Source: Candidatus Latescibacterota bacterium (GTDB lineage: Bacteria; JAAXHH01). From it: a stretch of 64,000 bases of DNA. Each line of letters begins with the position of its first letter. Position 1 is the first letter of the stretch. The position numbers and the translations under genes are program-made. This document shows, piece by piece, positions 1-64,000 of the stretch. The notes under the pieces are model-generated. The model was not told the DNA's origin. It did no database searches and saw only the letters and a list, made by a program, of their open reading frames with translations. The stretch is taken from positions 1,073,330 through 1,137,329 of the forward strand of contig JAJEEG010000006.1 of assembly GCA_022821085.1 (NCBI GenBank). The letters run 5' to 3'.

Positions 1-420
1 CGCCCGGGTGCGGGCAGCCTGGCGGTCCATGCCGTGATGTAGGCGCAGCGCTTCGCCGATCTGATTGCCCACGGTGTACACGGGGTTGAGGGCGGTCATG
101 GGTTCCTGGAAGATCATGGAGATCCTGCGGCCCCGGATCCGGCGCATGGCGTCGCCCCCCGGTTCGAGTTCATGTATGTTGACCGTCGCCCCGTTCTCTC
201 CTTCGTGGTAAATGATCTCCCCTTCCACGTACCCCGGTTTCGGGACCAGACGCATGAGGGAAAGGCCCATCATGCTCTTTCCGCACCCGCTCTCACCCAC
301 CACGCCTAGGGTTTTGCCCCGCCTGATCCGGAACGATACGTCCCGCACGGCCCGTACGGGACCGTCGTCGGTGGGGATCACGGCTGAGAGGTTTGAAACA
401 TCAAGGAGAAGGTCTTGCAT
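1..420 (-). CDS. Oligopeptide/dipeptide ABC transporter ATP-binding protein (OppD/DppD-like), N-terminal ~140 aa; gene runs off the window start
   Basis: Reverse-strand translation from ATG (complement of 418-420): MQDLLLDVSNLSAVIPTDDGPVRAVRDVSFRIRRGKTLGVVGESGCGKSMMGLSLMRLVPKPGYVEGEIIYHEGENGATVNIHELEPGGDAMRRIRGRRISMIFQEPMTALNPVYTVGNQIGEALRLHHG; Walker A GESGCGKS; absent from ORF track only because no in-window stop. Confidence 0.8.
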   Translation of the reverse strand, partial: MQDLLLDVSNLSAVIPTDDGPVRAVRDVSFRIRRGKTLGVVGESGCGKSMMGLSLMRLVPKPGYVEGEIIYHEGENGATVNIHELEPGGDAMRRIRGRRISMIFQEPMTALNPVYTVGNQIGEALRLHHGMDRQAARTRA

Positions 421-597
421 ACAGGGTCATTTTAACGACCCCTTCGAAGGTCTGTCAAGGTGATACCGCTTCCGGCCGCAACCGGAATATTGAAGAGATA
501 TGGCGTGTCGTTTGTAGGAACTAGGACTATACGCAGTCATTTATCGCGATCGCATTTACCATACCTGTATTGACCCAGGTTTCAGGAGGAGTCGAAT

Positions 598-1848
598 ATG
601 CATGCGACAGAGACGGCCTTGAAAGCGTGGTCCCGCCGGGGCTTCATGAAAGGCGCTTTGGCAGCAGGAACGGCCGGCATTGCCCTGTCCATGTCGGACC
701 GAATGGCCATGGCCACGCAGCTGATCACGGGCGGAAGGCCCACCATCGAAGCCATAAGAGGCGTAGGTGTGCAGCCTGGTCTCGTACGCATGAGCCTGAA
801 CGAGAACCCGTTGGGACCGTCCCCCCGGGCCATCGAGGCCATGGCGAACCGGATGTTCGGCGTCAACCGCTACGGCACGGATCTGAGCGATCTGATGCAG
901 GCCCTGTCGACCTTCGACGGGGTGGAACTGCCCGAGCCGGACAATTCCATGCGACGCTCGTTTTTCAGGCCGCCTCCCGGTCCCTTCATGTTGACCCCGG
1001 GATCCAGTCTCATCCTCGACCTGTTGTGCCTGGCCTATCTCAGCCGCAACGGCGGCGAAGTCATCGAGGCGGAGTATGGATACGGATCGATCTCCCGCTC
1101 CGCGAGCGATTACAACGACATGTTCGGCGTCGACGTCAACATCATCCGTGCGCCGATGACGCCGGAATACAAGCACGACCTCGACGGGATGGCCGCCCTG
1201 GCGTCCGACAGGACGTCACTGGTCGTCATCACCAACCCGAACAACCCCACGGGAACGCTGCTGCAACCCGACGAAATCGAAGCCTTCATCAACAAGCTCC
1301 CGGCTACCGCCATCGTGGTCATCGACGAGGCCTACCTGCACTTCGTGGAGCAGGATCCGATTCCCTCGGCGGTCCCGCTGGCGGTCAAGTACGACAACGT
1401 GGCCGTGGTAAGGACCTTCTCGAAGGCCTATGCGCTGGCCGCCGTGAGACTGGGGTACTGCGTCGCCTCCCAGAAGATCCAGGACGAATTGCGGAAGTAC
1501 TACCAGGAATCGCCGAACGCCCTGGCCACCGTGGCCGGCGCCGCCGCGGTCCGCGACCTGGAGCACCTGCAGAAGTCCCGCGAGGCGGTCTGGGACTTCA
1601 AGAAGCGGTGTTACGCCACTTTCGACGAGATGGGGATCGAATACCTGCCGTCCCAGGGCACCTTCGTGATGGCCGATCTGAAGCGTCCGGCCATGCAGGT
1701 GGTCCGGGAAATGCGCGCGAGAAACGTCTGGATCAGCTCCCGCCGGCAGCGGGAATTCCGTACCTGGATCAGGGTCTCCGCCGGTACGGAGGCGGAAACC
1801 GAGGTATTCCTGCAGACGCTCAAGGACGTGCTGGCCAAATCCAGCTGA
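598..1848 (+). CDS. Class I/II PLP-dependent aminotransferase (histidinol-phosphate aminotransferase family) with twin-arginine (Tat) signal peptide
   Basis: N-term SRRGFMKGALAAGTAGIALSMSDRMAMA matches Tat consensus S-R-R-x-F-L-K plus AxA site; mature part has HisC-like motifs LSLNENPLGPSP, VVITNPNNPTGT, RTFSKAYALAAVRLGY (PLP lysine); AGGAGG SD 8 nt upstream of ATG. Confidence 0.85.
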   Translation: MHATETALKAWSRRGFMKGALAAGTAGIALSMSDRMAMATQLITGGRPTIEAIRGVGVQPGLVRMSLNENPLGPSPRAIEAMANRMFGVNRYGTDLSDLMQALSTFDGVELPEPDNSMRRSFFRPPPGPFMLTPGSSLILDLLCLAYLSRNGGEVIEAEYGYGSISRSASDYNDMFGVDVNIIRAPMTPEYKHDLDGMAALASDRTSLVVITNPNNPTGTLLQPDEIEAFINKLPATAIVVIDEAYLHFVEQDPIPSAVPLAVKYDNVAVVRTFSKAYALAAVRLGYCVASQKIQDELRKYYQESPNALATVAGAAAVRDLEHLQKSREAVWDFKKRCYATFDEMGIEYLPSQGTFVMADLKRPAMQVVREMRARNVWISSRRQREFRTWIRVSAGTEAETEVFLQTLKDVLAKSS

Positions 1849-1884
1849 GTCCTTTTAGGTATCCTGGTCGCCAATTACGAAAAA

Positions 1885-1920
1885 GCCCGGCGGGGTGATC
1901 TCCGCCGGGCTATTGTATTA
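1885..1920. terminator. Bidirectional Rho-independent terminator between convergent genes
   Basis: 9-bp GC stem gcccggcgg / ccgccgggc (1885-1893 / 1902-1910) with 8-nt loop, flanked by aaaaa (1880-1884) and tattgtatta (1911-1920); sits between 3' ends of aminotransferase (+) and APH remnant (-). Confidence 0.5.
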
Positions 1921-1934
1921 TCTGGATGTTAAGG

Positions 1935-2404
1935 TCAACAGGGCTGTCTTATACCAGGTTTCTGTACTCCGCACTTAACCAGTCTCTTTCTCGCGTCGTA
2001 ACTTCCAGGTCTCCCCGACGAAGGTAAGTACGCCAGGGTTCGACGCCTGATCTCCTTGCCCGGTTCGGCTAGATCCCAGTCAATAACTCCTTGCAGCAGA
2101 TCATCAGACCAGATGGTATTCCAGGGTCCAAGATCACCGTGGCGTATAATCAACCCGGGTTGCCATCGCAGACCCGGAACGCACCACTCGGCCGTTTCGG
2201 ATGGGATGTAGCCTTCCAGGATAGTGTTTCACATACGTCGTCTACCCCATGTAACCGGGGAACGCCGCAAAAATCCTTCTCTGCAAGATACTTCAGCAGG
2301 CCGTGTACCGCGGGCGTCCAACGATTGACAGGTCGGCGTACCGAATCGCCGATGCGTTCGACGGTGTGCAAGGCCCCGCGATGTAGTTTTCTGTCCGAAG
2401 CCAT
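1935..2404 (-). pseudogene. Remnant of aminoglycoside/small-molecule phosphotransferase (APH) family gene; frameshifted and internally deleted
   Basis: Two overlapping minus-strand ORFs in different frames (2150-2404 N-terminal piece with ...TVERIGDSVRRP...AVHGLLKYLAEKDFCGVPRLHGVDD; 1935-2153 C-terminal piece with catalytic-loop-like HGDLGPWNTIW and IDWD); combined length ~155 aa vs ~300 aa for intact family members; local GC visibly lower than neighbours. Confidence 0.55.
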
Positions 2405-2487
2405 TTTCGCTGAATAAAAAATGGGGACGTGAGATGCATCACTCGCCCCCGGAGTTCGATTTTCTTCTTGCCTGTTGTATGTCCGGC

Positions 2488-4758
2488 TTATCGTCCCTTC
2501 GACGTTTCCACGGTTTCATCGACTTCGGGTGCCGTTACCGGCTCCTCATCCGACCCGTCCGACCCTTCAGTTCCCTCAACAGCCGCGACGCCGTTGCCAT
2601 CCTTGGACGGCGTTTCAGCAGCCGCTTCTTCCGCCTGCGGCTCTTCCGCTTCGACCGCGCCGTCCTCTTGCGCGGCTTCCTCAGGTGGCTCCTCCGTGGC
2701 GCCCGCGCCGTCCTCTTGCGCTACATCCTCCGATTGAGCGTCGCCATCCTTCTTCGATCCGGCGTCTGCATCCTCCTTCGGGGGCAGGGTCTTGCCTTCG
2801 ATGAGCGCGGCTACTTCGTCCCGGGAGAGCGTATCCCGTTCCAGAAGCGCCTTGGCCACGATGTGAAGCTGGGATTCGTGGTCCTTGAGCAGCTTTTCCA
2901 CGCGTTCTCCCGCCTCGGTCACGAAACGCTGGATTTCCTGGTCGATACGATGGGCGGTGGTCTCGCTGTAGTTGGGCTGGTGGGCGATGTCCCGGCCGAG
3001 GAAGACCTCGTGCTCCTTCTCGCCCAGCGCCGTGGCCCCGAGCTCATCGCTCATGCCCCAGTCGCATACCATGTGGCGGCTGATGCGGGTGACCTGTTCG
3101 ATATCGCTTTGCGCGCCGGAGGTCACTTCGCCGAAAACGATCTGCTCGGCCGCCCGGCCGCCCAGGGCCGCGGCCATCGTACCCAGGCAGTACGAGCGGG
3201 ACTGGAGATAGCGTTCCTCCGGCAGGGGAATGGTCACGCCAAGGCCCCTGCCCTGCGGAAGGATCGTCACCTTGTGCAGGGGATCGATTTCGGGGATGAG
3301 TTCGAAGGCGAGGGCGTGTCCGGCCTCGTGGTAGGCGACGATCTCACGCTCCTTGTCGCTGATGACGAGTTGGCGCTTCGATCCCATCATGATCTTTTCT
3401 TTGGCTTCTTCGAAGTCGTCGCTTGTTACGGTGGCGTGATCGTACCTCGCCGCGATGAGCGCCGCCTCGTTCACCATGTTGGCCAGGTCCGCGCCGACCA
3501 TGCCGGGCACGCCCTTGGCGAGTACATCCAGCTTGACCGAGTCGTCGAGGGGGATTTTGCGGCTCTTTATGTGGATTTCCAGGATCTTTTCCCGTCCCAC
3601 CACGTCGGGCCGGTCGACGACGATGTGCCGGTCGAAGCGGCCGGGGCGGAGCAGCGCGGGATCGAGCACGTCCGGACGGTTCGTCGCGCCGATCACGATG
3701 ATGGAGTCGGTTTTCTCGAAGCCGTCCAGCCCCACCAGCAACTGGTTCAGGGTCTGTTCCCGCTCGTCGTGCCCGCCGCCGAGTCCGGCGCCCCGGTGTC
3801 GCCCGATGGCGTCGATTTCATCGATGAAGATGATACACGGAGCGTTCTGGCGGGCCTGGTCGAAGAGGTCCCGCACACGGGAGGCGCCCACGCCGACGAA
3901 CATCTCCACGAAATCCGATCCGCTCATGCTGAAGAAGGGCACGCCCGCTTCGCCCGCCACGGCCTTGGCGAGCAGGGTCTTTCCAGTACCCGGCGGGCCC
4001 AGCAGCAGGGCGCCCTTCGGTATCCGGCCGCCCAGGGCGTGGAACTTGTCCGGGTTCTTCAGGAACTCCACGATCTCCTGCAGATCGCGCTTGGCCTCGA
4101 GCACGCCGGCCACGTCGGCGAAGGTGATGGAGGGCCGGTCTTCCACGATCATCTTGGCCCGGCTCTTGCCGAAGGAGAACATGCCGCGCTGGCCCGACTG
4201 CATCTGGCGCAGGATGAAGATCCAGAACCCGATGAGCAGCAACCAGGGCAAGGCGGCAATGAGGTAGCCCACCCAGTTGGTGGCCTCCGGTTCGGCCGTA
4301 ACCATGACGTTCCTGGCCATGAGATCGGCCACCAGCTCCGGGTCGTCGAAGGGGATGTATACCTTGAATTCGCGCAGGCTCTGGTTCGCGCCTTCGACTA
4401 CGGTCGACGAGTTCTGGCGCAGTGTGCCCGTAATCAGCTTCTCGGTGATGGTGACCTGCTCGATGTTGTCGGCTTCGAGAAACTGCTGGAACTGCGTGTA
4501 CGACACCGTTACCGCGTTATCCCCCCGCCTGGGCAGGAACTGGGCGGCCATCAGGAAGAACAGAAACAGCACGAGCCAGATCAGGATCGAGCGGTTCTTC
4601 CTCGTCTTGTCGGGCGGTGGCTGCCGGTCGTTTCTGGTGTGGGGCTGTCGTTCGTCCGGGGGCGGGTGCTGATTCCGGTCCTGCGGTGGTTGGGACATGT
4701 CTTGTTGAAGACCTCGGTTCGTTCTGGGGTTGGACGGAGTATTCAGAAACCGGTGCAA
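2488..4758 (-). CDS. ftsH: ATP-dependent zinc metalloprotease FtsH with Pro/Gln-rich N-terminal extension and ~110 aa acidic C-terminal tail
   Basis: AAA+ Walker A GPPGTGKT, second region of homology, HEAGHA zinc motif; alternative start at MSQPPQ (4698) would remove the 16-nt overlap with the upstream sigma factor gene; C-terminus [54 protein letters not shown]... Confidence 0.9.
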
Positions 4759-5366
4759 ATCGGCGCAGCGACGATCAGGTGGCGGAGATCCAGGCCGCCT
4801 TCGGCAGGCAATTGCGACCAGTCCCTGAACATGCTCCGCAGCTTGTTTCGCGCTTCCGACAGCCGGCGTTTCACGGTACCCACGGGGACGTTCATCCGCG
4901 TGCTGACCTCGTCACAGGTGTAACCGGTGAAATAGTACATGGCGACGGTCCGGCCGAGTGCGTGCGACAGCGTCGCTACGGCTTTCCGCACGCTGCGGCG
5001 CTTCGCGCGGTCCAGGTGCTCATCGCCCGGCCAGGCGGTCCCGTCGCCTTCCTCCGTCTGGACCTCCGACCAGGCCTTTTCCCGGTGCTGCAGGTCACCC
5101 ACGTGGGCGAGGCACCGGTTGCGCGCGATGGTTCGCAGCCACTGCGGAAATCGCTCCGGATCGCGCAGGGACGACAGCCGCTGGTACGCGGAAAGCCAGA
5201 TATCCTGTACGATATCCTGCTTGTCCTGTCGGTTCCTGACCATGGCTCCTACGATACGCCTGATCTCGCGGTCATACCGCTTCACCAGCTTTTCGAAATC
5301 GTCCGGACAGCCGTTCAGTACGTTTTCGATGATGAGTCCGTCGGCCGTGTGCGCCATTTCGTGCAT
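4743..5366 (-). CDS. ECF (sigma-70 family) RNA polymerase sigma factor
   Basis: Region 2 DIVQDIWLSAYQRLSSLRDPERFPQWLRTIARNRCL and region 4 HTH GYTCDEVSTRMNVPVGTVKRRLSEARNKLR; no recognisable anti-sigma gene follows (ftsH follows instead). Confidence 0.8.
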   Translation of the reverse strand: MHEMAHTADGLIIENVLNGCPDDFEKLVKRYDREIRRIVGAMVRNRQDKQDIVQDIWLSAYQRLSSLRDPERFPQWLRTIARNRCLAHVGDLQHREKAWSEVQTEEGDGTAWPGDEHLDRAKRRSVRKAVATLSHALGRTVAMYYFTGYTCDEVSTRMNVPVGTVKRRLSEARNKLRSMFRDWSQLPAEGGLDLRHLIVAAPICTGF

Positions 5367-5503
5367 CCTGCGTCAGGGGTTCGATTGCGCGTGTAGTGCG
5401 AGAGGCACCGTCTACTATACTAAGAGGCCCCGGAACGGAAAATGGTTCGGTTTTTTTCCACCATTCCAACCCGCTGGTAATATACCCGGTATACGCGTTC
5501 TCG

Positions 5504-6847
5504 TCAAGCAGCCCCGGCGGTCTGCTCGTTGCTCGATACCACGTGTATTTCGCGGGTCAGGCCGATCAAACCGACGAGATTGGGAAACATCATGCAGGCG
5601 ACCATGATATCGCCCAGGTCCCAGATGACCCGGGCCTCGTACACGGCACCAAAAAAGGCGGCCGCGCACCAGGTGATCCGGATACCGAGTACTACGCCCC
5701 GGGAGTCCGTCACGAACCTGAGGCCCTGTTCGGCGTAGTAGGACCAGGTGACCATGGTCGTGAACCCGAACATCAGGGAGCAGAGCGCGACGATGGCCCC
5801 GCCGAAGGGGATGGTGGTATTGAGCGCGGAAGCCACGAGAGCGGTGCTGATCTCGCCGTTGTGCCACACGCCGGCGATGACCACGGTTACGGCGGTCATG
5901 GAACAGACGACGATCGTGTCGATGAAGACGCCGATCATGGAGATATACCCCTGCCGCACCGGGTTGTTCGTCTGCGCCGCGCTATGGGCGATCCCCGCGC
6001 TTCCGAGGCCGGCCTCGCTGGAGATGACGCCGCGCCGGATGCCGTACTGGATCGTCCGGGCTACCGTGACGCCGGCGAAACCACCAATGGCCGCGACCGG
6101 CGTGAAGGCGCTCTCCACGATGATCCAGAGCGTTGCCGGCAGCGCGCTGAAATGGGTGAATACGACGTAGACCACGCTGGCGGCGTAGACGAGCACCATC
6201 GTGGGCACGAGCCTTTCCGCGACCAGGCCGATGCGCTTGATCCCGCCGATGATGACGACGGCCAGGATGCCGGTCAGCAGGGCGCCGGTGATCCACTTGG
6301 CCACATGGAACTGGCTGTCCATGACCAGGGCGATGGAGTTCGCCTGGCTGATGTTCCCGCCGCCCAGGCCGCCCAGCGTGGCACAGAGGGCGAAGATCGC
6401 GCCGATGGTGGGCAGGTTCAGCCCTTCCTTGAGATAGGACATGGGGCCGCCGAGCATGAGGCCGTCCCGCGTCTTTCCCCGGTACCGCAGGGCCAGCACG
6501 GTCTCCGCGTACTTCGTCGCCATGCCCAGGGGCGCCATGGCCGCCATCCAGAAGGCCGCGCCCGGGCCGCCCACCGCGATGGCCGTCGCCACCCCCGCGA
6601 TGTTGCCGTTGCCGATGGTGGCCGCCATGGCCGTGGTCAGTGCCTGGAAGGGCGAGATGTCGCCCGATTCCCGATCGCCCTTGTCCCTGCGCAGGGCGCC
6701 CCGCATGACCAGGCCGACGGCCGTGCCGAACTTTCGGAACTGGACCCCCCTGCTGGCCACGGTGAGCATGAAACCCAGGACGGCGAGCACGCCGATCGTC
6801 CAGGGTCCCCACATGAAATCGGATATCGCGCGCAGGACGGCATCCAT
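5504..6847 (-). CDS. Alanine/glycine:cation symporter (AGCS) family transporter
   Basis: Multi-TM protein MDAVLRAISDFMWGPWTIGVLAVLGFMLT...FQALTTAMAATIGNGNIAGVATAI... typical of sodium:alanine symporters; start chosen at ATG 6845-6847 with AGAGAGG SD upstream (ORF-track start 7045 is an upstream in-frame Met). Confidence 0.85.
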   Translation of the reverse strand: MDAVLRAISDFMWGPWTIGVLAVLGFMLTVASRGVQFRKFGTAVGLVMRGALRRDKGDRESGDISPFQALTTAMAATIGNGNIAGVATAIAVGGPGAAFWMAAMAPLGMATKYAETVLALRYRGKTRDGLMLGGPMSYLKEGLNLPTIGAIFALCATLGGLGGGNISQANSIALVMDSQFHVAKWITGALLTGILAVVIIGGIKRIGLVAERLVPTMVLVYAASVVYVVFTHFSALPATLWIIVESAFTPVAAIGGFAGVTVARTIQYGIRRGVISSEAGLGSAGIAHSAAQTNNPVRQGYISMIGVFIDTIVVCSMTAVTVVIAGVWHNGEISTALVASALNTTIPFGGAIVALCSLMFGFTTMVTWSYYAEQGLRFVTDSRGVVLGIRITWCAAAFFGAVYEARVIWDLGDIMVACMMFPNLVGLIGLTREIHVVSSNEQTAGAA

Positions 6848-7070
6848 GGCGTACCTCTCTCGCTGATGACGTGGTATAGTTATGACGGTAACGGCAATGA
6901 AACGGGATGTGGGTAAATCTACTGTGCTTCGCACGTTTAACAAGACCAAAGAACGACGGCCGCACTGTTCGATTCCGGCCGCGCTGTTCGAGCCCCTGTT
7001 TTGGTTGTCACTCGCAATGGCCCGGTTTATCTTGGATGCTCGCATATATCACGGTACAAATGGAGTCGCC

Positions 7071-8213
7071 ATGGCCGACCGCGTCTACGGCGTGCTGCTG
7101 ATCAGTTTCAGCAAACACAGCCACCAGAGCAGTTTCGTCCCCGCCTTCGTGGACCATCCCCGGATCCGCATCGTCGGGGTGGCGGACGACGCGGATATCG
7201 ACCCCTATCTCAAGCCGTTGAACCGGACCTGGGCCGAACGGTTGGGCGTGCCCTGTCTGGAAGGGATCGAGGCGGCCGTTCGGCGAGACGAGGTCGACGT
7301 CGTGAGCGTCGGTCACGAGATCGAACGCCGCGCCGAAATCGCCAGACTGGCCGCCCGCGCGGGCAAGCACCTGTGGATCGACAAGTATATCGGCGCCAAC
7401 ATGCGGGAATGCCGGGAAGTGGTCGACGCCGTTGATGGATCAGGCGTCACATCTATCCTTCCCAGTTATGTTTACAACGATCTTGTCAACCAGAGCAGAA
7501 GGATAATTGACGCCGGTATTCTGGGCGAGTTGACGGCAATGCACGTCGACATCCTCTTCGGCAAGGGGATCCCGCGGCCCATTTCGAATGCGCAGCGAAA
7601 ACCCGGCTTCCTGCCGGCGGGCAGGTGGAAATTCCCGGACATCAAACGCGAATTGCTGACGGTCGGCGCCTATGCTGTTGCCCTGGTGCAGCAGTGTTTC
7701 GAACCCATCGTCGAGGTCTATGGCCAGGCCGGCGCCTACTTCTTCCCGGAACATGCCGCCCATGGCGCGGACGACTTCGGGACGCTGACCCTCGTGGACC
7801 GGTCCGGCCGGGTGGCTACGCTGTCCGCCGGGCGCAACGGCATCGCCTCCCATGGCGCCGGGGGACCGAACCTGGCCTATCTGTTCGGCACGAAGGGAAC
7901 GGGACGGATCGACGGGAAACGCCCCGGCATCGATACCCACCTCAGAAACCGCATCGTGGACGGCGACTACTGTGTCGACGAAGACGATCCCATGCAGTGG
8001 CACAGCGGCCCGCCCACCATGCTGACCTCCACGGGGACGGAATTCACCCGCGCCGCCCTGGACGACCTGGTAAACGCGCTGGACACCGGCACGCGTCCGC
8101 GCTTCACCGTCCGGGACGCCCGGGACCACATGGAAGTGCTGCTCGCGGGTTACGAATCCATCGTGCGGAACCGGCCGGTCCGTCTGCCCATGAGCGGCGG
8201 GGAGGCGGCGTGA
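7071..8213 (+). CDS. Gfo/Idh/MocA-family oxidoreductase-like protein
   Basis: MADRVYGVLLISFSKHSHQSSFVPAFVDHPRIRIVGVAD... Rossmann-like N-terminus followed by alpha/beta C-terminal domain; start moved to internal Met 7071 (upstream part of ORF 6882 overlaps divergent promoter region). Confidence 0.65.
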   Translation: MADRVYGVLLISFSKHSHQSSFVPAFVDHPRIRIVGVADDADIDPYLKPLNRTWAERLGVPCLEGIEAAVRRDEVDVVSVGHEIERRAEIARLAARAGKHLWIDKYIGANMRECREVVDAVDGSGVTSILPSYVYNDLVNQSRRIIDAGILGELTAMHVDILFGKGIPRPISNAQRKPGFLPAGRWKFPDIKRELLTVGAYAVALVQQCFEPIVEVYGQAGAYFFPEHAAHGADDFGTLTLVDRSGRVATLSAGRNGIASHGAGGPNLAYLFGTKGTGRIDGKRPGIDTHLRNRIVDGDYCVDEDDPMQWHSGPPTMLTSTGTEFTRAALDDLVNALDTGTRPRFTVRDARDHMEVLLAGYESIVRNRPVRLPMSGGEAA

Positions 8214-9085
8214 AGCAAATAGAGAGGCTGGTTGTCGGCAGCCGCCTGGAATTCGAGCTTTACCGGGAGGATATGGAGGAGCAGGACGGCGTGGTGTTCG
8301 CCCGGTCGACGGGTGGTTCGAGAGACGGCGACCGGGGCGGTCAAAATGGCGCGGTGCGAGGCCTCGAGACGCTGCGGGACGCCCTGAACGCGTACCTGCC
8401 CCGGCAGGCCATTTTCCTTTCACCCTACCGGGGCATGGCCGTGGATGCTGCACAACTGATTGAAAACGGCGTCGACGTGAGAACGGCCGGTCCGCTGCCT
8501 GTCCGGACGCGTAGTCCGGATGTATCCATCATGGAAACCCACCGGTCCGATCCCGGATTCAGAGCGATGCTTGAAGCGAGCCGCCACGCCGATTTCGGTG
8601 AACCGGTGTACCTTCGTCTGATCTCCTCGCCGGATGGTGGAAAGTGGGGGAAGTGGTGGTGCGTCTTCCAGTCGTGCCGCAAGGCCGCGGCGCTGCTGGA
8701 TTCCCCCCTGCGCCGCGTGTACGTAGCCGCGGCGGGGACCTCGCCTCGTCTGCACGTAAGCATCACGTTGAAGACCCACCGCAATTCCACCGGTCATCTG
8801 CTGGTAGCGCCGGATAGGTCCAGACTGCAGGACGACCTGTTCCTGGTGGGAACGGGCGGTACGCTGGCGGACGATCCCCTGCTCAATCAACCGGGCATGT
8901 ACGGCAAATCGGATTATCGCATGTTGACGAGGCCCACACGGCGGTGTCTGGCCCAACTGTGGGAGAACGAGGCCCTGATCACCCTGTCCGCCGACGAACG
9001 GCGTTTCTACCATGACCTGCTCCGTGCGATCGGCGACTCGGCGCGGTCTCGGCGCGGAATCTGTCTGGAATACCCCACGGCTTGA
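8210..9085 (+). CDS. Hypothetical protein (no recognisable domain), possibly translationally coupled to upstream oxidoreductase
   Basis: Open frame continues from stop of 7071-8213 gene (GTG overlapping the TGA) to 9085; protein-like composition; fills otherwise empty 0.9 kb between two confident genes; opposite-strand ORF 8420-9013 is Arg-rich junk. Confidence 0.35.
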   Translation: MKQIERLVVGSRLEFELYREDMEEQDGVVFARSTGGSRDGDRGGQNGAVRGLETLRDALNAYLPRQAIFLSPYRGMAVDAAQLIENGVDVRTAGPLPVRTRSPDVSIMETHRSDPGFRAMLEASRHADFGEPVYLRLISSPDGGKWGKWWCVFQSCRKAAALLDSPLRRVYVAAAGTSPRLHVSITLKTHRNSTGHLLVAPDRSRLQDDLFLVGTGGTLADDPLLNQPGMYGKSDYRMLTRPTRRCLAQLWENEALITLSADERRFYHDLLRAIGDSARSRRGICLEYPTA

Positions 9086-9140
9086 CTGAACAGGACCTAT
9101 GGTTGTGCGGACAAGCGCGTTTCAAGGATAAAATGCTGCC

Positions 9141-10130
9141 ATGACCGTCATTTCAACACCCGCCGCCGGCGTGGAGCCGGAAGAAACCGGCCCGGCGTCT
9201 CTGCCCTTCCTGCGGCGCATGCTGAAGCACCGCATGGTCTGCGCCGGCGGCGGCCTGGTGGCCTTCCTGGTGATCCTGGCACTGGCCGCGCCGGTCCTCA
9301 CCGGACTGGGCCATCTCCACGACCCCATGCTGCAGATGCCCGACGGCCTGGACGCCGACGGCCTGCCCATCCCGCCCGGAGACCGATTCGTCCTCGGTAC
9401 GGACCAGCTCGGACGGGACGTGCTGGCCCGCCTGGTGCACGGCACCCGCATCTCCCTGCTCGTCGGCATCGTGGCCATGCTCATCGCCGTTTGCGTCGGG
9501 GTGACCGTGGGCATGCTCGCGGGATACCACGGCGGCTGGGTAAACACCCTGCTCATGCGCGGGACCGACGTCATGCTGGCCATACCCGGACTGCTTCTGG
9601 CCATCGCCTTCGCCGGACTGATGGACGGAAGGGTGATCCACCTGCATCCCGGTTGGCTGGACTGGCATGGGCTGGACATAACGCTCAAGCGGGGCCTGAT
9701 CAGCGTGTTCCTCGTCATCGGGCTCGTCAGTTGGACCTGGATCGCCCGGACCATCCGCAGCCAGGTACTGGTACTCAAGAACCGGGAATTCGTCACTTCC
9801 TCCCAGGCCATCGGCTGTTCCGATTTCCGCATCATGGCGCGGCATCTCCTGCCCAACGTCCTTCCCCTGATCATCGTGCTTGGATCCCTGGCCACGGCGA
9901 ATACTGTGCTGCTCGACGCCGGATTGAGCTATCTGGGGGTCGGCGTTCCGCCGCCCGCGCCTTCATGGGGGACCATGATCGCGGAAGGCCAGGCCTATTT
10001 CATCGTCTCACCCCACCTCACCATGGCGCCCGGACTTGCCATCATGGTGGCCGTAGTGGGATTCAACCTCCTGGGGCAGGGCCTGCAGGAGTTGCTGGAT
10101 CCCTACGAGAAGGAGGGGCAGGGCGTATGA
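9141..10130 (+). CDS. Peptide ABC transporter permease (OppC/DppC-like)
   Basis: N-terminal extension then 6 TM segments; binding-protein-dependent transport signature region ...LLDAGLSYLGVGVPPPAPSWGTMIAEGQ... Confidence 0.85.
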   Translation: MTVISTPAAGVEPEETGPASLPFLRRMLKHRMVCAGGGLVAFLVILALAAPVLTGLGHLHDPMLQMPDGLDADGLPIPPGDRFVLGTDQLGRDVLARLVHGTRISLLVGIVAMLIAVCVGVTVGMLAGYHGGWVNTLLMRGTDVMLAIPGLLLAIAFAGLMDGRVIHLHPGWLDWHGLDITLKRGLISVFLVIGLVSWTWIARTIRSQVLVLKNREFVTSSQAIGCSDFRIMARHLLPNVLPLIIVLGSLATANTVLLDAGLSYLGVGVPPPAPSWGTMIAEGQAYFIVSPHLTMAPGLAIMVAVVGFNLLGQGLQELLDPYEKEGQGV

Positions 10131-11752
10131 GCAATACCATCCCTTCAGTCCTGCTTCTGACTTGGGCCTGCCTGGCGATGCCGGTCCTGTCCGTTTCCTG
10201 CTCCGGGACCGCCCTTCCGGGGCGGCCGCACCCCGAAGAGAACGTCCTGCGGATCGCCGTGCCTTCGGATCCGCGATCGCTCGATCCGGCCATCGCCTAC
10301 GACGTGGTGACCTGGCCGCTGGTGCGCGCTTTGTTTCACGGCCTGATCGACTATGACGACGACCTGAACCTGGTACCCTGGCATGCGCGCTCGTGGACGA
10401 TCTCCGAGGATGGCCGGACCATTACCTTCAAGTTGCGCCCGGACATCCGCTTTTCGAACGGCCGGCCGTTGACCTCCGGGGATTTCGCCTGGTCCCTCGA
10501 ACGGATCCTGGATCCGGCCACCCGGTCCCCCGGGCAGGGATTCTACCGGAACATCGCCGGCGCGAAGGCGTTTCAGGACGGTTTGGCGGACCGGGTAGCG
10601 GGCCTGCGCACGCCCGATCCCGAGACACTGGTGATCGAGCTGGTCCATCCCGATCTGCCCTTCCTCTACTGCATGGCCATGCCCTTCGCGTACGCCGTAC
10701 CACGGGAGGAGGTGGAGCGGCGCGGGGAGACCTTCGGGCGGCATCCCGTCGGCGCGGGACCCTTCGTGCTGGCGGACTGGCAGCGCGGAACGCGCATGCG
10801 GCTCGAGAAGAGTCCGTCCTACTACCGCGCGGACGAGATCCGGCTGGAAGCCATCGAGCTTATGGTCGGCGGAGACGAGACCCTGCACATGATGATGTTC
10901 GAACGGGGCGAGCTGGACATCGCGAGCGTCACGTCGACGGGGATACCGGACGCCGACTTCATACGGGTAATGAAAGACCCCGTCCTACGCGATCGCGTCG
11001 CCCATCAACCCCTGAACGCCATCCAGTACCTCTCCATGAACACCGAGATGCCGCCTTTCGACCGGGTGAACGTGCGCAGGGCGGTCAACCACGCCATCGA
11101 CCGACAGCGGATCGTGCGCCTGATCAGCGATCGGGGCATCCTCGCCCGCGGCGTGCTGCCGCCCGGCATGCCGGGATTCAACGAGGAGCTCGAAGGATAC
11201 GGCCACGACCCGGAAAAGGCCCGCCGACTGCTTGCGGCGGCCGGTTATCCGGATGGATTCACCACCGAACTCATGATCACGGCCCAGAGCGGTATAGATA
11301 CCAAGATAGGACAGGCGGTGCAGCAGGACCTCGAGGAGGTCGGAATCACCGTGGAAATCAGGCCGGTCACCGGTCCGACGCGCATCGAAGCGACGGGCAG
11401 GCGGGGTACCGTGCCTTTCTCCACCTTCGGTTGGTACCAGGACTATCCGGATCCGAGCAATTTTCTCGACGTGTTGCTTAACGGTGATCGGATTACCGAG
11501 GTCAACAGCACCAACGTGGCGTTCTATGACAACGAATCGGTGAACACGCTGCTGAACGAGGCGTCCACCAGCACGGACCAGGGCCATCGCCTGGCACTCT
11601 ACCGTGAAGCGGAGCGACTGGTGGTGGAGGACGCGCCCTGGGTATTCCTGTACTACCCGCAGATGTACCTGCTCCGGCAACCCTGGCTCAAGGGGCTGAA
11701 GCTCAATCCGGTCTGGCCCATCCGCTACGAACTGATGTGGATCGAACCATGA
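10127..11752 (+). CDS. ABC transporter substrate-binding protein, family 5 (peptide/nickel; OppA/DppA-like), lipoprotein
   Basis: Start ATG overlaps stop of upstream permease (ATGA); lipobox LSVSC; family-5 SBP features RPDIRFSNGRPLTSGDFAWSLERILDP...; long ORF 9491-11752 in track is the same frame extended upstream spuriously. Confidence 0.85.
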   Translation: MSNTIPSVLLLTWACLAMPVLSVSCSGTALPGRPHPEENVLRIAVPSDPRSLDPAIAYDVVTWPLVRALFHGLIDYDDDLNLVPWHARSWTISEDGRTITFKLRPDIRFSNGRPLTSGDFAWSLERILDPATRSPGQGFYRNIAGAKAFQDGLADRVAGLRTPDPETLVIELVHPDLPFLYCMAMPFAYAVPREEVERRGETFGRHPVGAGPFVLADWQRGTRMRLEKSPSYYRADEIRLEAIELMVGGDETLHMMMFERGELDIASVTSTGIPDADFIRVMKDPVLRDRVAHQPLNAIQYLSMNTEMPPFDRVNVRRAVNHAIDRQRIVRLISDRGILARGVLPPGMPGFNEELEGYGHDPEKARRLLAAAGYPDGFTTELMITAQSGIDTKIGQAVQQDLEEVGITVEIRPVTGPTRIEATGRRGTVPFSTFGWYQDYPDPSNFLDVLLNGDRITEVNSTNVAFYDNESVNTLLNEASTSTDQGHRLALYREAERLVVEDAPWVFLYYPQMYLLRQPWLKGLKLNPVWPIRYELMWIEP

Positions 11753-11783
11753 AACACGGCCGAAACCATAGAAGGACCTCGCC

Positions 11784-12704
11784 ATGTTGAGCAGGATCCT
11801 GCGCCGCCTGGGATGGGCGGCCGTGATACTGTGGGGGACCACGGTGATCACGTTTCTGATCGTGCACGCGGTTCCGGCCGATCCGGTCCGGGTATACGCG
11901 GGGGCGAACGCGGATGCGGAGACGATCGAGCGGATCCGCACGGAAATGGGCTTCGATGATCCGCTCATCGTGCAGTACGGCCGCTACATCGGCAACCTGC
12001 TTCGGGGCGACCTCGGCACGTCCCTGGTGACGGGAGAACGGGTGCTCGACGCCCTCCTGGCGCGGTTTCCGGTAACCCTCTCCCTGGCACTGACGGCCGT
12101 ATGCCTGTGGATGCTGATGAGCGTGCCGCTGGGCGTCCTCACGGCGAAGTACCGCGGCCGGGCCATCGACCGGGCGGTGCTCATCGTTTCCCTGGTCGCC
12201 ATTTCCCTGCCGGTCTTCTGGCTGGCCCGCATGCTTCAGTACTACCTGGCCTACCGGACCGGCCTGTTTCCGGTGGCCGGATGGGCGGGCTGGACCCACA
12301 TCATCCTGCCGGCGGCGACGCTCGCCCTGGTGATTACAGGCTACTACGCCCGGCTCGTCCACACGAACATGGTGGAGGTGCTGAACGCCGATTACGTGCG
12401 CGTAGCCCGCGCCAAGGGGATCCCCGAGTACGTCGTCCTGTTCAAGCACGGGCTGCGGAACGCCGTCATCCCGGTCATTACCGTCCTCGGCCTCGACATG
12501 GCCGCGCTCATGGGCGGCGTGGTGTTTACCGAGAACGTCTTCGCCCTGCCCGGCCTGGGCGTCCTGGCCCTGCAGTCGGTCTTCAATCTCGACGTGCCCA
12601 TGATCATGGGCGTCGTGCTCTTCTCGGCCGCGATGGTGGTCTGCGCCAACATCCTGGTGGATTTCGTGTATATGTGGATCGATCCCAGGGTCGAGGGGAT
12701 GTAG
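11784..12704 (+). CDS. Peptide ABC transporter permease (OppB/DppB-like)
   Basis: MLSRILRRLGWAAVILWGTTVITFLIVHAVPADPVRVYAG... canonical OppB N-terminus and EAA-like region YVRVARAKGIPEYVVLFKHGLRNA. Confidence 0.85.
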   Translation: MLSRILRRLGWAAVILWGTTVITFLIVHAVPADPVRVYAGANADAETIERIRTEMGFDDPLIVQYGRYIGNLLRGDLGTSLVTGERVLDALLARFPVTLSLALTAVCLWMLMSVPLGVLTAKYRGRAIDRAVLIVSLVAISLPVFWLARMLQYYLAYRTGLFPVAGWAGWTHIILPAATLALVITGYYARLVHTNMVEVLNADYVRVARAKGIPEYVVLFKHGLRNAVIPVITVLGLDMAALMGGVVFTENVFALPGLGVLALQSVFNLDVPMIMGVVLFSAAMVVCANILVDFVYMWIDPRVEGM

Positions 12705-12810
12705 CGTTCGACGGCCCGGCGACGGCCCGCGATTGCCTGGTGATGGCCTGGCGATTGCCTGGCGACGGCCCGCGTCGCAGGTATTAACCGTAATACCGCC
12801 CGGAGCGTAT

Positions 12811-13434
12811 TCAGGAAAGCAGGGCCGAAGTCAGCAGGTCCACCACCAGGTCTTCTTCTTCGTACCCGTAGGCCAGCCACAACTGATTGTCGTCGTGTTC
12901 CAGGATCATCGTGGGGAACTTGTCGGCGTGGAGGGACCGGCGTAGCGCGAAGTCCTCGTGGAGCAGTTCATCGGTGCGGGCCGAGACGAGGTCCCTGGTG
13001 AAGCGCTGCATATCCAGGTTCAATTCGCCGGCAAGCTGCAAGAGGGTTTCCGCGTCCGACGGATTCCGCGCTTCGAGGTAGTAGGCCCGCTGGATGGCGT
13101 GAAACATCGCCCCGGTCCCGTTCGGCTTCTGCATCCCGGCGGCGATGGCCGCCCGGCAGGCCGGATAGGTCGATCGCCTGGGCTCGCAGTCCTTCCAGAA
13201 ATCCCAGTTGAATTCCGCGCCCGTCCGTTCGGCGACCAGCCGCCACTGGGACTGCACATAGGTCCGGGTTTCCTCCGGCATGGGTTCATCCGAATCCCGG
13301 GCCAGGCCGCCCATGACGTAGCGGATGGGGATTTCTGCCGGGAGCACGCCGGAAACCGCCTCCAACACCGGACTGAATCCCCAGCACCAGGAACACATGG
13401 GATCGGCGATGTAGTAAAGCACGTCGCGTTGCAT
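12811..13434 (-). CDS. DsbA-family thiol:disulfide oxidoreductase (FrnE-like)
   Basis: YYIADPMCSWCWGF CxxC active site in thioredoxin-fold context. Confidence 0.8.
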   Translation of the reverse strand: MQRDVLYYIADPMCSWCWGFSPVLEAVSGVLPAEIPIRYVMGGLARDSDEPMPEETRTYVQSQWRLVAERTGAEFNWDFWKDCEPRRSTYPACRAAIAAGMQKPNGTGAMFHAIQRAYYLEARNPSDAETLLQLAGELNLDMQRFTRDLVSARTDELLHEDFALRRSLHADKFPTMILEHDDNQLWLAYGYEEEDLVVDLLTSALLS

Positions 13435-13557
13435 GATCCACCGTCGCTTCCGTCGGTTGTGAGCATCTAAAAAACCTGTGCGAGTACCAGCACGGAACGT
13501 ATTATAGTGAAGCCAGGATCACCTTATCAAGAGAAGATAACACGAGGAGATGCGCAT

Positions 13558-14646
13558 ATGTTCAACGGACTGGGCATGGACATGGGAAACCTGTCTCGTT
13601 TGTCGCGCGCCAAGACGCGGTCCATATCGCCGGAAAACACGGACGGCGGAAAGGGCCGGGGCGGCATGGCCACGGAGGGCACCGGCGCCAATAACGCGCG
13701 GCACCTGGGGCAGGGCTGGAAGATTTCTCCATCCTTCGACATCGAAGCGGGGGAAACGCTGACGATGGCCGATATCGAAGGTTCCGGGGCCATTCAGCAT
13801 ATCTGGCTGACGCCCACCGGCCACTGGCGCTTCGCCATCCTGCGGATTTACTGGGATGACGAGGAGTGTCCGTCCGTGGAATGCCCCATGGGCGATTTCT
13901 TCGCCTGCGGGTGGAGTGAATACGCCCACGTGTCCTCGCTGGCCGTGTGCGTGAATCCGGCCAGCGCGTTCAACTGTTACTGGGAGATGCCCTTTCGCAA
14001 GCGTTGCCGCATCACGCTGGAGAATATCGCCGACGAGAAGATGCGCGTTTACTATCAGATCGACTACACGCTGACCGAGGTCCCCGACGACATCGGCTAC
14101 TTCCACGCGAGCTTCCGGCGGACGAACCCCGTACCGTACAAGGAAGTGTTCACCATTCTTGACGGCGTGCGGGGGCACGGCCACTACGTCGGCACCTATA
14201 TGGCGTGGGGATCCAACAGCAACGGATGGTGGGGCGAGGGCGAGATCAAGTTCTACATCGACGGCGACGACGAGTTCCCGACGATCTGCGGGACGGGCGT
14301 CGAGGACTACTTCTGCGGTTCGTACAACTTCGATATCGACGGCCGGTACGTGGAATATACCACCCCGTACGCGGGCATGCCCCAGGTCATCCGCCCCGAC
14401 GGCATGTACAAGTCCCAGCAGCGGTTCGGCATGTACCGGTGGCACGTGTCGGATCCGGTGCGGTTCGAGGAGGACCTGAAGGTAACCATCCAGGCGCTGG
14501 GCTGGCGGCAACTGCTCGGCTTTACCCAGGGCGGACCATACCAGGCGCTCCAGGACGATCTCGCTTCGGTGGCCTTCTGGTACCAGACCCTGCCGAGCGC
14601 ACCCTTCCCCGCGCTGCCCGACCGGGACCAGCTGGAAGTCATCTGA
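13558..14646 (+). CDS. DUF2961 / GH172-family protein
   Basis: N-terminus MFNGLGMDMGNLSRLSRAKTRSISPENTDGGKGRGG resembles the conserved start of DUF2961 proteins (recollection); GAGGAG SD 8 nt upstream; start moved to Met 13558. Confidence 0.65.
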   Translation: MFNGLGMDMGNLSRLSRAKTRSISPENTDGGKGRGGMATEGTGANNARHLGQGWKISPSFDIEAGETLTMADIEGSGAIQHIWLTPTGHWRFAILRIYWDDEECPSVECPMGDFFACGWSEYAHVSSLAVCVNPASAFNCYWEMPFRKRCRITLENIADEKMRVYYQIDYTLTEVPDDIGYFHASFRRTNPVPYKEVFTILDGVRGHGHYVGTYMAWGSNSNGWWGEGEIKFYIDGDDEFPTICGTGVEDYFCGSYNFDIDGRYVEYTTPYAGMPQVIRPDGMYKSQQRFGMYRWHVSDPVRFEEDLKVTIQALGWRQLLGFTQGGPYQALQDDLASVAFWYQTLPSAPFPALPDRDQLEVI

Positions 14647-14702
14647 CCGGGAGAGGAGTTACCAGCGGCAGAACGGCATGAATACCGGGCCGCGGGAGCA
14701 TA

Positions 14703-15956
14703 ATGGAACCGGAACAGCTTCAGTCGGTCCGCAGCCGGATCACCCACACCCTCTTCGTCACCCAGGCCCTCTTCGGCGCCACCCAGGTCGCGGCCTTCAC
14801 GGTGGTGCCCATCCTGGCGGCGCAGTTGTCCGACAGCGAGCGCATGACGGGCGTGCCCATGACCATCGCCTTTCTCGCGCGCTCGATCAGCGCCTTCCCC
14901 TTCGGCTGGATAATGGACCGCCTGGGCCGCCGCGCCGGGCTTACGGCCGGATACCTGTCGTCCCTGATCGCCGCCGCGGCCAGTTTCCTCAGCGTGGCCG
15001 TCCATTCCTTCGCGGGATTCTGCATAGCATCCTTTTTCGCCGGCATGGCGCGCAGCTCCAGCGAGCAGGCGCGGTTCATCGGCGCGGAGATTTACCCTGA
15101 ATCCGAACGGGCGCGCATCATCGGCCGTATCGTGTCCGCCGGCACCATCAGCGCTATCGGCGGCGCCATGATGGTGGCGCCCGCGGGGATCTGGATCGCG
15201 CAATACGGTTATCCTCCCATGTCGGGCCCTTTCGTCGTCGGCGTGGGCCTGAGCCTGGCGGCGGTCCTGCTTACCCTCTTCCTGGTCCGCCCCGACCCGC
15301 TGGACCTCGCGCGGCGCATCAAACCCTCCACCGAATCGGAAATCGACGCGTCGACCACCCGTCCCGTGCGGGAGATCCTCCGCAACGTGCACGTCCGGTA
15401 CGGGATCGCGGCCATGGTGATCGGCCAGTTCGTCATGACGCTGCTCATGGTGATTACGCCCCTGCACATGAGCCACCACGACCATGGCACGTGGCTGATC
15501 TCGTGGGTCATCATGGCGCACGCCATCGGCATGTTCGGCGTTTCAGGCATCACCGGGCGGCTCATCATGCGGTGGGGTCAGCACGCCATCGTGAAGTGGG
15601 GTGTGCTCATCCTCGTCGTATCCTGCGTGATCACTCCCGTTTCGCCCCGGTTCATCCCCCTGACGATCGCCCTCTTCCTCCTCGGCCTGGGGTGGAACTT
15701 CTGTTTTATCGCCGGCTCTTCCCTGCTTTCAAACGCGCTCGCGCCCCTGGAACGGGGCCGCGTGCAGGGCGTCAACGAGATGTTCATCGCGCTTTCGGCG
15801 AGTTCCGCCAGCCTGGTGACGGGATTCCTCTTCGAATCGGGCGGCATGCTGCTGCTGGCGGTGATCGGAACGATCATTTCGGTTGGGTTGGGCTGCTGCA
15901 GCCTGGTTTATTCAAGGAAAACAGGGCAGGGGACGCTGGCGGAGGCGGCGGGGTGA
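14703..15956 (+). CDS. MFS transporter
   Basis: 12-TM architecture, MFS motif region MDRLGRRAGL between TM2 and TM3. Confidence 0.85.
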   Translation: MEPEQLQSVRSRITHTLFVTQALFGATQVAAFTVVPILAAQLSDSERMTGVPMTIAFLARSISAFPFGWIMDRLGRRAGLTAGYLSSLIAAAASFLSVAVHSFAGFCIASFFAGMARSSSEQARFIGAEIYPESERARIIGRIVSAGTISAIGGAMMVAPAGIWIAQYGYPPMSGPFVVGVGLSLAAVLLTLFLVRPDPLDLARRIKPSTESEIDASTTRPVREILRNVHVRYGIAAMVIGQFVMTLLMVITPLHMSHHDHGTWLISWVIMAHAIGMFGVSGITGRLIMRWGQHAIVKWGVLILVVSCVITPVSPRFIPLTIALFLLGLGWNFCFIAGSSLLSNALAPLERGRVQGVNEMFIALSASSASLVTGFLFESGGMLLLAVIGTIISVGLGCCSLVYSRKTGQGTLAEAAG

Positions 15957-16034
15957 GGGCGGTGCGTAGAGCGGTGCCGGCCGGCTGAGTGCGGTGCTTC
16001 GAGCGGAGGCGGCCGGCTGAATGCGGCAGGCTCG

Positions 16035-17201
16035 CTACGCGGACTCCGGGCGGACCGGAGCGGGGATCTCGTCCACCGAGGCGCATCCCAGGTTGGCCAT
16101 GTTGACTTCGAGGTCGGCCTTCAGAATCTCGAAGGCGTGATCGCCGCCCGTCTTTCCGAAGGCGCCCACACCGTACATGAAGGCCCTGCCGAGCAGCACG
16201 AAATCAGCGCCCAGAGCGAGTGCCCGGATGATGTCCAGTCCGGTGCGCACCCCGCTGTCGAAGAGGATGCGGGCCCGACCATTGACCTGCCGGACGATGG
16301 GTGCCAGCGCGTCGATGGCGGCGAGCGTACCGTCGAACTGGCGCGCGCCGTGGTTCGAAACCTGGATGCCCTCCACACCGGCCGCTATTGCCCGCTCCGC
16401 GTCATCAGGGTGCATAATACCCTTCACGATTACCGGTCCGTCCCATAGATCGCGAACCTCACGGATATAGTCCCAGTCGAGTGTGCCGCCCAGCTCCTGG
16501 CCGACGTAACTCGCCACCTCGCCCATCTGCTTCGAATCGGCGTATTTTTCGATGGCCCTGAGCCTGGGCAGCCCGGCGAGCAGGGTCTGGATCGTCCAGG
16601 TGGGATGAATCAGCGCTTCGTACACGAATCCGGCCGTGATCCGCGGCGGCGTTTCCAGGCCCGCGCGGCTGGTCCGTTCCCTCCGGCTGCCCACGGGCAC
16701 GTCCGCCGTTACCGCGAGCGTATGGAAACCGGCGTCCATCGCGCGCTTCAACAGATCATCACGTATTTCGCGTCTCCGGGGCGGATAGAGCTGAAACCAG
16801 CCCATGTCGCCGACGAGCGGTCCGACCGTCTCGGGCGCCTGCGTGGCCACTGTGCTCAGGCAGTAAGGGAAGCGGTACTTCGCGGCCGTGGCGGCGAGGA
16901 TTAGCTCCGCCCGCGGCCACATGAGTCCGGTGAGTCCCACGGGCGCCATGCCGAAGGGTACGCTGTAGGTCCGGCCGAACAGCGTCGTGGTCAGATCGGG
17001 TTTCAGTTCGCCCTTCATGAAAACCGGGGCGAGCGTGACCTCCGCCATGCGTTCCAGGTTCCTGGCCACCGCGCGCTCATCCCCCGTGCCGCAGTCGAGG
17101 TACTCCCACGCGATGTGCGGCAGCCTTTTGCGCGTCCGCCTCCGAAGGTCGCTCACCGCGGGGTAGCGTTGCAGCCGCCGTTTGAATCGCTTTTCCGTCA
17201 T
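16035..17201 (-). CDS. FMN-dependent alpha-hydroxy-acid dehydrogenase (L-lactate dehydrogenase/glycolate oxidase family)
   Basis: AVSDLRRRTRKRLPHIAWEYLDCGTGDE..., VSNHGARQ, TIM-barrel FMN-binding family signature. Confidence 0.85.
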   Translation of the reverse strand: MTEKRFKRRLQRYPAVSDLRRRTRKRLPHIAWEYLDCGTGDERAVARNLERMAEVTLAPVFMKGELKPDLTTTLFGRTYSVPFGMAPVGLTGLMWPRAELILAATAAKYRFPYCLSTVATQAPETVGPLVGDMGWFQLYPPRRREIRDDLLKRAMDAGFHTLAVTADVPVGSRRERTSRAGLETPPRITAGFVYEALIHPTWTIQTLLAGLPRLRAIEKYADSKQMGEVASYVGQELGGTLDWDYIREVRDLWDGPVIVKGIMHPDDAERAIAAGVEGIQVSNHGARQFDGTLAAIDALAPIVRQVNGRARILFDSGVRTGLDIIRALALGADFVLLGRAFMYGVGAFGKTGGDHAFEILKADLEVNMANLGCASVDEIPAPVRPESA

Positions 17202-17346
17202 CCTCTTCGTTCCGATCCGGCAGGAAATGATCGGTTGATTTAGACCGTGGCACTACGTAATTTGCTACGGTTCCCGCGCCTCGAATTTTCCGGCGCGGAT
17301 CGTACCCCAAGATAAACGTACGCAACAAAAAGGCAAGGCGATCAGA

Positions 17347-19509
<2,163 letters not shown>

Positions 19510-19581
19510 TGTAAACGGGCGCGCAGGCCGGTTCCGGAGCGGATTCGGTTCAGTGACGATCCCCGCCGGCGGGTATTCTCC

Positions 19582-20658
19582 ATGAAGGACATCGTTCGCA
19601 TCGGCATGATCGGCGCCGGGCACATCGCCCATGCCCACGCGGAGGCGTGGCAAAAAGAAGCCACACTGACCGCGGTCGCCAGCCGCCGTATCGAAAGCGC
19701 TCGATCCCTGGCGGAACGGCATGGCATTCCCCACGTTTGCCGGGACGCCAATGAACTGTTGAATCGGGATGACATCGATGCGGTCGGCATCGCCACGACC
19801 CACCGCCTGCACCATCCCATTGCCCTCGCGGCCCTGGCGGCCGGGAAATCCGTGTTTTGCGAGAAGCCCCTCGCACTCGACGGCTCGCAGGCCCGGGAGA
19901 TGTGGGCCGATGCCCGGCGCAGGGCGGCGAAAACGGGCGTGCAATCGGGTATACGTCTCTTTCCGGCGCTCCGGCTCCTTTCCCGCCTGCTGCGGGAGGG
20001 ACGGGCCGGAAAGATCCATGCCTTCGACGCCCACTGGTCCTTCGACTGGGCCAGGGACCCCCGCTTTCCGCTGACCTGGCGGTTCAAACGGGCCGAGGCC
20101 GGAACCGGGACCCTGGGTGACCTGGGGGTGTACATGATCGACGCGGCCCGCTGGCTGGTCGGCGAGATCGGGCAGGTAAACGCTGAGCTGGCCGTGTACA
20201 TTCCGAGGCGTCCCCTGCTGACATCGGGCGAACACTTCGGCGAACTGCGGCGGCTGCATAGGGAGGGGGAGCTGGATATTCCCCTGGAGACGGGATGGGT
20301 GGAAAACGACGACGTCTGCCAGTTGCTTTTGAGGTTTGAAAACGGCGCCCGTGGGTCGATCCGGGCCAGCAGGCTCCACCAGGAACATTCCATCCGGGTA
20401 GACTGCGAGCGGTCCTCTTATCGCTGGCATATGACAGGAGACCGGCGCCTCATGGAACGGTCGACGGAAGCGGAATACACGCCCGTCGAGATGCCGGAAC
20501 CGCCTTGTGACGATACCATCGTGACGAATTTTCTCCATAACATACGAAGGGACGAGGACGAACCGCCCACGTTCCGGGACGGCCTGGCGGCCCAGCTCGT
20601 CATCGACGCGGCGGTCAGGTCCCACGAAACGGGCAGTTGGGTCGATGTCGGATGCTGA
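19582..20658 (+). CDS. Gfo/Idh/MocA-family NAD(P)-dependent oxidoreductase
   Basis: MKDIVRIGMIGAGHIAHAHAEAW Rossmann GxGxxA; EKPLALDG motif. Confidence 0.8.
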   Translation: MKDIVRIGMIGAGHIAHAHAEAWQKEATLTAVASRRIESARSLAERHGIPHVCRDANELLNRDDIDAVGIATTHRLHHPIALAALAAGKSVFCEKPLALDGSQAREMWADARRRAAKTGVQSGIRLFPALRLLSRLLREGRAGKIHAFDAHWSFDWARDPRFPLTWRFKRAEAGTGTLGDLGVYMIDAARWLVGEIGQVNAELAVYIPRRPLLTSGEHFGELRRLHREGELDIPLETGWVENDDVCQLLLRFENGARGSIRASRLHQEHSIRVDCERSSYRWHMTGDRRLMERSTEAEYTPVEMPEPPCDDTIVTNFLHNIRRDEDEPPTFRDGLAAQLVIDAAVRSHETGSWVDVGC

Positions 20659-20689
20659 GGCAGGATAGCAGGTCGGGTGCGGATCAGGT

Positions 20690-21505
20690 ATGAAACTGGA
20701 CTTTCTACTCATAACCGCGACGGAGAAGGAACAGGAGCCGGTCCGGGCACGGATGGAGATCTCCGGGACGGACCATCCCCTGGCCCGGCCCTGGCACCTG
20801 GGTTCGTTGTGCGGGAAGTCGGTGCTCCTGATCGAAGGCGGCGTGGGTCAGGTCAATACAGCCTCGGCCCTGACCCTGGCGCTGACCCGCCATGATCCCG
20901 CCGTGATCCTGCAATTCGGCGTAGGCGGCGCATACGAGCGGTCCGGTCTCGAAGTGGGTGACCTCGCCATTGCCACGGAGGAATGCTACGGCGATACCGG
21001 CGTCCTGACCCCGGAAGGCTGGATGGACCTGGAAAAGATGGGCTTTCCCATGCTTCCTCCCGCCCGGACCGGCGACCAGGGACAGCCCGACGCCGAAGGG
21101 CAGACCGTAGACAACGGGCAGACAGAGCGGGCACTCAGCAAGCCCCTGTACAACCGGATACCCCTCGACGCCACGCGGACCGAGCGCATCCTCCGATATC
21201 TTGAATCCGGACTGGAAGGCCGATCGTCGCACCAGGTCACCTCCGGGCCCTTCGTCACGGTGCAGCAGTGCAGCGGCGTCCAGGCGGCCGGAGATACGCT
21301 GGCCGCCCGTTTCGGGGGGATATGCGAGAACATGGAAGGCGCGGCGGCGGCCCACGTAGCCGAGGCCAACGGGATCCCCTTCGTGGAGATACGCGGCATC
21401 AGCAACAGGGTGGTCGACCGGGACCTGTCGCAATGGGATCTGCCCCGGGCGATCCGGCGCGGTCAGCAGGCGGTCGAACGAATCGTCGAACAGGGAGTTT
21501 CCTGA
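20690..21505 (+). CDS. mqnB: Futalosine hydrolase-like nucleosidase (PNP/MTA-nucleosidase fold), probable MqnB
   Basis: PNP_UDP_1-type fold (..GVGQVNTASALTLAL..., ..ENMEGAAAAHVAEANGIPFVEIRGISN..); immediately upstream of mqnD; contains ~45 aa insertion relative to typical short MqnB. Confidence 0.6.
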   Translation: MKLDFLLITATEKEQEPVRARMEISGTDHPLARPWHLGSLCGKSVLLIEGGVGQVNTASALTLALTRHDPAVILQFGVGGAYERSGLEVGDLAIATEECYGDTGVLTPEGWMDLEKMGFPMLPPARTGDQGQPDAEGQTVDNGQTERALSKPLYNRIPLDATRTERILRYLESGLEGRSSHQVTSGPFVTVQQCSGVQAAGDTLAARFGGICENMEGAAAAHVAEANGIPFVEIRGISNRVVDRDLSQWDLPRAIRRGQQAVERIVEQGVS

Positions 21506-21581
21506 TGCGCCGCACACTCCCGGTGCCTCCTTTTTTTAGTAGTTTATGCGACCTTGGTCCCGCTCGCAGAGGGGGTTCACC

Positions 21582-22409
21582 ATGACGGCCCTTTCTCTCG
21601 GCTATTCGCCCTGTCCCAACGACACCTTCATCTTCTGCGCCATGATCCAGGGGCGGATCCCCGATGCGCCGCGGTGCAGGGAAGTGCTGGAGGATATCGA
21701 GACCCTGAATACACTGGCCCTGAAGCGTGAACTGGACCTGACGAAAATCTCCTTTCACGCCTTCGGTCACCTTCGGGATCACTACGTCCTGCTCCGGCCA
21801 GGCGGAGCCCTGGGCAGGGGTTGCGGTCCGCTGGTGGTCGCGCGGGAACCGCAGCGGCCGGAAATGCTGAAAGGCCGGAAGATCGCCCTGCCCGGCCGGC
21901 TGACCACGGCGGCGCTGCTGCTGAGGCTCTTCGATCCCGGCCTGGACCGCCTGGTCTACCTGCCCTTCGACCAGATCATGCCGGCCTGCCGGCGAGGCGA
22001 AGTCGACGCCGGGGTGATCATTCACGAGAGCCGGTTCACCTTCGCCGAACACGGTCTATCCCAGGTGATCGATCTCGGTGCGTGGTGGGAGGAGGAAACG
22101 GGGCACCCGATTCCCCTGGGCGGTATCCTCGCGCGCAGGGATCTTGGCGGTGCCATGCACGAACGGCTCAACCGGTCGATACGATCGAGCATCGAATACG
22201 CATACGCCCATCCTGATGAAGTGAAGCCTTATATCCGGCGTCATGCCCAGGAGATGGATGAATCGGTCATGCAGCAACATATCGATCTCTATGTGAACCA
22301 GTACTCGCTGCAGTACGGCGAAGAAGGAGAAGCGGCAATTCGCGACCTGTTCGACCGGGCCGAACGGGCGGGTATCGTCCCGTCATCGAAGCATTTCCTG
22401 TTCGAGTAA
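21582..22409 (+). CDS. mqnD: 1,4-dihydroxy-6-naphthoate synthase (MqnD) of the futalosine menaquinone pathway
   Basis: N-terminal LSLGYSPCPNDTFIF signature of MqnA/MqnD family; start at internal Met 21582. Confidence 0.7.
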   Translation: MTALSLGYSPCPNDTFIFCAMIQGRIPDAPRCREVLEDIETLNTLALKRELDLTKISFHAFGHLRDHYVLLRPGGALGRGCGPLVVAREPQRPEMLKGRKIALPGRLTTAALLLRLFDPGLDRLVYLPFDQIMPACRRGEVDAGVIIHESRFTFAEHGLSQVIDLGAWWEEETGHPIPLGGILARRDLGGAMHERLNRSIRSSIEYAYAHPDEVKPYIRRHAQEMDESVMQQHIDLYVNQYSLQYGEEGEAAIRDLFDRAERAGIVPSSKHFLFE

Positions 22410-22512
22410 CGGCTATTATCGAATGCCGGCCACCGTCGAAACGCGGTCACCGTCACAAATCGGCCAGGCAGGACAACAACGCAGATTACCCAAAGCACGG
22501 AGAGGAATCACC

Positions 22513-23325
22513 ATGCGCATATTGATGATGACGGACATGGAAGGCGTAAGCGGCATCGTGGCCTGGGATCAGGTAAACGGCGGAAAGCCCATGTACGAGG
22601 AAGGCCGGCGATTGTATACCGAGGAGATCAACGCCGCCGTACGGGGCGCCCGGGCCGCGGGCGCGAAGGAAATCGTGGTGGTGGACTGCCACGGCGCGGG
22701 CGGAGACTGGACCTTCAATTCGCTGGTGCCCGAGTTGCTCGACCCCGGATGCGAGTGGGTGGCCAAGCATCCCTGGTCCCGTTACACGGAGATGTTCGAG
22801 ACGGGCTGCGACGCCGCGGTGTTCGTCGGCATGCACGCACGGGCGAACACACCGGACGGCGTGATGTGCCATACGATCTCCACCACGGGATGGCGCAGCC
22901 TGCGATTCAACGACGACGAAGTGGGCGAAACCGGCATCAACGCCGCCCTCTGCGGCCACTACGGCTGTCCCGTGCTGCTGGTCACCGGCGACGAGGCCGT
23001 GTGCCGAGAGTCCCGGGAACTGCTGGGAGAGAACCTGCCGGTCGTAGCCGTAAAACGGGGTCTGACCAGGTACTCGGCCCGGCAGATTCCCCCGATCCGC
23101 GCACGGCAGATGATCGAGGACGGCACGCGCCAGGCGCTGCAGGATAGGCCGGACATCAGGCCCTATGTGCCGTCGGCCCCGACGAAGATCACCATCGAAC
23201 TGGATACCGTGGACAACGCGGCGCATTACAGGGGCAGGCCGGGGGTCTCTTTTCCCGATGACCTGACTGTGGTCAGCGACGGCCGGGACTGGATGGAGGC
23301 CTGGAACCAGATCTGGCACTGGTAG
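22513..23325 (+). CDS. Peptidase M55 D-aminopeptidase (DppA-type)
   Basis: MRILMMTDMEGVSGI... conserved M55 start; GGAGAGG SD; start moved to Met 22513. Confidence 0.8.
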   Translation: MRILMMTDMEGVSGIVAWDQVNGGKPMYEEGRRLYTEEINAAVRGARAAGAKEIVVVDCHGAGGDWTFNSLVPELLDPGCEWVAKHPWSRYTEMFETGCDAAVFVGMHARANTPDGVMCHTISTTGWRSLRFNDDEVGETGINAALCGHYGCPVLLVTGDEAVCRESRELLGENLPVVAVKRGLTRYSARQIPPIRARQMIEDGTRQALQDRPDIRPYVPSAPTKITIELDTVDNAAHYRGRPGVSFPDDLTVVSDGRDWMEAWNQIWHW

Positions 23326-23338
23326 GCCTATTGCTGTT

Positions 23339-24160
23339 CTATGGAAGCTCTTCCATCAGGTCCCGGATGAAGCGTAGGTCCGACCGGGCGAGATCGCAGA
23401 CCGTGTCCACGGGAACGCCCCCGTATTCGCTGTGCATGGTGACGGGCCCTTCGAACCCCTGGGCCTTCAGCGTGGACAGTGTCGTTTTCCAGTCTCCGAA
23501 GCCTGTGCCCAGCCGGACCACGTCGACTTCCCACCGCCTTTGGCCGTCCCGAACATGCAACACCCTGGTCAGGTCCTTGAACGACATGACGGACAGGTAC
23601 TCCCTGACGATGTCGAGGGCCATGTCGATCGGCTCTCCGCAGATGGACAGGTGCCCTACGTCCGCGAACACGCCGACGTGTTCGGGATCGAATCCCTGCA
23701 CGACGTGCATGACGGCGGATGAATTCAGGCCCATGGAGTGGCCCGAATGGTTGTGCACCACGGTTTTGACGCCGGTTTTCTCCGAAAGACGCTGGAATCC
23801 CTCCAGTTCCCTCCGCGCACGGTCCAGTTCCGCCCAGTAATCCGTTCCCGGCGACCAGTGCCAGTACCCCAGCTTGATGTGCTTTACCCCGTTCTCCCCG
23901 CAGGCCTGGTAGTATCTCTCCGCGTAATCCAGCGTGGCCGAAGTGAAATCCCCCGGTGCGGTAACGAGCGGGATAGTTAGTCCTTCGTCGGAAAGCACCC
24001 GCGCGGCTTCCGGCAGGGCGCGGTCGATGTTCCCAGGATTCACCGGATATCCGTCCCGCACGCACAGGTCGGCGCCGGAAACGCCTACGCTATTCAGTTT
24101 CTCCGCGATTTCCGCCAGCGTCAGACCCTCGAGGTGCTTGGTGAACATGATAAACTGCAT
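23339..24160 (-). CDS. Sugar phosphate isomerase/epimerase (xylose isomerase-like TIM barrel) family protein
   Basis: Family-typical layout with metal-binding His/Asp/Glu positions (..VVHNHSGHSMGL.., ..FADVGHLSICGE..). Confidence 0.8.
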   Translation of the reverse strand: MQFIMFTKHLEGLTLAEIAEKLNSVGVSGADLCVRDGYPVNPGNIDRALPEAARVLSDEGLTIPLVTAPGDFTSATLDYAERYYQACGENGVKHIKLGYWHWSPGTDYWAELDRARRELEGFQRLSEKTGVKTVVHNHSGHSMGLNSSAVMHVVQGFDPEHVGVFADVGHLSICGEPIDMALDIVREYLSVMSFKDLTRVLHVRDGQRRWEVDVVRLGTGFGDWKTTLSTLKAQGFEGPVTMHSEYGGVPVDTVCDLARSDLRFIRDLMEELP

Positions 24161-24177
24161 GCGTCGATTCCCCTTTC

Positions 24178-26238
24178 TCAGTAGGACTCCCAGCGATGAG
24201 GCCGGTCCGGGAACCAGGCCAGGTCAACTCCCATGCCGGCCAGCTGCCAGAAGAGATAGGCGAGCAATATACCAATAAACAACCTGCGGACCTTCTGGTA
24301 AAGCGTTGGGCCGCCGATGCGGAACACGATGGCCTGGACCAGCCAGGCCAGGAAGATCGTCAGGAACGCGTTCCGTACCGGGGCGGACATGACGACCACC
24401 ATGCCGATGGGATGGAGCGGCCACCACGGAAGGAGAAACCGCCCGGCCAGGAGCACGATCATCATCACGACCCCGCTCCCGAAGAACAGGACTTCGAGGT
24501 CGCTGATCTGCGTTGCGTTGTTGACCCAGGTCACGATCAGGTCGTAGAACCGGATGCCCCGGTCCGTGCCCAGGTCGGTCCGCAGGTTCTGGGCGCCGAA
24601 GGTGTTCCCGGCGTAGATTACGTAGCCGATGGAGGCTACGGCGCTCAGGCAGAACGCGACGGCCACGCCGGCGAAGAGGTACCTGGAAGAGATCCCGCTC
24701 CCGGAACTGCGCGCATCCCTAAGCGGATCGCGCCGGACTTGCCTGTGCTGGCGCCACCGGGACTTCAGCCAGGCCACGTGGGACGTGCCGATCATGGTGA
24801 AGGTGCGCCAGTTGCGCGCGAACCCGTTGGCCATGCCCAGGGCTGTGAGGTCGCCGCGGCCGATCTGTGCGGACCCCACGATGGCGATGGAGAACTGGTG
24901 GCTGTTGATGGGCAGGTCGAGCGTCACCACGCCCGTTTCCGCCACGACGCGGGCCAGGGCGATGTAGAAGATGAAGAGCAGGACAATGAACAGCGCCATG
25001 ATCGGAAGGGACATCCCGGCGGTGTACAGCCAGCAGATGATGAAGAGGAGGCCCAGCAGGAAGCCGAAGACGGCCGTGCGGTAGGAGAACAGTTCCTCCG
25101 TGTCGTCCAGCTCGCTCTTCCGGCCCAGGGCGTGGCGCCAGACGGACCCGAGGTGCCGGCGAGCCATCCAAAGGCCGAAGAGGACGAAGGTAACCAGGCC
25201 GGCAATGGACTGAATGCCGGCCAGGCCGCCATGGATGATGGTACCGGAGGTGGATCCGACACCGAGCATGTTGAGCGATCCCTCCTGCAGTACGTAGAAG
25301 ACGGGAAACAGCCACATGCTGAGGAGCACGTCCCGGTTGACGAAGATCAGCAGGCAGAATACGAACACGTTTAACCGGAAAATGAGCCCGGGAAAGGCGG
25401 GATCGAGGGAAAGTACCCGTGAGTGTTCGGCCATGATCGGGACAGCAGGCCATACGTCCCAGAAAGAAACGATGTTCCAGATCATGACCAGGGACATGGC
25501 CGCCGCGCCGGTCCGGATCCAGCGGTTGCCGCCTTTCCCATTTCCGCTTTTCCCATTGTCGCCACCCTCCCCAGCGCCGCCACCCTCTCCGGTGCCGCCT
25601 TCCCTACTGCCGCCGCCCAGCGAGATCAGGTGCAGGCCCACTTCGCCCAGCGGGAACTGGAGCCGTTCGTGTTCGACCCACTGCTTGCGAAGCATGACGA
25701 CGATGCACGCGCCGACGAAAAGCAGGATCAGGATGAAGGAACCCCACCAGAACAGGGGGGACAGCCATGCGCTCCAGGGAATCGACTGGCCGGACTGGAG
25801 TCCCTCGTAGAATACCCGCGCCGCCGCCCGGTCGCTGAGGACCAGCCATTCGGGCAGATAGGGAAAGAAGATGGTCTCCCAGCTGTTTTCCGGCGAGGCG
25901 AAGTAGAACGGCGCGGTGATCACGACGAGCAGGTATTTCGTCATGGCCTGGTCGGGCACCGTGGAGGCGATCCATCCCATGGCGAAAACCATGATCAGTT
26001 CGTAGAACGAGAGCGCCGATGCCGGACGGATCCGCGCCACCAGGGCATTGGGCAGCAGCACGCAGAAGAGGAAGGGAACGAGGAACACCGGGGGCAGGTG
26101 GGTCGCCGCCGGCTCGTAGCCGATCTGGTTGGCGGAGTATTCCCCCGCAAAGCCGATGAATATCGAAAGTGCGGCCCCGATGAGGATCGCCCTGAATGTT
26201 CGGATGCGCTGGAGGAAGGCCGATGCGATCGGTATCAT
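24178..26238 (-). CDS. Uncharacterised large polytopic membrane protein (paralog A of 52384-54366)
   Basis: 686 aa, >12 predicted TM helices; shares with paralog B the motifs PFY.A.PEN.W, VMLRKQWVEHERL.FPL, VLFGLWMARRH, E.FSYRTAV, ARVVAETG, WPLHP.G; Gly-rich insertion GGGSREGGTGEGGGAGEGGDNGKSGNGKGGN unique to this copy. Confidence 0.7.
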   Translation of the reverse strand: MIPIASAFLQRIRTFRAILIGAALSIFIGFAGEYSANQIGYEPAATHLPPVFLVPFLFCVLLPNALVARIRPASALSFYELIMVFAMGWIASTVPDQAMTKYLLVVITAPFYFASPENSWETIFFPYLPEWLVLSDRAAARVFYEGLQSGQSIPWSAWLSPLFWWGSFILILLFVGACIVVMLRKQWVEHERLQFPLGEVGLHLISLGGGSREGGTGEGGGAGEGGDNGKSGNGKGGNRWIRTGAAAMSLVMIWNIVSFWDVWPAVPIMAEHSRVLSLDPAFPGLIFRLNVFVFCLLIFVNRDVLLSMWLFPVFYVLQEGSLNMLGVGSTSGTIIHGGLAGIQSIAGLVTFVLFGLWMARRHLGSVWRHALGRKSELDDTEELFSYRTAVFGFLLGLLFIICWLYTAGMSLPIMALFIVLLFIFYIALARVVAETGVVTLDLPINSHQFSIAIVGSAQIGRGDLTALGMANGFARNWRTFTMIGTSHVAWLKSRWRQHRQVRRDPLRDARSSGSGISSRYLFAGVAVAFCLSAVASIGYVIYAGNTFGAQNLRTDLGTDRGIRFYDLIVTWVNNATQISDLEVLFFGSGVVMMIVLLAGRFLLPWWPLHPIGMVVVMSAPVRNAFLTIFLAWLVQAIVFRIGGPTLYQKVRRLFIGILLAYLFWQLAGMGVDLAWFPDRPHRWESY

Positions 26239-26314
26239 CTGGCGGTAGCTGGGACGGGCTCGGTCCGCACGGTCAAGTGGGAACGGTCAGGTACGGACGG
26301 TCAGTTGCGGGCCG

Positions 26315-27721
26315 TCAGGTCCATACGGTCAGCCCCATGACGAGGTATACGGCACCGGTCAGCACGGCGGCGATCATCGCATAGGGGATCTGGGTCCTGA
26401 CGTGATCGATATGATCCGATGCCGCGCCGGTCGAAGCGAGAATCGAGGTATCGGAGAGTGGAGAACAGTGATCGCCGAAGACTCCGCCGCCGGCCACGGC
26501 CGCTATGGTCGCGTATACGATGTCGGTCAACGCGTCCCCCGAGTAAACCAGGGCCACGGGCACCGCGATGGGCAGCATGATGGCGAAGGTGCCCCAGGAC
26601 GTACCGGTGGAAAAGGCCATCACGGCCGCCAGCAGGTAGGTAGCCAGGGGGAGCATGGACGGGGTAAGGAAATCCCTCGAAATCGATACCATGTAGTCGG
26701 CCGTTCCCATGTCTCTGCTCAACTGGTTGATCGTGTAGGCGAAAACCAGGATCATGATGGCCGGCATGATCCCCTTGATGCCCGTCATCGCCGTGTCCAT
26801 GATGTCGTTCAGCCGAATGCCCTGGATGCGGATCGATATGCCGAGGAAGATGACGACGGCGAGATAGGCCTCCAGCGTCTTCGCGGATCCCGTGAGCATA
26901 AAAGAACCCAGGACGATGACGATGATCAGGATGACGGGCAGGATGAAGTTCAGGAACAGGCGGGGTTTGATGTCCGGGAACATGGGGGTCTCGGTCAGTT
27001 CCCTTCCGATGAGCGGGACCGCGCCGTCTCTCAGCACCTTGCCTTCGTCCATGGCCCGGCGTTCGGCTTTCTTCATGGGACCGAATTCCGGGACCAATCC
27101 GGCAGCGATCAATCCCACCAATATCACCGCCGATATTGCGTAGATATTGTAGGGAATGGAATGAATGAACGCGTTCAGCGCATCGCCGGCATCGTCTATG
27201 GGCCCCATGCCGATGGTGAGTCCCGAAATGTAGATCGCCCAGCCCGTGAAGGGCAGGAGGACGATGACCGGGGCGGAGGTGGAGTCGGCGATATAGGCCA
27301 GTTTCTCCCTGGATATCCGCGCCTTGTCGGCCAGGCTTCGCATCGTGGTCCCGACGAAGAGCGGGCTGAAATAGTCGCTGAAGAATACGAACATGCCCAG
27401 TGCCCACGTCCAGAGTTGTACGCCTTTGCGCGACAATTTCCGATATGCCACGAACTGGGTGAAGGCCTGGATGGCGCCGGTGCGCATGAAGAAGGCGATC
27501 ATGATTCCGATGCAGATCTCCAGCATGAACACCCAGGAGAAACTGGTATTCCCGATCGCGTCGATCATCAACTGGGAAAACCCCAGGGGCCCCTGGCCCG
27601 CGATTAGGACGCCCACCAGGCAGGCCACCGCCAGGGAATACACGGCGTTCCTGGTCAGGAAGGCCAGTACGATGGCAAGGGCCGGCGGCACGATGGAGAG
27701 GATGCCGAGGTCGGTTTCCAT
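26315..27721 (-). CDS. Na+/H+ antiporter NhaC-family transporter
   Basis: Polytopic; C-terminal region ..GGVFGDHCSPLSDTSILASTGA.. characteristic of NhaC family; overlapping 26301-27809 ORF in another frame is Arg/Gly/His-rich junk. Confidence 0.8.
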   Translation of the reverse strand: METDLGILSIVPPALAIVLAFLTRNAVYSLAVACLVGVLIAGQGPLGFSQLMIDAIGNTSFSWVFMLEICIGIMIAFFMRTGAIQAFTQFVAYRKLSRKGVQLWTWALGMFVFFSDYFSPLFVGTTMRSLADKARISREKLAYIADSTSAPVIVLLPFTGWAIYISGLTIGMGPIDDAGDALNAFIHSIPYNIYAISAVILVGLIAAGLVPEFGPMKKAERRAMDEGKVLRDGAVPLIGRELTETPMFPDIKPRLFLNFILPVILIIVIVLGSFMLTGSAKTLEAYLAVVIFLGISIRIQGIRLNDIMDTAMTGIKGIMPAIMILVFAYTINQLSRDMGTADYMVSISRDFLTPSMLPLATYLLAAVMAFSTGTSWGTFAIMLPIAVPVALVYSGDALTDIVYATIAAVAGGGVFGDHCSPLSDTSILASTGAASDHIDHVRTQIPYAMIAAVLTGAVYLVMGLTVWT

Positions 27722-27807
27722 GGGGGATCCCCGGATTTGAAATTGGATAGAATCTCAAATAAGAAACATCTATCGGGCGCTTCAGGCAACCACCTATATT
27801 GTGATAC

Positions 27808-28653
27808 ATGAATCATCTCGGTTTCATGCTGATCGATCCGCCCTCCCGATGGGGCGGGAGTATTAACGACACCTTCCGTTTCATTCGATCCATCGGATAT
27901 GACGGCGTGGAATTGAATCTCACCTCCGAACTGGCGGGCCGTCTGGACCATGTGGAGGACGCCGTCCAGGCGCATGATCTGCCGGTCGTTTCGCTGCTCA
28001 CGGGTGCGGCGTACGAGGAGGGACTCTGTCTCAGCGCGCCGGATGCAACCATCCGCGATCGAACGGTCGAGCGCCTGGTGGAGAACATGGGGATCGCGAA
28101 TCGGTTCGGGGCCATCCTGGTGGTCGGCCTGTTGCAGGGCCTGCGCTCCGACGAACCGGACCCTGCGGCCGCCAATGCGCGGATCGTTTCCTGTCTGCAA
28201 CGGGTGGGACGGGAAGCCGAGGCCAGGGGGGTCGACATCGTGATCGAACCGGTAAACCACCTCCAGGTGGGATTCAACAACAGCGTCGGGGAAGTCCTGC
28301 GTCTGATCCGCGACACCGGATCCACTGCCTTCCATCCCATGGTCGACACCATCCACATGAATATCGAGGAGACCTCCCTCGTACAGCCCATCCACGACTG
28401 CGGCGCCCGTCTCAGGCACGTTCATCTCTGCGAAAGCCACGGGGGACTGCCGGGTACCGGCCGCATCGACTTCGCGGCCGTCCTCGATACCCTGGAAGAC
28501 GTGGACTATGCCCATTTCGCTTCGGTGAAGGTCTACAGGAAGGCCGGACTGCGCGAAGCGGCGGAACAGAGCATGGCCTTCTTCACGGAACTGGAATCGG
28601 GCCAGGCGCGCCGCGGCGGCCGGACAAGTGATTCAGGGGATCGGTACGCTTGA
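27808..28653 (+). CDS. Sugar phosphate isomerase/epimerase (xylose isomerase-like TIM barrel) family protein
   Basis: ..IGYDGVELNL.., ..VDIVIEPVNHLQ.., ..HVHLCESHGG.. conserved metal-site pattern. Confidence 0.8.
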   Translation: MNHLGFMLIDPPSRWGGSINDTFRFIRSIGYDGVELNLTSELAGRLDHVEDAVQAHDLPVVSLLTGAAYEEGLCLSAPDATIRDRTVERLVENMGIANRFGAILVVGLLQGLRSDEPDPAAANARIVSCLQRVGREAEARGVDIVIEPVNHLQVGFNNSVGEVLRLIRDTGSTAFHPMVDTIHMNIEETSLVQPIHDCGARLRHVHLCESHGGLPGTGRIDFAAVLDTLEDVDYAHFASVKVYRKAGLREAAEQSMAFFTELESGQARRGGRTSDSGDRYA

Positions 28654-28682
28654 AGTACCGGAGAGCCAGGCCATAGCGGCGA

Positions 28683-29699
28683 TCACGGCCATGCCGGCTT
28701 TCGCGGTCGCCCGGTGCGGACGGACTCGAGACCGGCCTCGCAAACGGCCACGACGCGGGCGCCCATGCGGGCGGGAATCGGGTTTTCGATGCGCCCGTCG
28801 AGCGTGTCCAGGAAATCGATGACGGAACGGCCCCAGCCGTGCCCGCCCACGGCGGCCTCGTCGGAGACGTTGGGCAGCGTCACGGGTTCTTCCCCCCTGC
28901 GATACAGCTTACCGTTCCAGAGCGTCCCTTCGGTGCCGTACACGGCCAGCATGCCGCCTCCCATACCGTGTCCGGAGCAACCGCTCGAGACGAAGACCTT
29001 TCCAAGCACCCCGTTCTCGAACTTCAGCATGACGATATAGCAGTCGTCCGAGGGAAATTCGGGCACGCTCATCTTGCTGCTGTAGGCAAATACCTCCACG
29101 ACGGGCGAGTCGACCGTGGACAGGATGCTGTCGATGGGGTGGCAGCCGCCGCCAAAGAGTATGTTCTGCGGATGCTGCCGGTCGATCCGCCAGGGCGTGT
29201 GCCTACGCTCGCCGGGCTGGTAGATGGACCACATGTCGTGGATGTAGTCACCCTGGATGAAGAAGATCTCGCCGATTTCACCCGATCGGGCGGCACGGGA
29301 CATCTCGTGCCAGGGATACATGTACCTGCTGGTATGATCCGTCATCACGTTCAGGCCCGTCCGTTCGGCGGTTTCGATGACGCGCCGGGCATCGGCGACG
29401 GTCGTGGCGAGCGGTTTCTCCACGAGGGCGTGGGCACCGTGTTCCAGGGCCAGGACGGTCTGGTCGGCGTGCAGGTGGTCCGGTCCGGCCACCGCGACGA
29501 CGTCCGGACCGGTTTCGGCGATCAGTGATTCGAGGTCGTGGCCGGTAACCGCATCGGGGTAGATCGACCTGGCCGCCGCGAGCTTCTCACCGGCCGGGTC
29601 GAACAGGGCGGTCACCCGGGCACGGCCGCTCCCTTCCGCCACCTGGGCCACGTACTTTCCCGCGCCGCCGCAACCGCTGAGGAGTATGGAATAGGGCAT
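28683..29699 (-). CDS. Gfo/Idh/MocA-family oxidoreductase
   Basis: MPYSILLSGCGGAGKYVAQ Rossmann start, EKPLATTVADARRV. Confidence 0.8.
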   Translation of the reverse strand: MPYSILLSGCGGAGKYVAQVAEGSGRARVTALFDPAGEKLAAARSIYPDAVTGHDLESLIAETGPDVVAVAGPDHLHADQTVLALEHGAHALVEKPLATTVADARRVIETAERTGLNVMTDHTSRYMYPWHEMSRAARSGEIGEIFFIQGDYIHDMWSIYQPGERRHTPWRIDRQHPQNILFGGGCHPIDSILSTVDSPVVEVFAYSSKMSVPEFPSDDCYIVMLKFENGVLGKVFVSSGCSGHGMGGGMLAVYGTEGTLWNGKLYRRGEEPVTLPNVSDEAAVGGHGWGRSVIDFLDTLDGRIENPIPARMGARVVAVCEAGLESVRTGRPRKPAWP

Positions 29700-29726
29700 G
29701 TCGAATGGCCTGATTCAGCCCGGATC

Positions 29727-31130
29727 TCACTTCACCTGCTCCAGCCGGGTCCGGTACTTGTCGTACAGGTCCGTGTGCTTGCTTGTGATATCGACGGGCC
29801 GGCCCTGGATGAAGGCCCGCTCCACCTGCGTCATGATTTCGAGCGGGTCTCCGCTGGTCACGATCAGCGTGGCGTCCTTGCCCGTCTCAAGGGAACCGAG
29901 CCTGTCCTCCACACCGAGAATTCGCGCGGGATATAGCGTGACGGACTTGAGCGCCTCTTCCTTCGGAAGGCCGTAGGCCGCAGCGGTGGCCGCGTGGAAG
30001 GGCAGGTTCCGCACGTTCGAGGCGCCACTGCCCTGGCCGATACAGAAATCGAGGCCGGCCTCATGCAGCTTCAGGGCGTTGGTGAACGGCGCGTCATAGG
30101 CCTCCCAACGGCGGGCGGGCAGGTAATGCACGGCGCCGACGATCACGGGGATCCCGTTTTGCGTCAATCGGTCCGCCACCCGCCAGGCGTCGGCGCCGCC
30201 GACCAGGACGACGCTCAGATCCTCGGCAAGAGCCCAGTCGAGGGCGGCGTGGATCTGTTTCTCTTCAGACGCGTGTATGAAGACGGGCAGTTCCTTTTTG
30301 AGTACCGGGATCATCGATTCCCAGCCGAGGTCCGAGGGATGAAAGGGTCCGCCGCCGCTTTCGGCCTCCTTCGCGATCATGTACGCCCTGGCTTCGCGGA
30401 AGGCGTCGCGAAGCCTGGCAAGGGCCGCTTTGCGTGCCTTGATCTGCTCCTCCGGGCCGCCCAGGCCGGGAATGTCGCGAACGCGGTAGGATGGCCATCG
30501 AACGTGAAGCCCCACCGTCGCAACCAGGGTCATTTCCTCGGTGGTCCATCCATCCATCGCGACCAGTCCCGAGAGACCGGAGATCAGACCTCCACTCGGC
30601 ACGGTCAGGGCGGTCAGGACACCGTTGGCTCGGGCGACCGGGAAGTACTCGCTGTCGGGATTCACGGCGGTCACCGCGCGGACGCTAGGGGTCACGTTCC
30701 CGGTTTCGATATGGTCCTGGGTCGCCCACACCGAACCGATCTCGGTGAGGCCAATGGTCGTCGGCGCGGCGATCAGGCCGGGATACACATGTTTCCCGGT
30801 AACGTCGATCACCCGGGTGTTTTCGGGCAGGGCCAGGTCGGTCCCGATGCCGGTAATGACGCCGGACTCGAAAAGCACCGTGGCGCCCTCGATGACGCCG
30901 TCGCTCACCGTATGGACCGTTCCGCCGACCAGCGCGATGGGCTGTTCCTGAGGTCCGGCCGGTTTCTGCTTGGATGCCGCCGTTTCGTGGACCAGGGGTC
31001 CGAAGGCGAGTCCCGAAATCAGCAAAAGAAACAACAACGGAACCGCGGTCCGTTTCCGCCACGTACCGGTAGCGGTTTTCGCCGACCGGTCCGTCCCCAT
31101 GGATGTGCGGAGTAATGACACCATTTCCAT
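29727..31130 (-). CDS. Secreted amidohydrolase-family metal-dependent hydrolase
   Basis: Signal peptide; ..LVGGTVHTVSDGVIEGATVLFESGVITGIG..IDVTGKHVYPGLI.. composite-domain plus TIM-barrel amidohydrolase pattern. Confidence 0.75.
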   Translation of the reverse strand: MEMVSLLRTSMGTDRSAKTATGTWRKRTAVPLLFLLLISGLAFGPLVHETAASKQKPAGPQEQPIALVGGTVHTVSDGVIEGATVLFESGVITGIGTDLALPENTRVIDVTGKHVYPGLIAAPTTIGLTEIGSVWATQDHIETGNVTPSVRAVTAVNPDSEYFPVARANGVLTALTVPSGGLISGLSGLVAMDGWTTEEMTLVATVGLHVRWPSYRVRDIPGLGGPEEQIKARKAALARLRDAFREARAYMIAKEAESGGGPFHPSDLGWESMIPVLKKELPVFIHASEEKQIHAALDWALAEDLSVVLVGGADAWRVADRLTQNGIPVIVGAVHYLPARRWEAYDAPFTNALKLHEAGLDFCIGQGSGASNVRNLPFHAATAAAYGLPKEEALKSVTLYPARILGVEDRLGSLETGKDATLIVTSGDPLEIMTQVERAFIQGRPVDITSKHTDLYDKYRTRLEQVK

Positions 31131-31163
31131 CCTCCATTCGCCGGGATACCGGCTTGTACGGGC

Positions 31164-34100
31164 CTACGCCTCCGGCGCTCGATCTTCGGTCTCGGGCGAT
31201 CCGTCATCTACTTCCGGCGATCTGAGCAGTTTCTGAATCAGCCTGGTCCGTTCCTTTTCGACTTCGATCCGCATCTGCCGGTCCTCGTCGATATCGAAGT
31301 ACTTCCTCCCGTCGATCCACGTCTGTTCGCACTTCGTGTAGGTGGACAGGGGATGGCCGTTCCAGATCACGAAGTCGGCGTCTTTGCCCGGTTCGAGCGA
31401 TCCGACCCAGGGATCGACGGCCAGTTGGACCGCCGCGTTCAACGTGACGAACTTCAGGGCTTCCACTTCGTCCACCCCGCCGTACTTCACCGCCTTGGCG
31501 GCTTCCGTGTTCAAGCGCCGGGCGAGTTCGTTGCTGTCGGAGTTGAAAGTGACCAGCACGCCCGCGTCGTGCATCAACGCCCCGTTATGGGGAATGGCGT
31601 CGTAGGCTTCCACCTTGAAGGCCCACCAGTCGCTGAAGGCGGATGCGCCCGCCCCGTGAGCGGCCAGTTCCGGCGCGACCTTGTATCCCTCCAGCACGTG
31701 CTGAAAGGTGCCGATCGTGAACCCGAAGTCATCGGCAACTCGAAGGAGCATCAGGATCTCGTCCTGCCGATAGGAGTGGCAGTGGACGAGGCGCTCACCG
31801 GTGAGGACTTCCTGCAGCGTTTCCAGTTCGAGATCCCGGCGGGGCGGCACGACGTCGGACTTGTCCGCCAGCGCCTCGTATCTGTCCCATGCCTGCTGGT
31901 ACTCACTGGCCGCCCGGAACCGGTCGCGGATGATCTGCTCGACCCCCATGCGGCTCTGCGGATAGCGGTCGCTGAGGATGCGCCAATTGCTGCGCTTGAC
32001 GTTCTCGCCCAGGGCGAACTTAATCCCCGACTTGGCCTGTGTGAACTTGAGCTCCTCGGGGCCGGCGCCCCACCTCAGCTTGATGATCTGGTTCTTGCCC
32101 CCGATGGGATTGGCCGAACCGTGCAGCACGTTGGCCGCCGTGAGCCCTCCGGCCAGCTCCCGGTACATGGCGATATCGTAGCTGTCGATCACGTCTCCAA
32201 TGCCCACCTCCGCGGTCACGGCCTGCGTACCTTCGTTAATGCCCTCCAGGATAGCCGTGTGCGAATGGGCGTCGATGATGCCGGGCGTGACGTGCTTGCC
32301 GGTGCCATCGATCTCCTCGGCGCCGGCCGGCGCCACGAGGCCCGTGCCGACTTCCACGATCTTGCCTTCACGGATAATCACGTCCGCGTGCTCCAGTTTG
32401 CCCCGCTCGTCCAGCGTCCACACCGTGGCGTTCCGGACGACGAGATGTTCCGGCTGCGCCGGTGCGCTTTCCCTGCCGAAGGCGCCCGGTGGGTACAGTG
32501 CCGGAGGTTCAGCCACCTCGGCTGGCGCGGGTATGTCCTTCGTCTCCGCTTCCCGCGGTGCGGTGCGTTCGGCCGACCAGACCACGCTTTCGCCGCCGGG
32601 CCGGATCCCCCGGCCGGTGATTCGGTCTCCCTGGATCGAACCCGAGAAACGCCATACGCCGTCTTCTCCCAGTGCCTCATCCTCCACGCTGAAGGCGATG
32701 CGCGCGTCTTCCAACGCCATGCGGACGGCATTCATGGAGTTCCCGTCCTTGTCGAGAGTACCCTTCGGCGCCCCCGGTGCGCCTTCGATGGACAGCGACA
32801 GGCTGTCACCCTGCAGGACGACCACCCACGCACCCCGGGGATCGGTGACCGGCCGGGGGGTGATCACGTGGCGGTTGCCCGCGACCCAGACGTCCTGCAC
32901 GTTCACGTTCTCCGCGAAGAGGGGGCCGTCGGTTATGGTCATGTTGGCCAGCTTGCCCGGATCCAGGGTTCCGAGCCGGCTGCCCAGTCCGAGCATGGAC
33001 GCGGGCGTCGTGGTCAACGCAGCCAGCGCCGCTTCATATGCCAACCCGTGCTCGATCGCCTCACGCACCCTTTCGTGGAATTCGGCGCCCTTGTCCAATC
33101 TCGTACTGCTCAGCGCGATGGGGATTCCGGCCCGGTGCAGCATTCCGGGATTCCCGGGCGCCAGTTCCCAGTGCCGCAATGATTCCAGGGTGACGTCCAG
33201 GGCGTCTTCCGGCGTGGAGACGGAGAAATTGTCCGACCGGGGAAAATCGAGGGGCAGGATGACGGGCGCACCCGCCTCGCGGACCGCGTCCAGCATGCGG
33301 TATTCGTGGCCGCTGCCCCGCACGAGGAACCGCAATCCGAATTCATCGGCCAGCCGGGCGGCGCGCAAGAAGGCGTGGTCGTCATCGACACTCATGAGCA
33401 CGGCCTGGCCGCGGGCGGCCACCCTGTCCAGCGCCGCCAGCGCGTCATTGTCCTCCGGACGGTCCTGGCGGGGATTCGCGGCGTAGGCCGCATGGGCGTC
33501 CCGGTACCACTGCGCGTCGAGGATCGTCTGCCGCATGAGCGCCACGACACCCATCATGGAAGCCGGATAGGTGCGGTCCCGGTTTCGTTTCATGCGCAGG
33601 TGCTGAAAGACGTCGCGCTTCAGTACGTTCTCATTGGGAGAACCGGATCCCAGGTTGACGACCGCGCTGCTGCCCGCGAACACGCCTAGATCGGCCACGA
33701 CCATGGCCGCCGCGAATCCGGAACTCCTCAACCGTTCGATCTCGGCCTCTCTGACGCGGTACGCATCGGCGGCGGAACGATCCGGACGGACGGCAGGGTT
33801 CCAGTGGGAGGACCCTGAGGTCCGGGCCGCTTCCTCTTCCGTCAGTCCGGCCTGTGTGAACATCTCGATCAACCCGGGATAAATCGTCTGGCCGGAGTAG
33901 TCCCATCGCTGGGCATCCGGCGGGATTTCGACAGCGGTCCCCGCCTCGACGATCAGCCCGTCACGGATGACCACGATCCCTTTATCGATCACGAGATCGG
34001 GACGGACGTATATCCGGGCGTTTTCCAGGGCGTGTACCCGTGAAGGATTCTCCCGCAATCCCGCCTGCGGTGCCGTCTGCTGGGCCTCCGCGGCGAGGTT

Positions 34101-34178
34101 GATGATCCCGGCCAGCAGCGCGGCCAGGACCAGATAACGGCAAGTCTTGAACATGTTTTGCCTCCTGAATCCATACAA
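31164..34178 (-). CDS. Secreted tandem-domain amidohydrolase-family protein (1004 aa)
   Basis: Signal peptide then two successive amidohydrolase modules (..ARIYVRPDLVIDKGIVVIRDGLIVEAG..YSGQTIYPGLIEMF.. and ..VVRNATVWTLDERGKLEHADVIIREGKIVEVG..GKHVTPGIIDAHSH..). Confidence 0.75.
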   Translation of the reverse strand: MYGFRRQNMFKTCRYLVLAALLAGIINLAAEAQQTAPQAGLRENPSRVHALENARIYVRPDLVIDKGIVVIRDGLIVEAGTAVEIPPDAQRWDYSGQTIYPGLIEMFTQAGLTEEEAARTSGSSHWNPAVRPDRSAADAYRVREAEIERLRSSGFAAAMVVADLGVFAGSSAVVNLGSGSPNENVLKRDVFQHLRMKRNRDRTYPASMMGVVALMRQTILDAQWYRDAHAAYAANPRQDRPEDNDALAALDRVAARGQAVLMSVDDDHAFLRAARLADEFGLRFLVRGSGHEYRMLDAVREAGAPVILPLDFPRSDNFSVSTPEDALDVTLESLRHWELAPGNPGMLHRAGIPIALSSTRLDKGAEFHERVREAIEHGLAYEAALAALTTTPASMLGLGSRLGTLDPGKLANMTITDGPLFAENVNVQDVWVAGNRHVITPRPVTDPRGAWVVVLQGDSLSLSIEGAPGAPKGTLDKDGNSMNAVRMALEDARIAFSVEDEALGEDGVWRFSGSIQGDRITGRGIRPGGESVVWSAERTAPREAETKDIPAPAEVAEPPALYPPGAFGRESAPAQPEHLVVRNATVWTLDERGKLEHADVIIREGKIVEVGTGLVAPAGAEEIDGTGKHVTPGIIDAHSHTAILEGINEGTQAVTAEVGIGDVIDSYDIAMYRELAGGLTAANVLHGSANPIGGKNQIIKLRWGAGPEELKFTQAKSGIKFALGENVKRSNWRILSDRYPQSRMGVEQIIRDRFRAASEYQQAWDRYEALADKSDVVPPRRDLELETLQEVLTGERLVHCHSYRQDEILMLLRVADDFGFTIGTFQHVLEGYKVAPELAAHGAGASAFSDWWAFKVEAYDAIPHNGALMHDAGVLVTFNSDSNELARRLNTEAAKAVKYGGVDEVEALKFVTLNAAVQLAVDPWVGSLEPGKDADFVIWNGHPLSTYTKCEQTWIDGRKYFDIDEDRQMRIEVEKERTRLIQKLLRSPEVDDGSPETEDRAPEA

Positions 34179-34226
34179 CGTATCGGAATCGAAACCTACT
34201 GTTACACTGATACTTACTTGAATTTC

Positions 34227-34751
34227 CTACATCAATAGTTCAACGACTCTGTCCATGGCCTGTCCGATCCGATCGGCGAGTCTGCTGTCGTCAAGCCGGC
34301 CAATGGGATGATTGATTTCGACGATCGGATAGTCACCGCGGCCGAGCTGCTCCGCCATCACCTTCGCGGTGTGCGTGAAGTTGGTCGTACACAGCAGCAC
34401 GGACGGCAGTTCAAGGTGCTCCAGGATGAGGGCATCGTGCATGCTGCACGCGCTGCAGGAGCCTCAGTCGCCGACGCCAACGAGGGCGAAATGGCAGCGC
34501 CGCGCGATGAGACCCGTCATCTCGTCGGACAGCACGCGGCTGGCGCTTTCCTTGGTGAATGCGAGCGCTTCCACGGGATGGTCCAGGCGGTTGCTCAACT
34601 GCTCGAAGACACCGCGCAGGATGACATCGGAATTGGGCTTTCCGTTGCTCACCAGTGCGGCTACGGTGTGCCCGGGACCGAGCGGACGACGGGCCAGCCG
34701 CAGATCCGTGGCGCTGGCGGAGGCCGTAGGATCGACGAGGGTTATGGACAT
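34227..34751 (-). CDS. Candidate selenoprotein of the UGSC-motif family; in-frame TGA (34464-34466) read as Sec; 174 aa if read through
   Basis: ORFs 34464-34751 and 34227-34442 are in the same frame, separated by a single TGA; read-through gives ...RRCHFALVGVGD-U-GSCSACSMHDALILEHLELPSV... i.e. U-x-x-C-x-x-C redox motif; both halves protein-like; short palindromic hairpins (cgugcaGCAugcacg) start 2-14 nt after the UGA. Confidence 0.55.
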
Positions 34752-34809
34752 TGCCTATGCTCCAGGTGTGCGTGGTCTGCCGCCGGACCGGCGGCATGAA
34801 TTACGGTCG

Positions 34810-35817
34810 CTATGAATGGGAGACCGGGCGCGTCACCGGCCGGGATCCGACCCCCCTGCCCGATCCCAGCCAGGGCGGGATGATGGCGGAGTGTCCGCCC
34901 GCCGAACCTCCCGCGAAGACGATCCATATGCCTTCCGGGTCTGGCGTCAACGTGATGGCTTCATCGGGTTTCAGGTCGTCGTGACGGCCTGTTGCGTGGA
35001 TTTCGCGTCCTGTGGCTTCCGTACGTTCGAACAGCGCGCTTCTGATCGTTTCGCGTGTCCACCCGGCCCCGTTGAAGACCGACCGGTGTTCCGGGCAGAT
35101 GACGAAAACGATGGCGGCGCCGGCGTAGTTGGTCGTGCGGGAGACGCGCGCGAACGAGTCGATCAGGCCTCCTGGTTCGTCGTTCACGTGGTCGGCCACG
35201 GAATGGGGGGCCTCTGCGGCAAGTACCGTTACGGCGCTGCGGTCCGCGGGGACGCCTAGTTCGTCGCCCTGGGTCGGCCAGCCAGCGCAACGCGCTTCCG
35301 GCAGGCAGTACGCGATGCGTCCGGCGTGGGCTACCGTCGCCCGGTCCAGGTCCCCGGGCACGCTGCCGATACCGTTCCTGATCACCAGGTTCAGGGCCCT
35401 GCCCAGCGTCAGATTGGACCGGTTACCCGCGCCGAGCACCGCCGTTTCCGTATTGAAACCCATCTCGGCCACAACTGGACCGTGTACGATGACCAGCGGC
35501 GCGGCGCCCCCCGTGCTGGCCGAGGGGCCGACAATATTGAATGCCGGATCCAGGACAGCATCCACTGCGGCCAGGACTACAGGAAAAAGCGCGTCGGTGC
35601 AACCGGCCATCACCGCGTTGGCCGCGACCAGTTCCGCGGTGACGGTTCGCTTTCGTTCGGGCACCCGCCCGATTTCCCGGCCGGGCTCGAGTCCGTGCGC
35701 GGCCAGCATACGGTCGATGCGATCGCGGGTGGGCGGCACGACGGGCAGGCCGTCCGACCAGCCCCGGTCATAGGCGTACCCGATGGCATCGATTTCTGAT
35801 TCGACCTGGTGAGCCAT
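34810..35817 (-). CDS. Hypothetical cytoplasmic protein, co-transcribed between cytochrome c and selenoprotein candidate
   Basis: Start set at MAHQVESEIDAIGYAYDRGWSDGLPVVPPT (Met 35815-35817, 8 nt after cytochrome gene stop); ORF-track start 35991 would overlap cytochrome gene by 166 nt; no domain recognised. Confidence 0.5.
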   Translation of the reverse strand: MAHQVESEIDAIGYAYDRGWSDGLPVVPPTRDRIDRMLAAHGLEPGREIGRVPERKRTVTAELVAANAVMAGCTDALFPVVLAAVDAVLDPAFNIVGPSASTGGAAPLVIVHGPVVAEMGFNTETAVLGAGNRSNLTLGRALNLVIRNGIGSVPGDLDRATVAHAGRIAYCLPEARCAGWPTQGDELGVPADRSAVTVLAAEAPHSVADHVNDEPGGLIDSFARVSRTTNYAGAAIVFVICPEHRSVFNGAGWTRETIRSALFERTEATGREIHATGRHDDLKPDEAITLTPDPEGIWIVFAGGSAGGHSAIIPPWLGSGRGVGSRPVTRPVSHS

Positions 35818-35825
35818 CGGAACCG

Positions 35826-36218
35826 CTATCTGCCGTAGTAGTTTTCGAGATAGGTCAGTATGGTATCTTCGGTCTTGGAGTCGAAGGTCTTCAGGCCCTT
35901 CTCCGCCTGCATCCACCGGATGGCGTCCAGCCACTCCTCGCGGTTCGCCCGGTACGAGCGGATGATCTGGGTCGGATGGCACTGCGCGCATTCCCTTTCC
36001 ACGACGGGGTAGCCGTCGCCCATGATCAGCCTGGTCCGGTGATGCAGCTCCAATCCGGTTCGGGGATCGAACATCGCCACGGGCTTTGCCGCCTCGGCGC
36101 GGGCATTGGCCAGCGCGACTTTCGATCGCTCCGCTTCATAGTAGATCACGCCGATCACGATGGCGTCGAGGACGATCACGAAGGCGATCTGGCCAAGTAC
36201 GCGCATAAACCTATTCAT
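35826..36218 (-). CDS. Membrane-anchored monoheme c-type cytochrome
   Basis: N-terminal TM helix (VLGQIAFVIVLDAIVIGVIYY) followed by single heme-binding motif ECAQCH. Confidence 0.55.
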   Translation of the reverse strand: MNRFMRVLGQIAFVIVLDAIVIGVIYYEAERSKVALANARAEAAKPVAMFDPRTGLELHHRTRLIMGDGYPVVERECAQCHPTQIIRSYRANREEWLDAIRWMQAEKGLKTFDSKTEDTILTYLENYYGR

Positions 36219-36282
36219 GTGCGACTCCTGTGTGCGACTACTGCGTCTTCATTGGGGACGGCTCATCCGGGTTGGCGGGATG

Positions 36283-38490
36283 TCATCTCGAACCCGCACC
36301 AATGGGAAGGCCGAACCCCACGTACCACGTCCGGCCCGCAGCCGGCTCGAAGAAACGATCCCCGAAGGCGTTGGGGACGATGGAACCATTGTAACGCGTA
36401 TCAAACAGGTTGTTGACGCCAGCGAACAGGACGCCGCCGACCGTCGCGCCTTGGTAGGTGATGCCAGCGCGCAAATCAACGAGGCCGTAGCCGTCGTTGA
36501 CGAAGTCGGATACCGGCTTTCCGCTCCCGGGAGCGGGCCCGTTGAAGTCGTTGGCGAAGTACTCCGCCGTCCATTGCGCGTTTAACTCCACGAACGCGCC
36601 ATTGTCCGGATGGGTGTAGGTGAATCCGGCGAACAGGTGGTGGGGCGGCACGCCGGGCACTTCGTTGTCCGACAGCTGGACGAGCCTGGTGGTTCCATCG
36701 ACCTCCCGCTCGACTTCGAAGTCGTCGAATTTGAATTGCATGCCGGTGTAGGCCATCGCCAGGTTGACCGGGGGCAGAGGAGACCAGGTCAGCTTCAGTT
36801 CGATGCCCCGGTTCCGCGTTTTGCCCGCATTGCGGAAAAAGACCTCGTCCGTCTCCGGATTGTCGATCTGGAAGGGCAGGAGCATATTGCGTATCCCGAA
36901 GGTGAAGAGGGCGGCGTCATAGGCTAATCCGGCATCGGGCAGGAATCCCTTTACGCCTGCCTCGAAGCCCCGAATTCGTTCGGGCTCGAGATCCGGATTG
37001 AAACCTCCGGCCTGCGTGGGCTGGTTGCTCAGTTCCGTAGTGGTCGGCGTCTGGAAGGCGGTGGAGAAATTGCCGTACACCGCCGTGAGCGGGGCAGGCC
37101 GGAAAGCCACGCCCAGGTGGGGGCTGAACTGCGCCATGTTCCGCGTTCCAGAATCGTCGGTCTGGTCACTCAGGAAACGGTCCGTCGCCTCGTATCGGAA
37201 CCGGTCGTACCGTCCGCCGGCGGTGATTGATACCTCCGGTCCGGGTGACCATTCCAGCTCCACGAAGGGGCCGAAGCCGTCGACGCCTTCCTCCTGGTCC
37301 AGCAGTTTGTCGCCGCGCGAAATTTCGTCGAAGACGCGTGCGTCGTCCAGCGTGCCCACGAGATCTCCCGGAATGCCGGCGTTGCCGTATTCGCGCCGTT
37401 CGTCGCGCTGTATCTCCAAATCCAATCCGGCCGTCATCCGGTATCCGCCGTTTCCGATCCCACCCTCGCGGCTATACACCCCCCGAATTCCCCCGGCCAT
37501 GCGGTCCAGGTCGATGATCCGGCCCGGAATGGGGTTGAACAGCGTGCGTCCCATGCCGAAGACCGTGATTTCTCCTTCGGCCCCGGGCGCTTCGTAACGC
37601 AGGGACAGGCCGCCCTGGAACTGTCTGATCTCCTTGGACGCGCCCTGTCGCTGGACGAAAGTTCTAGCGCTGGCGGGGTCCGACTCGGCCGTGGCCTTGT
37701 CGAGTGAGCTCGGGTTGTACTGGTACGGTGCGTTGTAGTAATTGGCCACGGCCGTCATGGTCCAGGTATCGTCGATCCTTCGTTTCCCGACCGAGTTGAT
37801 ACCGGTCGAACGTGCAAAGGCATGGTCGCGGAACCCGTCGAACCAGAGCGTATTGAAATTGACGAGAAACCGGTTGCCGCCCGCGGTGCCGGCCGCCTTG
37901 CCCTGCAGTCGCCGCAGGCCATGCGAACCGGTGATGAAACGGGGCGTGACTTCGATCGGCCGGTCCGGGGCATCTTCGGTGCGAATCTGGATGACACCGC
38001 CCGCCGCGTTGCCGTAAAGCGACGAACTGGGACCGCGCAATACTTCGATCTGCCCCGCCGAGGTGAGATCGAGGTTGTTGAGCTGGGACTGGCCGTCGGC
38101 CATGGTCAGCGGAATGCCGTCCAGCACCAGCTTCACCCCGCGCACGCCGAAGGACGCCCGGCTGCCCAGGCCGCGGATGCTGATCCGGTCGCCCTGGGAC
38201 ACGTTGTTCCGGTTGTTTACGATGATGCCCGGCAGTCCACGGACACTCTCTTCCAGGGACAGCCCGGGTTCGGCGCGCTGGATCTCGTCCCGGTCCACCC
38301 GGTCCACGGCATAGGGTATGTCGAGGATCTCCCGGATGTAGCGGGTAGCGGTGACTTCAATGGGTTGAAGGACGTGATCTACGTCAACATCGGTGGTGTC
38401 CGGAGTCGACTGCGGCCAGGCGTGGGCGGGTAGCGGATGCAGAAACAGATGCAGGAAAAGGAAACCGCAGGCTGGAAGAATCGTTTTCAT
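36283..38490 (-). CDS. TonB-dependent outer-membrane receptor
   Basis: Signal peptide, plug domain (..LSLEESVRGLPGIIVNNRNNVSQGDRISIRGLG..IEVLRGPSSSLYGNAAGGVIQIRTE..), long beta-barrel. Confidence 0.85.
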   Translation of the reverse strand: MKTILPACGFLFLHLFLHPLPAHAWPQSTPDTTDVDVDHVLQPIEVTATRYIREILDIPYAVDRVDRDEIQRAEPGLSLEESVRGLPGIIVNNRNNVSQGDRISIRGLGSRASFGVRGVKLVLDGIPLTMADGQSQLNNLDLTSAGQIEVLRGPSSSLYGNAAGGVIQIRTEDAPDRPIEVTPRFITGSHGLRRLQGKAAGTAGGNRFLVNFNTLWFDGFRDHAFARSTGINSVGKRRIDDTWTMTAVANYYNAPYQYNPSSLDKATAESDPASARTFVQRQGASKEIRQFQGGLSLRYEAPGAEGEITVFGMGRTLFNPIPGRIIDLDRMAGGIRGVYSREGGIGNGGYRMTAGLDLEIQRDERREYGNAGIPGDLVGTLDDARVFDEISRGDKLLDQEEGVDGFGPFVELEWSPGPEVSITAGGRYDRFRYEATDRFLSDQTDDSGTRNMAQFSPHLGVAFRPAPLTAVYGNFSTAFQTPTTTELSNQPTQAGGFNPDLEPERIRGFEAGVKGFLPDAGLAYDAALFTFGIRNMLLPFQIDNPETDEVFFRNAGKTRNRGIELKLTWSPLPPVNLAMAYTGMQFKFDDFEVEREVDGTTRLVQLSDNEVPGVPPHHLFAGFTYTHPDNGAFVELNAQWTAEYFANDFNGPAPGSGKPVSDFVNDGYGLVDLRAGITYQGATVGGVLFAGVNNLFDTRYNGSIVPNAFGDRFFEPAAGRTWYVGFGLPIGAGSR

Positions 38491-38544
38491 CGAGTACCGA
38501 ATCGATGCGGCGGGGCGGACGAAGGGCCCGCCCCGCGGTGTGCA

Positions 38545-39171
38545 CTAATCCAATGAACGGATCTTGACGTTCTTGAACCGGATTTTGCCCTGGCCGAAGG
38601 CCTGCAGCACGACGACGCCGCTGTAATGGGAGGAATCCTGGATCTTGACGGCTTCTTCCCCGTTCAGCGTAACCGTAATGTCACGTCCGTCGGCGGTGAT
38701 GACCATGGTGTTCCACTGGCCTTCGGTCTTAGGCGGCGGTTCGTACTTGGCCAGCGCCACGATGCTGCCGGTGGTGTAGCCCGAGCCGTGGGTATCCGCG
38801 ATATTGATCTCGTAGAAGGAATACTGGTTCACCCTCGCCCCGGTATCACGCGGCCCGCGTACGAAGACACCGCTGTTGTGGCCGGCGTCCTGGTTGAACT
38901 GCACGCTCAACTCAAAGTTCGTGAACTCGGCGTAGGACCCGATGTATCCGGGGCCACCCGTCGCTTCCCCGGTGAGCATGCCGTCTTCCACCGCCCAGAT
39001 GGCGGTACCGCCGCGGTGGGTCCAGCCCAGGAGGGTCTGGCCGTCGAACAGCAGTTTCCAGCCCGCCTCCTGCTCCGCTTCGGTCAGCATATTGTCCTGA
39101 GCGGCAGCCGTGCCCTGCATACAGGCCGCGAAAAGGGCGGCGGCCGCAAGGCTCCAGATGTAGCGTTTCAT
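38545..39171 (-). CDS. DUF1080 (3-keto-disaccharide hydrolase-like jellyroll) domain protein, secreted
   Basis: Signal peptide; EQEAGWKLLFDGQTLLGWTH...IWAVEDGMLTG...YAEFTNFELSVQF...NSGVFVR pattern typical of PF06439. Confidence 0.75.
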   Translation of the reverse strand: MKRYIWSLAAAALFAACMQGTAAAQDNMLTEAEQEAGWKLLFDGQTLLGWTHRGGTAIWAVEDGMLTGEATGGPGYIGSYAEFTNFELSVQFNQDAGHNSGVFVRGPRDTGARVNQYSFYEINIADTHGSGYTTGSIVALAKYEPPPKTEGQWNTMVITADGRDITVTLNGEEAVKIQDSSHYSGVVVLQAFGQGKIRFKNVKIRSLD

Positions 39172-39197
39172 TACGAATCTCCTGTGTTAGTCGCCAA

Positions 39198-41204
39198 CTA
39201 TTCGCCTTCTTCGGCTTCGGGTTCCGGACCCAGCTTCAATGCTATCAACTCGGCAGGATGACCACCGGCGCCAACCGTCATGATGAGGTACTGCACGTCA
39301 TTGTGCATGTAGGTCATGGGCATGCCGCTTTGGGCCGCCGGCAGTTCGATCGACGCGACGACTTCGCCCGTCGCCTTGTCGTAGGCGTGGAGATAAGGAT
39401 CTCCTCCGAAGCCCTCGCCTGCGAAGAGCAGCGTGCTCGTCACCAGGGAACCGATACGGGTGGCCTTGCCGGTCCGGGGCAGATCGACGCCCGCAAGCTG
39501 CGGCAGGTCCTTGATGGCCTGCGGCGTATCGCCGTTAGGCGCCATCCACACGTGATCGCCCGTGTTCATATCGACCGCGGTGATCCGTCCCCAGGGCGGC
39601 CTGACCAGCGGGATCTCGCCGAAGACCCTCGGCGCCCTCAGCCCGGCCGAGAAGTAGTCCATGTCCGATTCTTCGGGATCCGGCGCCCGGAGCGCCAGCT
39701 TCGAAATGCTGGTATTGGAAGGAATGAAATTCACGCCGGTGACCGGGTCCAGGCAGGTCATGTTCCAGTTGACCCCGCCGTTCGCGCCGGGAATCTGTAT
39801 CGTGCCGATGGTACCGTCCGGCGCTTCCGCGAGCGAAGGCGGCTGGAAAAGCGGCCCGTACCGGTGGTTGGCCATCAGGTTGATCGCCTCCTGGCGCACC
39901 TCCGGGGTGAAGTCCACCAGGTCGTCCTGACTGATGCCCTGGTGTTCCCAGGGAGCGGGCTTCACGGGAATCGGTTGCGTGGGCGAAGCCCGGTCGCCAG
40001 GCACGTCCGAGGCAGGCACGTCCGTTTCCGGCATATCCCAGATGGGTTCGCCAGTCACCCGGTCGAACACGTAGGAATACCCCTGTTTGGTGTTCTGGAT
40101 CACGATCTTGCGATCTTCGCCGTCGATCGTCACGTCGGCCAGGATCGGCGCGGCGGGATTGTCATAGTCCCAGATATCGTGATGGACGATCTGGAAGTGC
40201 CAGATCTTTTCACCCGTCGTGTAATCGACGGCCACCAGGCTGTTCGCGTACAGGTTGTCGCCCAGGCGATGCCCGCCGTAGTAATCGTTCGTCGGCGCTT
40301 CGACAGGCAGATAGGCATAGCCCAGTTCGGTATCGGCGGAGATGGAGGTCCATACGCCGGCGTTCCCGGTATAGGATCTCGAATTCTGCTCCCAGGTCTC
40401 CGCGCCTTCTTCGCCTTCGTCCGGTATAACCTTGAACTTCCACAGGATTGCGCCGGATCGTGCGTCGTAGGCTACGACGTCTCCCGGCGAGTTGGTCATC
40501 GACCGGGGCCGGAATCCCGCGGCGAGGGCCGGCGGAACGAGAATGATGTCCTCCACGACCGTCGCGGGAGACGTGTTGGCGAGGTTGCCGACGGGCGTGA
40601 CGTTCTCCGCGTTGCGCCAGCCTTCCATCATGTCGACCACGCCGTTATTGCCGAATTCGGCCACCGGGATGCCCGTTTGGGCGTCGAGGGCCACCAGGTA
40701 AAACCCCCGGGTGATCAGAATGACCCGGTTGTCGCCCTGACCGTCGGTCCAGAACGAGACGCCGCGCCCGGAATTTCGCCGCGGAGCCGTTGCCCAGCGT
40801 TCTTCGTCCTCCACCGGGCGGTAGGTCCACATTGTCTCGCCCGTTTCCGGCTCGATGGCCATGGCGCTGCGCCGCGTACCCGCCGTGGAATAAAGCATGC
40901 CGCCGACGTAGATGGGCACCGGCTGGGCGTAGTACTCGGGACGGGGGCCGTAGTTGTCCTGCTTCCATCGCCAGGCGACCTCGAGGCGGCCCACGTTATC
41001 CGCATTGATCTGATCCAGCGGGGAATAGCGCGTGTAGGCCAGGTCGCGGCCCAACATGCGCCATTCGGAATCGGGCTGTTCCACCGGTATGATCTTACCC
41101 GGCGCCCTTTGTGCCGCGGGTTCGCAGGATGCTAATATCGTGATCGCCATGGCCAGCGCGATCAACGGCGGCGTCCATCGAAACAAGGGGGAAAATCTAC
41201 TCAT
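39198..41204 (-). CDS. PQQ-dependent dehydrogenase (quinoprotein beta-propeller), lipoprotein
   Basis: Lipobox LASC; repeated W-containing propeller motifs (..VAWRWKQD.., ..GETMWTYRP.., ..GAILWKFKV.., ..GEKIWHFQIVHHDIWDYD.., ..GEPIWDMPE..); GGGAGG SD before Met 41204. Confidence 0.8.
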   Translation of the reverse strand: MSRFSPLFRWTPPLIALAMAITILASCEPAAQRAPGKIIPVEQPDSEWRMLGRDLAYTRYSPLDQINADNVGRLEVAWRWKQDNYGPRPEYYAQPVPIYVGGMLYSTAGTRRSAMAIEPETGETMWTYRPVEDEERWATAPRRNSGRGVSFWTDGQGDNRVILITRGFYLVALDAQTGIPVAEFGNNGVVDMMEGWRNAENVTPVGNLANTSPATVVEDIILVPPALAAGFRPRSMTNSPGDVVAYDARSGAILWKFKVIPDEGEEGAETWEQNSRSYTGNAGVWTSISADTELGYAYLPVEAPTNDYYGGHRLGDNLYANSLVAVDYTTGEKIWHFQIVHHDIWDYDNPAAPILADVTIDGEDRKIVIQNTKQGYSYVFDRVTGEPIWDMPETDVPASDVPGDRASPTQPIPVKPAPWEHQGISQDDLVDFTPEVRQEAINLMANHRYGPLFQPPSLAEAPDGTIGTIQIPGANGGVNWNMTCLDPVTGVNFIPSNTSISKLALRAPDPEESDMDYFSAGLRAPRVFGEIPLVRPPWGRITAVDMNTGDHVWMAPNGDTPQAIKDLPQLAGVDLPRTGKATRIGSLVTSTLLFAGEGFGGDPYLHAYDKATGEVVASIELPAAQSGMPMTYMHNDVQYLIMTVGAGGHPAELIALKLGPEPEAEEGE

Positions 41205-41252
41205 CACACGCTGCCTCCCATGATGCGGGTTGATTGGTGCTGCAAATCGCAT

Positions 41253-41422
41253 GTTCGAAATCGTTATGATACGGAGATGTCACGGACCGGGATAAGCGTT
41301 CAAGCCCGTATTCCCTGTATACAAAACAGGCGATCTGGTATTGAATAGTTTTGTAAATATCAGACCAATGTAGCGTCACGCATTTTCGATGTAAAGCCCT
41401 TTATGGAGAACCTGACCATGGC
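41253..41422. promoter_or_regulatory. AT-rich intergenic region upstream of PQQ dehydrogenase operon (probable promoter/regulatory region)
   Basis: 170 bp with markedly lower GC than surroundings (..aaatcgcatgttcgaaatcgttatgatacgg..ttgaatagttttgtaaatatcagaccaatg..) in a 65% GC genome. Confidence 0.3.
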
Positions 41423-43159
41423 CTAGTCCCTGCGTGGCCAGGGCGTCTCGGGCGGACCGAAACGAGGTTCTCCCAGCACGGGGGTCGACAGGCAGTAGAA
41501 ACCGTGATTGGCAAACAGCCAGACCAGGTTGCGGTCGTATTCGACGTAAATGCCATGGGTCAGATTGCCCAGGGCGTACTCCGGGGTGCGGGAAGGATCG
41601 AATTTCGGTACGAAGTAGGCGGTAATCTCCGGATTGGAGAGGTCGGAGACATCGAATACCTGTACGCCGGCGTTGTAGAAGGCATAGAGGAGGATGTCCT
41701 CCTTCGGCGTACCGGGCTGGGTATAGTAGCCGCTTCGTTTCGGCCCGAAACTACCGCGCCGCTGCACGAAATCCGTGAACGGCGCATCCGCGGGCGGCAC
41801 CGGCCGGGGCAGCGTGCCGAGCAGTTCGGGATTGACCGGATCGTTCACGTCGATCATGAAGATGTCCTTGTACGGCTCCCAGCCGTCTTCGTTCAGCGGA
41901 TAACCGGAGAAGTAGACCACGCCGGTCTTTTCCACCTGCGTCACGTTGATGTAGTCGCCTTCCGTGCCCGCGACGCTGGGCGGGAAGTTGAGGTGTCCCA
42001 GCGCCTTGATCGCGGCCGGGTCCGAGATGTCCAGCACGTAGAACCCCAGTCCTCCCATGGCGGCATAACCGTACCTGCCGCCTTCCTCCACGGGCCGGGC
42101 CATGAAGATCGACATGCGCGCGCCGAACCAGGAGGTCCGGTTTCCAGCACGGGGATTGGCCCGGTATGCGGCCTCGTCGTCCGGATCACCCAGTTTCTGG
42201 CCCGGCACGTTGAACTGGCTGACGAACATCGGATTGGACGGGTCGGACAGGTCCCATGCCTGGTAGCCGGCCGAGTACAGGTCGCTCGGGTATTCGGTCA
42301 GGGCGTATTCCGCGCTGGGCGCCGCGGCGACGAACATGTATCGGCCGCCGTGCCAGGCCGGGATGTCCCGGACGCCGGAGCCCTGTTGCTCGCCGACAGG
42401 CGCGTCGGGATGCTCGTAGTCTGTGGTTCGCTCGGCGAGCAAGGTCCAGTCTTCCGGCAGGGGCCCGTTCATCTCGTATACCTTGAATCCTTTGAGATGA
42501 TTGGCATGGCGAATCGCCTCAACCCGGTCCGGTTCCGCGCGCTTGTCGCTCAGCACGCCGAAGCGCCGGATCTCGAAGGCCTGCACCATGATATGCTTGC
42601 CCAGATCCTCGTTCCACTGGATGGACGCGGCGCCGAACATGTCGTCTTCGGCATAGGGATTGACTTCTTCGCCGGGCCCGTCTCCGGTCCACGTACTGCC
42701 CTTCTCATGGACGACTTTCAAGTCCTTCGGATCGGTGATATCATAGATTTTGAGGGCACGGCGCACGTACTGGTACATGTACCGCCGACCGTCGAAGTCC
42801 ACGATGTTCTGCCAGGTATGAAAGGGTTCGACGGTGATCGGGTAGTAGGCCTCGACGGTCATGTCCTTCGCGTACTCGTTCGTATCCCAGTAATCCAACT
42901 GGCCTTCGAAGGGTTTGGACTCATGCTGATGAGGTGTGGCCGCGGGGTAGATGAACCGGCCGGTCTCCGGGTCCATCCCGTAGCTCGCGGGATCGGGTTC
43001 GGGGGGCGTACGATCCTCCGCCAGCGCGTCGGCGTGGAGGACGAATTCGTCCACTATGTTGGACTGGGACGGGGATTCGCGCTCCGTTGAAGATCCGCAG
43101 CCGGCGGCGATCGTTCCACATAGCAGCGCGGCAACAAGGGGCGTCATGCGTGTCTTCAT
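41423..43159 (-). CDS. LVIVD-repeat beta-propeller lipoprotein
   Basis: Lipobox AAGC; repeated L.V.D.SDP..P units (IYDITDPKDL, WDLSDPSNP, YVLDISDPAAI, VQVFDVSDLSNPE). Confidence 0.5.
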   Translation of the reverse strand: MKTRMTPLVAALLCGTIAAGCGSSTERESPSQSNIVDEFVLHADALAEDRTPPEPDPASYGMDPETGRFIYPAATPHQHESKPFEGQLDYWDTNEYAKDMTVEAYYPITVEPFHTWQNIVDFDGRRYMYQYVRRALKIYDITDPKDLKVVHEKGSTWTGDGPGEEVNPYAEDDMFGAASIQWNEDLGKHIMVQAFEIRRFGVLSDKRAEPDRVEAIRHANHLKGFKVYEMNGPLPEDWTLLAERTTDYEHPDAPVGEQQGSGVRDIPAWHGGRYMFVAAAPSAEYALTEYPSDLYSAGYQAWDLSDPSNPMFVSQFNVPGQKLGDPDDEAAYRANPRAGNRTSWFGARMSIFMARPVEEGGRYGYAAMGGLGFYVLDISDPAAIKALGHLNFPPSVAGTEGDYINVTQVEKTGVVYFSGYPLNEDGWEPYKDIFMIDVNDPVNPELLGTLPRPVPPADAPFTDFVQRRGSFGPKRSGYYTQPGTPKEDILLYAFYNAGVQVFDVSDLSNPEITAYFVPKFDPSRTPEYALGNLTHGIYVEYDRNLVWLFANHGFYCLSTPVLGEPRFGPPETPWPRRD

Positions 43160-44292
43160 GGCTTGGCTTCCATGGGCGTGACGAGCCGGCCGATGCCCTC
43201 GATCTCCATTTCCACCACGTCGCCCGGCATGAGATATTCGGGCGGATTCCGGGCGCGGCCCACGCCGTCCGGCGTGCCCGTGGCGATCACGTCGCCCGGA
43301 TAGAGGGTCTGGACGGAGGTCAGATACCGAATCATGTGCGCTTCATCGTAGATCATGTAGCTGGTGTTGCTGTCCTGCTTGATCACGCCGTTGACCCAGG
43401 TCCTGATGTCGAGGTCGTCATGCTGGATGAACTCCTTGGGTACGATGTAGGGCCCGAAGGGGGCGGCGCGGTCGCTGCTTTTGCCGTTGAACCAGTTCGG
43501 ACCGGGGAACATGCGGTTGATCGGCTTCAGTCCGGAGCCGCCCCTGCGGCTGACGTCGAACAAGATGCTGTAGCCGAAGACATAGTCGTGGGCGTTTTCG
43601 AGGGTCAGGTCCAGGGCCGGCCTGCCGATGATGATGGCGAGTTCGACCTCCCAGTCGATGTTCACGTCCTTCGGCACGTAATAGGGTTCTCCCGGATCGA
43701 TAATGGTGGATCTTGGCGACTTGGCGAAGAAATAGGGTTCTTCGGCGTCCACGTCCACTTCAACGGCAGTGAAACCCGCGCCCCCGATGGCCGATTCTTC
43801 CATCTCGTCCGCGTGGGCCCGGTAGTTCGCCGCGGCCGCCAGCAGGTTGTAGGGATACTTGATCGGCGCCTTGAAGGAGACGTTCTCCGGATCGAATACG
43901 AAGGGCAGGTCCGGGTTCGACAGGCGGTTTTCCGCGCCCATGTAGTTCGCGATCGTGTACATGCGGTTGGATACGGCGTCGTATTGCTCGATCAGCGCCC
44001 GCATTTCCTTCGGAATGGATGCCACGGGCAATCCAAGCTGACGGGTGACGTAGGCGTTCGCCTCGTGCAGGTCCATCAGCCTTTCCTGGTTCGCCTGGCC
44101 CGGCTGGCCCGCCTGGCCCGTCTGGACCGACATGCCGATGCGGATCGTTCCCGTGGCCTCGAAGGTGGCGAGCTTGAAGGGCGTATCCGGCTGGTCGGAT
44201 ACCTGGGACCGGGCCGAGCCTGGTGCAGTCAGCCATAGCGCGGCGCCAATCAACAGTACAGCGACCGGCAGAAATCGTATCCGGTGCGGCAT
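43156..44292 (-). CDS. Fumarylacetoacetate hydrolase (FAH) family protein with signal peptide and ~120 aa N-terminal extension
   Basis: ..DWEVELAIIIGRPALDLTLENAHDYVFGYSILFDVSRR.. FAH-fold signature; N-terminus MPHRIRFLPVAVLLIGAALWLTAPGSARS; stop overlaps start of downstream LVIVD gene. Confidence 0.75.
   Translation of the reverse strand: MPHRIRFLPVAVLLIGAALWLTAPGSARSQVSDQPDTPFKLATFEATGTIRIGMSVQTGQAGQPGQANQERLMDLHEANAYVTRQLGLPVASIPKEMRALIEQYDAVSNRMYTIANYMGAENRLSNPDLPFVFDPENVSFKAPIKYPYNLLAAAANYRAHADEMEESAIGGAGFTAVEVDVDAEEPYFFAKSPRSTIIDPGEPYYVPKDVNIDWEVELAIIIGRPALDLTLENAHDYVFGYSILFDVSRRGGSGLKPINRMFPGPNWFNGKSSDRAAPFGPYIVPKEFIQHDDLDIRTWVNGVIKQDSNTSYMIYDEAHMIRYLTSVQTLYPGDVIATGTPDGVGRARNPPEYLMPGDVVEMEIEGIGRLVTPMEAKP
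44093..44128. repeat. In-frame 9-bp tandem repeat x4 (gcctggccc-like) inside FAH-family gene
   Basis: gcctggccc ggctggccc gcctggccc gtctggacc; encodes QTG-QAG-QPG-QAN on minus strand. Confidence 0.75.
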
Positions 44293-44480
44293 AGCAGCAA
44301 CCTCCTTGATGACCGGTCGATCCGGGCGTTATCGTATCTCCAGGAAGAGACAGCGCACCAGATCGCGGGATTACAGATCAGGCGACCTGCCGGAGCATCC
44401 GGCCAGATAGTCGCGGGATAACGGGGTGCGGAAGCGTACAGGTGGGATGGATATGTCGAATTGTTGTTTGAGAAATCGGA

Positions 44481-44555
44481 TCGGGGCGGGGAGATTTGAA
44501 CTCCCGACCTCCTGCTCCCGAAGCAGGCGCGCTGACCGGGCTGCGCTACGCCCCG
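44481..44555 (-). tRNA. tRNA-Pro (anticodon CGG)
   Basis: Cloverleaf: acceptor CGGGGCG/CGCCCCG, D-stem GCGC, anticodon stem CCTGC/GCAGG with loop TTCGGGA, T-loop TTCAAAT; no encoded CCA. Confidence 0.85.
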
Positions 44556-44604
44556 ATGTGTGACCGATCATGGGACAAGGGCCCGGTGGGCCGCCTTGCC
44601 GGAA

Positions 44605-44678
44605 TCGGGGCGACTGGATTTGAACCAGCGACCACCAGCCCCCCATGCTGGTGCGCTACCTGACTGCGCTACGCCCCG
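44605..44678 (-). tRNA. tRNA-Pro (anticodon GGG)
   Basis: Acceptor CGGGGCG/CGCCCCG, anticodon stem CCAGC/GCTGG loop ATGGGGG, T-loop TTCAAAT. Confidence 0.8.
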
Positions 44679-44725
44679 AAAACTTCGGCGTATAATGTAT
44701 GCCGATGAGGGGCTTCGGGCAAGGG

Positions 44726-45700
44726 TTATTTTGGCGGCTTTAGCGTGCCCCCGCACGATCCCATACGGCTGCGGGCCTGTTCGACGAACCAGCGATGATC
44801 GGCGCGAATCAGGGATTCGTCCCGTGTTTCAGTTGCGAGGAAGTCGAGTTTATTCACTACGCGAAACGCCGTGTAAACGTCCCACCAGGGCAGGCATCCG
44901 GAGTCCACGGGATTCAGGGATTCGTAGTGACGGGTGAACAGGTCCATGATTTCGGCACCGAAGAGCATCAGGATCTCGAACCGGGCGTTCGACACGTCGA
45001 AGAGCGGGTCTCCCCGCCGGGTGTCCTCCCAGTCGATGATTGCCGTGAGGCGTCCATCCTGCCAGAGGGTGTTCCCCGGCCAGTAGTCGCCGTGCAGGAC
45101 GACCGGCGTATTGTTGCGGGGGAGCGGCCAGCACGGCGCGAGCATTTCGATCAGTTCGCGTTCGCCCGCAGTAACGCCGGGCGTTTCCGGCGGCTTTCCG
45201 ATTGCTGAAGCGCAGTCATCCTCCACCCGCAGCAGAAAGGAAAGATCCCGGCCGGCCGTATCCATCCGGTGTATCCTGGCCAGTTCACGGGCCATCTGCA
45301 TCACGTACTCCGCCGAATCTCCGGGCTTCAGATCGGTCTTACCTTCCGCATATTCCAGCACCAGGGAGGGTGAGGGGAAAAGGGGATCCGTCGCGTCCAG
45401 GTAGACCGGGGCGGGCGTGGCCAGCCCCGCGGCGTGGGTCAGCTGCAGCACGCGGAACTCATCCGCGGCCACGTTCGGGTTCTGCTGGAGGTCCACCGCG
45501 CCGTGCAGCCGGTGAATGAGCTTTCTCAACGTACCGTCCCCGGCTTCCACTTCCAGGACGGTCACATCGGCCGAGTAGCCTCCGGGCAGGCCGCGATGGC
45601 TTTTCAACCTGGCGCGCGGATCGAATCTGTGGACGAGCTTTTCGAACCGGTGGTAATCGTCGACGGGTTCCATGGGAGGCCTATTCCCCGGGGTAGTCAA
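44726..45700 (-). CDS. Aminoglycoside-phosphotransferase-fold (APH/choline-kinase superfamily) small-molecule kinase
   Basis: Catalytic loop VLHGDYWPGNTLW and IDWEDTRRGDPLFDV. Confidence 0.75.
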   Translation of the reverse strand: MTTPGNRPPMEPVDDYHRFEKLVHRFDPRARLKSHRGLPGGYSADVTVLEVEAGDGTLRKLIHRLHGAVDLQQNPNVAADEFRVLQLTHAAGLATPAPVYLDATDPLFPSPSLVLEYAEGKTDLKPGDSAEYVMQMARELARIHRMDTAGRDLSFLLRVEDDCASAIGKPPETPGVTAGERELIEMLAPCWPLPRNNTPVVLHGDYWPGNTLWQDGRLTAIIDWEDTRRGDPLFDVSNARFEILMLFGAEIMDLFTRHYESLNPVDSGCLPWWDVYTAFRVVNKLDFLATETRDESLIRADHRWFVEQARSRMGSCGGTLKPPK

Positions 45701-47129
45701 TGGCCCACTTGCCCGCGAGATTCCCGCTGCCGCCTCTTTCGCTCCAGAGGGCTACCACGTCTTCCGGAGCGTGGTTTTCCGCCAGGTGGGCCAGGAACAG
45801 GCCGTGCAGGTCATCCAGGGAGGTCTCGTTGCCGGCGGCGACGTTCTGTTGGGCAAGCCGGTCCTTCTGCAGGTCGTAGAGCTCGGGCCTGCCGTCTGCT
45901 CCGACGGGTGCGTAGCCCCAACGATCCGTAACGAGGAAGGGTGTCGTGGCGCGACTGGGCAGGCCGCCCGACGGATCCGCGAAGTGGCAGCCGCTGACCG
46001 CGTACTCCCGGTGGGTGGCCCGGCTTTCCAGCACGGCGTCTGCGAAGGAAACCCCGTCGAAGGGTTCAGGTGGGTCCACTGAGACGCCGGCCAGGTCGCA
46101 GAGGCTCGGGAACAGGTCGATCGTCTGCGTAATCAGCGGGAGTCGCGCCCCGGGGGGTACGCCGCCGCCGGCCAGCATCAACATGACGTGGCCGATCTCC
46201 GGGTAGATGGGCCAGAACCTCCCGTCGGTCTCCGTTATGTTGGACTTGCCCGTCCGATCGTGCTCGCCGATGGACATGCCGTGGTCCGACATGACGGTGA
46301 CGATGGTATCGTCCCAGAGACCCAGGTCGTCGATCTTCCGCAGGACCTGGCCTATGTGGCGGTCCACGAGTTCCGTCTCCGCCGCGTAGTGGGCCCACAG
46401 GTTGTGCAGTTCCTCCGGCGTGTAGACCGACGACGGTCCGTAGTTCGGATGCAGCATGGGCGGCCCCGTGTAATCGGGGTCGTAACGCCGCACCATGTAT
46501 TCCGGCGGATCCCAGGGTTCGTGAGGATCGAAGAAATCCACCCACAGGAAGAACGGGCCGGACCCTGAGTTTTCCTCGAGCCAGCGAACGGCGGTCTGCG
46601 CGGTCCGGGCGGAGAAGACGTCGGATTCGTACCGGTAGTAGTGGTTGATCCAGCGGTGCTGGTTGACGAGCGTATGGCCCCTATAGCGCGGGTGTACGCG
46701 GGTTTTGTCGTCCTGGACGACGCGTTCCACGGGGTCGTTGAGGTGGAGCAGCGGCCTGTCGCCCTCCTGGCCCCGGTTCTGATACGCCGCGTCGAAGCCG
46801 TCGGTGAAACGGGCCTTGAACAGGTGGGGACAGTCGCAGATCAGTTGTGTGGCGTAACCCAGTTCTCCGAGCATCCTGCCCGCGTGGTTGGGCCCGCTCA
46901 GATCGATGGGCTGCCAGCCGTAATGCGGCCAGCCAGTGACGCCCGTCGCGAAATCGGTGCGATGGGGGATCGTGGGGAAGCTGCCCATGTGCGCTTTCGT
47001 GATCTCCGTCGCCCGTTCCGCGGCGAAACGGTCCAGCTCGGGTGTTCGCACGGGCCGCTCCGCGCGGTTTCCCAGGTTGTCGTGGCGGAAGGTATCCGTG
47101 ATGAGTACGACGATGTTCTTCGGCATCAT
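45681..47129 (-). CDS. Alkaline-phosphatase-superfamily sulfatase-like hydrolase/transferase, Thr at the formylglycine position
   Basis: N-terminal MMPKNIVVLITDTFRHDNLG and sulfatase-signature-like GSFPTIPHRTDFATG (C/S-x-P-x-R-x-x-x-x-T-G with T replacing C/S); no signal peptide; 3' end overlaps kinase gene start by 20 nt. Confidence 0.7.
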   Translation of the reverse strand: MMPKNIVVLITDTFRHDNLGNRAERPVRTPELDRFAAERATEITKAHMGSFPTIPHRTDFATGVTGWPHYGWQPIDLSGPNHAGRMLGELGYATQLICDCPHLFKARFTDGFDAAYQNRGQEGDRPLLHLNDPVERVVQDDKTRVHPRYRGHTLVNQHRWINHYYRYESDVFSARTAQTAVRWLEENSGSGPFFLWVDFFDPHEPWDPPEYMVRRYDPDYTGPPMLHPNYGPSSVYTPEELHNLWAHYAAETELVDRHIGQVLRKIDDLGLWDDTIVTVMSDHGMSIGEHDRTGKSNITETDGRFWPIYPEIGHVMLMLAGGGVPPGARLPLITQTIDLFPSLCDLAGVSVDPPEPFDGVSFADAVLESRATHREYAVSGCHFADPSGGLPSRATTPFLVTDRWGYAPVGADGRPELYDLQKDRLAQQNVAAGNETSLDDLHGLFLAHLAENHAPEDVVALWSERGGSGNLAGKWAIDYPGE

Positions 47130-47239
47130 GATCCTTTCATGAATGGGATGGCGATTCCCTTGCGTCTTGCTCAGGGTACATACCAGGCCATCTGATATGC
47201 CGGCCGGCAGTCTACGCGTTCAGCCGGCAAGCACCTCGT

Positions 47240-48193
47240 TCAGCCGTCGATCTCGCAGTCTTCCAGGTAACGGTCCACCGACGCCTTCAGCGATATCTCT
47301 CCGCCCATCACTCGGTCTTCGTAGGCGCGGTACCAACCAGGTATCAGGGACCGTGTCTCCCGGAACTCGGCGAGGATGAGCCTTGCGAAATCTCCGCTGT
47401 CCTCCAGGTAGCCGGTTTCGTGAAAGCGCGCGATCGCCCGTTCGCGGTCGTAGTCGAGGCGGATGATTTCCGCCTTCCACGCACCGGCCTCGAACGTCAT
47501 CTGGGCGTAGGCCGCGCGGGGGTCCCGGTCGAAGGGCGCGCCTACCGCGCCCACGTTGACGACCAGGGCATCGTCCACGGTCCGGATAAGGGGCCGGTGC
47601 GTGTGTCCCACCACAAGCACCTTCGGCGCCGGAGCGATCTTCTCGCGCAGCGATGCTTCCGTATCGTCGGGGAAGATCCCCTTGCGGTCGCCCAGCATGG
47701 ATGCGTGCACCATGCGGAATTCGTTCCCCGACTCATCGGTCATGGACCACTGAAAGGATAGCGCTTCGAGGTGTTCGACCAGGCGATTCGGGCTATCGGG
47801 GCGGTCCGGGTCGGCCTGAATGGCCTGGTCGGCCTGACTGGCCTGGCCGGCCTGACTGGCCTGGCCGGCCTGATCGGCCTGCCCAGCCTGGCCGACCAGT
47901 TGGTCGTAGGTCCACTTCGCATGCCGGATGATCTCGAATTCGGGACCGCGGTCGGGCAGGTTTCCCCTTCCGTACTTCAGCACGTACCGCTCGTGGTTCC
48001 CATAGATCATGCCCCAGTCTTCCGCCAGGGCGCGAGTCACGACGCGTTGGGTGCACGCACGGGGATTCGGTCCCCGGTTGATGATGTCGCCCGCGCACAG
48101 GACCCGGTCGGGCTGCCAGCGGTCGATGTGTTCCAGGACGGTTTCCAGCGCATCCAGGTTGCTGTGCACGTCGGCGAAAACAGCGATCTTCAT
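47240..48193 (-). CDS. Metallophosphoesterase (calcineurin-like) with Q-A-x repeat insertion
   Basis: MKIAVFADVHSN, GDIINRGP, GNHE, VVGHTH motifs; insertion GQAGQADQAGQASQAGQASQADQAIQAD. Confidence 0.8.
   Translation of the reverse strand: MKIAVFADVHSNLDALETVLEHIDRWQPDRVLCAGDIINRGPNPRACTQRVVTRALAEDWGMIYGNHERYVLKYGRGNLPDRGPEFEIIRHAKWTYDQLVGQAGQADQAGQASQAGQASQADQAIQADPDRPDSPNRLVEHLEALSFQWSMTDESGNEFRMVHASMLGDRKGIFPDDTEASLREKIAPAPKVLVVGHTHRPLIRTVDDALVVNVGAVGAPFDRDPRAAYAQMTFEAGAWKAEIIRLDYDRERAIARFHETGYLEDSGDFARLILAEFRETRSLIPGWYRAYEDRVMGGEISLKASVDRYLEDCEIDG
47813..47893. repeat. In-frame 9-bp tandem repeat x9 (ggcctgNNN) inside metallophosphoesterase gene
   Basis: ggcctgaat ggcctggtc ggcctgact ggcctggcc ggcctgact ggcctggcc ggcctgatc ggcctgccc agcctggcc; encodes (x-Q-A)9 on minus strand. 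Confidence 0.85.
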
Positions 48194-50394
48194 GGTTTCA
48201 GGAACCGGCGCAGCACGTTGGCCACGATCCTGGAAATGTCGTTGTCGGCATTGTTGTGCAGCAGGCTGCCGCAGAAGGTGATGGATCCCGTGGAGAAAAG
48301 CTGGCTGCCGGAGTCCGACTGCTGGTACACCATGTCCGCCCGGACCAGTTTCTCGATTGGCTCTCCGGACCAGGTCGTGATGTGGGTGAGCAACTCTTCG
48401 GGTACGGGGATGAAGGATTCGTGGTGGTTTTCGGAACTGGCGATGACACGGGTGTTATCGGGGGTGCCCAGCCGGCAGTCCGCCCGGTCGAGTTCGAACC
48501 CGGCGGCGCCGTTTCCGCTGAACCCGTAGTCGCCCACGGTCTCGCGCTCCACCCCTTCGAAGATCCACGCGGTCTCCGGGTTGACGCGGGCGTCCGGGTC
48601 GATGCGGTAGTACGATCCATGGAAATTGCCCTGGGCCGAGAACCCCACGGCGGCGAGCTGCTGCGGGGGACGGTTGTTCCTGCGCCAGAGTCCGCCGTAA
48701 CCGCCGTCGAATGCCTGGAAGTACTCGCCCGGTTCGGCCGCCCAGGCCCGTATGCCGCCTTCGTTCCGGCGAATTTCGAGGGTCCCGTTGCCTTCCGGGT
48801 GGATGGCGATGCGCCAGTAGAACCCGTTTCCCCCCAGATACATGAAGTGGCCGCCCCGTTCCCGGTACAGTTGGAGTGCGTCGAGGGTGCGTGGCGTATG
48901 GTATTCCGGATGGGAACCCGTGGTTACCGCGCGGTAGCCTTCAATCGCACCGATGCCATCGTCGTGCAGTTCTTGGTCGGTGACGATGTCGAAGGGGATG
49001 CCCATTTTCTCGAGCCACGCGTAAAGGTGGGTGTCCGCCTGCAGGTGCCTCAGCCCCGAGCAGTCCCCTTCGGTGGCGCCGAAAGTGATGTATCCCGGGC
49101 GGATCGTGAACAGCGGGCGCCGGTGACTGGCGTGGCAGATACCGCTGCCGTCCCCATGAAAGTTGTAGGTGGAAAGCCCGTACTCCGGGTGGACGGCGGG
49201 ATTCCAGGGATAGGCGTTCCATTCGCCGATCCGCTCAAGCCAGGAAGGATGGAAATTCGGCCGGGCGTGATTGCCGTAGACGGTATAGGTAAAGGTCGAT
49301 GCCAGCACGCAAAGGTCTGCGGCAGGCCTGCCCCGTGGCGGGCAGACGTAGAACGGCATCATGTCCTCGTGATCCCCGCACCGGATGCGTGCCGCGTAGA
49401 GTCCCGATCGCATGCCGTCCGGGATTTTAAAGGTGAAATCGGTCTCCCAGCCGAAGTCGTAGATGTCGTCGTCGTGAAAGTGGATGGCGCCATACTGTAC
49501 CGGCGCGTGCTTCCAGGACATTTCCTCGCCGGTCCACCGGGAACCGGTCATGGCGCGGGCCGGCAAGTTGACCAGGCGGCCGTGCAGGCCCTGCGGCCCG
49601 ACGTCCACGACCCGCGTAGAACTCGTGTCCCGGGCGAAGTCCCACAGGGCCCACGCGCCGGGATGGTTGCTGACTTCGTATTCCTGGTTGTCGACTTCTT
49701 CCACCGGCATGTCGACGAGGGAAGGTGCTTCGATCTTGCCGTTGAAATGGCCCTGGACGGGGTCTCCGTCCACCCCGCCGATGGTGATCCGGGCAAGATC
49801 GCCCAGGGGAACCGGGCCGACGGCCGCGACCGTGATATCGGACGGACCCGGTGGTGCGTGGACCGCCCGGAATCCCACGCTCACGGTCCCGCTACCGGTA
49901 TCGTAGCTCGCCCACACCCGGTACCATTGCCTGGTCTTGATCGCTGCGCTTCGGCAAACGGTGCGGGTCACCTGGTCCGTCGATGACCGAACGACCGCGG
50001 TCAAGGCGCCGCGGTCCAGGCATAGGCTGAGGACCGGCCTCCGTCCGCCGGTTCCACAACTGACGATGCCCTGGCCCGCTTTCTCGGGGGTCGTGGGCCA
50101 TATCGTGGCGGAGATTGTCAGGCCGCTGGCCGGGTGAAAGCGGCCGTCAAGGGGGATGACGGCGTAAGAGCCGGGGTGGAACGGCTGGGACCGGGAAGGG
50201 AACTCCCCGCCGAAGGGCAGGTCGACTTCTTCCAGTTGAAGCCCGGGACCGGCGGGATTTGGATCGGCGCATATCACGCGAACGAGGCTGGCCCGGTAGG
50301 GATCCGCGGCCGTGCTGCTGACCTTGAAGGCGATCTCGTCGCCGGGCCGGCCGGACAACCGGTCGGTGTAACCCAGCAGGGGAATGTTGGCCAT
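48190..50394 (-). CDS. N,N-dimethylformamidase large-subunit-like protein (jellyroll N-domain plus ThuA/GATase1-like C-domain)
   Basis: 734 aa; domain-level resemblance recalled from memory (..YRAVTTGSHPEYHT..LQLYRERGGHFMYLGGNGFYW..); start overlaps stop of upstream dioxygenase, stop overlaps start of downstream phosphoesterase (ATGA). Confidence 0.5.
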   Translation of the reverse strand: MANIPLLGYTDRLSGRPGDEIAFKVSSTAADPYRASLVRVICADPNPAGPGLQLEEVDLPFGGEFPSRSQPFHPGSYAVIPLDGRFHPASGLTISATIWPTTPEKAGQGIVSCGTGGRRPVLSLCLDRGALTAVVRSSTDQVTRTVCRSAAIKTRQWYRVWASYDTGSGTVSVGFRAVHAPPGPSDITVAAVGPVPLGDLARITIGGVDGDPVQGHFNGKIEAPSLVDMPVEEVDNQEYEVSNHPGAWALWDFARDTSSTRVVDVGPQGLHGRLVNLPARAMTGSRWTGEEMSWKHAPVQYGAIHFHDDDIYDFGWETDFTFKIPDGMRSGLYAARIRCGDHEDMMPFYVCPPRGRPAADLCVLASTFTYTVYGNHARPNFHPSWLERIGEWNAYPWNPAVHPEYGLSTYNFHGDGSGICHASHRRPLFTIRPGYITFGATEGDCSGLRHLQADTHLYAWLEKMGIPFDIVTDQELHDDGIGAIEGYRAVTTGSHPEYHTPRTLDALQLYRERGGHFMYLGGNGFYWRIAIHPEGNGTLEIRRNEGGIRAWAAEPGEYFQAFDGGYGGLWRRNNRPPQQLAAVGFSAQGNFHGSYYRIDPDARVNPETAWIFEGVERETVGDYGFSGNGAAGFELDRADCRLGTPDNTRVIASSENHHESFIPVPEELLTHITTWSGEPIEKLVRADMVYQQSDSGSQLFSTGSITFCGSLLHNNADNDISRIVANVLRRFLKP

Positions 50395-51206
50395 CAGGTA
50401 CCCGGGAGCAGTTCGTCGCCGTCCCGCCGTTCGCGGTACCCGCAGACCATGAGGCCCGGCCGTCCGAAGCTCTGACCGTACTCCTGCCGGTTGTCCGGAT
50501 TCCGGTAGCCCATGCGCACGAGCCTGCGGGGTTGTTTGGTCTGGTTGATGTAGGAACCGTGCACCGTGTCGATACAGAAGATGACCACATCGCCTGCTTT
50601 GGCCGGTACCGGCACCGTGTCTTCCAGCTTGTACTCGTCTGTCGGCAGATGCGGCGCGCAGGGACCGTCTTCAGACTCGGTGATGTGCTGCAGATGGCCG
50701 GATTTGTGGGATCCCGCCAGGAACCGGATCTCGCCGTTTTCGTGGCAGGTGTCGTCCAGATGCACGAGGACGTCGATGTACCGGCCGTCGTGATGCCCGT
50801 AGAAGGGGTTGTCCTGGTGCAGGGGAAAGGGATGTCCGGTCTGGGGCGGCTTGATGTGCAGCGTGGTGTGGTGCAGTTCCACGTTCGGCCCCAGCAGTTG
50901 CGACAGGGCCTCCACCAGCCGCGGGTTGGCGACGGCGCGCGACCAGGCCTGGGAATAGAAGTGCAGGTCGTGCATGGCCGTCAGCCTGGACTTGGCCTCG
51001 GTCTCCGGATCCATGTAGGCCAGGCGCCAGGGACCGTTCCATCCGGGACTCGTAAACGCCCAGTCCTCGACGAGCCGGTCCATCTGATCCGACAATTCGG
51101 ACGTCTCTTCCGGCGTGAATACCTCCGGGATGTGGAGAAAACCGTTCTCATGGTAGAACGCGATCTGCTCGTCGCTCAGCACCGTTTGTTCCATGACCAT
51201 GGCCAT
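50394..51206 (-). CDS. Phytanoyl-CoA dioxygenase (PhyH) family Fe(II)/2-oxoglutarate-dependent oxygenase
   Basis: HxD ..PFPLHQDNPFYGHH.. and distal His ..IDTVHGSYIN..; AAGGAG SD 9 nt before Met 51206. Confidence 0.75.
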   Translation of the reverse strand: MAMVMEQTVLSDEQIAFYHENGFLHIPEVFTPEETSELSDQMDRLVEDWAFTSPGWNGPWRLAYMDPETEAKSRLTAMHDLHFYSQAWSRAVANPRLVEALSQLLGPNVELHHTTLHIKPPQTGHPFPLHQDNPFYGHHDGRYIDVLVHLDDTCHENGEIRFLAGSHKSGHLQHITESEDGPCAPHLPTDEYKLEDTVPVPAKAGDVVIFCIDTVHGSYINQTKQPRRLVRMGYRNPDNRQEYGQSFGRPGLMVCGYRERRDGDELLPGT

Positions 51207-51384
51207 AACAGATTCTCCTTGTTTCGGTTCGGATTCTCCTGGTTCCGTTATCCTGTGCGGGGATTTTCGACGGTTCCTTCCCTTCGAATTTAGCAGGTTG
51301 GGCGCCGGCAGGCAACTCCATTCCACGAGAATCTTCATCGGCCGGTTTTAGTCGCTCCGGCATGGATGATCCCCCGTCGCCAGA

Positions 51385-52365
51385 TCACGATCCATACACT
51401 TCGGCCAGGAGTTCGTAGGACCGCAGCCGGGCATTGAAATCATGAGTGATGGTTACGGCCATGACCTCTTCGGCTCCGAACTGGGCGGCAAGCCGGTCGA
51501 TCGTATCCCGGACCTGGTCCGGACTGCCTACGGCGGCCAGCCGGAACTTGTCGTCCAGAAAGGCTTTCTCGGCTTCACTGAATCGGTACTTCTCAGCTTC
51601 CTCCACGGTAGGTACGACACTGCTGGGCTTGCCCGAAGCGAAGCGGGCGAAGAGCAGATCGCGGCTGAGTGCGAGGCGTTTGGCCTCCGCCTCGGTGTCG
51701 GCGCAGATGACGTTGATCGCGATGCAGGCCTCGGGCTGCGGCGACTGGGCGGAGGGCTCGAAATAGTGCCGGTAGAACTCGAGGATGCGCGGGTCGATGT
51801 TGCTGTTGATGAACAGGGCGAAATTGTAGGGCAGTCCCAACCGGGCGGCGAGCATCGCGCTTTCAGGACTGGACCCGAGCATCCAGACGGGAGGCGGAGA
51901 CTGGATGGGCGGTGTGACCCGAGGCTCGAAGTCCCGATTCTGCAGGATCTCCACCAACTGGGCGACGAGTTCGGGGAACTGTTCGAACCGGGGTCCCGCG
52001 CCGGGGGCCAGCATACGGGCCGTCTTCATGTCGCCGCCGGGTGCTCGTCCGATCCCCAGGTCGACCCGGTCCGGGTAGAGATTCGTGAGTACGGCGAAGC
52101 TCTCGGCGACTTTGAAGGGGCTGTAGTAGGGCAGCATGACGCCCCCGGAACCGATCCGCATAACCTTCGTGGCGGCCCCGATGGCGGCGAGCAGCACTTC
52201 TGGCGAACTGCCGGCCAGGCAGTGGGCATTGTGATGCTCGGACACCCAGAAGCGGCGGTAGCCCAGCCGTTCGGCCTCCCGGGCCAGGGCAAGGGTCTCC
52301 TGGAAGGCCTGCATGGCCGTTACGCCTTCACGAATCGGAGACTGGTCGAGTATGGAAAGTTTCAT
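51385..52365 (-). CDS. LLM-class (luciferase-like) flavin-dependent oxidoreductase
   Basis: MKLSILDQSPIREGVTAMQAFQETLALAREAERLGYRRFWVSEHHN... Confidence 0.8.
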   Translation of the reverse strand: MKLSILDQSPIREGVTAMQAFQETLALAREAERLGYRRFWVSEHHNAHCLAGSSPEVLLAAIGAATKVMRIGSGGVMLPYYSPFKVAESFAVLTNLYPDRVDLGIGRAPGGDMKTARMLAPGAGPRFEQFPELVAQLVEILQNRDFEPRVTPPIQSPPPVWMLGSSPESAMLAARLGLPYNFALFINSNIDPRILEFYRHYFEPSAQSPQPEACIAINVICADTEAEAKRLALSRDLLFARFASGKPSSVVPTVEEAEKYRFSEAEKAFLDDKFRLAAVGSPDQVRDTIDRLAAQFGAEEVMAVTITHDFNARLRSYELLAEVYGS

Positions 52366-52383
52366 GATGGTTTGACTGCTCCT

Positions 52384-54366
52384 TTACCAGCCGTCCACGA
52401 CGTGTCCGGCACCCGGGAACCAGACCGCGTCCACCAGGTAGGAGAGGAATACGCCCAGGGCGTAGCCGGCGAGCATGCCGATAAACAGCGGCTGGCCCTT
52501 GCGATAAAGCGCGACGCCGCCGAGGCGAAGAACCACGGATTTTACGATCCAGACGATCAGGATGGATAAGAAGGCCATGTCCGCCGCGTAGGTGGTGACG
52601 ATCCCGAATCCCACCGGATGAAGGGGCCAGAAGTGAAGCCGGTGATGGGCCCAGATCAGGAATGCCGAGATCAGAACGCCACTCAATACCATGGTCAATT
52701 GTGATTGCGTCATGGCCTGCGGATTCGTAAGGAAAGTCTCCAATTGCGTCCAGTAACCTTTCGCCCCGGATTCGAAACCGCCTGCCGTAAGCTGGGACGC
52801 CCCCATGTCATAGCCCAGGTAAAGCGTGTACACCACGGCCGTTATGAAACCAATGCCCAGCGAAAGCGCGATGGCGCCGAATACCCCCCTGCCCACGCCA
52901 CCGATCACGTCGCCCACCTTGGCGGCATGGGCCATGGAACACATGCCGAGCGTGCGCCAGTTCCTGGTGAAGGTCTGGCACAGCCACATCCCCGCGATGG
53001 TCCGGGCGTTGATGTGCTCCGACCCTACGAACCTGAGCGTGATTTCATTGGCGCTGTTGTAGGGCAGGTCGAGGGACGCCAGGCCGGTCTCGGCCACCAC
53101 GCGGGTTACGCCGATATACAGGACCAACAGGACGAACATCATGAGCGCTACGACCCAGAATGTCATACCCGCGCTCCACAGGAGGAAAACCATGTAAATC
53201 GAACCGCCGCAGAAAGATAGCACCGCCGTGCGGTAGGAAAAGAACTCCCGCGAATCATCGATTTCAGGAGCCCTTCCCATGGCTTTCCGAATCACGTCGC
53301 GGATATGCCTTCGCGCCATCCACAGCCCGAACAGCACGAAGACCAAAAAGCCGGACAGGTGCTGGAAGTGCATCATTTCCTGCGGACCCGGCACGCCGAC
53401 GCGGGTCATCACGCCCTGCTGCACAATGCGGATGAGGTAGAACAGCCAGACGCTGAGCAGCACTTCCACCCGCGTGAAGTAGGCCACCCCGATCAGCAGG
53501 AAATTAAAGCGGACCTGGATAGGATGAAACCCTTCGTACAAGGTCATCGGGAAGGCGTGTCCCACACCGAGGGGGATGGGGGGCATGAGGCCGAAGAAGT
53601 CGAATATGTTCCAGGTCATGATGAACAGCGTAAGGCCGAAACCCCACCAGAACAGTTTCACACGGGCGATCCTGGGGAAAAGGGCCTTTTCTTCCGCGCC
53701 GTCTACCAGCGTCAGGGGCACCTGGGCCAGGGGGAAGGCCAGGCGCTCGTGTTCGACCCACTGTTTCCGGAGCATGACCATGATCGATGCGCCGACCATG
53801 AACAGGGCGATGTAGAACGTCACCCACCAGAACATGGGCACGAACCAGATTCGCCAGCGTATGTTTCTCGTGGAATACACGCCTTCGTAGAACTGGTTCA
53901 ACCCACCCAGGTGGTTCGGGACCACCAGCCAGGACGGCAGATAGTCGAGGAACAGGTCGGCCCACCGGTTCTCGGGCGTGGCGTGGTAGAAAGGACCGCT
54001 GATGATCGATACCGCGTAATTGCTGAAGGCCCAGCCGGGTATGACGGAAGCCGTGAAGACCAGGAAGAAGATCACGATGAGTTCCTGGCTGGTAAAAGGA
54101 CGGCTGTAGCCCGAGAGTTTCAGACAGGGATTGACCAGGAGGACCATCAGGAGGAAGGGCAGCAGTGCCGCCACCGGCAGGTGGGTAACCGTAATGAACG
54201 AGCCGCGCGTAACGAATTCGGAGGAGATCGACCAGATGGTCAACAGGATGGTGAAGACGCATCCGATCACCACGGCCCGGAGGGTGAGGCCGGCGGAAAC
54301 GGGCCGCGCCGCGGGAGGCGCGGGGGACATTTCCCGATCGGAATGTGGCAACGTGGCTATGGACAT
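52384..54366 (-). CDS. Uncharacterised large polytopic membrane protein (paralog B of 24178-26238)
   Basis: 660 aa, >12 TM helices; collinear with paralog A over full length (motifs VMLRKQWVEHERLAFPL, VLFGLWMARRH, EFFSYRTAV, TRVVAETG, FWPLHPVGF). Confidence 0.7.
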   Translation of the reverse strand: MSIATLPHSDREMSPAPPAARPVSAGLTLRAVVIGCVFTILLTIWSISSEFVTRGSFITVTHLPVAALLPFLLMVLLVNPCLKLSGYSRPFTSQELIVIFFLVFTASVIPGWAFSNYAVSIISGPFYHATPENRWADLFLDYLPSWLVVPNHLGGLNQFYEGVYSTRNIRWRIWFVPMFWWVTFYIALFMVGASIMVMLRKQWVEHERLAFPLAQVPLTLVDGAEEKALFPRIARVKLFWWGFGLTLFIMTWNIFDFFGLMPPIPLGVGHAFPMTLYEGFHPIQVRFNFLLIGVAYFTRVEVLLSVWLFYLIRIVQQGVMTRVGVPGPQEMMHFQHLSGFLVFVLFGLWMARRHIRDVIRKAMGRAPEIDDSREFFSYRTAVLSFCGGSIYMVFLLWSAGMTFWVVALMMFVLLVLYIGVTRVVAETGLASLDLPYNSANEITLRFVGSEHINARTIAGMWLCQTFTRNWRTLGMCSMAHAAKVGDVIGGVGRGVFGAIALSLGIGFITAVVYTLYLGYDMGASQLTAGGFESGAKGYWTQLETFLTNPQAMTQSQLTMVLSGVLISAFLIWAHHRLHFWPLHPVGFGIVTTYAADMAFLSILIVWIVKSVVLRLGGVALYRKGQPLFIGMLAGYALGVFLSYLVDAVWFPGAGHVVDGW

Positions 54367-54469
54367 GATCGCAGGGGGATGTGCGGGGCCGACTGTGGAT
54401 CAAGCCGCCTGATGTACTGGAGCATTCCGTTTCACGCGTTTACTGCGCATTCACATGCTTTCTACACAT

Positions 54470-55300
54470 TCACGCGCTTTCGACGCATGCCCGAAGCTTT
54501 TCCAGTCCTTTTCGCGCCGTGGCCACCGGTCCTTCGGCCCAGTAGGCGGGATTGAACAGTTCCAGCGACAGCATGCCCCGGTATTCCTGCCGTTCCAGAC
54601 TGGCCACGATCTCGTCCCACGGCGCTTCGCCGTCTCCGGGATAGACCCGGTGCTCGTCCCCGATGTCCGCGCGGGGCGGGTCTGCCGGATAGTCGTTCAC
54701 GTGGATCAGGCCCAGGCGGCCGGGATCGAGATAGTCCATGCCCCGCTGGTGCCCGCTTCCCTTGTACATGTGAAAGATGTCGGTCAGCAAACTGGCGTCA
54801 CGCACCCCGCTTTCGGCAGCCACGAGGAGGGCTTCTCCGACCGTTCCCAGCGTCCGGGACACCCCCCAGAACTCCAGCAGGGGCTTCGGGGAGAAATCCG
54901 AGACGGCATCGGTCAGTTCGGCGAATCTCCGGGCGACGGAAAATAGGTCCACTACCCTGTCGTGGATCCCCTGCGGCGCCGTGGCTACGAAGGGACACTC
55001 CAGGACCTGCGCCATTTCGAAGCACCTTCTCGCCTCTACCAGGCCCCGGGCATGCCGGTCTGCTTCGGGAACCGCCCATTCGTAAAACGCAATCAGATTC
55101 ACGATCCGTATCCCGCGGTCGGCGGCACGGTCCCGCAGTTGCGGCAGCGTCCCACCGCCGTCGACCCAGGCATCGATTTCTTCGACCCAGGGTTCGATCC
55201 CGTCATATCCGGCGTCTGCCGCGATATCCACGTATTCCACCACGGAAACACCAGGCGACCGGATCGTACTCGTATTGAGGCAGTAGTCAAAGCGTCCCAT
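54470..55300 (-). CDS. Sugar phosphate isomerase/epimerase (xylose isomerase-like TIM barrel) family protein
   Basis: ..AADAGYDGIEPW.., ..LLEFWGVSRT.., ..GLIHVNDYPA.., ..GMLSLELFNP.. family pattern; start at Met 55298-55300. Confidence 0.75.
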   Translation of the reverse strand: MGRFDYCLNTSTIRSPGVSVVEYVDIAADAGYDGIEPWVEEIDAWVDGGGTLPQLRDRAADRGIRIVNLIAFYEWAVPEADRHARGLVEARRCFEMAQVLECPFVATAPQGIHDRVVDLFSVARRFAELTDAVSDFSPKPLLEFWGVSRTLGTVGEALLVAAESGVRDASLLTDIFHMYKGSGHQRGMDYLDPGRLGLIHVNDYPADPPRADIGDEHRVYPGDGEAPWDEIVASLERQEYRGMLSLELFNPAYWAEGPVATARKGLEKLRACVESA

Positions 55301-55502
55301 CGTATGCTTCCCTTCGAGATAGGCTTTCCTCCGAGAGACCGCCGTCTCGACCGATTCGGGTCGGGAACGGACGGTGCAGCGGCTATGTCCATTTACCTGG
55401 TTCAGGCTTCGAATCAATTTAGTGCGTATTACAAAAAAAAGTACCGTTTTAACCGGCTTCGCCTATATTGTATACCGCTGTAAGTTATACCCCGCCATAG
55501 TG

Positions 55503-56441
55503 ATGTCAGGAACGAATGTGAGGTACGTTTCGCGCTTCCCGAGGTCGGTTCTTCTCCTTTGCTTCCTGCTGATTCCCGGGGTGGCTGCCGGTCAGGTGTC
55601 CGAAACGGATGCCACCGGATCCACCGTGACGCTCCAGGGCACTCCGGAGAGAATCGTATCGCTCATCCCAAGCCACACGGAACTGCTTTTCGCCGTCGGC
55701 GCGGGAAGTTCGGTCGTTGGCGTCACGACCTACTGCGACTATCCGCCGGAAGCCCGGGAAATCGAGAAGATCGGCGACGTCACGGCCATGAGCCTCGAAA
55801 AGATCGTGGCACTCGATCCGGACCTCGTGCTCGCCTCCAGGGGAAATGCCAGGGAACTGGTATACAGCCTGAAGGCGCTGGATGTCCCTGTATTCGTACT
55901 CGATCCCCAGTCGATCGACGAAGTGCTCGACGCGATCGGCACGGTGGGCAGGCTTGCCGGACGGGCGGAAGCCGCGCGCGAGCTCATCGAAGGCTACCGG
56001 AAAAGGCTGGCCGCGGTGGAGGACCGGATCGGGGATCTGCCCGAGCGCGATCGTCCCACGATATTCGTCGGCAGCCCCTTTCGAGACGAGAACTGGACCC
56101 CCGGACCCGAAACGTATACATCGGCGGTGATACGCCGGGCCGGTGGACGGAACGTGGCCGACGACCTGGCGCCGGGGACGTGGGCGGTGTACAACCTGGA
56201 AAACATCGTTGCCAGGGACCCCCAGGTCCTCTTGTCCACGCTGGGCGAAGGACAGGACGCGGAGGAGGTTCGTGCCGGATACCTGGAACGTGCGAAATCA
56301 CTGAAAGGCTGGCGGGACCTGGACGCCGTGCGCAATGAACGCGTCGTCCTGATCCCCGAGAACTGGCTGCTTCGGCCAGCGCCCAGGCTCTTCCATGCGA
56401 TCGAGACACTGGCCGTCGCCCTGCATCCCAATCTGTTCTGA
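55503..56441 (+). CDS. Periplasmic binding protein, BtuF/FhuD-like (cobalamin/iron-siderophore type ABC substrate-binding protein)
   Basis: Signal peptide RSVLLLCFLLIPGVAAG; ..RIVSLIPSHTELLFAVGAGSSVVGVTTYCDYP.. and ..DPDLVLAS.. typical of PF01497 proteins. Confidence 0.7.
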   Translation: MSGTNVRYVSRFPRSVLLLCFLLIPGVAAGQVSETDATGSTVTLQGTPERIVSLIPSHTELLFAVGAGSSVVGVTTYCDYPPEAREIEKIGDVTAMSLEKIVALDPDLVLASRGNARELVYSLKALDVPVFVLDPQSIDEVLDAIGTVGRLAGRAEAARELIEGYRKRLAAVEDRIGDLPERDRPTIFVGSPFRDENWTPGPETYTSAVIRRAGGRNVADDLAPGTWAVYNLENIVARDPQVLLSTLGEGQDAEEVRAGYLERAKSLKGWRDLDAVRNERVVLIPENWLLRPAPRLFHAIETLAVALHPNLF

Positions 56442-56505
56442 AGGTGACGCTGAAGGCGTCCGCGCCAAGCGCTTAAACGGTTCCTGAATAACCACTGCTT
56501 CCTTC

Positions 56506-58698
56506 ATGCCTCTACTAAACAAGATACCTGCTGAACTGAACCGCCTGATCGGGGATAGCCTGTCCGTAGGCGAGGATATGGCCGATCTCCTCTTCGCCTG
56601 CAAGACCGACCTGGCGCCGGACGGCCGTATGGAAGATTCGATGCTGGTCGTTACCCGGCGACACCTGGTGGTGGCCACCCGGTCCGACGGGAAATGGTCG
56701 CTGACCCATACCCTGTCGCTGGCGGATATCGCCGGGCTGACCGTGGAGCCCCTGGTCGGTGCGAGCGCCCTCATGGCCACGGTGGACGGCCGGGAATCCA
56801 GGCTGCTCAGGTACACCCACGCCGTGGCACAGGACATGTCCGACGCCGTCGAATCCCTGTTGCATCTGATCGGCCCCGACGGAAGTCCGGATCACACGGA
56901 GCCCGTTGCCGAGGAACCGGTCCCGGACTGGTCGAGCCGCGAGGCGCACCTGCGCACGTTCCGCCGCCTGTGGTCTTTTTGCCTGCCCCACTGGCGCACG
57001 CTGGTCATCGCCATGTTGGTCACGGTCGCGGCTTCGGCCATCGACCTGCTGCCGCCGTATCTGACCATGATCCTCGTCGACCAGGTCCTGGTGGACCAGA
57101 GCATGTTCATCTGGCTTCCGTTGATCGTAGCGCTTTTGGCGGTATCCCGGATCGTTCACACCGGGGTGACCATCATAAGCGGCAGAATGATGGCCGTGCT
57201 GGGCGACCGGCTGGCCTATGACGCACGGTCCGAACTGCTGAACGTCCTGCAGCTGTTGCCCCTCAAGTACTACGACATGCAGCAGACGGGCGGCCTCATG
57301 GCCCGCATCGCCCGGGACGCCAAGTCGATCCACTACTTCTGGATCGATTTCGCGCCGCAGGTGGTCCAGCAGGGGCTGCTCGTGATCGGCATGACCGCGG
57401 TGCTGTTCTACCTCAACTGGGAACTGGCGCTCCTCGTCCTGATCCCCATTCCCGCCATCATCTACGCCTCCTTCCATATCAAGCGGTACCTGATGTGGTT
57501 CTACGGTCGGTCGTGGGACAGTTGGGCGACCTTCTTCGAGCGGGTGAACGACGCGCTGGCCGGCATCCGGGTCGTGAAGATCTTCGCCCAGGAAAAACGG
57601 CAGAGTCTGGAAATGCAGCTCGAGAACGAGAAGGTGTTCACGGCCGAACGAAACATCCATATCCGATCGCGCACGGTGCGCCCGCTGCTCGCGTTCATCG
57701 TTTCCGTGGGCGGACTGCTGGTCTGGTGGTACGGCGGGCAGCAGGTGCAGTCGACGGAAATGACGACCGGCATGCTGATGGCCTTCTTCCTTTACCTCGC
57801 CATGTTCTACAGTCCCGTGCAGCAACTCACGAGCATGGCCGACTGGATACCGGAGATGATGACGGCCATCACCCGGACCTTCGAGGTCATCGACAGTCCG
57901 ATCGAGGAATACACGCCGGACGGTACCGTCGACGTCCCCCGTTTCGAGGGCCGGCTGGAGCTGCAGGACGTGAATTTCGGCTACGTGGCGCACCAGCCGG
58001 TGCTTAAGGGAATCAACCTGCACGTCGAACCAGGCGAGATGATCGGACTCGTGGGGCACTCGGGCGCCGGGAAGTCCACCCTGATCAAGCTGATGTGCCG
58101 ATTCTACGACGTCGACGGCGGGCGGATCATGATCGACGGCACCGACGTGCGCCGGATGGACCTGACGCAACTGCGCAGCCAGATCGGTTACGTGGAGCAG
58201 GACCCCTTCCTGTTCTCCGGTTCCGTGGCCGACAATATCCGCTTCGGCAACCAGGACGCGTCCCGGGAAGCGATTATCGAGGCCGCCATCAACGCGAATG
58301 CCCACGAGTTCATCGTCAAGCTGCCAGATGGCTACGATACGCCCGTCGGCGAGCGGGGCGGCAGGCTCTCCGGCGGGGAGCGCCAGCGGGTCGCGATCGC
58401 CCGGGCCATCCTGCACGACCCGAGGATCCTGATTCTCGACGAACCCACCTCGGCCCTCGACCTGGAGACGGAAAAGAAGATCCAGGAAGCCCTGGGACGG
58501 CTCATGGAGGGCCGCACGACGCTCGCCATCGCCCATCGCCTGTCCACCCTGAGAGACGCCGACCGCCTGCTCGTCCTCAAGAACGGCGAGCCGGTGGAAC
58601 TGGGCACCCACGAGGAACTGCTGGACCGGCAGGGCGAGTACTACCGCCTGGTCCAGTTGCACACCAACGTCTCCAGCATCGTGGGCGTGGAGGGGTAA
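56506..58698 (+). CDS. Fused ABC transporter permease/ATP-binding protein (exporter-type fold) with ~150 aa N-terminal cytoplasmic domain
   Basis: N-domain (..LVVTRRHLVVATRSDGKWSLTHTLSLADIAGLTVEPL..) then 6 TM helices then NBD with Walker A GHSGAGKST, signature LSGGERQR, Walker B ILILDEPTSALD. Confidence 0.85.
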   Translation: MPLLNKIPAELNRLIGDSLSVGEDMADLLFACKTDLAPDGRMEDSMLVVTRRHLVVATRSDGKWSLTHTLSLADIAGLTVEPLVGASALMATVDGRESRLLRYTHAVAQDMSDAVESLLHLIGPDGSPDHTEPVAEEPVPDWSSREAHLRTFRRLWSFCLPHWRTLVIAMLVTVAASAIDLLPPYLTMILVDQVLVDQSMFIWLPLIVALLAVSRIVHTGVTIISGRMMAVLGDRLAYDARSELLNVLQLLPLKYYDMQQTGGLMARIARDAKSIHYFWIDFAPQVVQQGLLVIGMTAVLFYLNWELALLVLIPIPAIIYASFHIKRYLMWFYGRSWDSWATFFERVNDALAGIRVVKIFAQEKRQSLEMQLENEKVFTAERNIHIRSRTVRPLLAFIVSVGGLLVWWYGGQQVQSTEMTTGMLMAFFLYLAMFYSPVQQLTSMADWIPEMMTAITRTFEVIDSPIEEYTPDGTVDVPRFEGRLELQDVNFGYVAHQPVLKGINLHVEPGEMIGLVGHSGAGKSTLIKLMCRFYDVDGGRIMIDGTDVRRMDLTQLRSQIGYVEQDPFLFSGSVADNIRFGNQDASREAIIEAAINANAHEFIVKLPDGYDTPVGERGGRLSGGERQRVAIARAILHDPRILILDEPTSALDLETEKKIQEALGRLMEGRTTLAIAHRLSTLRDADRLLVLKNGEPVELGTHEELLDRQGEYYRLVQLHTNVSSIVGVEG

Positions 58699-58701
58699 GA
58701 C

Positions 58702-59181
58702 ATGTCCTTTCTCGATCCGGCCGTCGTTCACCTGGAACGACGGGACGACCAGCCGCCCACCCTGTCCATCGCGGGCGACCTGTTCTTCGGCGTCAAGATA
58801 AGGCAGGCCTTCCCGCTTTCGCAGGAAAGCCGGTACGTCACCTTCTTCGATCAGGAAGACGAATACCTGGGCATCGTGGCCGACCCGTCGTCGTGCGACG
58901 AATCGACCTTCCGCATCATCCGCGATGAGATCGAATGGCGCTATTTCCGGCCCAGGATAACGCGCGTCGTGGAGATGGAGGGCCGGGGAGGGACGTCGCT
59001 ATTCTCGGTGGAGACGGACCGCGGCGAGGTGAAGATCCCCATGCGGGACCTGAGAGAAGGCATGACCGAACTGTCGCCCGGCCGTATCCTGATCACGGAC
59101 GAAAACGGCAACCGGTACGAGATCCCCGACCTCGACCTGCTGGACCGGCGCAGCCGCCGCCTGATCCGTCGCTTGATTTGA
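58702..59181 (+). CDS. DUF1854-like small protein downstream of ABC transporter
   Basis: 159 aa; ..GNRYEIPDLDLLDRRSRRLIRRLI C-terminus; family assignment from memory of DUF1854 being found next to ABC ATPase/permease genes. Confidence 0.5.
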   Translation: MSFLDPAVVHLERRDDQPPTLSIAGDLFFGVKIRQAFPLSQESRYVTFFDQEDEYLGIVADPSSCDESTFRIIRDEIEWRYFRPRITRVVEMEGRGGTSLFSVETDRGEVKIPMRDLREGMTELSPGRILITDENGNRYEIPDLDLLDRRSRRLIRRLI

Positions 59182-59439
59182 TTAGTTCAACAGGATCGGC
59201 GCGAACTTCGCATAGGCGGTCTTGAACCCCAGCACGGCCAGGTAGATCCCCACGCCCAGCAAGACCATCAGGATCGTGCCAATGGCGACCAGGAGCGGTT
59301 TGCTTGCGGCGAACCGGACCTTGAGCTGCTCTACTTTGGCGTGGATGTCCGGATACTTCTTCTCCAGACGGGCCAACATGCGCCGGGCAAAGGCGTAGCG
59401 TGTGGACAGGATCGTCAGCCCGATGACGATGAACAGCAC
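59182..59439 (-). CDS. Small two-TM membrane protein, hypothetical
   Basis: 85 aa MLFIVIGLTILSTRYAF...LLVAIGTILMVLLGVGIYLAVLGF; stop abuts stop of convergent DUF1854 gene. Confidence 0.4.
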   Translation of the reverse strand: MLFIVIGLTILSTRYAFARRMLARLEKKYPDIHAKVEQLKVRFAASKPLLVAIGTILMVLLGVGIYLAVLGFKTAYAKFAPILLN

Positions 59440-59643
59440 GCCCTGCAGCAGCGGCAGGAAGATGCCCAGGACCCCGATGATGATAAAGGTCCACCCAAAT
59501 ACGGACTGGGCTATGCGTATCAGTAGTTTCCGCTCTATTTGCTCGATTCCAATCGTTTAACGGCAGTTCCGGTCTGGTAACGGCAAGTCCAGTCTGACTA
59601 TGGTACGTTCAGTCTGTCGACGGTACGTCTTGTACCACGTAAA

Positions 59644-59955
59644 TCAGTCCAGAAACGCGAGAGCCTCCCGCATTTCGTCCAGGTCCTTGGCATCTCCCTG
59701 GCGCTGCGCCACGACGATTCCCTGCTCGTAGCATCTGCGGGCTTCATCATCGCGGTCCAGCTGTTCGTACACCCGGCCGGCCTGGTGATAGCCCGCCGTG
59801 TAGTCCGGCGATGCCGCCATGAGCCGTTCGAGGATCTCGGCCGCCTGTTCGAGCCGGTTCGAACTCACGTATTCCAGCGCGATCGCGTACTGAATAAAGG
59901 GATCGCCGGGGTCCTTGCTTGCAAGCAGCTCAAGTTGTTCGAGGCGCGAGCTCAT
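59644..59955 (-). CDS. Tetratricopeptide-repeat protein
   Basis: 103 aa with TPR-like helical hairpins (AIALEYVSSNRLEQAAEILERL.., ..AGYHQAGRVYEQLDRDDEARRCYEQGI). Confidence 0.5.
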   Translation of the reverse strand: MSSRLEQLELLASKDPGDPFIQYAIALEYVSSNRLEQAAEILERLMAASPDYTAGYHQAGRVYEQLDRDDEARRCYEQGIVVAQRQGDAKDLDEMREALAFLD

Positions 59956-59998
59956 GCCGCGTGTCCTCCGCGTATCTACGGTGTATCTACCGTTTTAC

Positions 59999-60775
59999 CT
60001 ATATCAGCGAACGGGACTGGCATCCGTCCACGTTGATGCAGGCGCCGGTCACCCAGCTCGCCCGGTCGGATGACAGGAAGACCACCACGTCCGCGATCTC
60101 TTCGGGCTTGCCGAAGCGTCCGGCCGGGAGCTCCTGCTCTATGAATTTGCCGATGCCTTCCGGATCCGCGTCCAGCCGCTTCTGCCAGTTGCCACCCGGG
60201 AATATGATTGAGCCCGGCGCTACCGTGTTCACGCGGATGCCGGTCCTGGCGACTTCCTTGGCGAGCGTTTTGCCCATGGAGATTTCGGCGGCTTTCGTGG
60301 CGTTGTAGGTGGCGGGTCCGCCCGCCTCGCGGCCGAAGATCGAGGAGATCGTGATGATCGACCCGCTTTCCTGCGCGCGCATCGCCGGGAGCACGGCCCG
60401 CGTCGCCCGTACGGCGGCGAACATGTTCAGGTTGAACACGTGAAGCCATTCGTCATCCGATACGTCGTCGAAGGGATTCCAGACGCTCCCGCCCACGTTG
60501 TTGACCAGGACGTCGATGCGGCCCCACCTTGCCAGCGTGGCTGACACGACCTGTTCGATGCCCTCGGCCGTGGTCAGGTCCCCTGCCGTCGCCAGCGTCT
60601 CGACACCCGTTTGCGCAACTTCCTTTTCTGTTTCAAGCAGCTTCTCTTCTCCCCTGGCACTCAGGCTGACGTGACATCCCTCTTCCGCCAGGCCGAGCGC
60701 GATCGATCGCCCAATGCCCCGGCTCGAGCCCGTAACCAGCGCGACTTTGTCTTTCAATCCCAGATCCATTTCCAA
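59999..60775 (-). CDS. SDR-family oxidoreductase
   Basis: TGSSRGIGRSIA cofactor-binding motif, NNVG, catalytic Y-x-x-x-K (YNATKAA). Confidence 0.85.
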   Translation of the reverse strand: MEMDLGLKDKVALVTGSSRGIGRSIALGLAEEGCHVSLSARGEEKLLETEKEVAQTGVETLATAGDLTTAEGIEQVVSATLARWGRIDVLVNNVGGSVWNPFDDVSDDEWLHVFNLNMFAAVRATRAVLPAMRAQESGSIITISSIFGREAGGPATYNATKAAEISMGKTLAKEVARTGIRVNTVAPGSIIFPGGNWQKRLDADPEGIGKFIEQELPAGRFGKPEEIADVVVFLSSDRASWVTGACINVDGCQSRSLI

Positions 60776-60839
60776 CCCTTTCGTTTATGATCTACGTTAT
60801 ACGAACGCCCCGGCACGCAACACCACCCGGAGCGTTCGC

Positions 60840-61865
60840 TTAGTCGACCGGTTCGAACAGAATCTTCATACCTTCTTTGTTCAGAAGCCTCCGGAACGCG
60901 TTCTCCCACTCAGTTAATGGAACCACGTCCGACACGATCGGTTCCAATTCGATCCTGCGCTGATCCAGCATCACCATGGTGCGGTCCCATGCATCGAGAG
61001 AACCGGCGAAGGAAGTCCGTATATCGATTTCCTTCAATTCCGCCGGAAAGAAGTCCACCTCGAAAGGGCCGCCGTGCAGACCGATCTGCATGATGGTGCC
61101 CTGCTTTCTCACCAGTTCGATGGCCGATCGCGTGGCCGCCGCCGACCCGGAACATTCGTACACCACGTCGGCGCCGTAACCCTGGGTCCGGTCCCTGACG
61201 AGCTCGAGCAGATCGACCTCTTCGATGTTGATGGTCTCGTCGGCCCATCGGGCCCCGAGTTCGAGCCGGTCCGCATCCGCCGATGTGCCGGTCAGGATGA
61301 CGTACGCGCCTTCCGCCTTCGCTACCTGCGTCGTCAGCATGCCAATGGGTCCCGGGCCGGTCACTACCGCTACGTCGCCGGCGGTAACGGACGTGCGTAT
61401 GGAGACGGCCTTGACGCAGCAGCAAAGGGGTTCGCTCAAGGCGCCGATGGTGAGGTCCAGGTGCTCCGGAATCCTGCGCAGCGCCCATGCGGGCATGACC
61501 ACGTACTTCGTAAATACGCCGTGCACCCCGCTGCCGATGGACAGGCGGCTGTCGCAGAGACTGTGCTGGCCCGCCGTACAGTACCTGCACACGCCGCAGA
61601 CGACGGTGGTCGGAATGCCGGTCACCGCGTCGCCCGGCCGGTATTCGTCCGAATCGCCCGCCTCGTCCACGATGCCGGAGAACTCGTGGCCCATGATCAC
61701 GGGAGGATGGTAGGGGTACTCGTCCTTGTAGATGTGTATGTCCGTACCGCAGATTCCCGCGGCCCGAATCTCCACCCGGACCTCCCCGGAACCGGGCTCC
61801 GGTACCGGCATCTCACGGACTTCCATGTTGACCGGTCCATGGTCGTATTTGACCAGTCCTTTCAT
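60840..61865 (-). CDS. Zinc-dependent medium-chain alcohol/polyol dehydrogenase (sorbitol/threonine dehydrogenase-like)
   Basis: GICGTDIHIY, GHEFSGIV, structural-zinc Cys cluster CGVCRYCTAGQHSLC, GxGxxG VVTGPGPIG; start at Met 61865 (ORF-track start 61994 would abut the tRNA). Confidence 0.8.
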   Translation of the reverse strand: MKGLVKYDHGPVNMEVREMPVPEPGSGEVRVEIRAAGICGTDIHIYKDEYPYHPPVIMGHEFSGIVDEAGDSDEYRPGDAVTGIPTTVVCGVCRYCTAGQHSLCDSRLSIGSGVHGVFTKYVVMPAWALRRIPEHLDLTIGALSEPLCCCVKAVSIRTSVTAGDVAVVTGPGPIGMLTTQVAKAEGAYVILTGTSADADRLELGARWADETINIEEVDLLELVRDRTQGYGADVVYECSGSAAATRSAIELVRKQGTIMQIGLHGGPFEVDFFPAELKEIDIRTSFAGSLDAWDRTMVMLDQRRIELEPIVSDVVPLTEWENAFRRLLNKEGMKILFEPVD

Positions 61866-61959
61866 CCTCGAATCCCCACTCCGCGCGTTCACTGTCGACA
61901 AGGGCGGATTGAATATAGGGCGGCGGGTTTTGGATGACAAGATCAAACCCATTAAGGCG

Positions 61960-61988
61960 TTGACACTCCGCGGGCGCGTTCTTAAGTT
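61960..61988 (+). promoter_or_regulatory. Putative sigma70-type promoter for tRNA-Arg
   Basis: TTGACA (61960-61965) - 17 bp - TAAGTT (61983-61988), ~25 nt upstream of tRNA 5' end. Confidence 0.35.
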
Positions 61989-62013
61989 GAGCACGGACCG
62001 GAACGGTACTCAA

Positions 62014-62086
62014 GCCCCCGTAGCTCAGTGGATAGAGCAACGGTTTCCTAAACCGTTGGTCGGGTGTTCGACTCACCCCGGGGGTA
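62014..62086 (+). tRNA. tRNA-Arg (anticodon CCT)
   Basis: Acceptor GCCCCCG/CGGGGGT, D-arm GCTCAGTGGATAGAGC, anticodon stem ACGGT/ACCGT loop TTCCTAA, T-loop TTCGACT. Confidence 0.85.
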
Positions 62087-62162
62087 TTCCCGGTCTTCAG
62101 CCCGTCTCTCATGTTTCCCCGGTTCCCCGGCTTCCCCGCGCACATCACGCAGGAGGATTTTC

Positions 62163-63464
62163 ATGTCCGATCTGTCCCGGTACATTCAGGAAACGCCGCT
62201 TATCGACACCCACGAGCATCTCCGGTTCGAGGAAGACTGGGTCGCCAACGGGCCGGACGTGCTGCAGGACCTCTTCGAAAACTACGTTCCTGCCGATCTC
62301 GTGGTCGCCGGCGCTTCGCAGGAGGATGTAAATGCCCTGCTGGATCCCGGGAAAGGCGACGTGGCGGCGCGTTTCGAGCCGGTCCGTCCGGCCTGGGAAG
62401 CCGTGAAGCATACGGGATACGGCGAGGCGGTGCGCATCCTGGCGGAAGACGTGTACGGCATAGCCGAGATCACCGCCGACGGCCTGGCGGCGGCGCAGGC
62501 CGAGAACGACCGATTACGGGGTCCTGGCCAGCGCCTGGCGCTCCTGCGGGACCGCGCGGGCCTGGATCACGTGCAGATCGACAACTTCGTCTGGGCGTGC
62601 GAACCTGATGTATCCGGACCGGAGTTCTTTCTCTACGACCTGTCCTGGGTGGGATTCTGCAACGGCGAGGTCCCCGTGGAGAAAATCGAGGAGGAAACGG
62701 GGATTACCGTGAACAACCTTGGCAGCCTGCGCGATGCCATGGCCGCGATTTTCGCGAAATACGGACCCCACGCCATCGCGGTCAAGGCGCAGCACGCCTA
62801 TTCCCGGACGCTCCGGTGGGAGGAGCGCAGCGACGACGAGGCGGCCAGGGCCCTGGAGATCGTGCTGAGCGATCCCGACGGCGCGCCGGAGGAAGCGTCG
62901 CTGTGCCTGGGCGACTGGGGCTGGGCGCGGGGCGTGGAACTATCCATCGAACACAACTTGCCGTTCAAGATCCACACCGGTTACTACGCGGGCCACAGCC
63001 GGATGCCGGTGGACCGGATCAAGAGCGGAAACCTGTGCGGACTGCTGGCCCGGTACCTCGACGCACGGTTCGTGCTGATGCACATCGCCTATCCCTACAG
63101 CCACGAGTTGATCGCCCTCGCCAAGCACTACCCCAACGTCTGGGTGGACCTCTGCTGGGCCTGGTCCATCGATCCCTACAGTTCCTGCGATTTCGTCCGC
63201 CGTTTCATCCACGCCGTGCCGATCAACAAGCTCTTCGCCTTCGGCGGGGACACCGGCTGGCCCACCAGCGCCTATGCCTATGCCGTGCAAGCGCGGAGAT
63301 GGCTCGGTCGCGCCCTGGAAGGCGAGGTGAGCGACGGCCTCCTTACCGAAAAGCAGGCGATGGACGTGGCGCTCAGGCTCATGCAGACCAACCAGCGCGA
63401 GTGTTTCGATATCGCCGGAACGCGGGGGCATATCGCGCGGTCGATGGAAGCCGCGCAGGCTTAA
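62163..63464 (+). CDS. Amidohydrolase-2 (TIM-barrel metal-dependent hydrolase) family protein
   Basis: N-terminal ..TPLIDTHEHL.. metal-binding HxH motif and ..ARFVLMHIAYPY.., ..FAFGGDTGWP.. downstream family positions; start at Met 62163. Confidence 0.7.
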   Translation: MSDLSRYIQETPLIDTHEHLRFEEDWVANGPDVLQDLFENYVPADLVVAGASQEDVNALLDPGKGDVAARFEPVRPAWEAVKHTGYGEAVRILAEDVYGIAEITADGLAAAQAENDRLRGPGQRLALLRDRAGLDHVQIDNFVWACEPDVSGPEFFLYDLSWVGFCNGEVPVEKIEEETGITVNNLGSLRDAMAAIFAKYGPHAIAVKAQHAYSRTLRWEERSDDEAARALEIVLSDPDGAPEEASLCLGDWGWARGVELSIEHNLPFKIHTGYYAGHSRMPVDRIKSGNLCGLLARYLDARFVLMHIAYPYSHELIALAKHYPNVWVDLCWAWSIDPYSSCDFVRRFIHAVPINKLFAFGGDTGWPTSAYAYAVQARRWLGRALEGEVSDGLLTEKQAMDVALRLMQTNQRECFDIAGTRGHIARSMEAAQA

Positions 63465-63494
63465 AAACGGAAGCTGCGCAGGTTTAAAAACGGG

Positions 63495-63523
63495 TTGCGA
63501 TCGGGCGGGTCGTGCCTTATATT
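63495..63523 (+). promoter_or_regulatory. Putative sigma70-type promoter for tRNA-Thr
   Basis: TTGCGA (63495-63500) - 17 bp - TATATT (63518-63523); preceded by 23-bp direct repeat cgcaggYttaaaaacgg x2. Confidence 0.4.
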
Positions 63524-63540
63524 GAGCGCGGATTTTACAG

Positions 63541-63613
63541 GCCACGATAGCTCAGTTGGTAGAGCAATTCATTCGTAATGAATAGGTCGTCGGTTCGAGT
63601 CCGACTCGTGGCT
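63541..63613 (+). tRNA. tRNA-Thr (anticodon CGT)
   Basis: Acceptor GCCACGA/TCGTGGC, D-arm AGCTCAGTTGGTAGAGCA, anticodon stem ATTCA/TGAAT loop TTCGTAA, T-loop TTCGAGT. Confidence 0.85.
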
Positions 63614-63615
63614 TT

Positions 63616-64000
63616 CTACCCCTCCAGCAACGTGTCGATCGTCTGGTTGATGGCGATTTCCGACTGCAGCATTTCAACCGGTATCGACACGTGCAATCCC
63701 GCCTCGATACGGTTTCGCAATTCTACGGCCATGAGGGAATCCACGCCCAGGCTGCGCCAGGTCTGCTCCGGATCCACACTACCCGGGTCCACTTCCACGA
63801 TCCTGCTGATCGCATCGTTCATGAATTCCTCGATGTAGACTTGGAGTCTGTCCGAGGACAGCGCATTTAAATCCGCCTTCGATAGCGGTGGGATCGATTG
63901 TGGTACGAGAGCCGGACGATCTACTGGAGCCAGGAGCCGTGCGAGCAGCGATTCTCCCGCGGGTTCCGTCGTGGGAATCACGCCGACGCGGTGGACATCA
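63616..64000 (-). CDS. C-terminal carrier-protein (ACP/PCP) domain of a polyketide/nonribosomal-peptide-type synthase; gene continues beyond window end
   Basis: ..PEQTWRSLGVDSLMAVELRNRIEAGL.. phosphopantetheine attachment motif LGxDSL; preceding linker-like sequence; frame open to window edge. Confidence 0.6.
   Translation of the reverse strand, partial: DVHRVGVIPTTEPAGESLLARLLAPVDRPALVPQSIPPLSKADLNALSSDRLQVYIEEFMNDAISRIVEVDPGSVDPEQTWRSLGVDSLMAVELRNRIEAGLHVSIPVEMLQSEIAINQTIDTLLEG

Follow-up and report, generated by a model that had tools for sequence, protein, structure and literature searches.

The two paralogous membrane proteins encoded in the window (the whole 64,000-nucleotide stretch of Latescibacterota DNA analysed here) are probably divergent OPT/YSL secondary transporters of the inner membrane, which import small organic nutrients for enzymes encoded next to them. 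Copy A (24178-26238, minus strand; 686 aa) and copy B (52384-54366, minus strand; 660 aa) are both DUF6785 + DUF6784 proteins, and Pfam searches, AlphaFold (AF2) models and Foldseek, joined by hhalign for copy B, point to a putative OPT/YSL fold. As an earlier note on this DNA had proposed, the two proteins are paralogous over their full length, with 34% identity across 674 columns (BLASTP, E 4e-116), and both genes have a coding-type GC3 (0.85 for copy A and 0.81 for copy B). The shared sequence blocks quoted in that note are visible in the BLASTP alignment, apart from F.DYLP, which is found only in copy B and reads FFPYLP in copy A. A crude hydropathy scan gives 11 strongly hydrophobic segments per copy, and the AF2 models contain about 16-20 helices when short and re-entrant ones are counted. 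OPT superfamily members are expected to have 16 (or 17) TMS, the figure of 16 being that of PMC3061005.

The family had gone unrecognised in the earlier note. It does lack an assigned function, but it is already catalogued in Pfam, and copies A and B belong to DUF6785 (PF20581) + DUF6784 (PF20580). Copy A matches DUF6785 at E 1.5e-94 (317.8 bits) and DUF6784 at E 3e-16 (59.8 bits), and copy B matches them at E 8e-113 (378 bits) and E 5.5e-19 (68.7 bits). These scores lie far above the gathering thresholds of 25 and 26.4 bits, the two domains follow each other in N-to-C order, and the matches span the full length of both models. Both domains are present in 223 of 223 homologues found, and the window proteins do not differ in membership. 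Clustered at 50% identity, the family counts 7,156 cluster representatives at E ≤ 1e-3. Latescibacterota supply most of the named members and of the best genome loci, alongside Gemmatimonadota and Zixibacteria, and a genome often holds several copies, with paralogues often in tandem. Eight polar residues are invariant across the family (E95, R200, E374, R379, E426, H480, H583 and D646 in copy B numbering). A literature search on DUF6785 and DUF6784 found no paper naming either, NCBIfam gave no match for copies A and B and no OPT match among 49 family members, and a sequence-profile search of the PDB returned nothing relevant.

Copy A also carries a Gly-rich loop (residues ~206-236), which the earlier note had correctly traced to repeat DNA. 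The loop is encoded by short, imperfect tandem repeats at 25529-25599 on the minus strand (an 18-nt unit in 2.2 copies and a 15-nt unit in 1.9 copies; TRF). Residues 214-232 are disordered in the AF2 model (pLDDT <50). Among copy-A orthologues that are 88-93% identical, the loop is missing from those at survey loci L032, L035, L038 and L039 and has another length at L034 and L043. Given this disorder, and lengths that change even between nearly identical orthologues, we reject the idea that the loop is important for function.

The predicted structures point to the OPT/YSL superfamily. The AF2 models are confident for both copy A (pLDDT 90.1, pTM 0.90) and copy B (pLDDT 87.6, pTM 0.86), and the fold search suggested in the earlier note, Foldseek on models of both proteins, yields a single significant match to a solved structure, barley Yellow Stripe 1 (HvYS1). 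Copy A matches PDB entry 7wsr at E 1.1e-6 (prob 1.0, TM 0.60/0.68) and copy B matches 7wst/7wsr at E 5e-10 (prob 1.0, TM 0.61-0.68). These are whole-model matches in which both copies share the HvYS1 fold of YS-core and scaffold domains, whereas every other match among the 50 best listed falls at E ≥ 0.05 with TM ≤ 0.2. The latter include LeuT-fold, MFS and NhaA structures, and GT-C structures are absent from the 50 best matches listed for either. On the Pfam and Foldseek results we reject GT-C, MFS, SSS, RND and APC/LeuT identities. The earlier judgement that the proteins are not MFS, SSS, NhaC or RND members agrees with this, as neither copy has such a Pfam match and the Foldseek matches to other folds are non-significant.

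Profile-profile alignment leads in the same direction. In local mode, hhalign of A1 (DUF6785) aligns ~475 co-linear columns with a set of 43 OPT and YSL sequences at E 5.2e-6 (prob 86%), pairing DUF residues 20-614 with OPT residues 30-563, so that the homology spans most of the protein; in global mode the value is E 6.8e-10, and in the reversed control E 0.26. The match loses strength when copy A leads the alignment (E 1.4e-4, prob 53%), and it is weak against the YSL subset alone (E 4.7e-4) or prokaryotic OPT alone (E 0.004). A plant YSL searched by tblastn against plasmids recovered one archaeal OPT gene, whose use was limited to seeding the OPT alignment. The anchors common to DUF6785 and OPT are an invariant Glu (E95), LRKQWVEHERLxFPL aligned with PLRxYLIVxEHGxLPYPEG, and tHLPvAaL aligned with SASIPAAV. 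At the level of single sequences, no non-self family scores a lower E than Pfam OPT (PF03169) among 49 DUF6785 members, although the OPT threshold is not reached: copies A and B have no match at E ≤ 0.01, copy B has none at E ≤ 10, and weak matches occur in just two of the 49 members (best E 0.0059). Fold and profile comparison together indicate that DUF6785/DUF6784 is most likely a remote branch of the OPT/YSL superfamily (TC 2.A.67).

The branch differs from its putative relatives in several ways. HvYS1 is a proton symporter with a fold of its own and a proposed elevator mechanism, and its proton sites are given as D490 and D494 (PMC9691689). Barley YS1/YSL (PDB 7WST, 7WSR) and DUF6785 share the overall fold over ~600-700 aligned columns and are of similar size, and their profiles align co-linearly with a T.RA..G N-terminal helix, the FT.QE(N/L) Glu and an LRK...(L).(F/Y)P motif in common, but identity is only 12-15%. 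In YS1, a C-terminal beta-strand and a Cys250-Cys671 disulfide form the dimer interface. YS1 serves plant metal-chelate uptake, whereas DUF6785 is bacterial and lies in catabolic contexts. Prokaryotic OPT proteins (PF03169, TC 2.A.67.4/5) are likewise ~650 aa and polytopic, align co-linearly by hhalign over 372-475 columns and often have catabolic contexts, as DUF6785 does. They differ in their motifs, VGSSSNPVSGMT and GDTSQDLKTGYLxGATP, in place of which DUF6785 has RVVAETGLxxLDLPxN, RNWRT...AHxAK and WPLHPIG, and also in the phyla that carry them, the named members and best loci of DUF6785 coming mostly from Latescibacterota.

A further difference concerns the core hairpins. In the hhalign alignments, the OPT signatures VGSSSNPVSGMT and GDTSQDLKTGY are not conserved in DUF6785, and at the core-hairpin positions SSSNPVSG and (G)DxxQDxKTGY its residues are non-conserved or different, in a region of low alignment confidence; the DLMQDFKTGY motif of YSL is absent. 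From our own reading of YSL sequences, we take the second OPT motif (DxxQDxKTGY) to carry the Asp pair D490/D494 proposed as the HvYS1 proton site. Since this motif is missing in DUF6785, ion coupling may differ. An internal N-half/C-half repeat in DUF6785 was not significant by hhalign (E 0.018, prob 2.6%), so that sequence does not reveal the YS1 inverted repeat here.

Both copies sit in same-strand gene groups with enzymes. Upstream of copy A, at a distance of 76 bp, lies an NhaC-family transporter gene (26315-27721, minus strand; Pfam Na_H_antiporter, E 2e-49), which the earlier note had rightly placed beside one of the copies. This gene is conserved in the copy-A orthologous loci, and its NCBIfam matches all fall below cut-off. 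Downstream of copy A, after 17 bp, lies a xylose-isomerase-like TIM barrel, TIM_A (23339-24160, minus strand; Pfam AP_endonuc_2, E 3.4e-17), with a weak IolE-like NCBIfam match (E 1.4e-4, far below cut-off). A GFO/IDH/MocA oxidoreductase (28683-29699, minus strand; Pfam) is found near copy A and has a weak IolG-like match (E 9e-20, below cut-off). An open reading frame at 26301-27809 was rejected as a gene, as it is in the wrong frame, has an Arg/His/Gly-rich translation and has no Pfam match. A third TIM barrel, missed in the earlier note, is encoded divergently from the NhaC gene. This protein, TIM_C (27808-28653, plus strand; Pfam AP_endonuc_2, E 5e-33), is of the IolO-like keto-sugar epimerase type (NCBIfam IolO, E 4e-51, below cut-off).

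Copy B belongs to a 13-gene same-strand array in which, by hydropathy scan, it is the sole polytopic membrane protein. A xylose-isomerase-like TIM barrel, TIM_B (54470-55300, minus strand; Pfam AP_endonuc_2, E 1.8e-25), lies 103 bp upstream of copy B and has a weak QuiC-like match (E 6e-13); the ORF tool placed its start at a TTG at 55417, and its translation points to the ATG at 55300 as the likely start. Downstream, after 18 bp, is the LLM oxidoreductase that had been noted beside this copy (51385-52365, minus strand), a member of the MsnO8 family by an above-cut-off match (NCBIfam TIGR03558, E 2e-113). The copy B operon also holds a PhyH-family Fe(II)/2OG dioxygenase gene (50394-51338, minus strand; Pfam PhyH, E 1.9e-32). 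The remaining array downstream (36283-50394, minus strand), annotated by Pfam and NCBIfam, encodes DMFA2_C-like, metallophosphoesterase, sulfatase, APH-like kinase, FAA hydrolase and LVIVD proteins, a PQQ dehydrogenase, a 3-keto-disaccharide-hydrolase domain protein and, as the last gene, a TonB-dependent receptor.

The same-strand AP_endonuc_2 gene abutting each copy led the earlier note to propose a dedicated two-gene module of DUF6785 and a xylose-isomerase-like TIM barrel, duplicated as a unit and coupling uptake to keto-sugar processing. The adjacency is real, and both pairings are kept in orthologous loci (L002-L006 and L019 for one pairing; L032, L034, L035 and L039, where TIM_A follows the copy-A orthologue, for the other). 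Two more subfamilies have a TIM barrel at most two genes away (L021, L022 and L025; L036, L037, L040, L045, L049 and L050). However, the TIM partners show no sign of common duplication: TIM_A and TIM_B have no BLASTP similarity (E 1.4), neither resembles TIM_C, and gene order is opposite, with DUF then TIM at locus A and TIM then DUF at locus B. The wider survey, which covered the best 80 of at least 590 genomic loci and 31 non-redundant subfamily loci, also argues against such a module. TIM barrels make up just 3 of the 69 immediate neighbours in the 31 subfamily loci, two of the three being orthologues of the window loci, and a TIM barrel occurs within two genes of DUF6785 in 4 of the 31 subfamilies, with none nearby in the other 27. 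Over all representative loci, near TIM barrels exceed far ones (6/124 vs 1/178, p 0.02), but the enrichment disappears once the window orthologues are removed (3/116 vs 1/160, p 0.31), and a Pfam-based near/far AP_endonuc_2 control gives p 0.04-0.25. In addition, copy-B homologues at 57-65% identity have other neighbours, and TIM barrels are locally common, at 3 of ~45 genes in the window. DUF6785/TIM adjacency is thus not conserved across the family, and this lack of preferential linkage is essentially the outcome that the earlier note had itself named as counting against its proposal. The dedicated module is improbable; the transporter/TIM-barrel pairing is local, ordinary operon context, and the TIM barrels are independently recruited enzymes and not obligate partners. 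Of the earlier suggestion of uptake coupled to keto-sugar processing, transport that feeds sugar or keto-sugar enzymes stays the most plausible part, and the TIM-barrel module falls away.

If the two copies are OPT/YSL-type transporters, the choice of substrate has to be weighed against what is known of the superfamily. Prokaryotic OPTs are predicted mainly as peptide transporters, although one Bacteroides OPT subcluster is predicted to take up xylo-oligosaccharides (PMC3061005). Copies A and B could accordingly import peptides or glutathione, as do most OPT members that have been characterised or given a predicted function, and a gamma-glutamyltranspeptidase gene adjoins DUF6785 in two subfamilies and at L081, while M55 D-aminopeptidase, M3 oligopeptidase and amidohydrolase genes lie near copy A. 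We nonetheless consider peptide import unlikely. The peptidase genes near copy A sit on the opposite strand, the operon partners of both copies are TIM-barrel, LLM, PhyH and NhaC proteins with no peptidases, and the OPT signature motifs are not retained. Across the family, the neighbours that recur most often are GFO/IDH/MocA, PhyH, MR_MLE and glycoside hydrolase genes; PhyH lies no more than two genes from DUF6785 in 5 of the 31 subfamilies, contributes 8 of the 174 genes counted up to three genes away, and is also found at L081 and L085.

Import of metal chelates of the nicotianamine or siderophore type, as in the YSL branch, is very improbable. The sole structural match is an Fe(III)-phytosiderophore transporter, and a Peripla_BP_2 binding protein, a fused ABC transporter and the TonB-dependent receptor are encoded near copy B. 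But no OPT superfamily member other than HvYS1 has a solved structure, and the match is therefore uninformative on substrate. Furthermore, no metallophore biosynthesis was identified among the annotated window genes, the Peripla_BP_2/ABC genes are divergently transcribed, and DUF6785 contexts across the family are catabolic. It is just as improbable that the copies are membrane-embedded enzymes (e.g. GT-C-like) or accessory subunits of FtsX/MacB-type envelope machines: a naturally occurring protein of 2,120 aa that joins MacB_PCD/FtsX to DUF6785, a DUF / 1,570-aa FtsX-like / DUF gene order at L070, L072 and L076, FtsX-like neighbours in three subfamilies and frequent TPR proteins beside DUF6785 speak for such a role, but neither window copy has an FtsX or TPR neighbour, and the 50 best Foldseek matches listed for either model, among which only YS1 is significant, are transporters, ion pumps and respiratory-complex membrane subunits, with no enzyme fold.

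For the preferred reading, nutrient import by OPT/YSL-type secondary transporters, we infer transport activity, its direction, an elevator mechanism, ion coupling and a substrate class as the most likely properties of the two copies. Each copy would be an inner-membrane secondary transporter made of one polypeptide, in which, by analogy with barley YS1, a core substrate-binding domain would move elevator-style against a scaffold domain. The imported small organic nutrient would then be degraded by cytoplasmic enzymes encoded beside the transporter. The gene for copy A belongs to an NhaC - DUF6785 - TIM-barrel operon amid IolG-, IolO- and IolE-like enzymes. For copy B, a plausible route would lead from the TonB receptor in the outer membrane through copy B in the inner membrane to cytoplasmic TIM-barrel, LLM and PhyH steps. 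Pfam and NCBIfam place sugar- or cyclitol-type enzyme genes around both copies, with all the NCBIfam enzyme matches that bear on the substrate lying below curated cut-offs, and we tentatively suggest a sugar, cyclitol, quinate-like or glycoside-derived compound. In line with this, homologues of copy B at 55-65% identity are found next to GH4, GH95, apiosidase-like GH, BNR and MR_MLE genes. Gene contexts are heterogeneous across the family (TPR, FtsX-like, GGT, sulfatase and PhyH), and the assignment of a substrate is therefore soft.

Copies A and B reveal no new kind of system, but they would give a DUF family of thousands a testable assignment as an OPT/YSL-fold secondary transporter. More speculatively, and with considerable doubt, DUF6785 might be a large and hitherto unrecognised OPT clade that gave up peptides and metal chelates in favour of carbohydrate-derived, cyclitol or sulfated organic substrates, lost the YS1 Asp-pair proton site, came to couple transport through its invariant Glu, Arg and His residues, and now serves little-known bacteria, some of them sponge-associated, as a main gate for nutrients at the inner membrane, with FtsX/MacB fusions in some lineages. 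To our knowledge, the inner-membrane uptake routes for many catabolic clusters of Latescibacterota and Gemmatimonadota are largely unassigned, and the assignment proposed here would improve the annotation of their uncultured genomes, which carry several copies each. It would also widen the known sequence range of a superfamily with one solved structure so far, and a DUF6785 branch without the motif proposed for YS1 proton binding would lend itself to comparing the ways in which such transporters are energised.

The two paralogous membrane proteins of the window are both encoded on the reverse strand, copy A at 24178-26238 (686 aa) and copy B at 52384-54366 (660 aa). Against a window G+C of 63%, their GC3 values of 0.85 and 0.81, respectively, fit the G+C profile by codon position that genuine genes show. 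The proteins align end to end with 34% identity (E 4e-116), and the shared blocks quoted in the earlier note are present in this alignment, confirming homology over the full length. Both match Pfam DUF6785 (E 1e-94 for copy A and 8e-113 for copy B) and then DUF6784, so the family is already catalogued, but without a function; NCBIfam holds no model for it, and we found no paper mentioning DUF6785 or DUF6784 by name. A word-indexed search returned 223 homologues, all with both domains, whose named members are MAGs of Gemmatimonadota, Latescibacteria and Zixibacteria. With clustering at 50% identity, an exhaustive profile search returned 7,156 cluster representatives at E ≤ 1e-3 and 2,536 at E ≤ 1e-30. 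Species-representative genomes contain at least 590 loci with DUF6785 relatives; the best 80 are mostly from Latescibacterota, and within that subset several MAG chromosomes carry 3-4 copies and 13 loci carry tandem pairs or triples (including L028, L029, L051, L052, L054, L066, L068, L078 and the triple at L058). Loci of the copy B type (L001-L006 and L019; 86-94% aa identity) are syntenic with the window, in the same gene order; those of the copy A type (L032, L034, L035, L038, L039 and L043; ~88-93% identity) are also syntenic with it. The copy B-type loci, from the window's closest relatives, belong to MAGs labelled Latescibacterota or Gemmatimonadetes, and the bin names IRC, APA, RHO and SB0661 among relatives look like those of sponge-microbiome studies, which makes a lineage of this kind the probable source of the window.

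The AlphaFold2 models of the two copies, built from alignments of 52 sequences for copy A and 49 for copy B, are confident (pLDDT 90.1 and pTM 0.90; pLDDT 87.6 and pTM 0.86, respectively). In Foldseek searches of the PDB, each model retrieved one significant fold, that of barley Yellow Stripe 1 (HvYS1; 7wst/7wsr), with E 1.1e-6, probability 1.0 and TM-scores of 0.60/0.68 for copy A, and E 5e-10, probability 1.0 and TM-scores of 0.61-0.68 for copy B; all other PDB matches had E of at least 0.05 and TM of at most 0.2. The Pfam OPT (oligopeptide transporter) model matches neither copy. In a set of 49 DUF6785 members no other non-self family reached a lower E, yet OPT was hit in only two of them, with a best E of 0.006. 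For profile comparison, we used four carrot Yellow Stripe-like (YSL) sequences from the supplement of PMC6337337 and 39 prokaryotic OPT proteins, seeded with an annotated archaeal OPT gene from a Halorientalis plasmid. Using hhalign, the DUF profile aligned with YSL alone over 166 N-terminal columns (E 4.7e-4), with prokaryotic OPT alone over 372 columns (E 0.004), and with the merged 43 sequences over 475 co-linear columns, DUF 20-614 to OPT 30-563 (local E 5.2e-6, probability 86%; global E 6.8e-10, probability 96.6%), compared with E 0.26 for the reversed-template control. With copy A as lead sequence, the values were E 1.4e-4 and 53%. Because the alignment crosses both DUF6785 and DUF6784, the two Pfam entries together make up one OPT-like unit.

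The anchors of the hhalign alignment are the most conserved features of the DUF family. These are the N-terminal T.RA..iG helix; tHLPvAaL, which pairs with SASIPAAV; the invariant Glu of pfT.qEL, which pairs with gTilEN, or FTRQEN in YSL; and ViLRKQWVEHERLxFPL, which pairs with MIPLRxYLIVxEHGxLPYPEG. In contrast, VGSSSNPVSGMT and GDTSQDLKTGY, the canonical motifs of OPT, show no conservation in DUF6785. The second of these is SDLMQDFKTGY in YSL, which, judged from the i, i+4 spacing, can be read as holding D490 and D494, the proposed proton sites of HvYS1 (PMC9691689). The corresponding part of DUF6785 has RVVAETGLxxLDLPxN, RNWRT...AHxAK and WPLHPIG instead. DUF6785/DUF6784 is accordingly a branch of the OPT superfamily that has diverged and lies outside PF03169, and its ion coupling may differ.

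Two loops of copy A vary among its orthologues. The Gly-rich loop is, as previously described, encoded by a repeat, here short imperfect repeats at 25529-25599. It is disordered in the AlphaFold2 model, and of the orthologues with 88-93% identity four lack it and two have it at another length; it is slippage-prone and low-complexity, and no function is evident for it. Another loop, basic and at about residues 495-520 (24650-24760), QHRQVRRDPLRDARSSGSGI, is also length-variable, and the L038 orthologue has a TARTARTAQTART repeat at its position.

Each copy adjoins a xylose-isomerase-like (AP_endonuc_2) TIM-barrel gene on the same strand, as had been reported: TIM_A (23339-24160, reverse) follows copy A after a gap of 17 bp, and TIM_B (54470-55300, reverse) precedes copy B by 103 bp. 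A third, TIM_C (27808-28653, forward), absent from the earlier note, is found two genes away from copy A, divergent from the NhaC-family gene. By BLASTP, TIM_A and TIM_B are unrelated (E 1.4), and comparisons with TIM_C gave E 0.45 for TIM_A and 0.024 for TIM_B. The unrelated barrels, together with the opposite gene order at the two loci, mean that the pairs were not duplicated as a unit. Clustering at 60% identity divided the DUF6785 genes of the best 80 loci into 31 subfamilies, each represented by one locus. In a Pfam scan of these loci, AP_endonuc_2 accounted for 3 of 69 immediate neighbours, two of which are orthologues of the window's own loci; a TIM-barrel HMM that we built ourselves agreed with this number and placed a barrel within two genes in 4/31 subfamilies. 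The near/far controls are weak: over all representative loci, barrels numbered 6/124 within two genes and 1/178 farther away (Fisher p 0.02), 3/116 and 1/160 once the window's own orthologous loci were removed (p 0.31), and, by Pfam counts, 6/174 within three genes and 0 or 1/128 at four or more (p 0.04-0.25). TIM barrels are also dense locally, at 3 of ~45 genes in the window. The earlier note is partly right, in that the family is unannotated and probably has a role in uptake, but its central proposal, a duplicated transporter/TIM-barrel module, is wrong.

The NhaC transporter and LLM oxidoreductase noted near one copy each are indeed there. Copy A lies in an apparent operon, NhaC - DUF6785 - TIM_A, with the 468-aa NhaC-family gene (26315-27721, reverse) upstream; the longest upstream ORF, 26301-27809 (reverse, 502 aa), overlaps it and was rejected as being in the wrong frame, with an Arg/His/Gly-rich translation lacking a Pfam match. 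Around copy A are the IolO-like TIM barrel TIM_C (E 4e-51), IolG- or levoglucosan-dehydrogenase-like GFO oxidoreductases and amidohydrolases, where all NCBIfam matches fall below curated cut-offs and denote family resemblance only. A PNP_UDP_1 phosphorylase-family gene adjoining a VitK2_biosynth (MqnA/MqnD-type) gene at 20690-22409 (forward) resembles the futalosine pathway and is followed by a D-aminopeptidase (M55) gene.

Copy B lies in a long catabolic array of 13 same-strand genes (36283-55300, reverse), which in transcription order encode TIM_B (weakly QuiC-like), DUF6785, the MsnO8-family LLM oxidoreductase downstream of copy B, a PhyH dioxygenase, a DMFA2_C-like protein whose N-terminal region weakly resembles LamG, a metallophosphoesterase, a sulfatase, an APH-like kinase, an FAA hydrolase, an LVIVD protein, a PQQ dehydrogenase (glucose/quinate/shikimate family), a 3-keto-disaccharide-hydrolase-domain protein and a TonB-dependent receptor. 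The sulfatase is possibly cytoplasmic, since a crude scan found no N-terminal hydrophobic segment. Divergent from TIM_B, at 55374-59181 (forward), are genes for a Peripla_BP_2 binding protein, a fused ABC_membrane + ABC_tran protein and a DUF1854 protein, an arrangement kept at the loci orthologous to that of copy B; if the TIM_B ORF is extended to a TTG start, it overlaps the Peripla_BP_2 ORF at the 5' end of the latter. In a hydropathy scan, copy B is the sole polytopic membrane protein of the 13-gene array, which fits a role as its inner-membrane importer.

We predict with good confidence that copies A and B are transporters, and the gene contexts of both lead us to propose that they would be secondary importers of small polar compounds. 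Peptide, glutathione or metal-chelate substrates are possible, but match the operons less well than sugar-, cyclitol- or quinate-like or glycoside-derived compounds, the class that we tentatively favor for these importers.

Across the 31 subfamilies, DUF6785 has no constant partner family. Within two genes of DUF6785, GFO/IDH/MocA proteins occur in 6/31 subfamilies, PhyH dioxygenases in five, MR_MLE enolase-superfamily proteins in four and an FtsX-like protein of ~1,570 aa in three; other recurrent neighbours are sulfatases, gamma-glutamyltranspeptidase, LLM oxidoreductases and TPR proteins. PhyH genes are commoner there than TIM barrels, and one marine MAG (L081, GCA_001757145.1) has two DUF6785 genes amid four PhyH dioxygenase genes, with a sulfatase, an FmdA/AmdA amidase, gamma-glutamyltranspeptidase and PLP enzymes around them. 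The gene order DUF6785 / 1,570-aa FtsX-like / DUF6785 is repeated at L070, L072 and L076, and at L085:6001-12363 a MacB_PCD/FtsX-type protein is naturally fused to a DUF6785/DUF6784 unit at its C-terminal end, giving a protein of 2,120 aa. In some lineages, FtsX-like proteins may therefore be working partners of the family. Copy B homologues of 57-65% identity already have neighbours unlike those of copy B, lying beside GH4, GH95, apiosidase-like GH, BNR and MR_MLE genes. What is most useful here is that DUF6785/DUF6784 can be assigned to the OPT/YSL fold, as a branch with divergent motifs, and its varied neighbours are the pattern expected of transporters whose paralogous copies act in different catabolic clusters.
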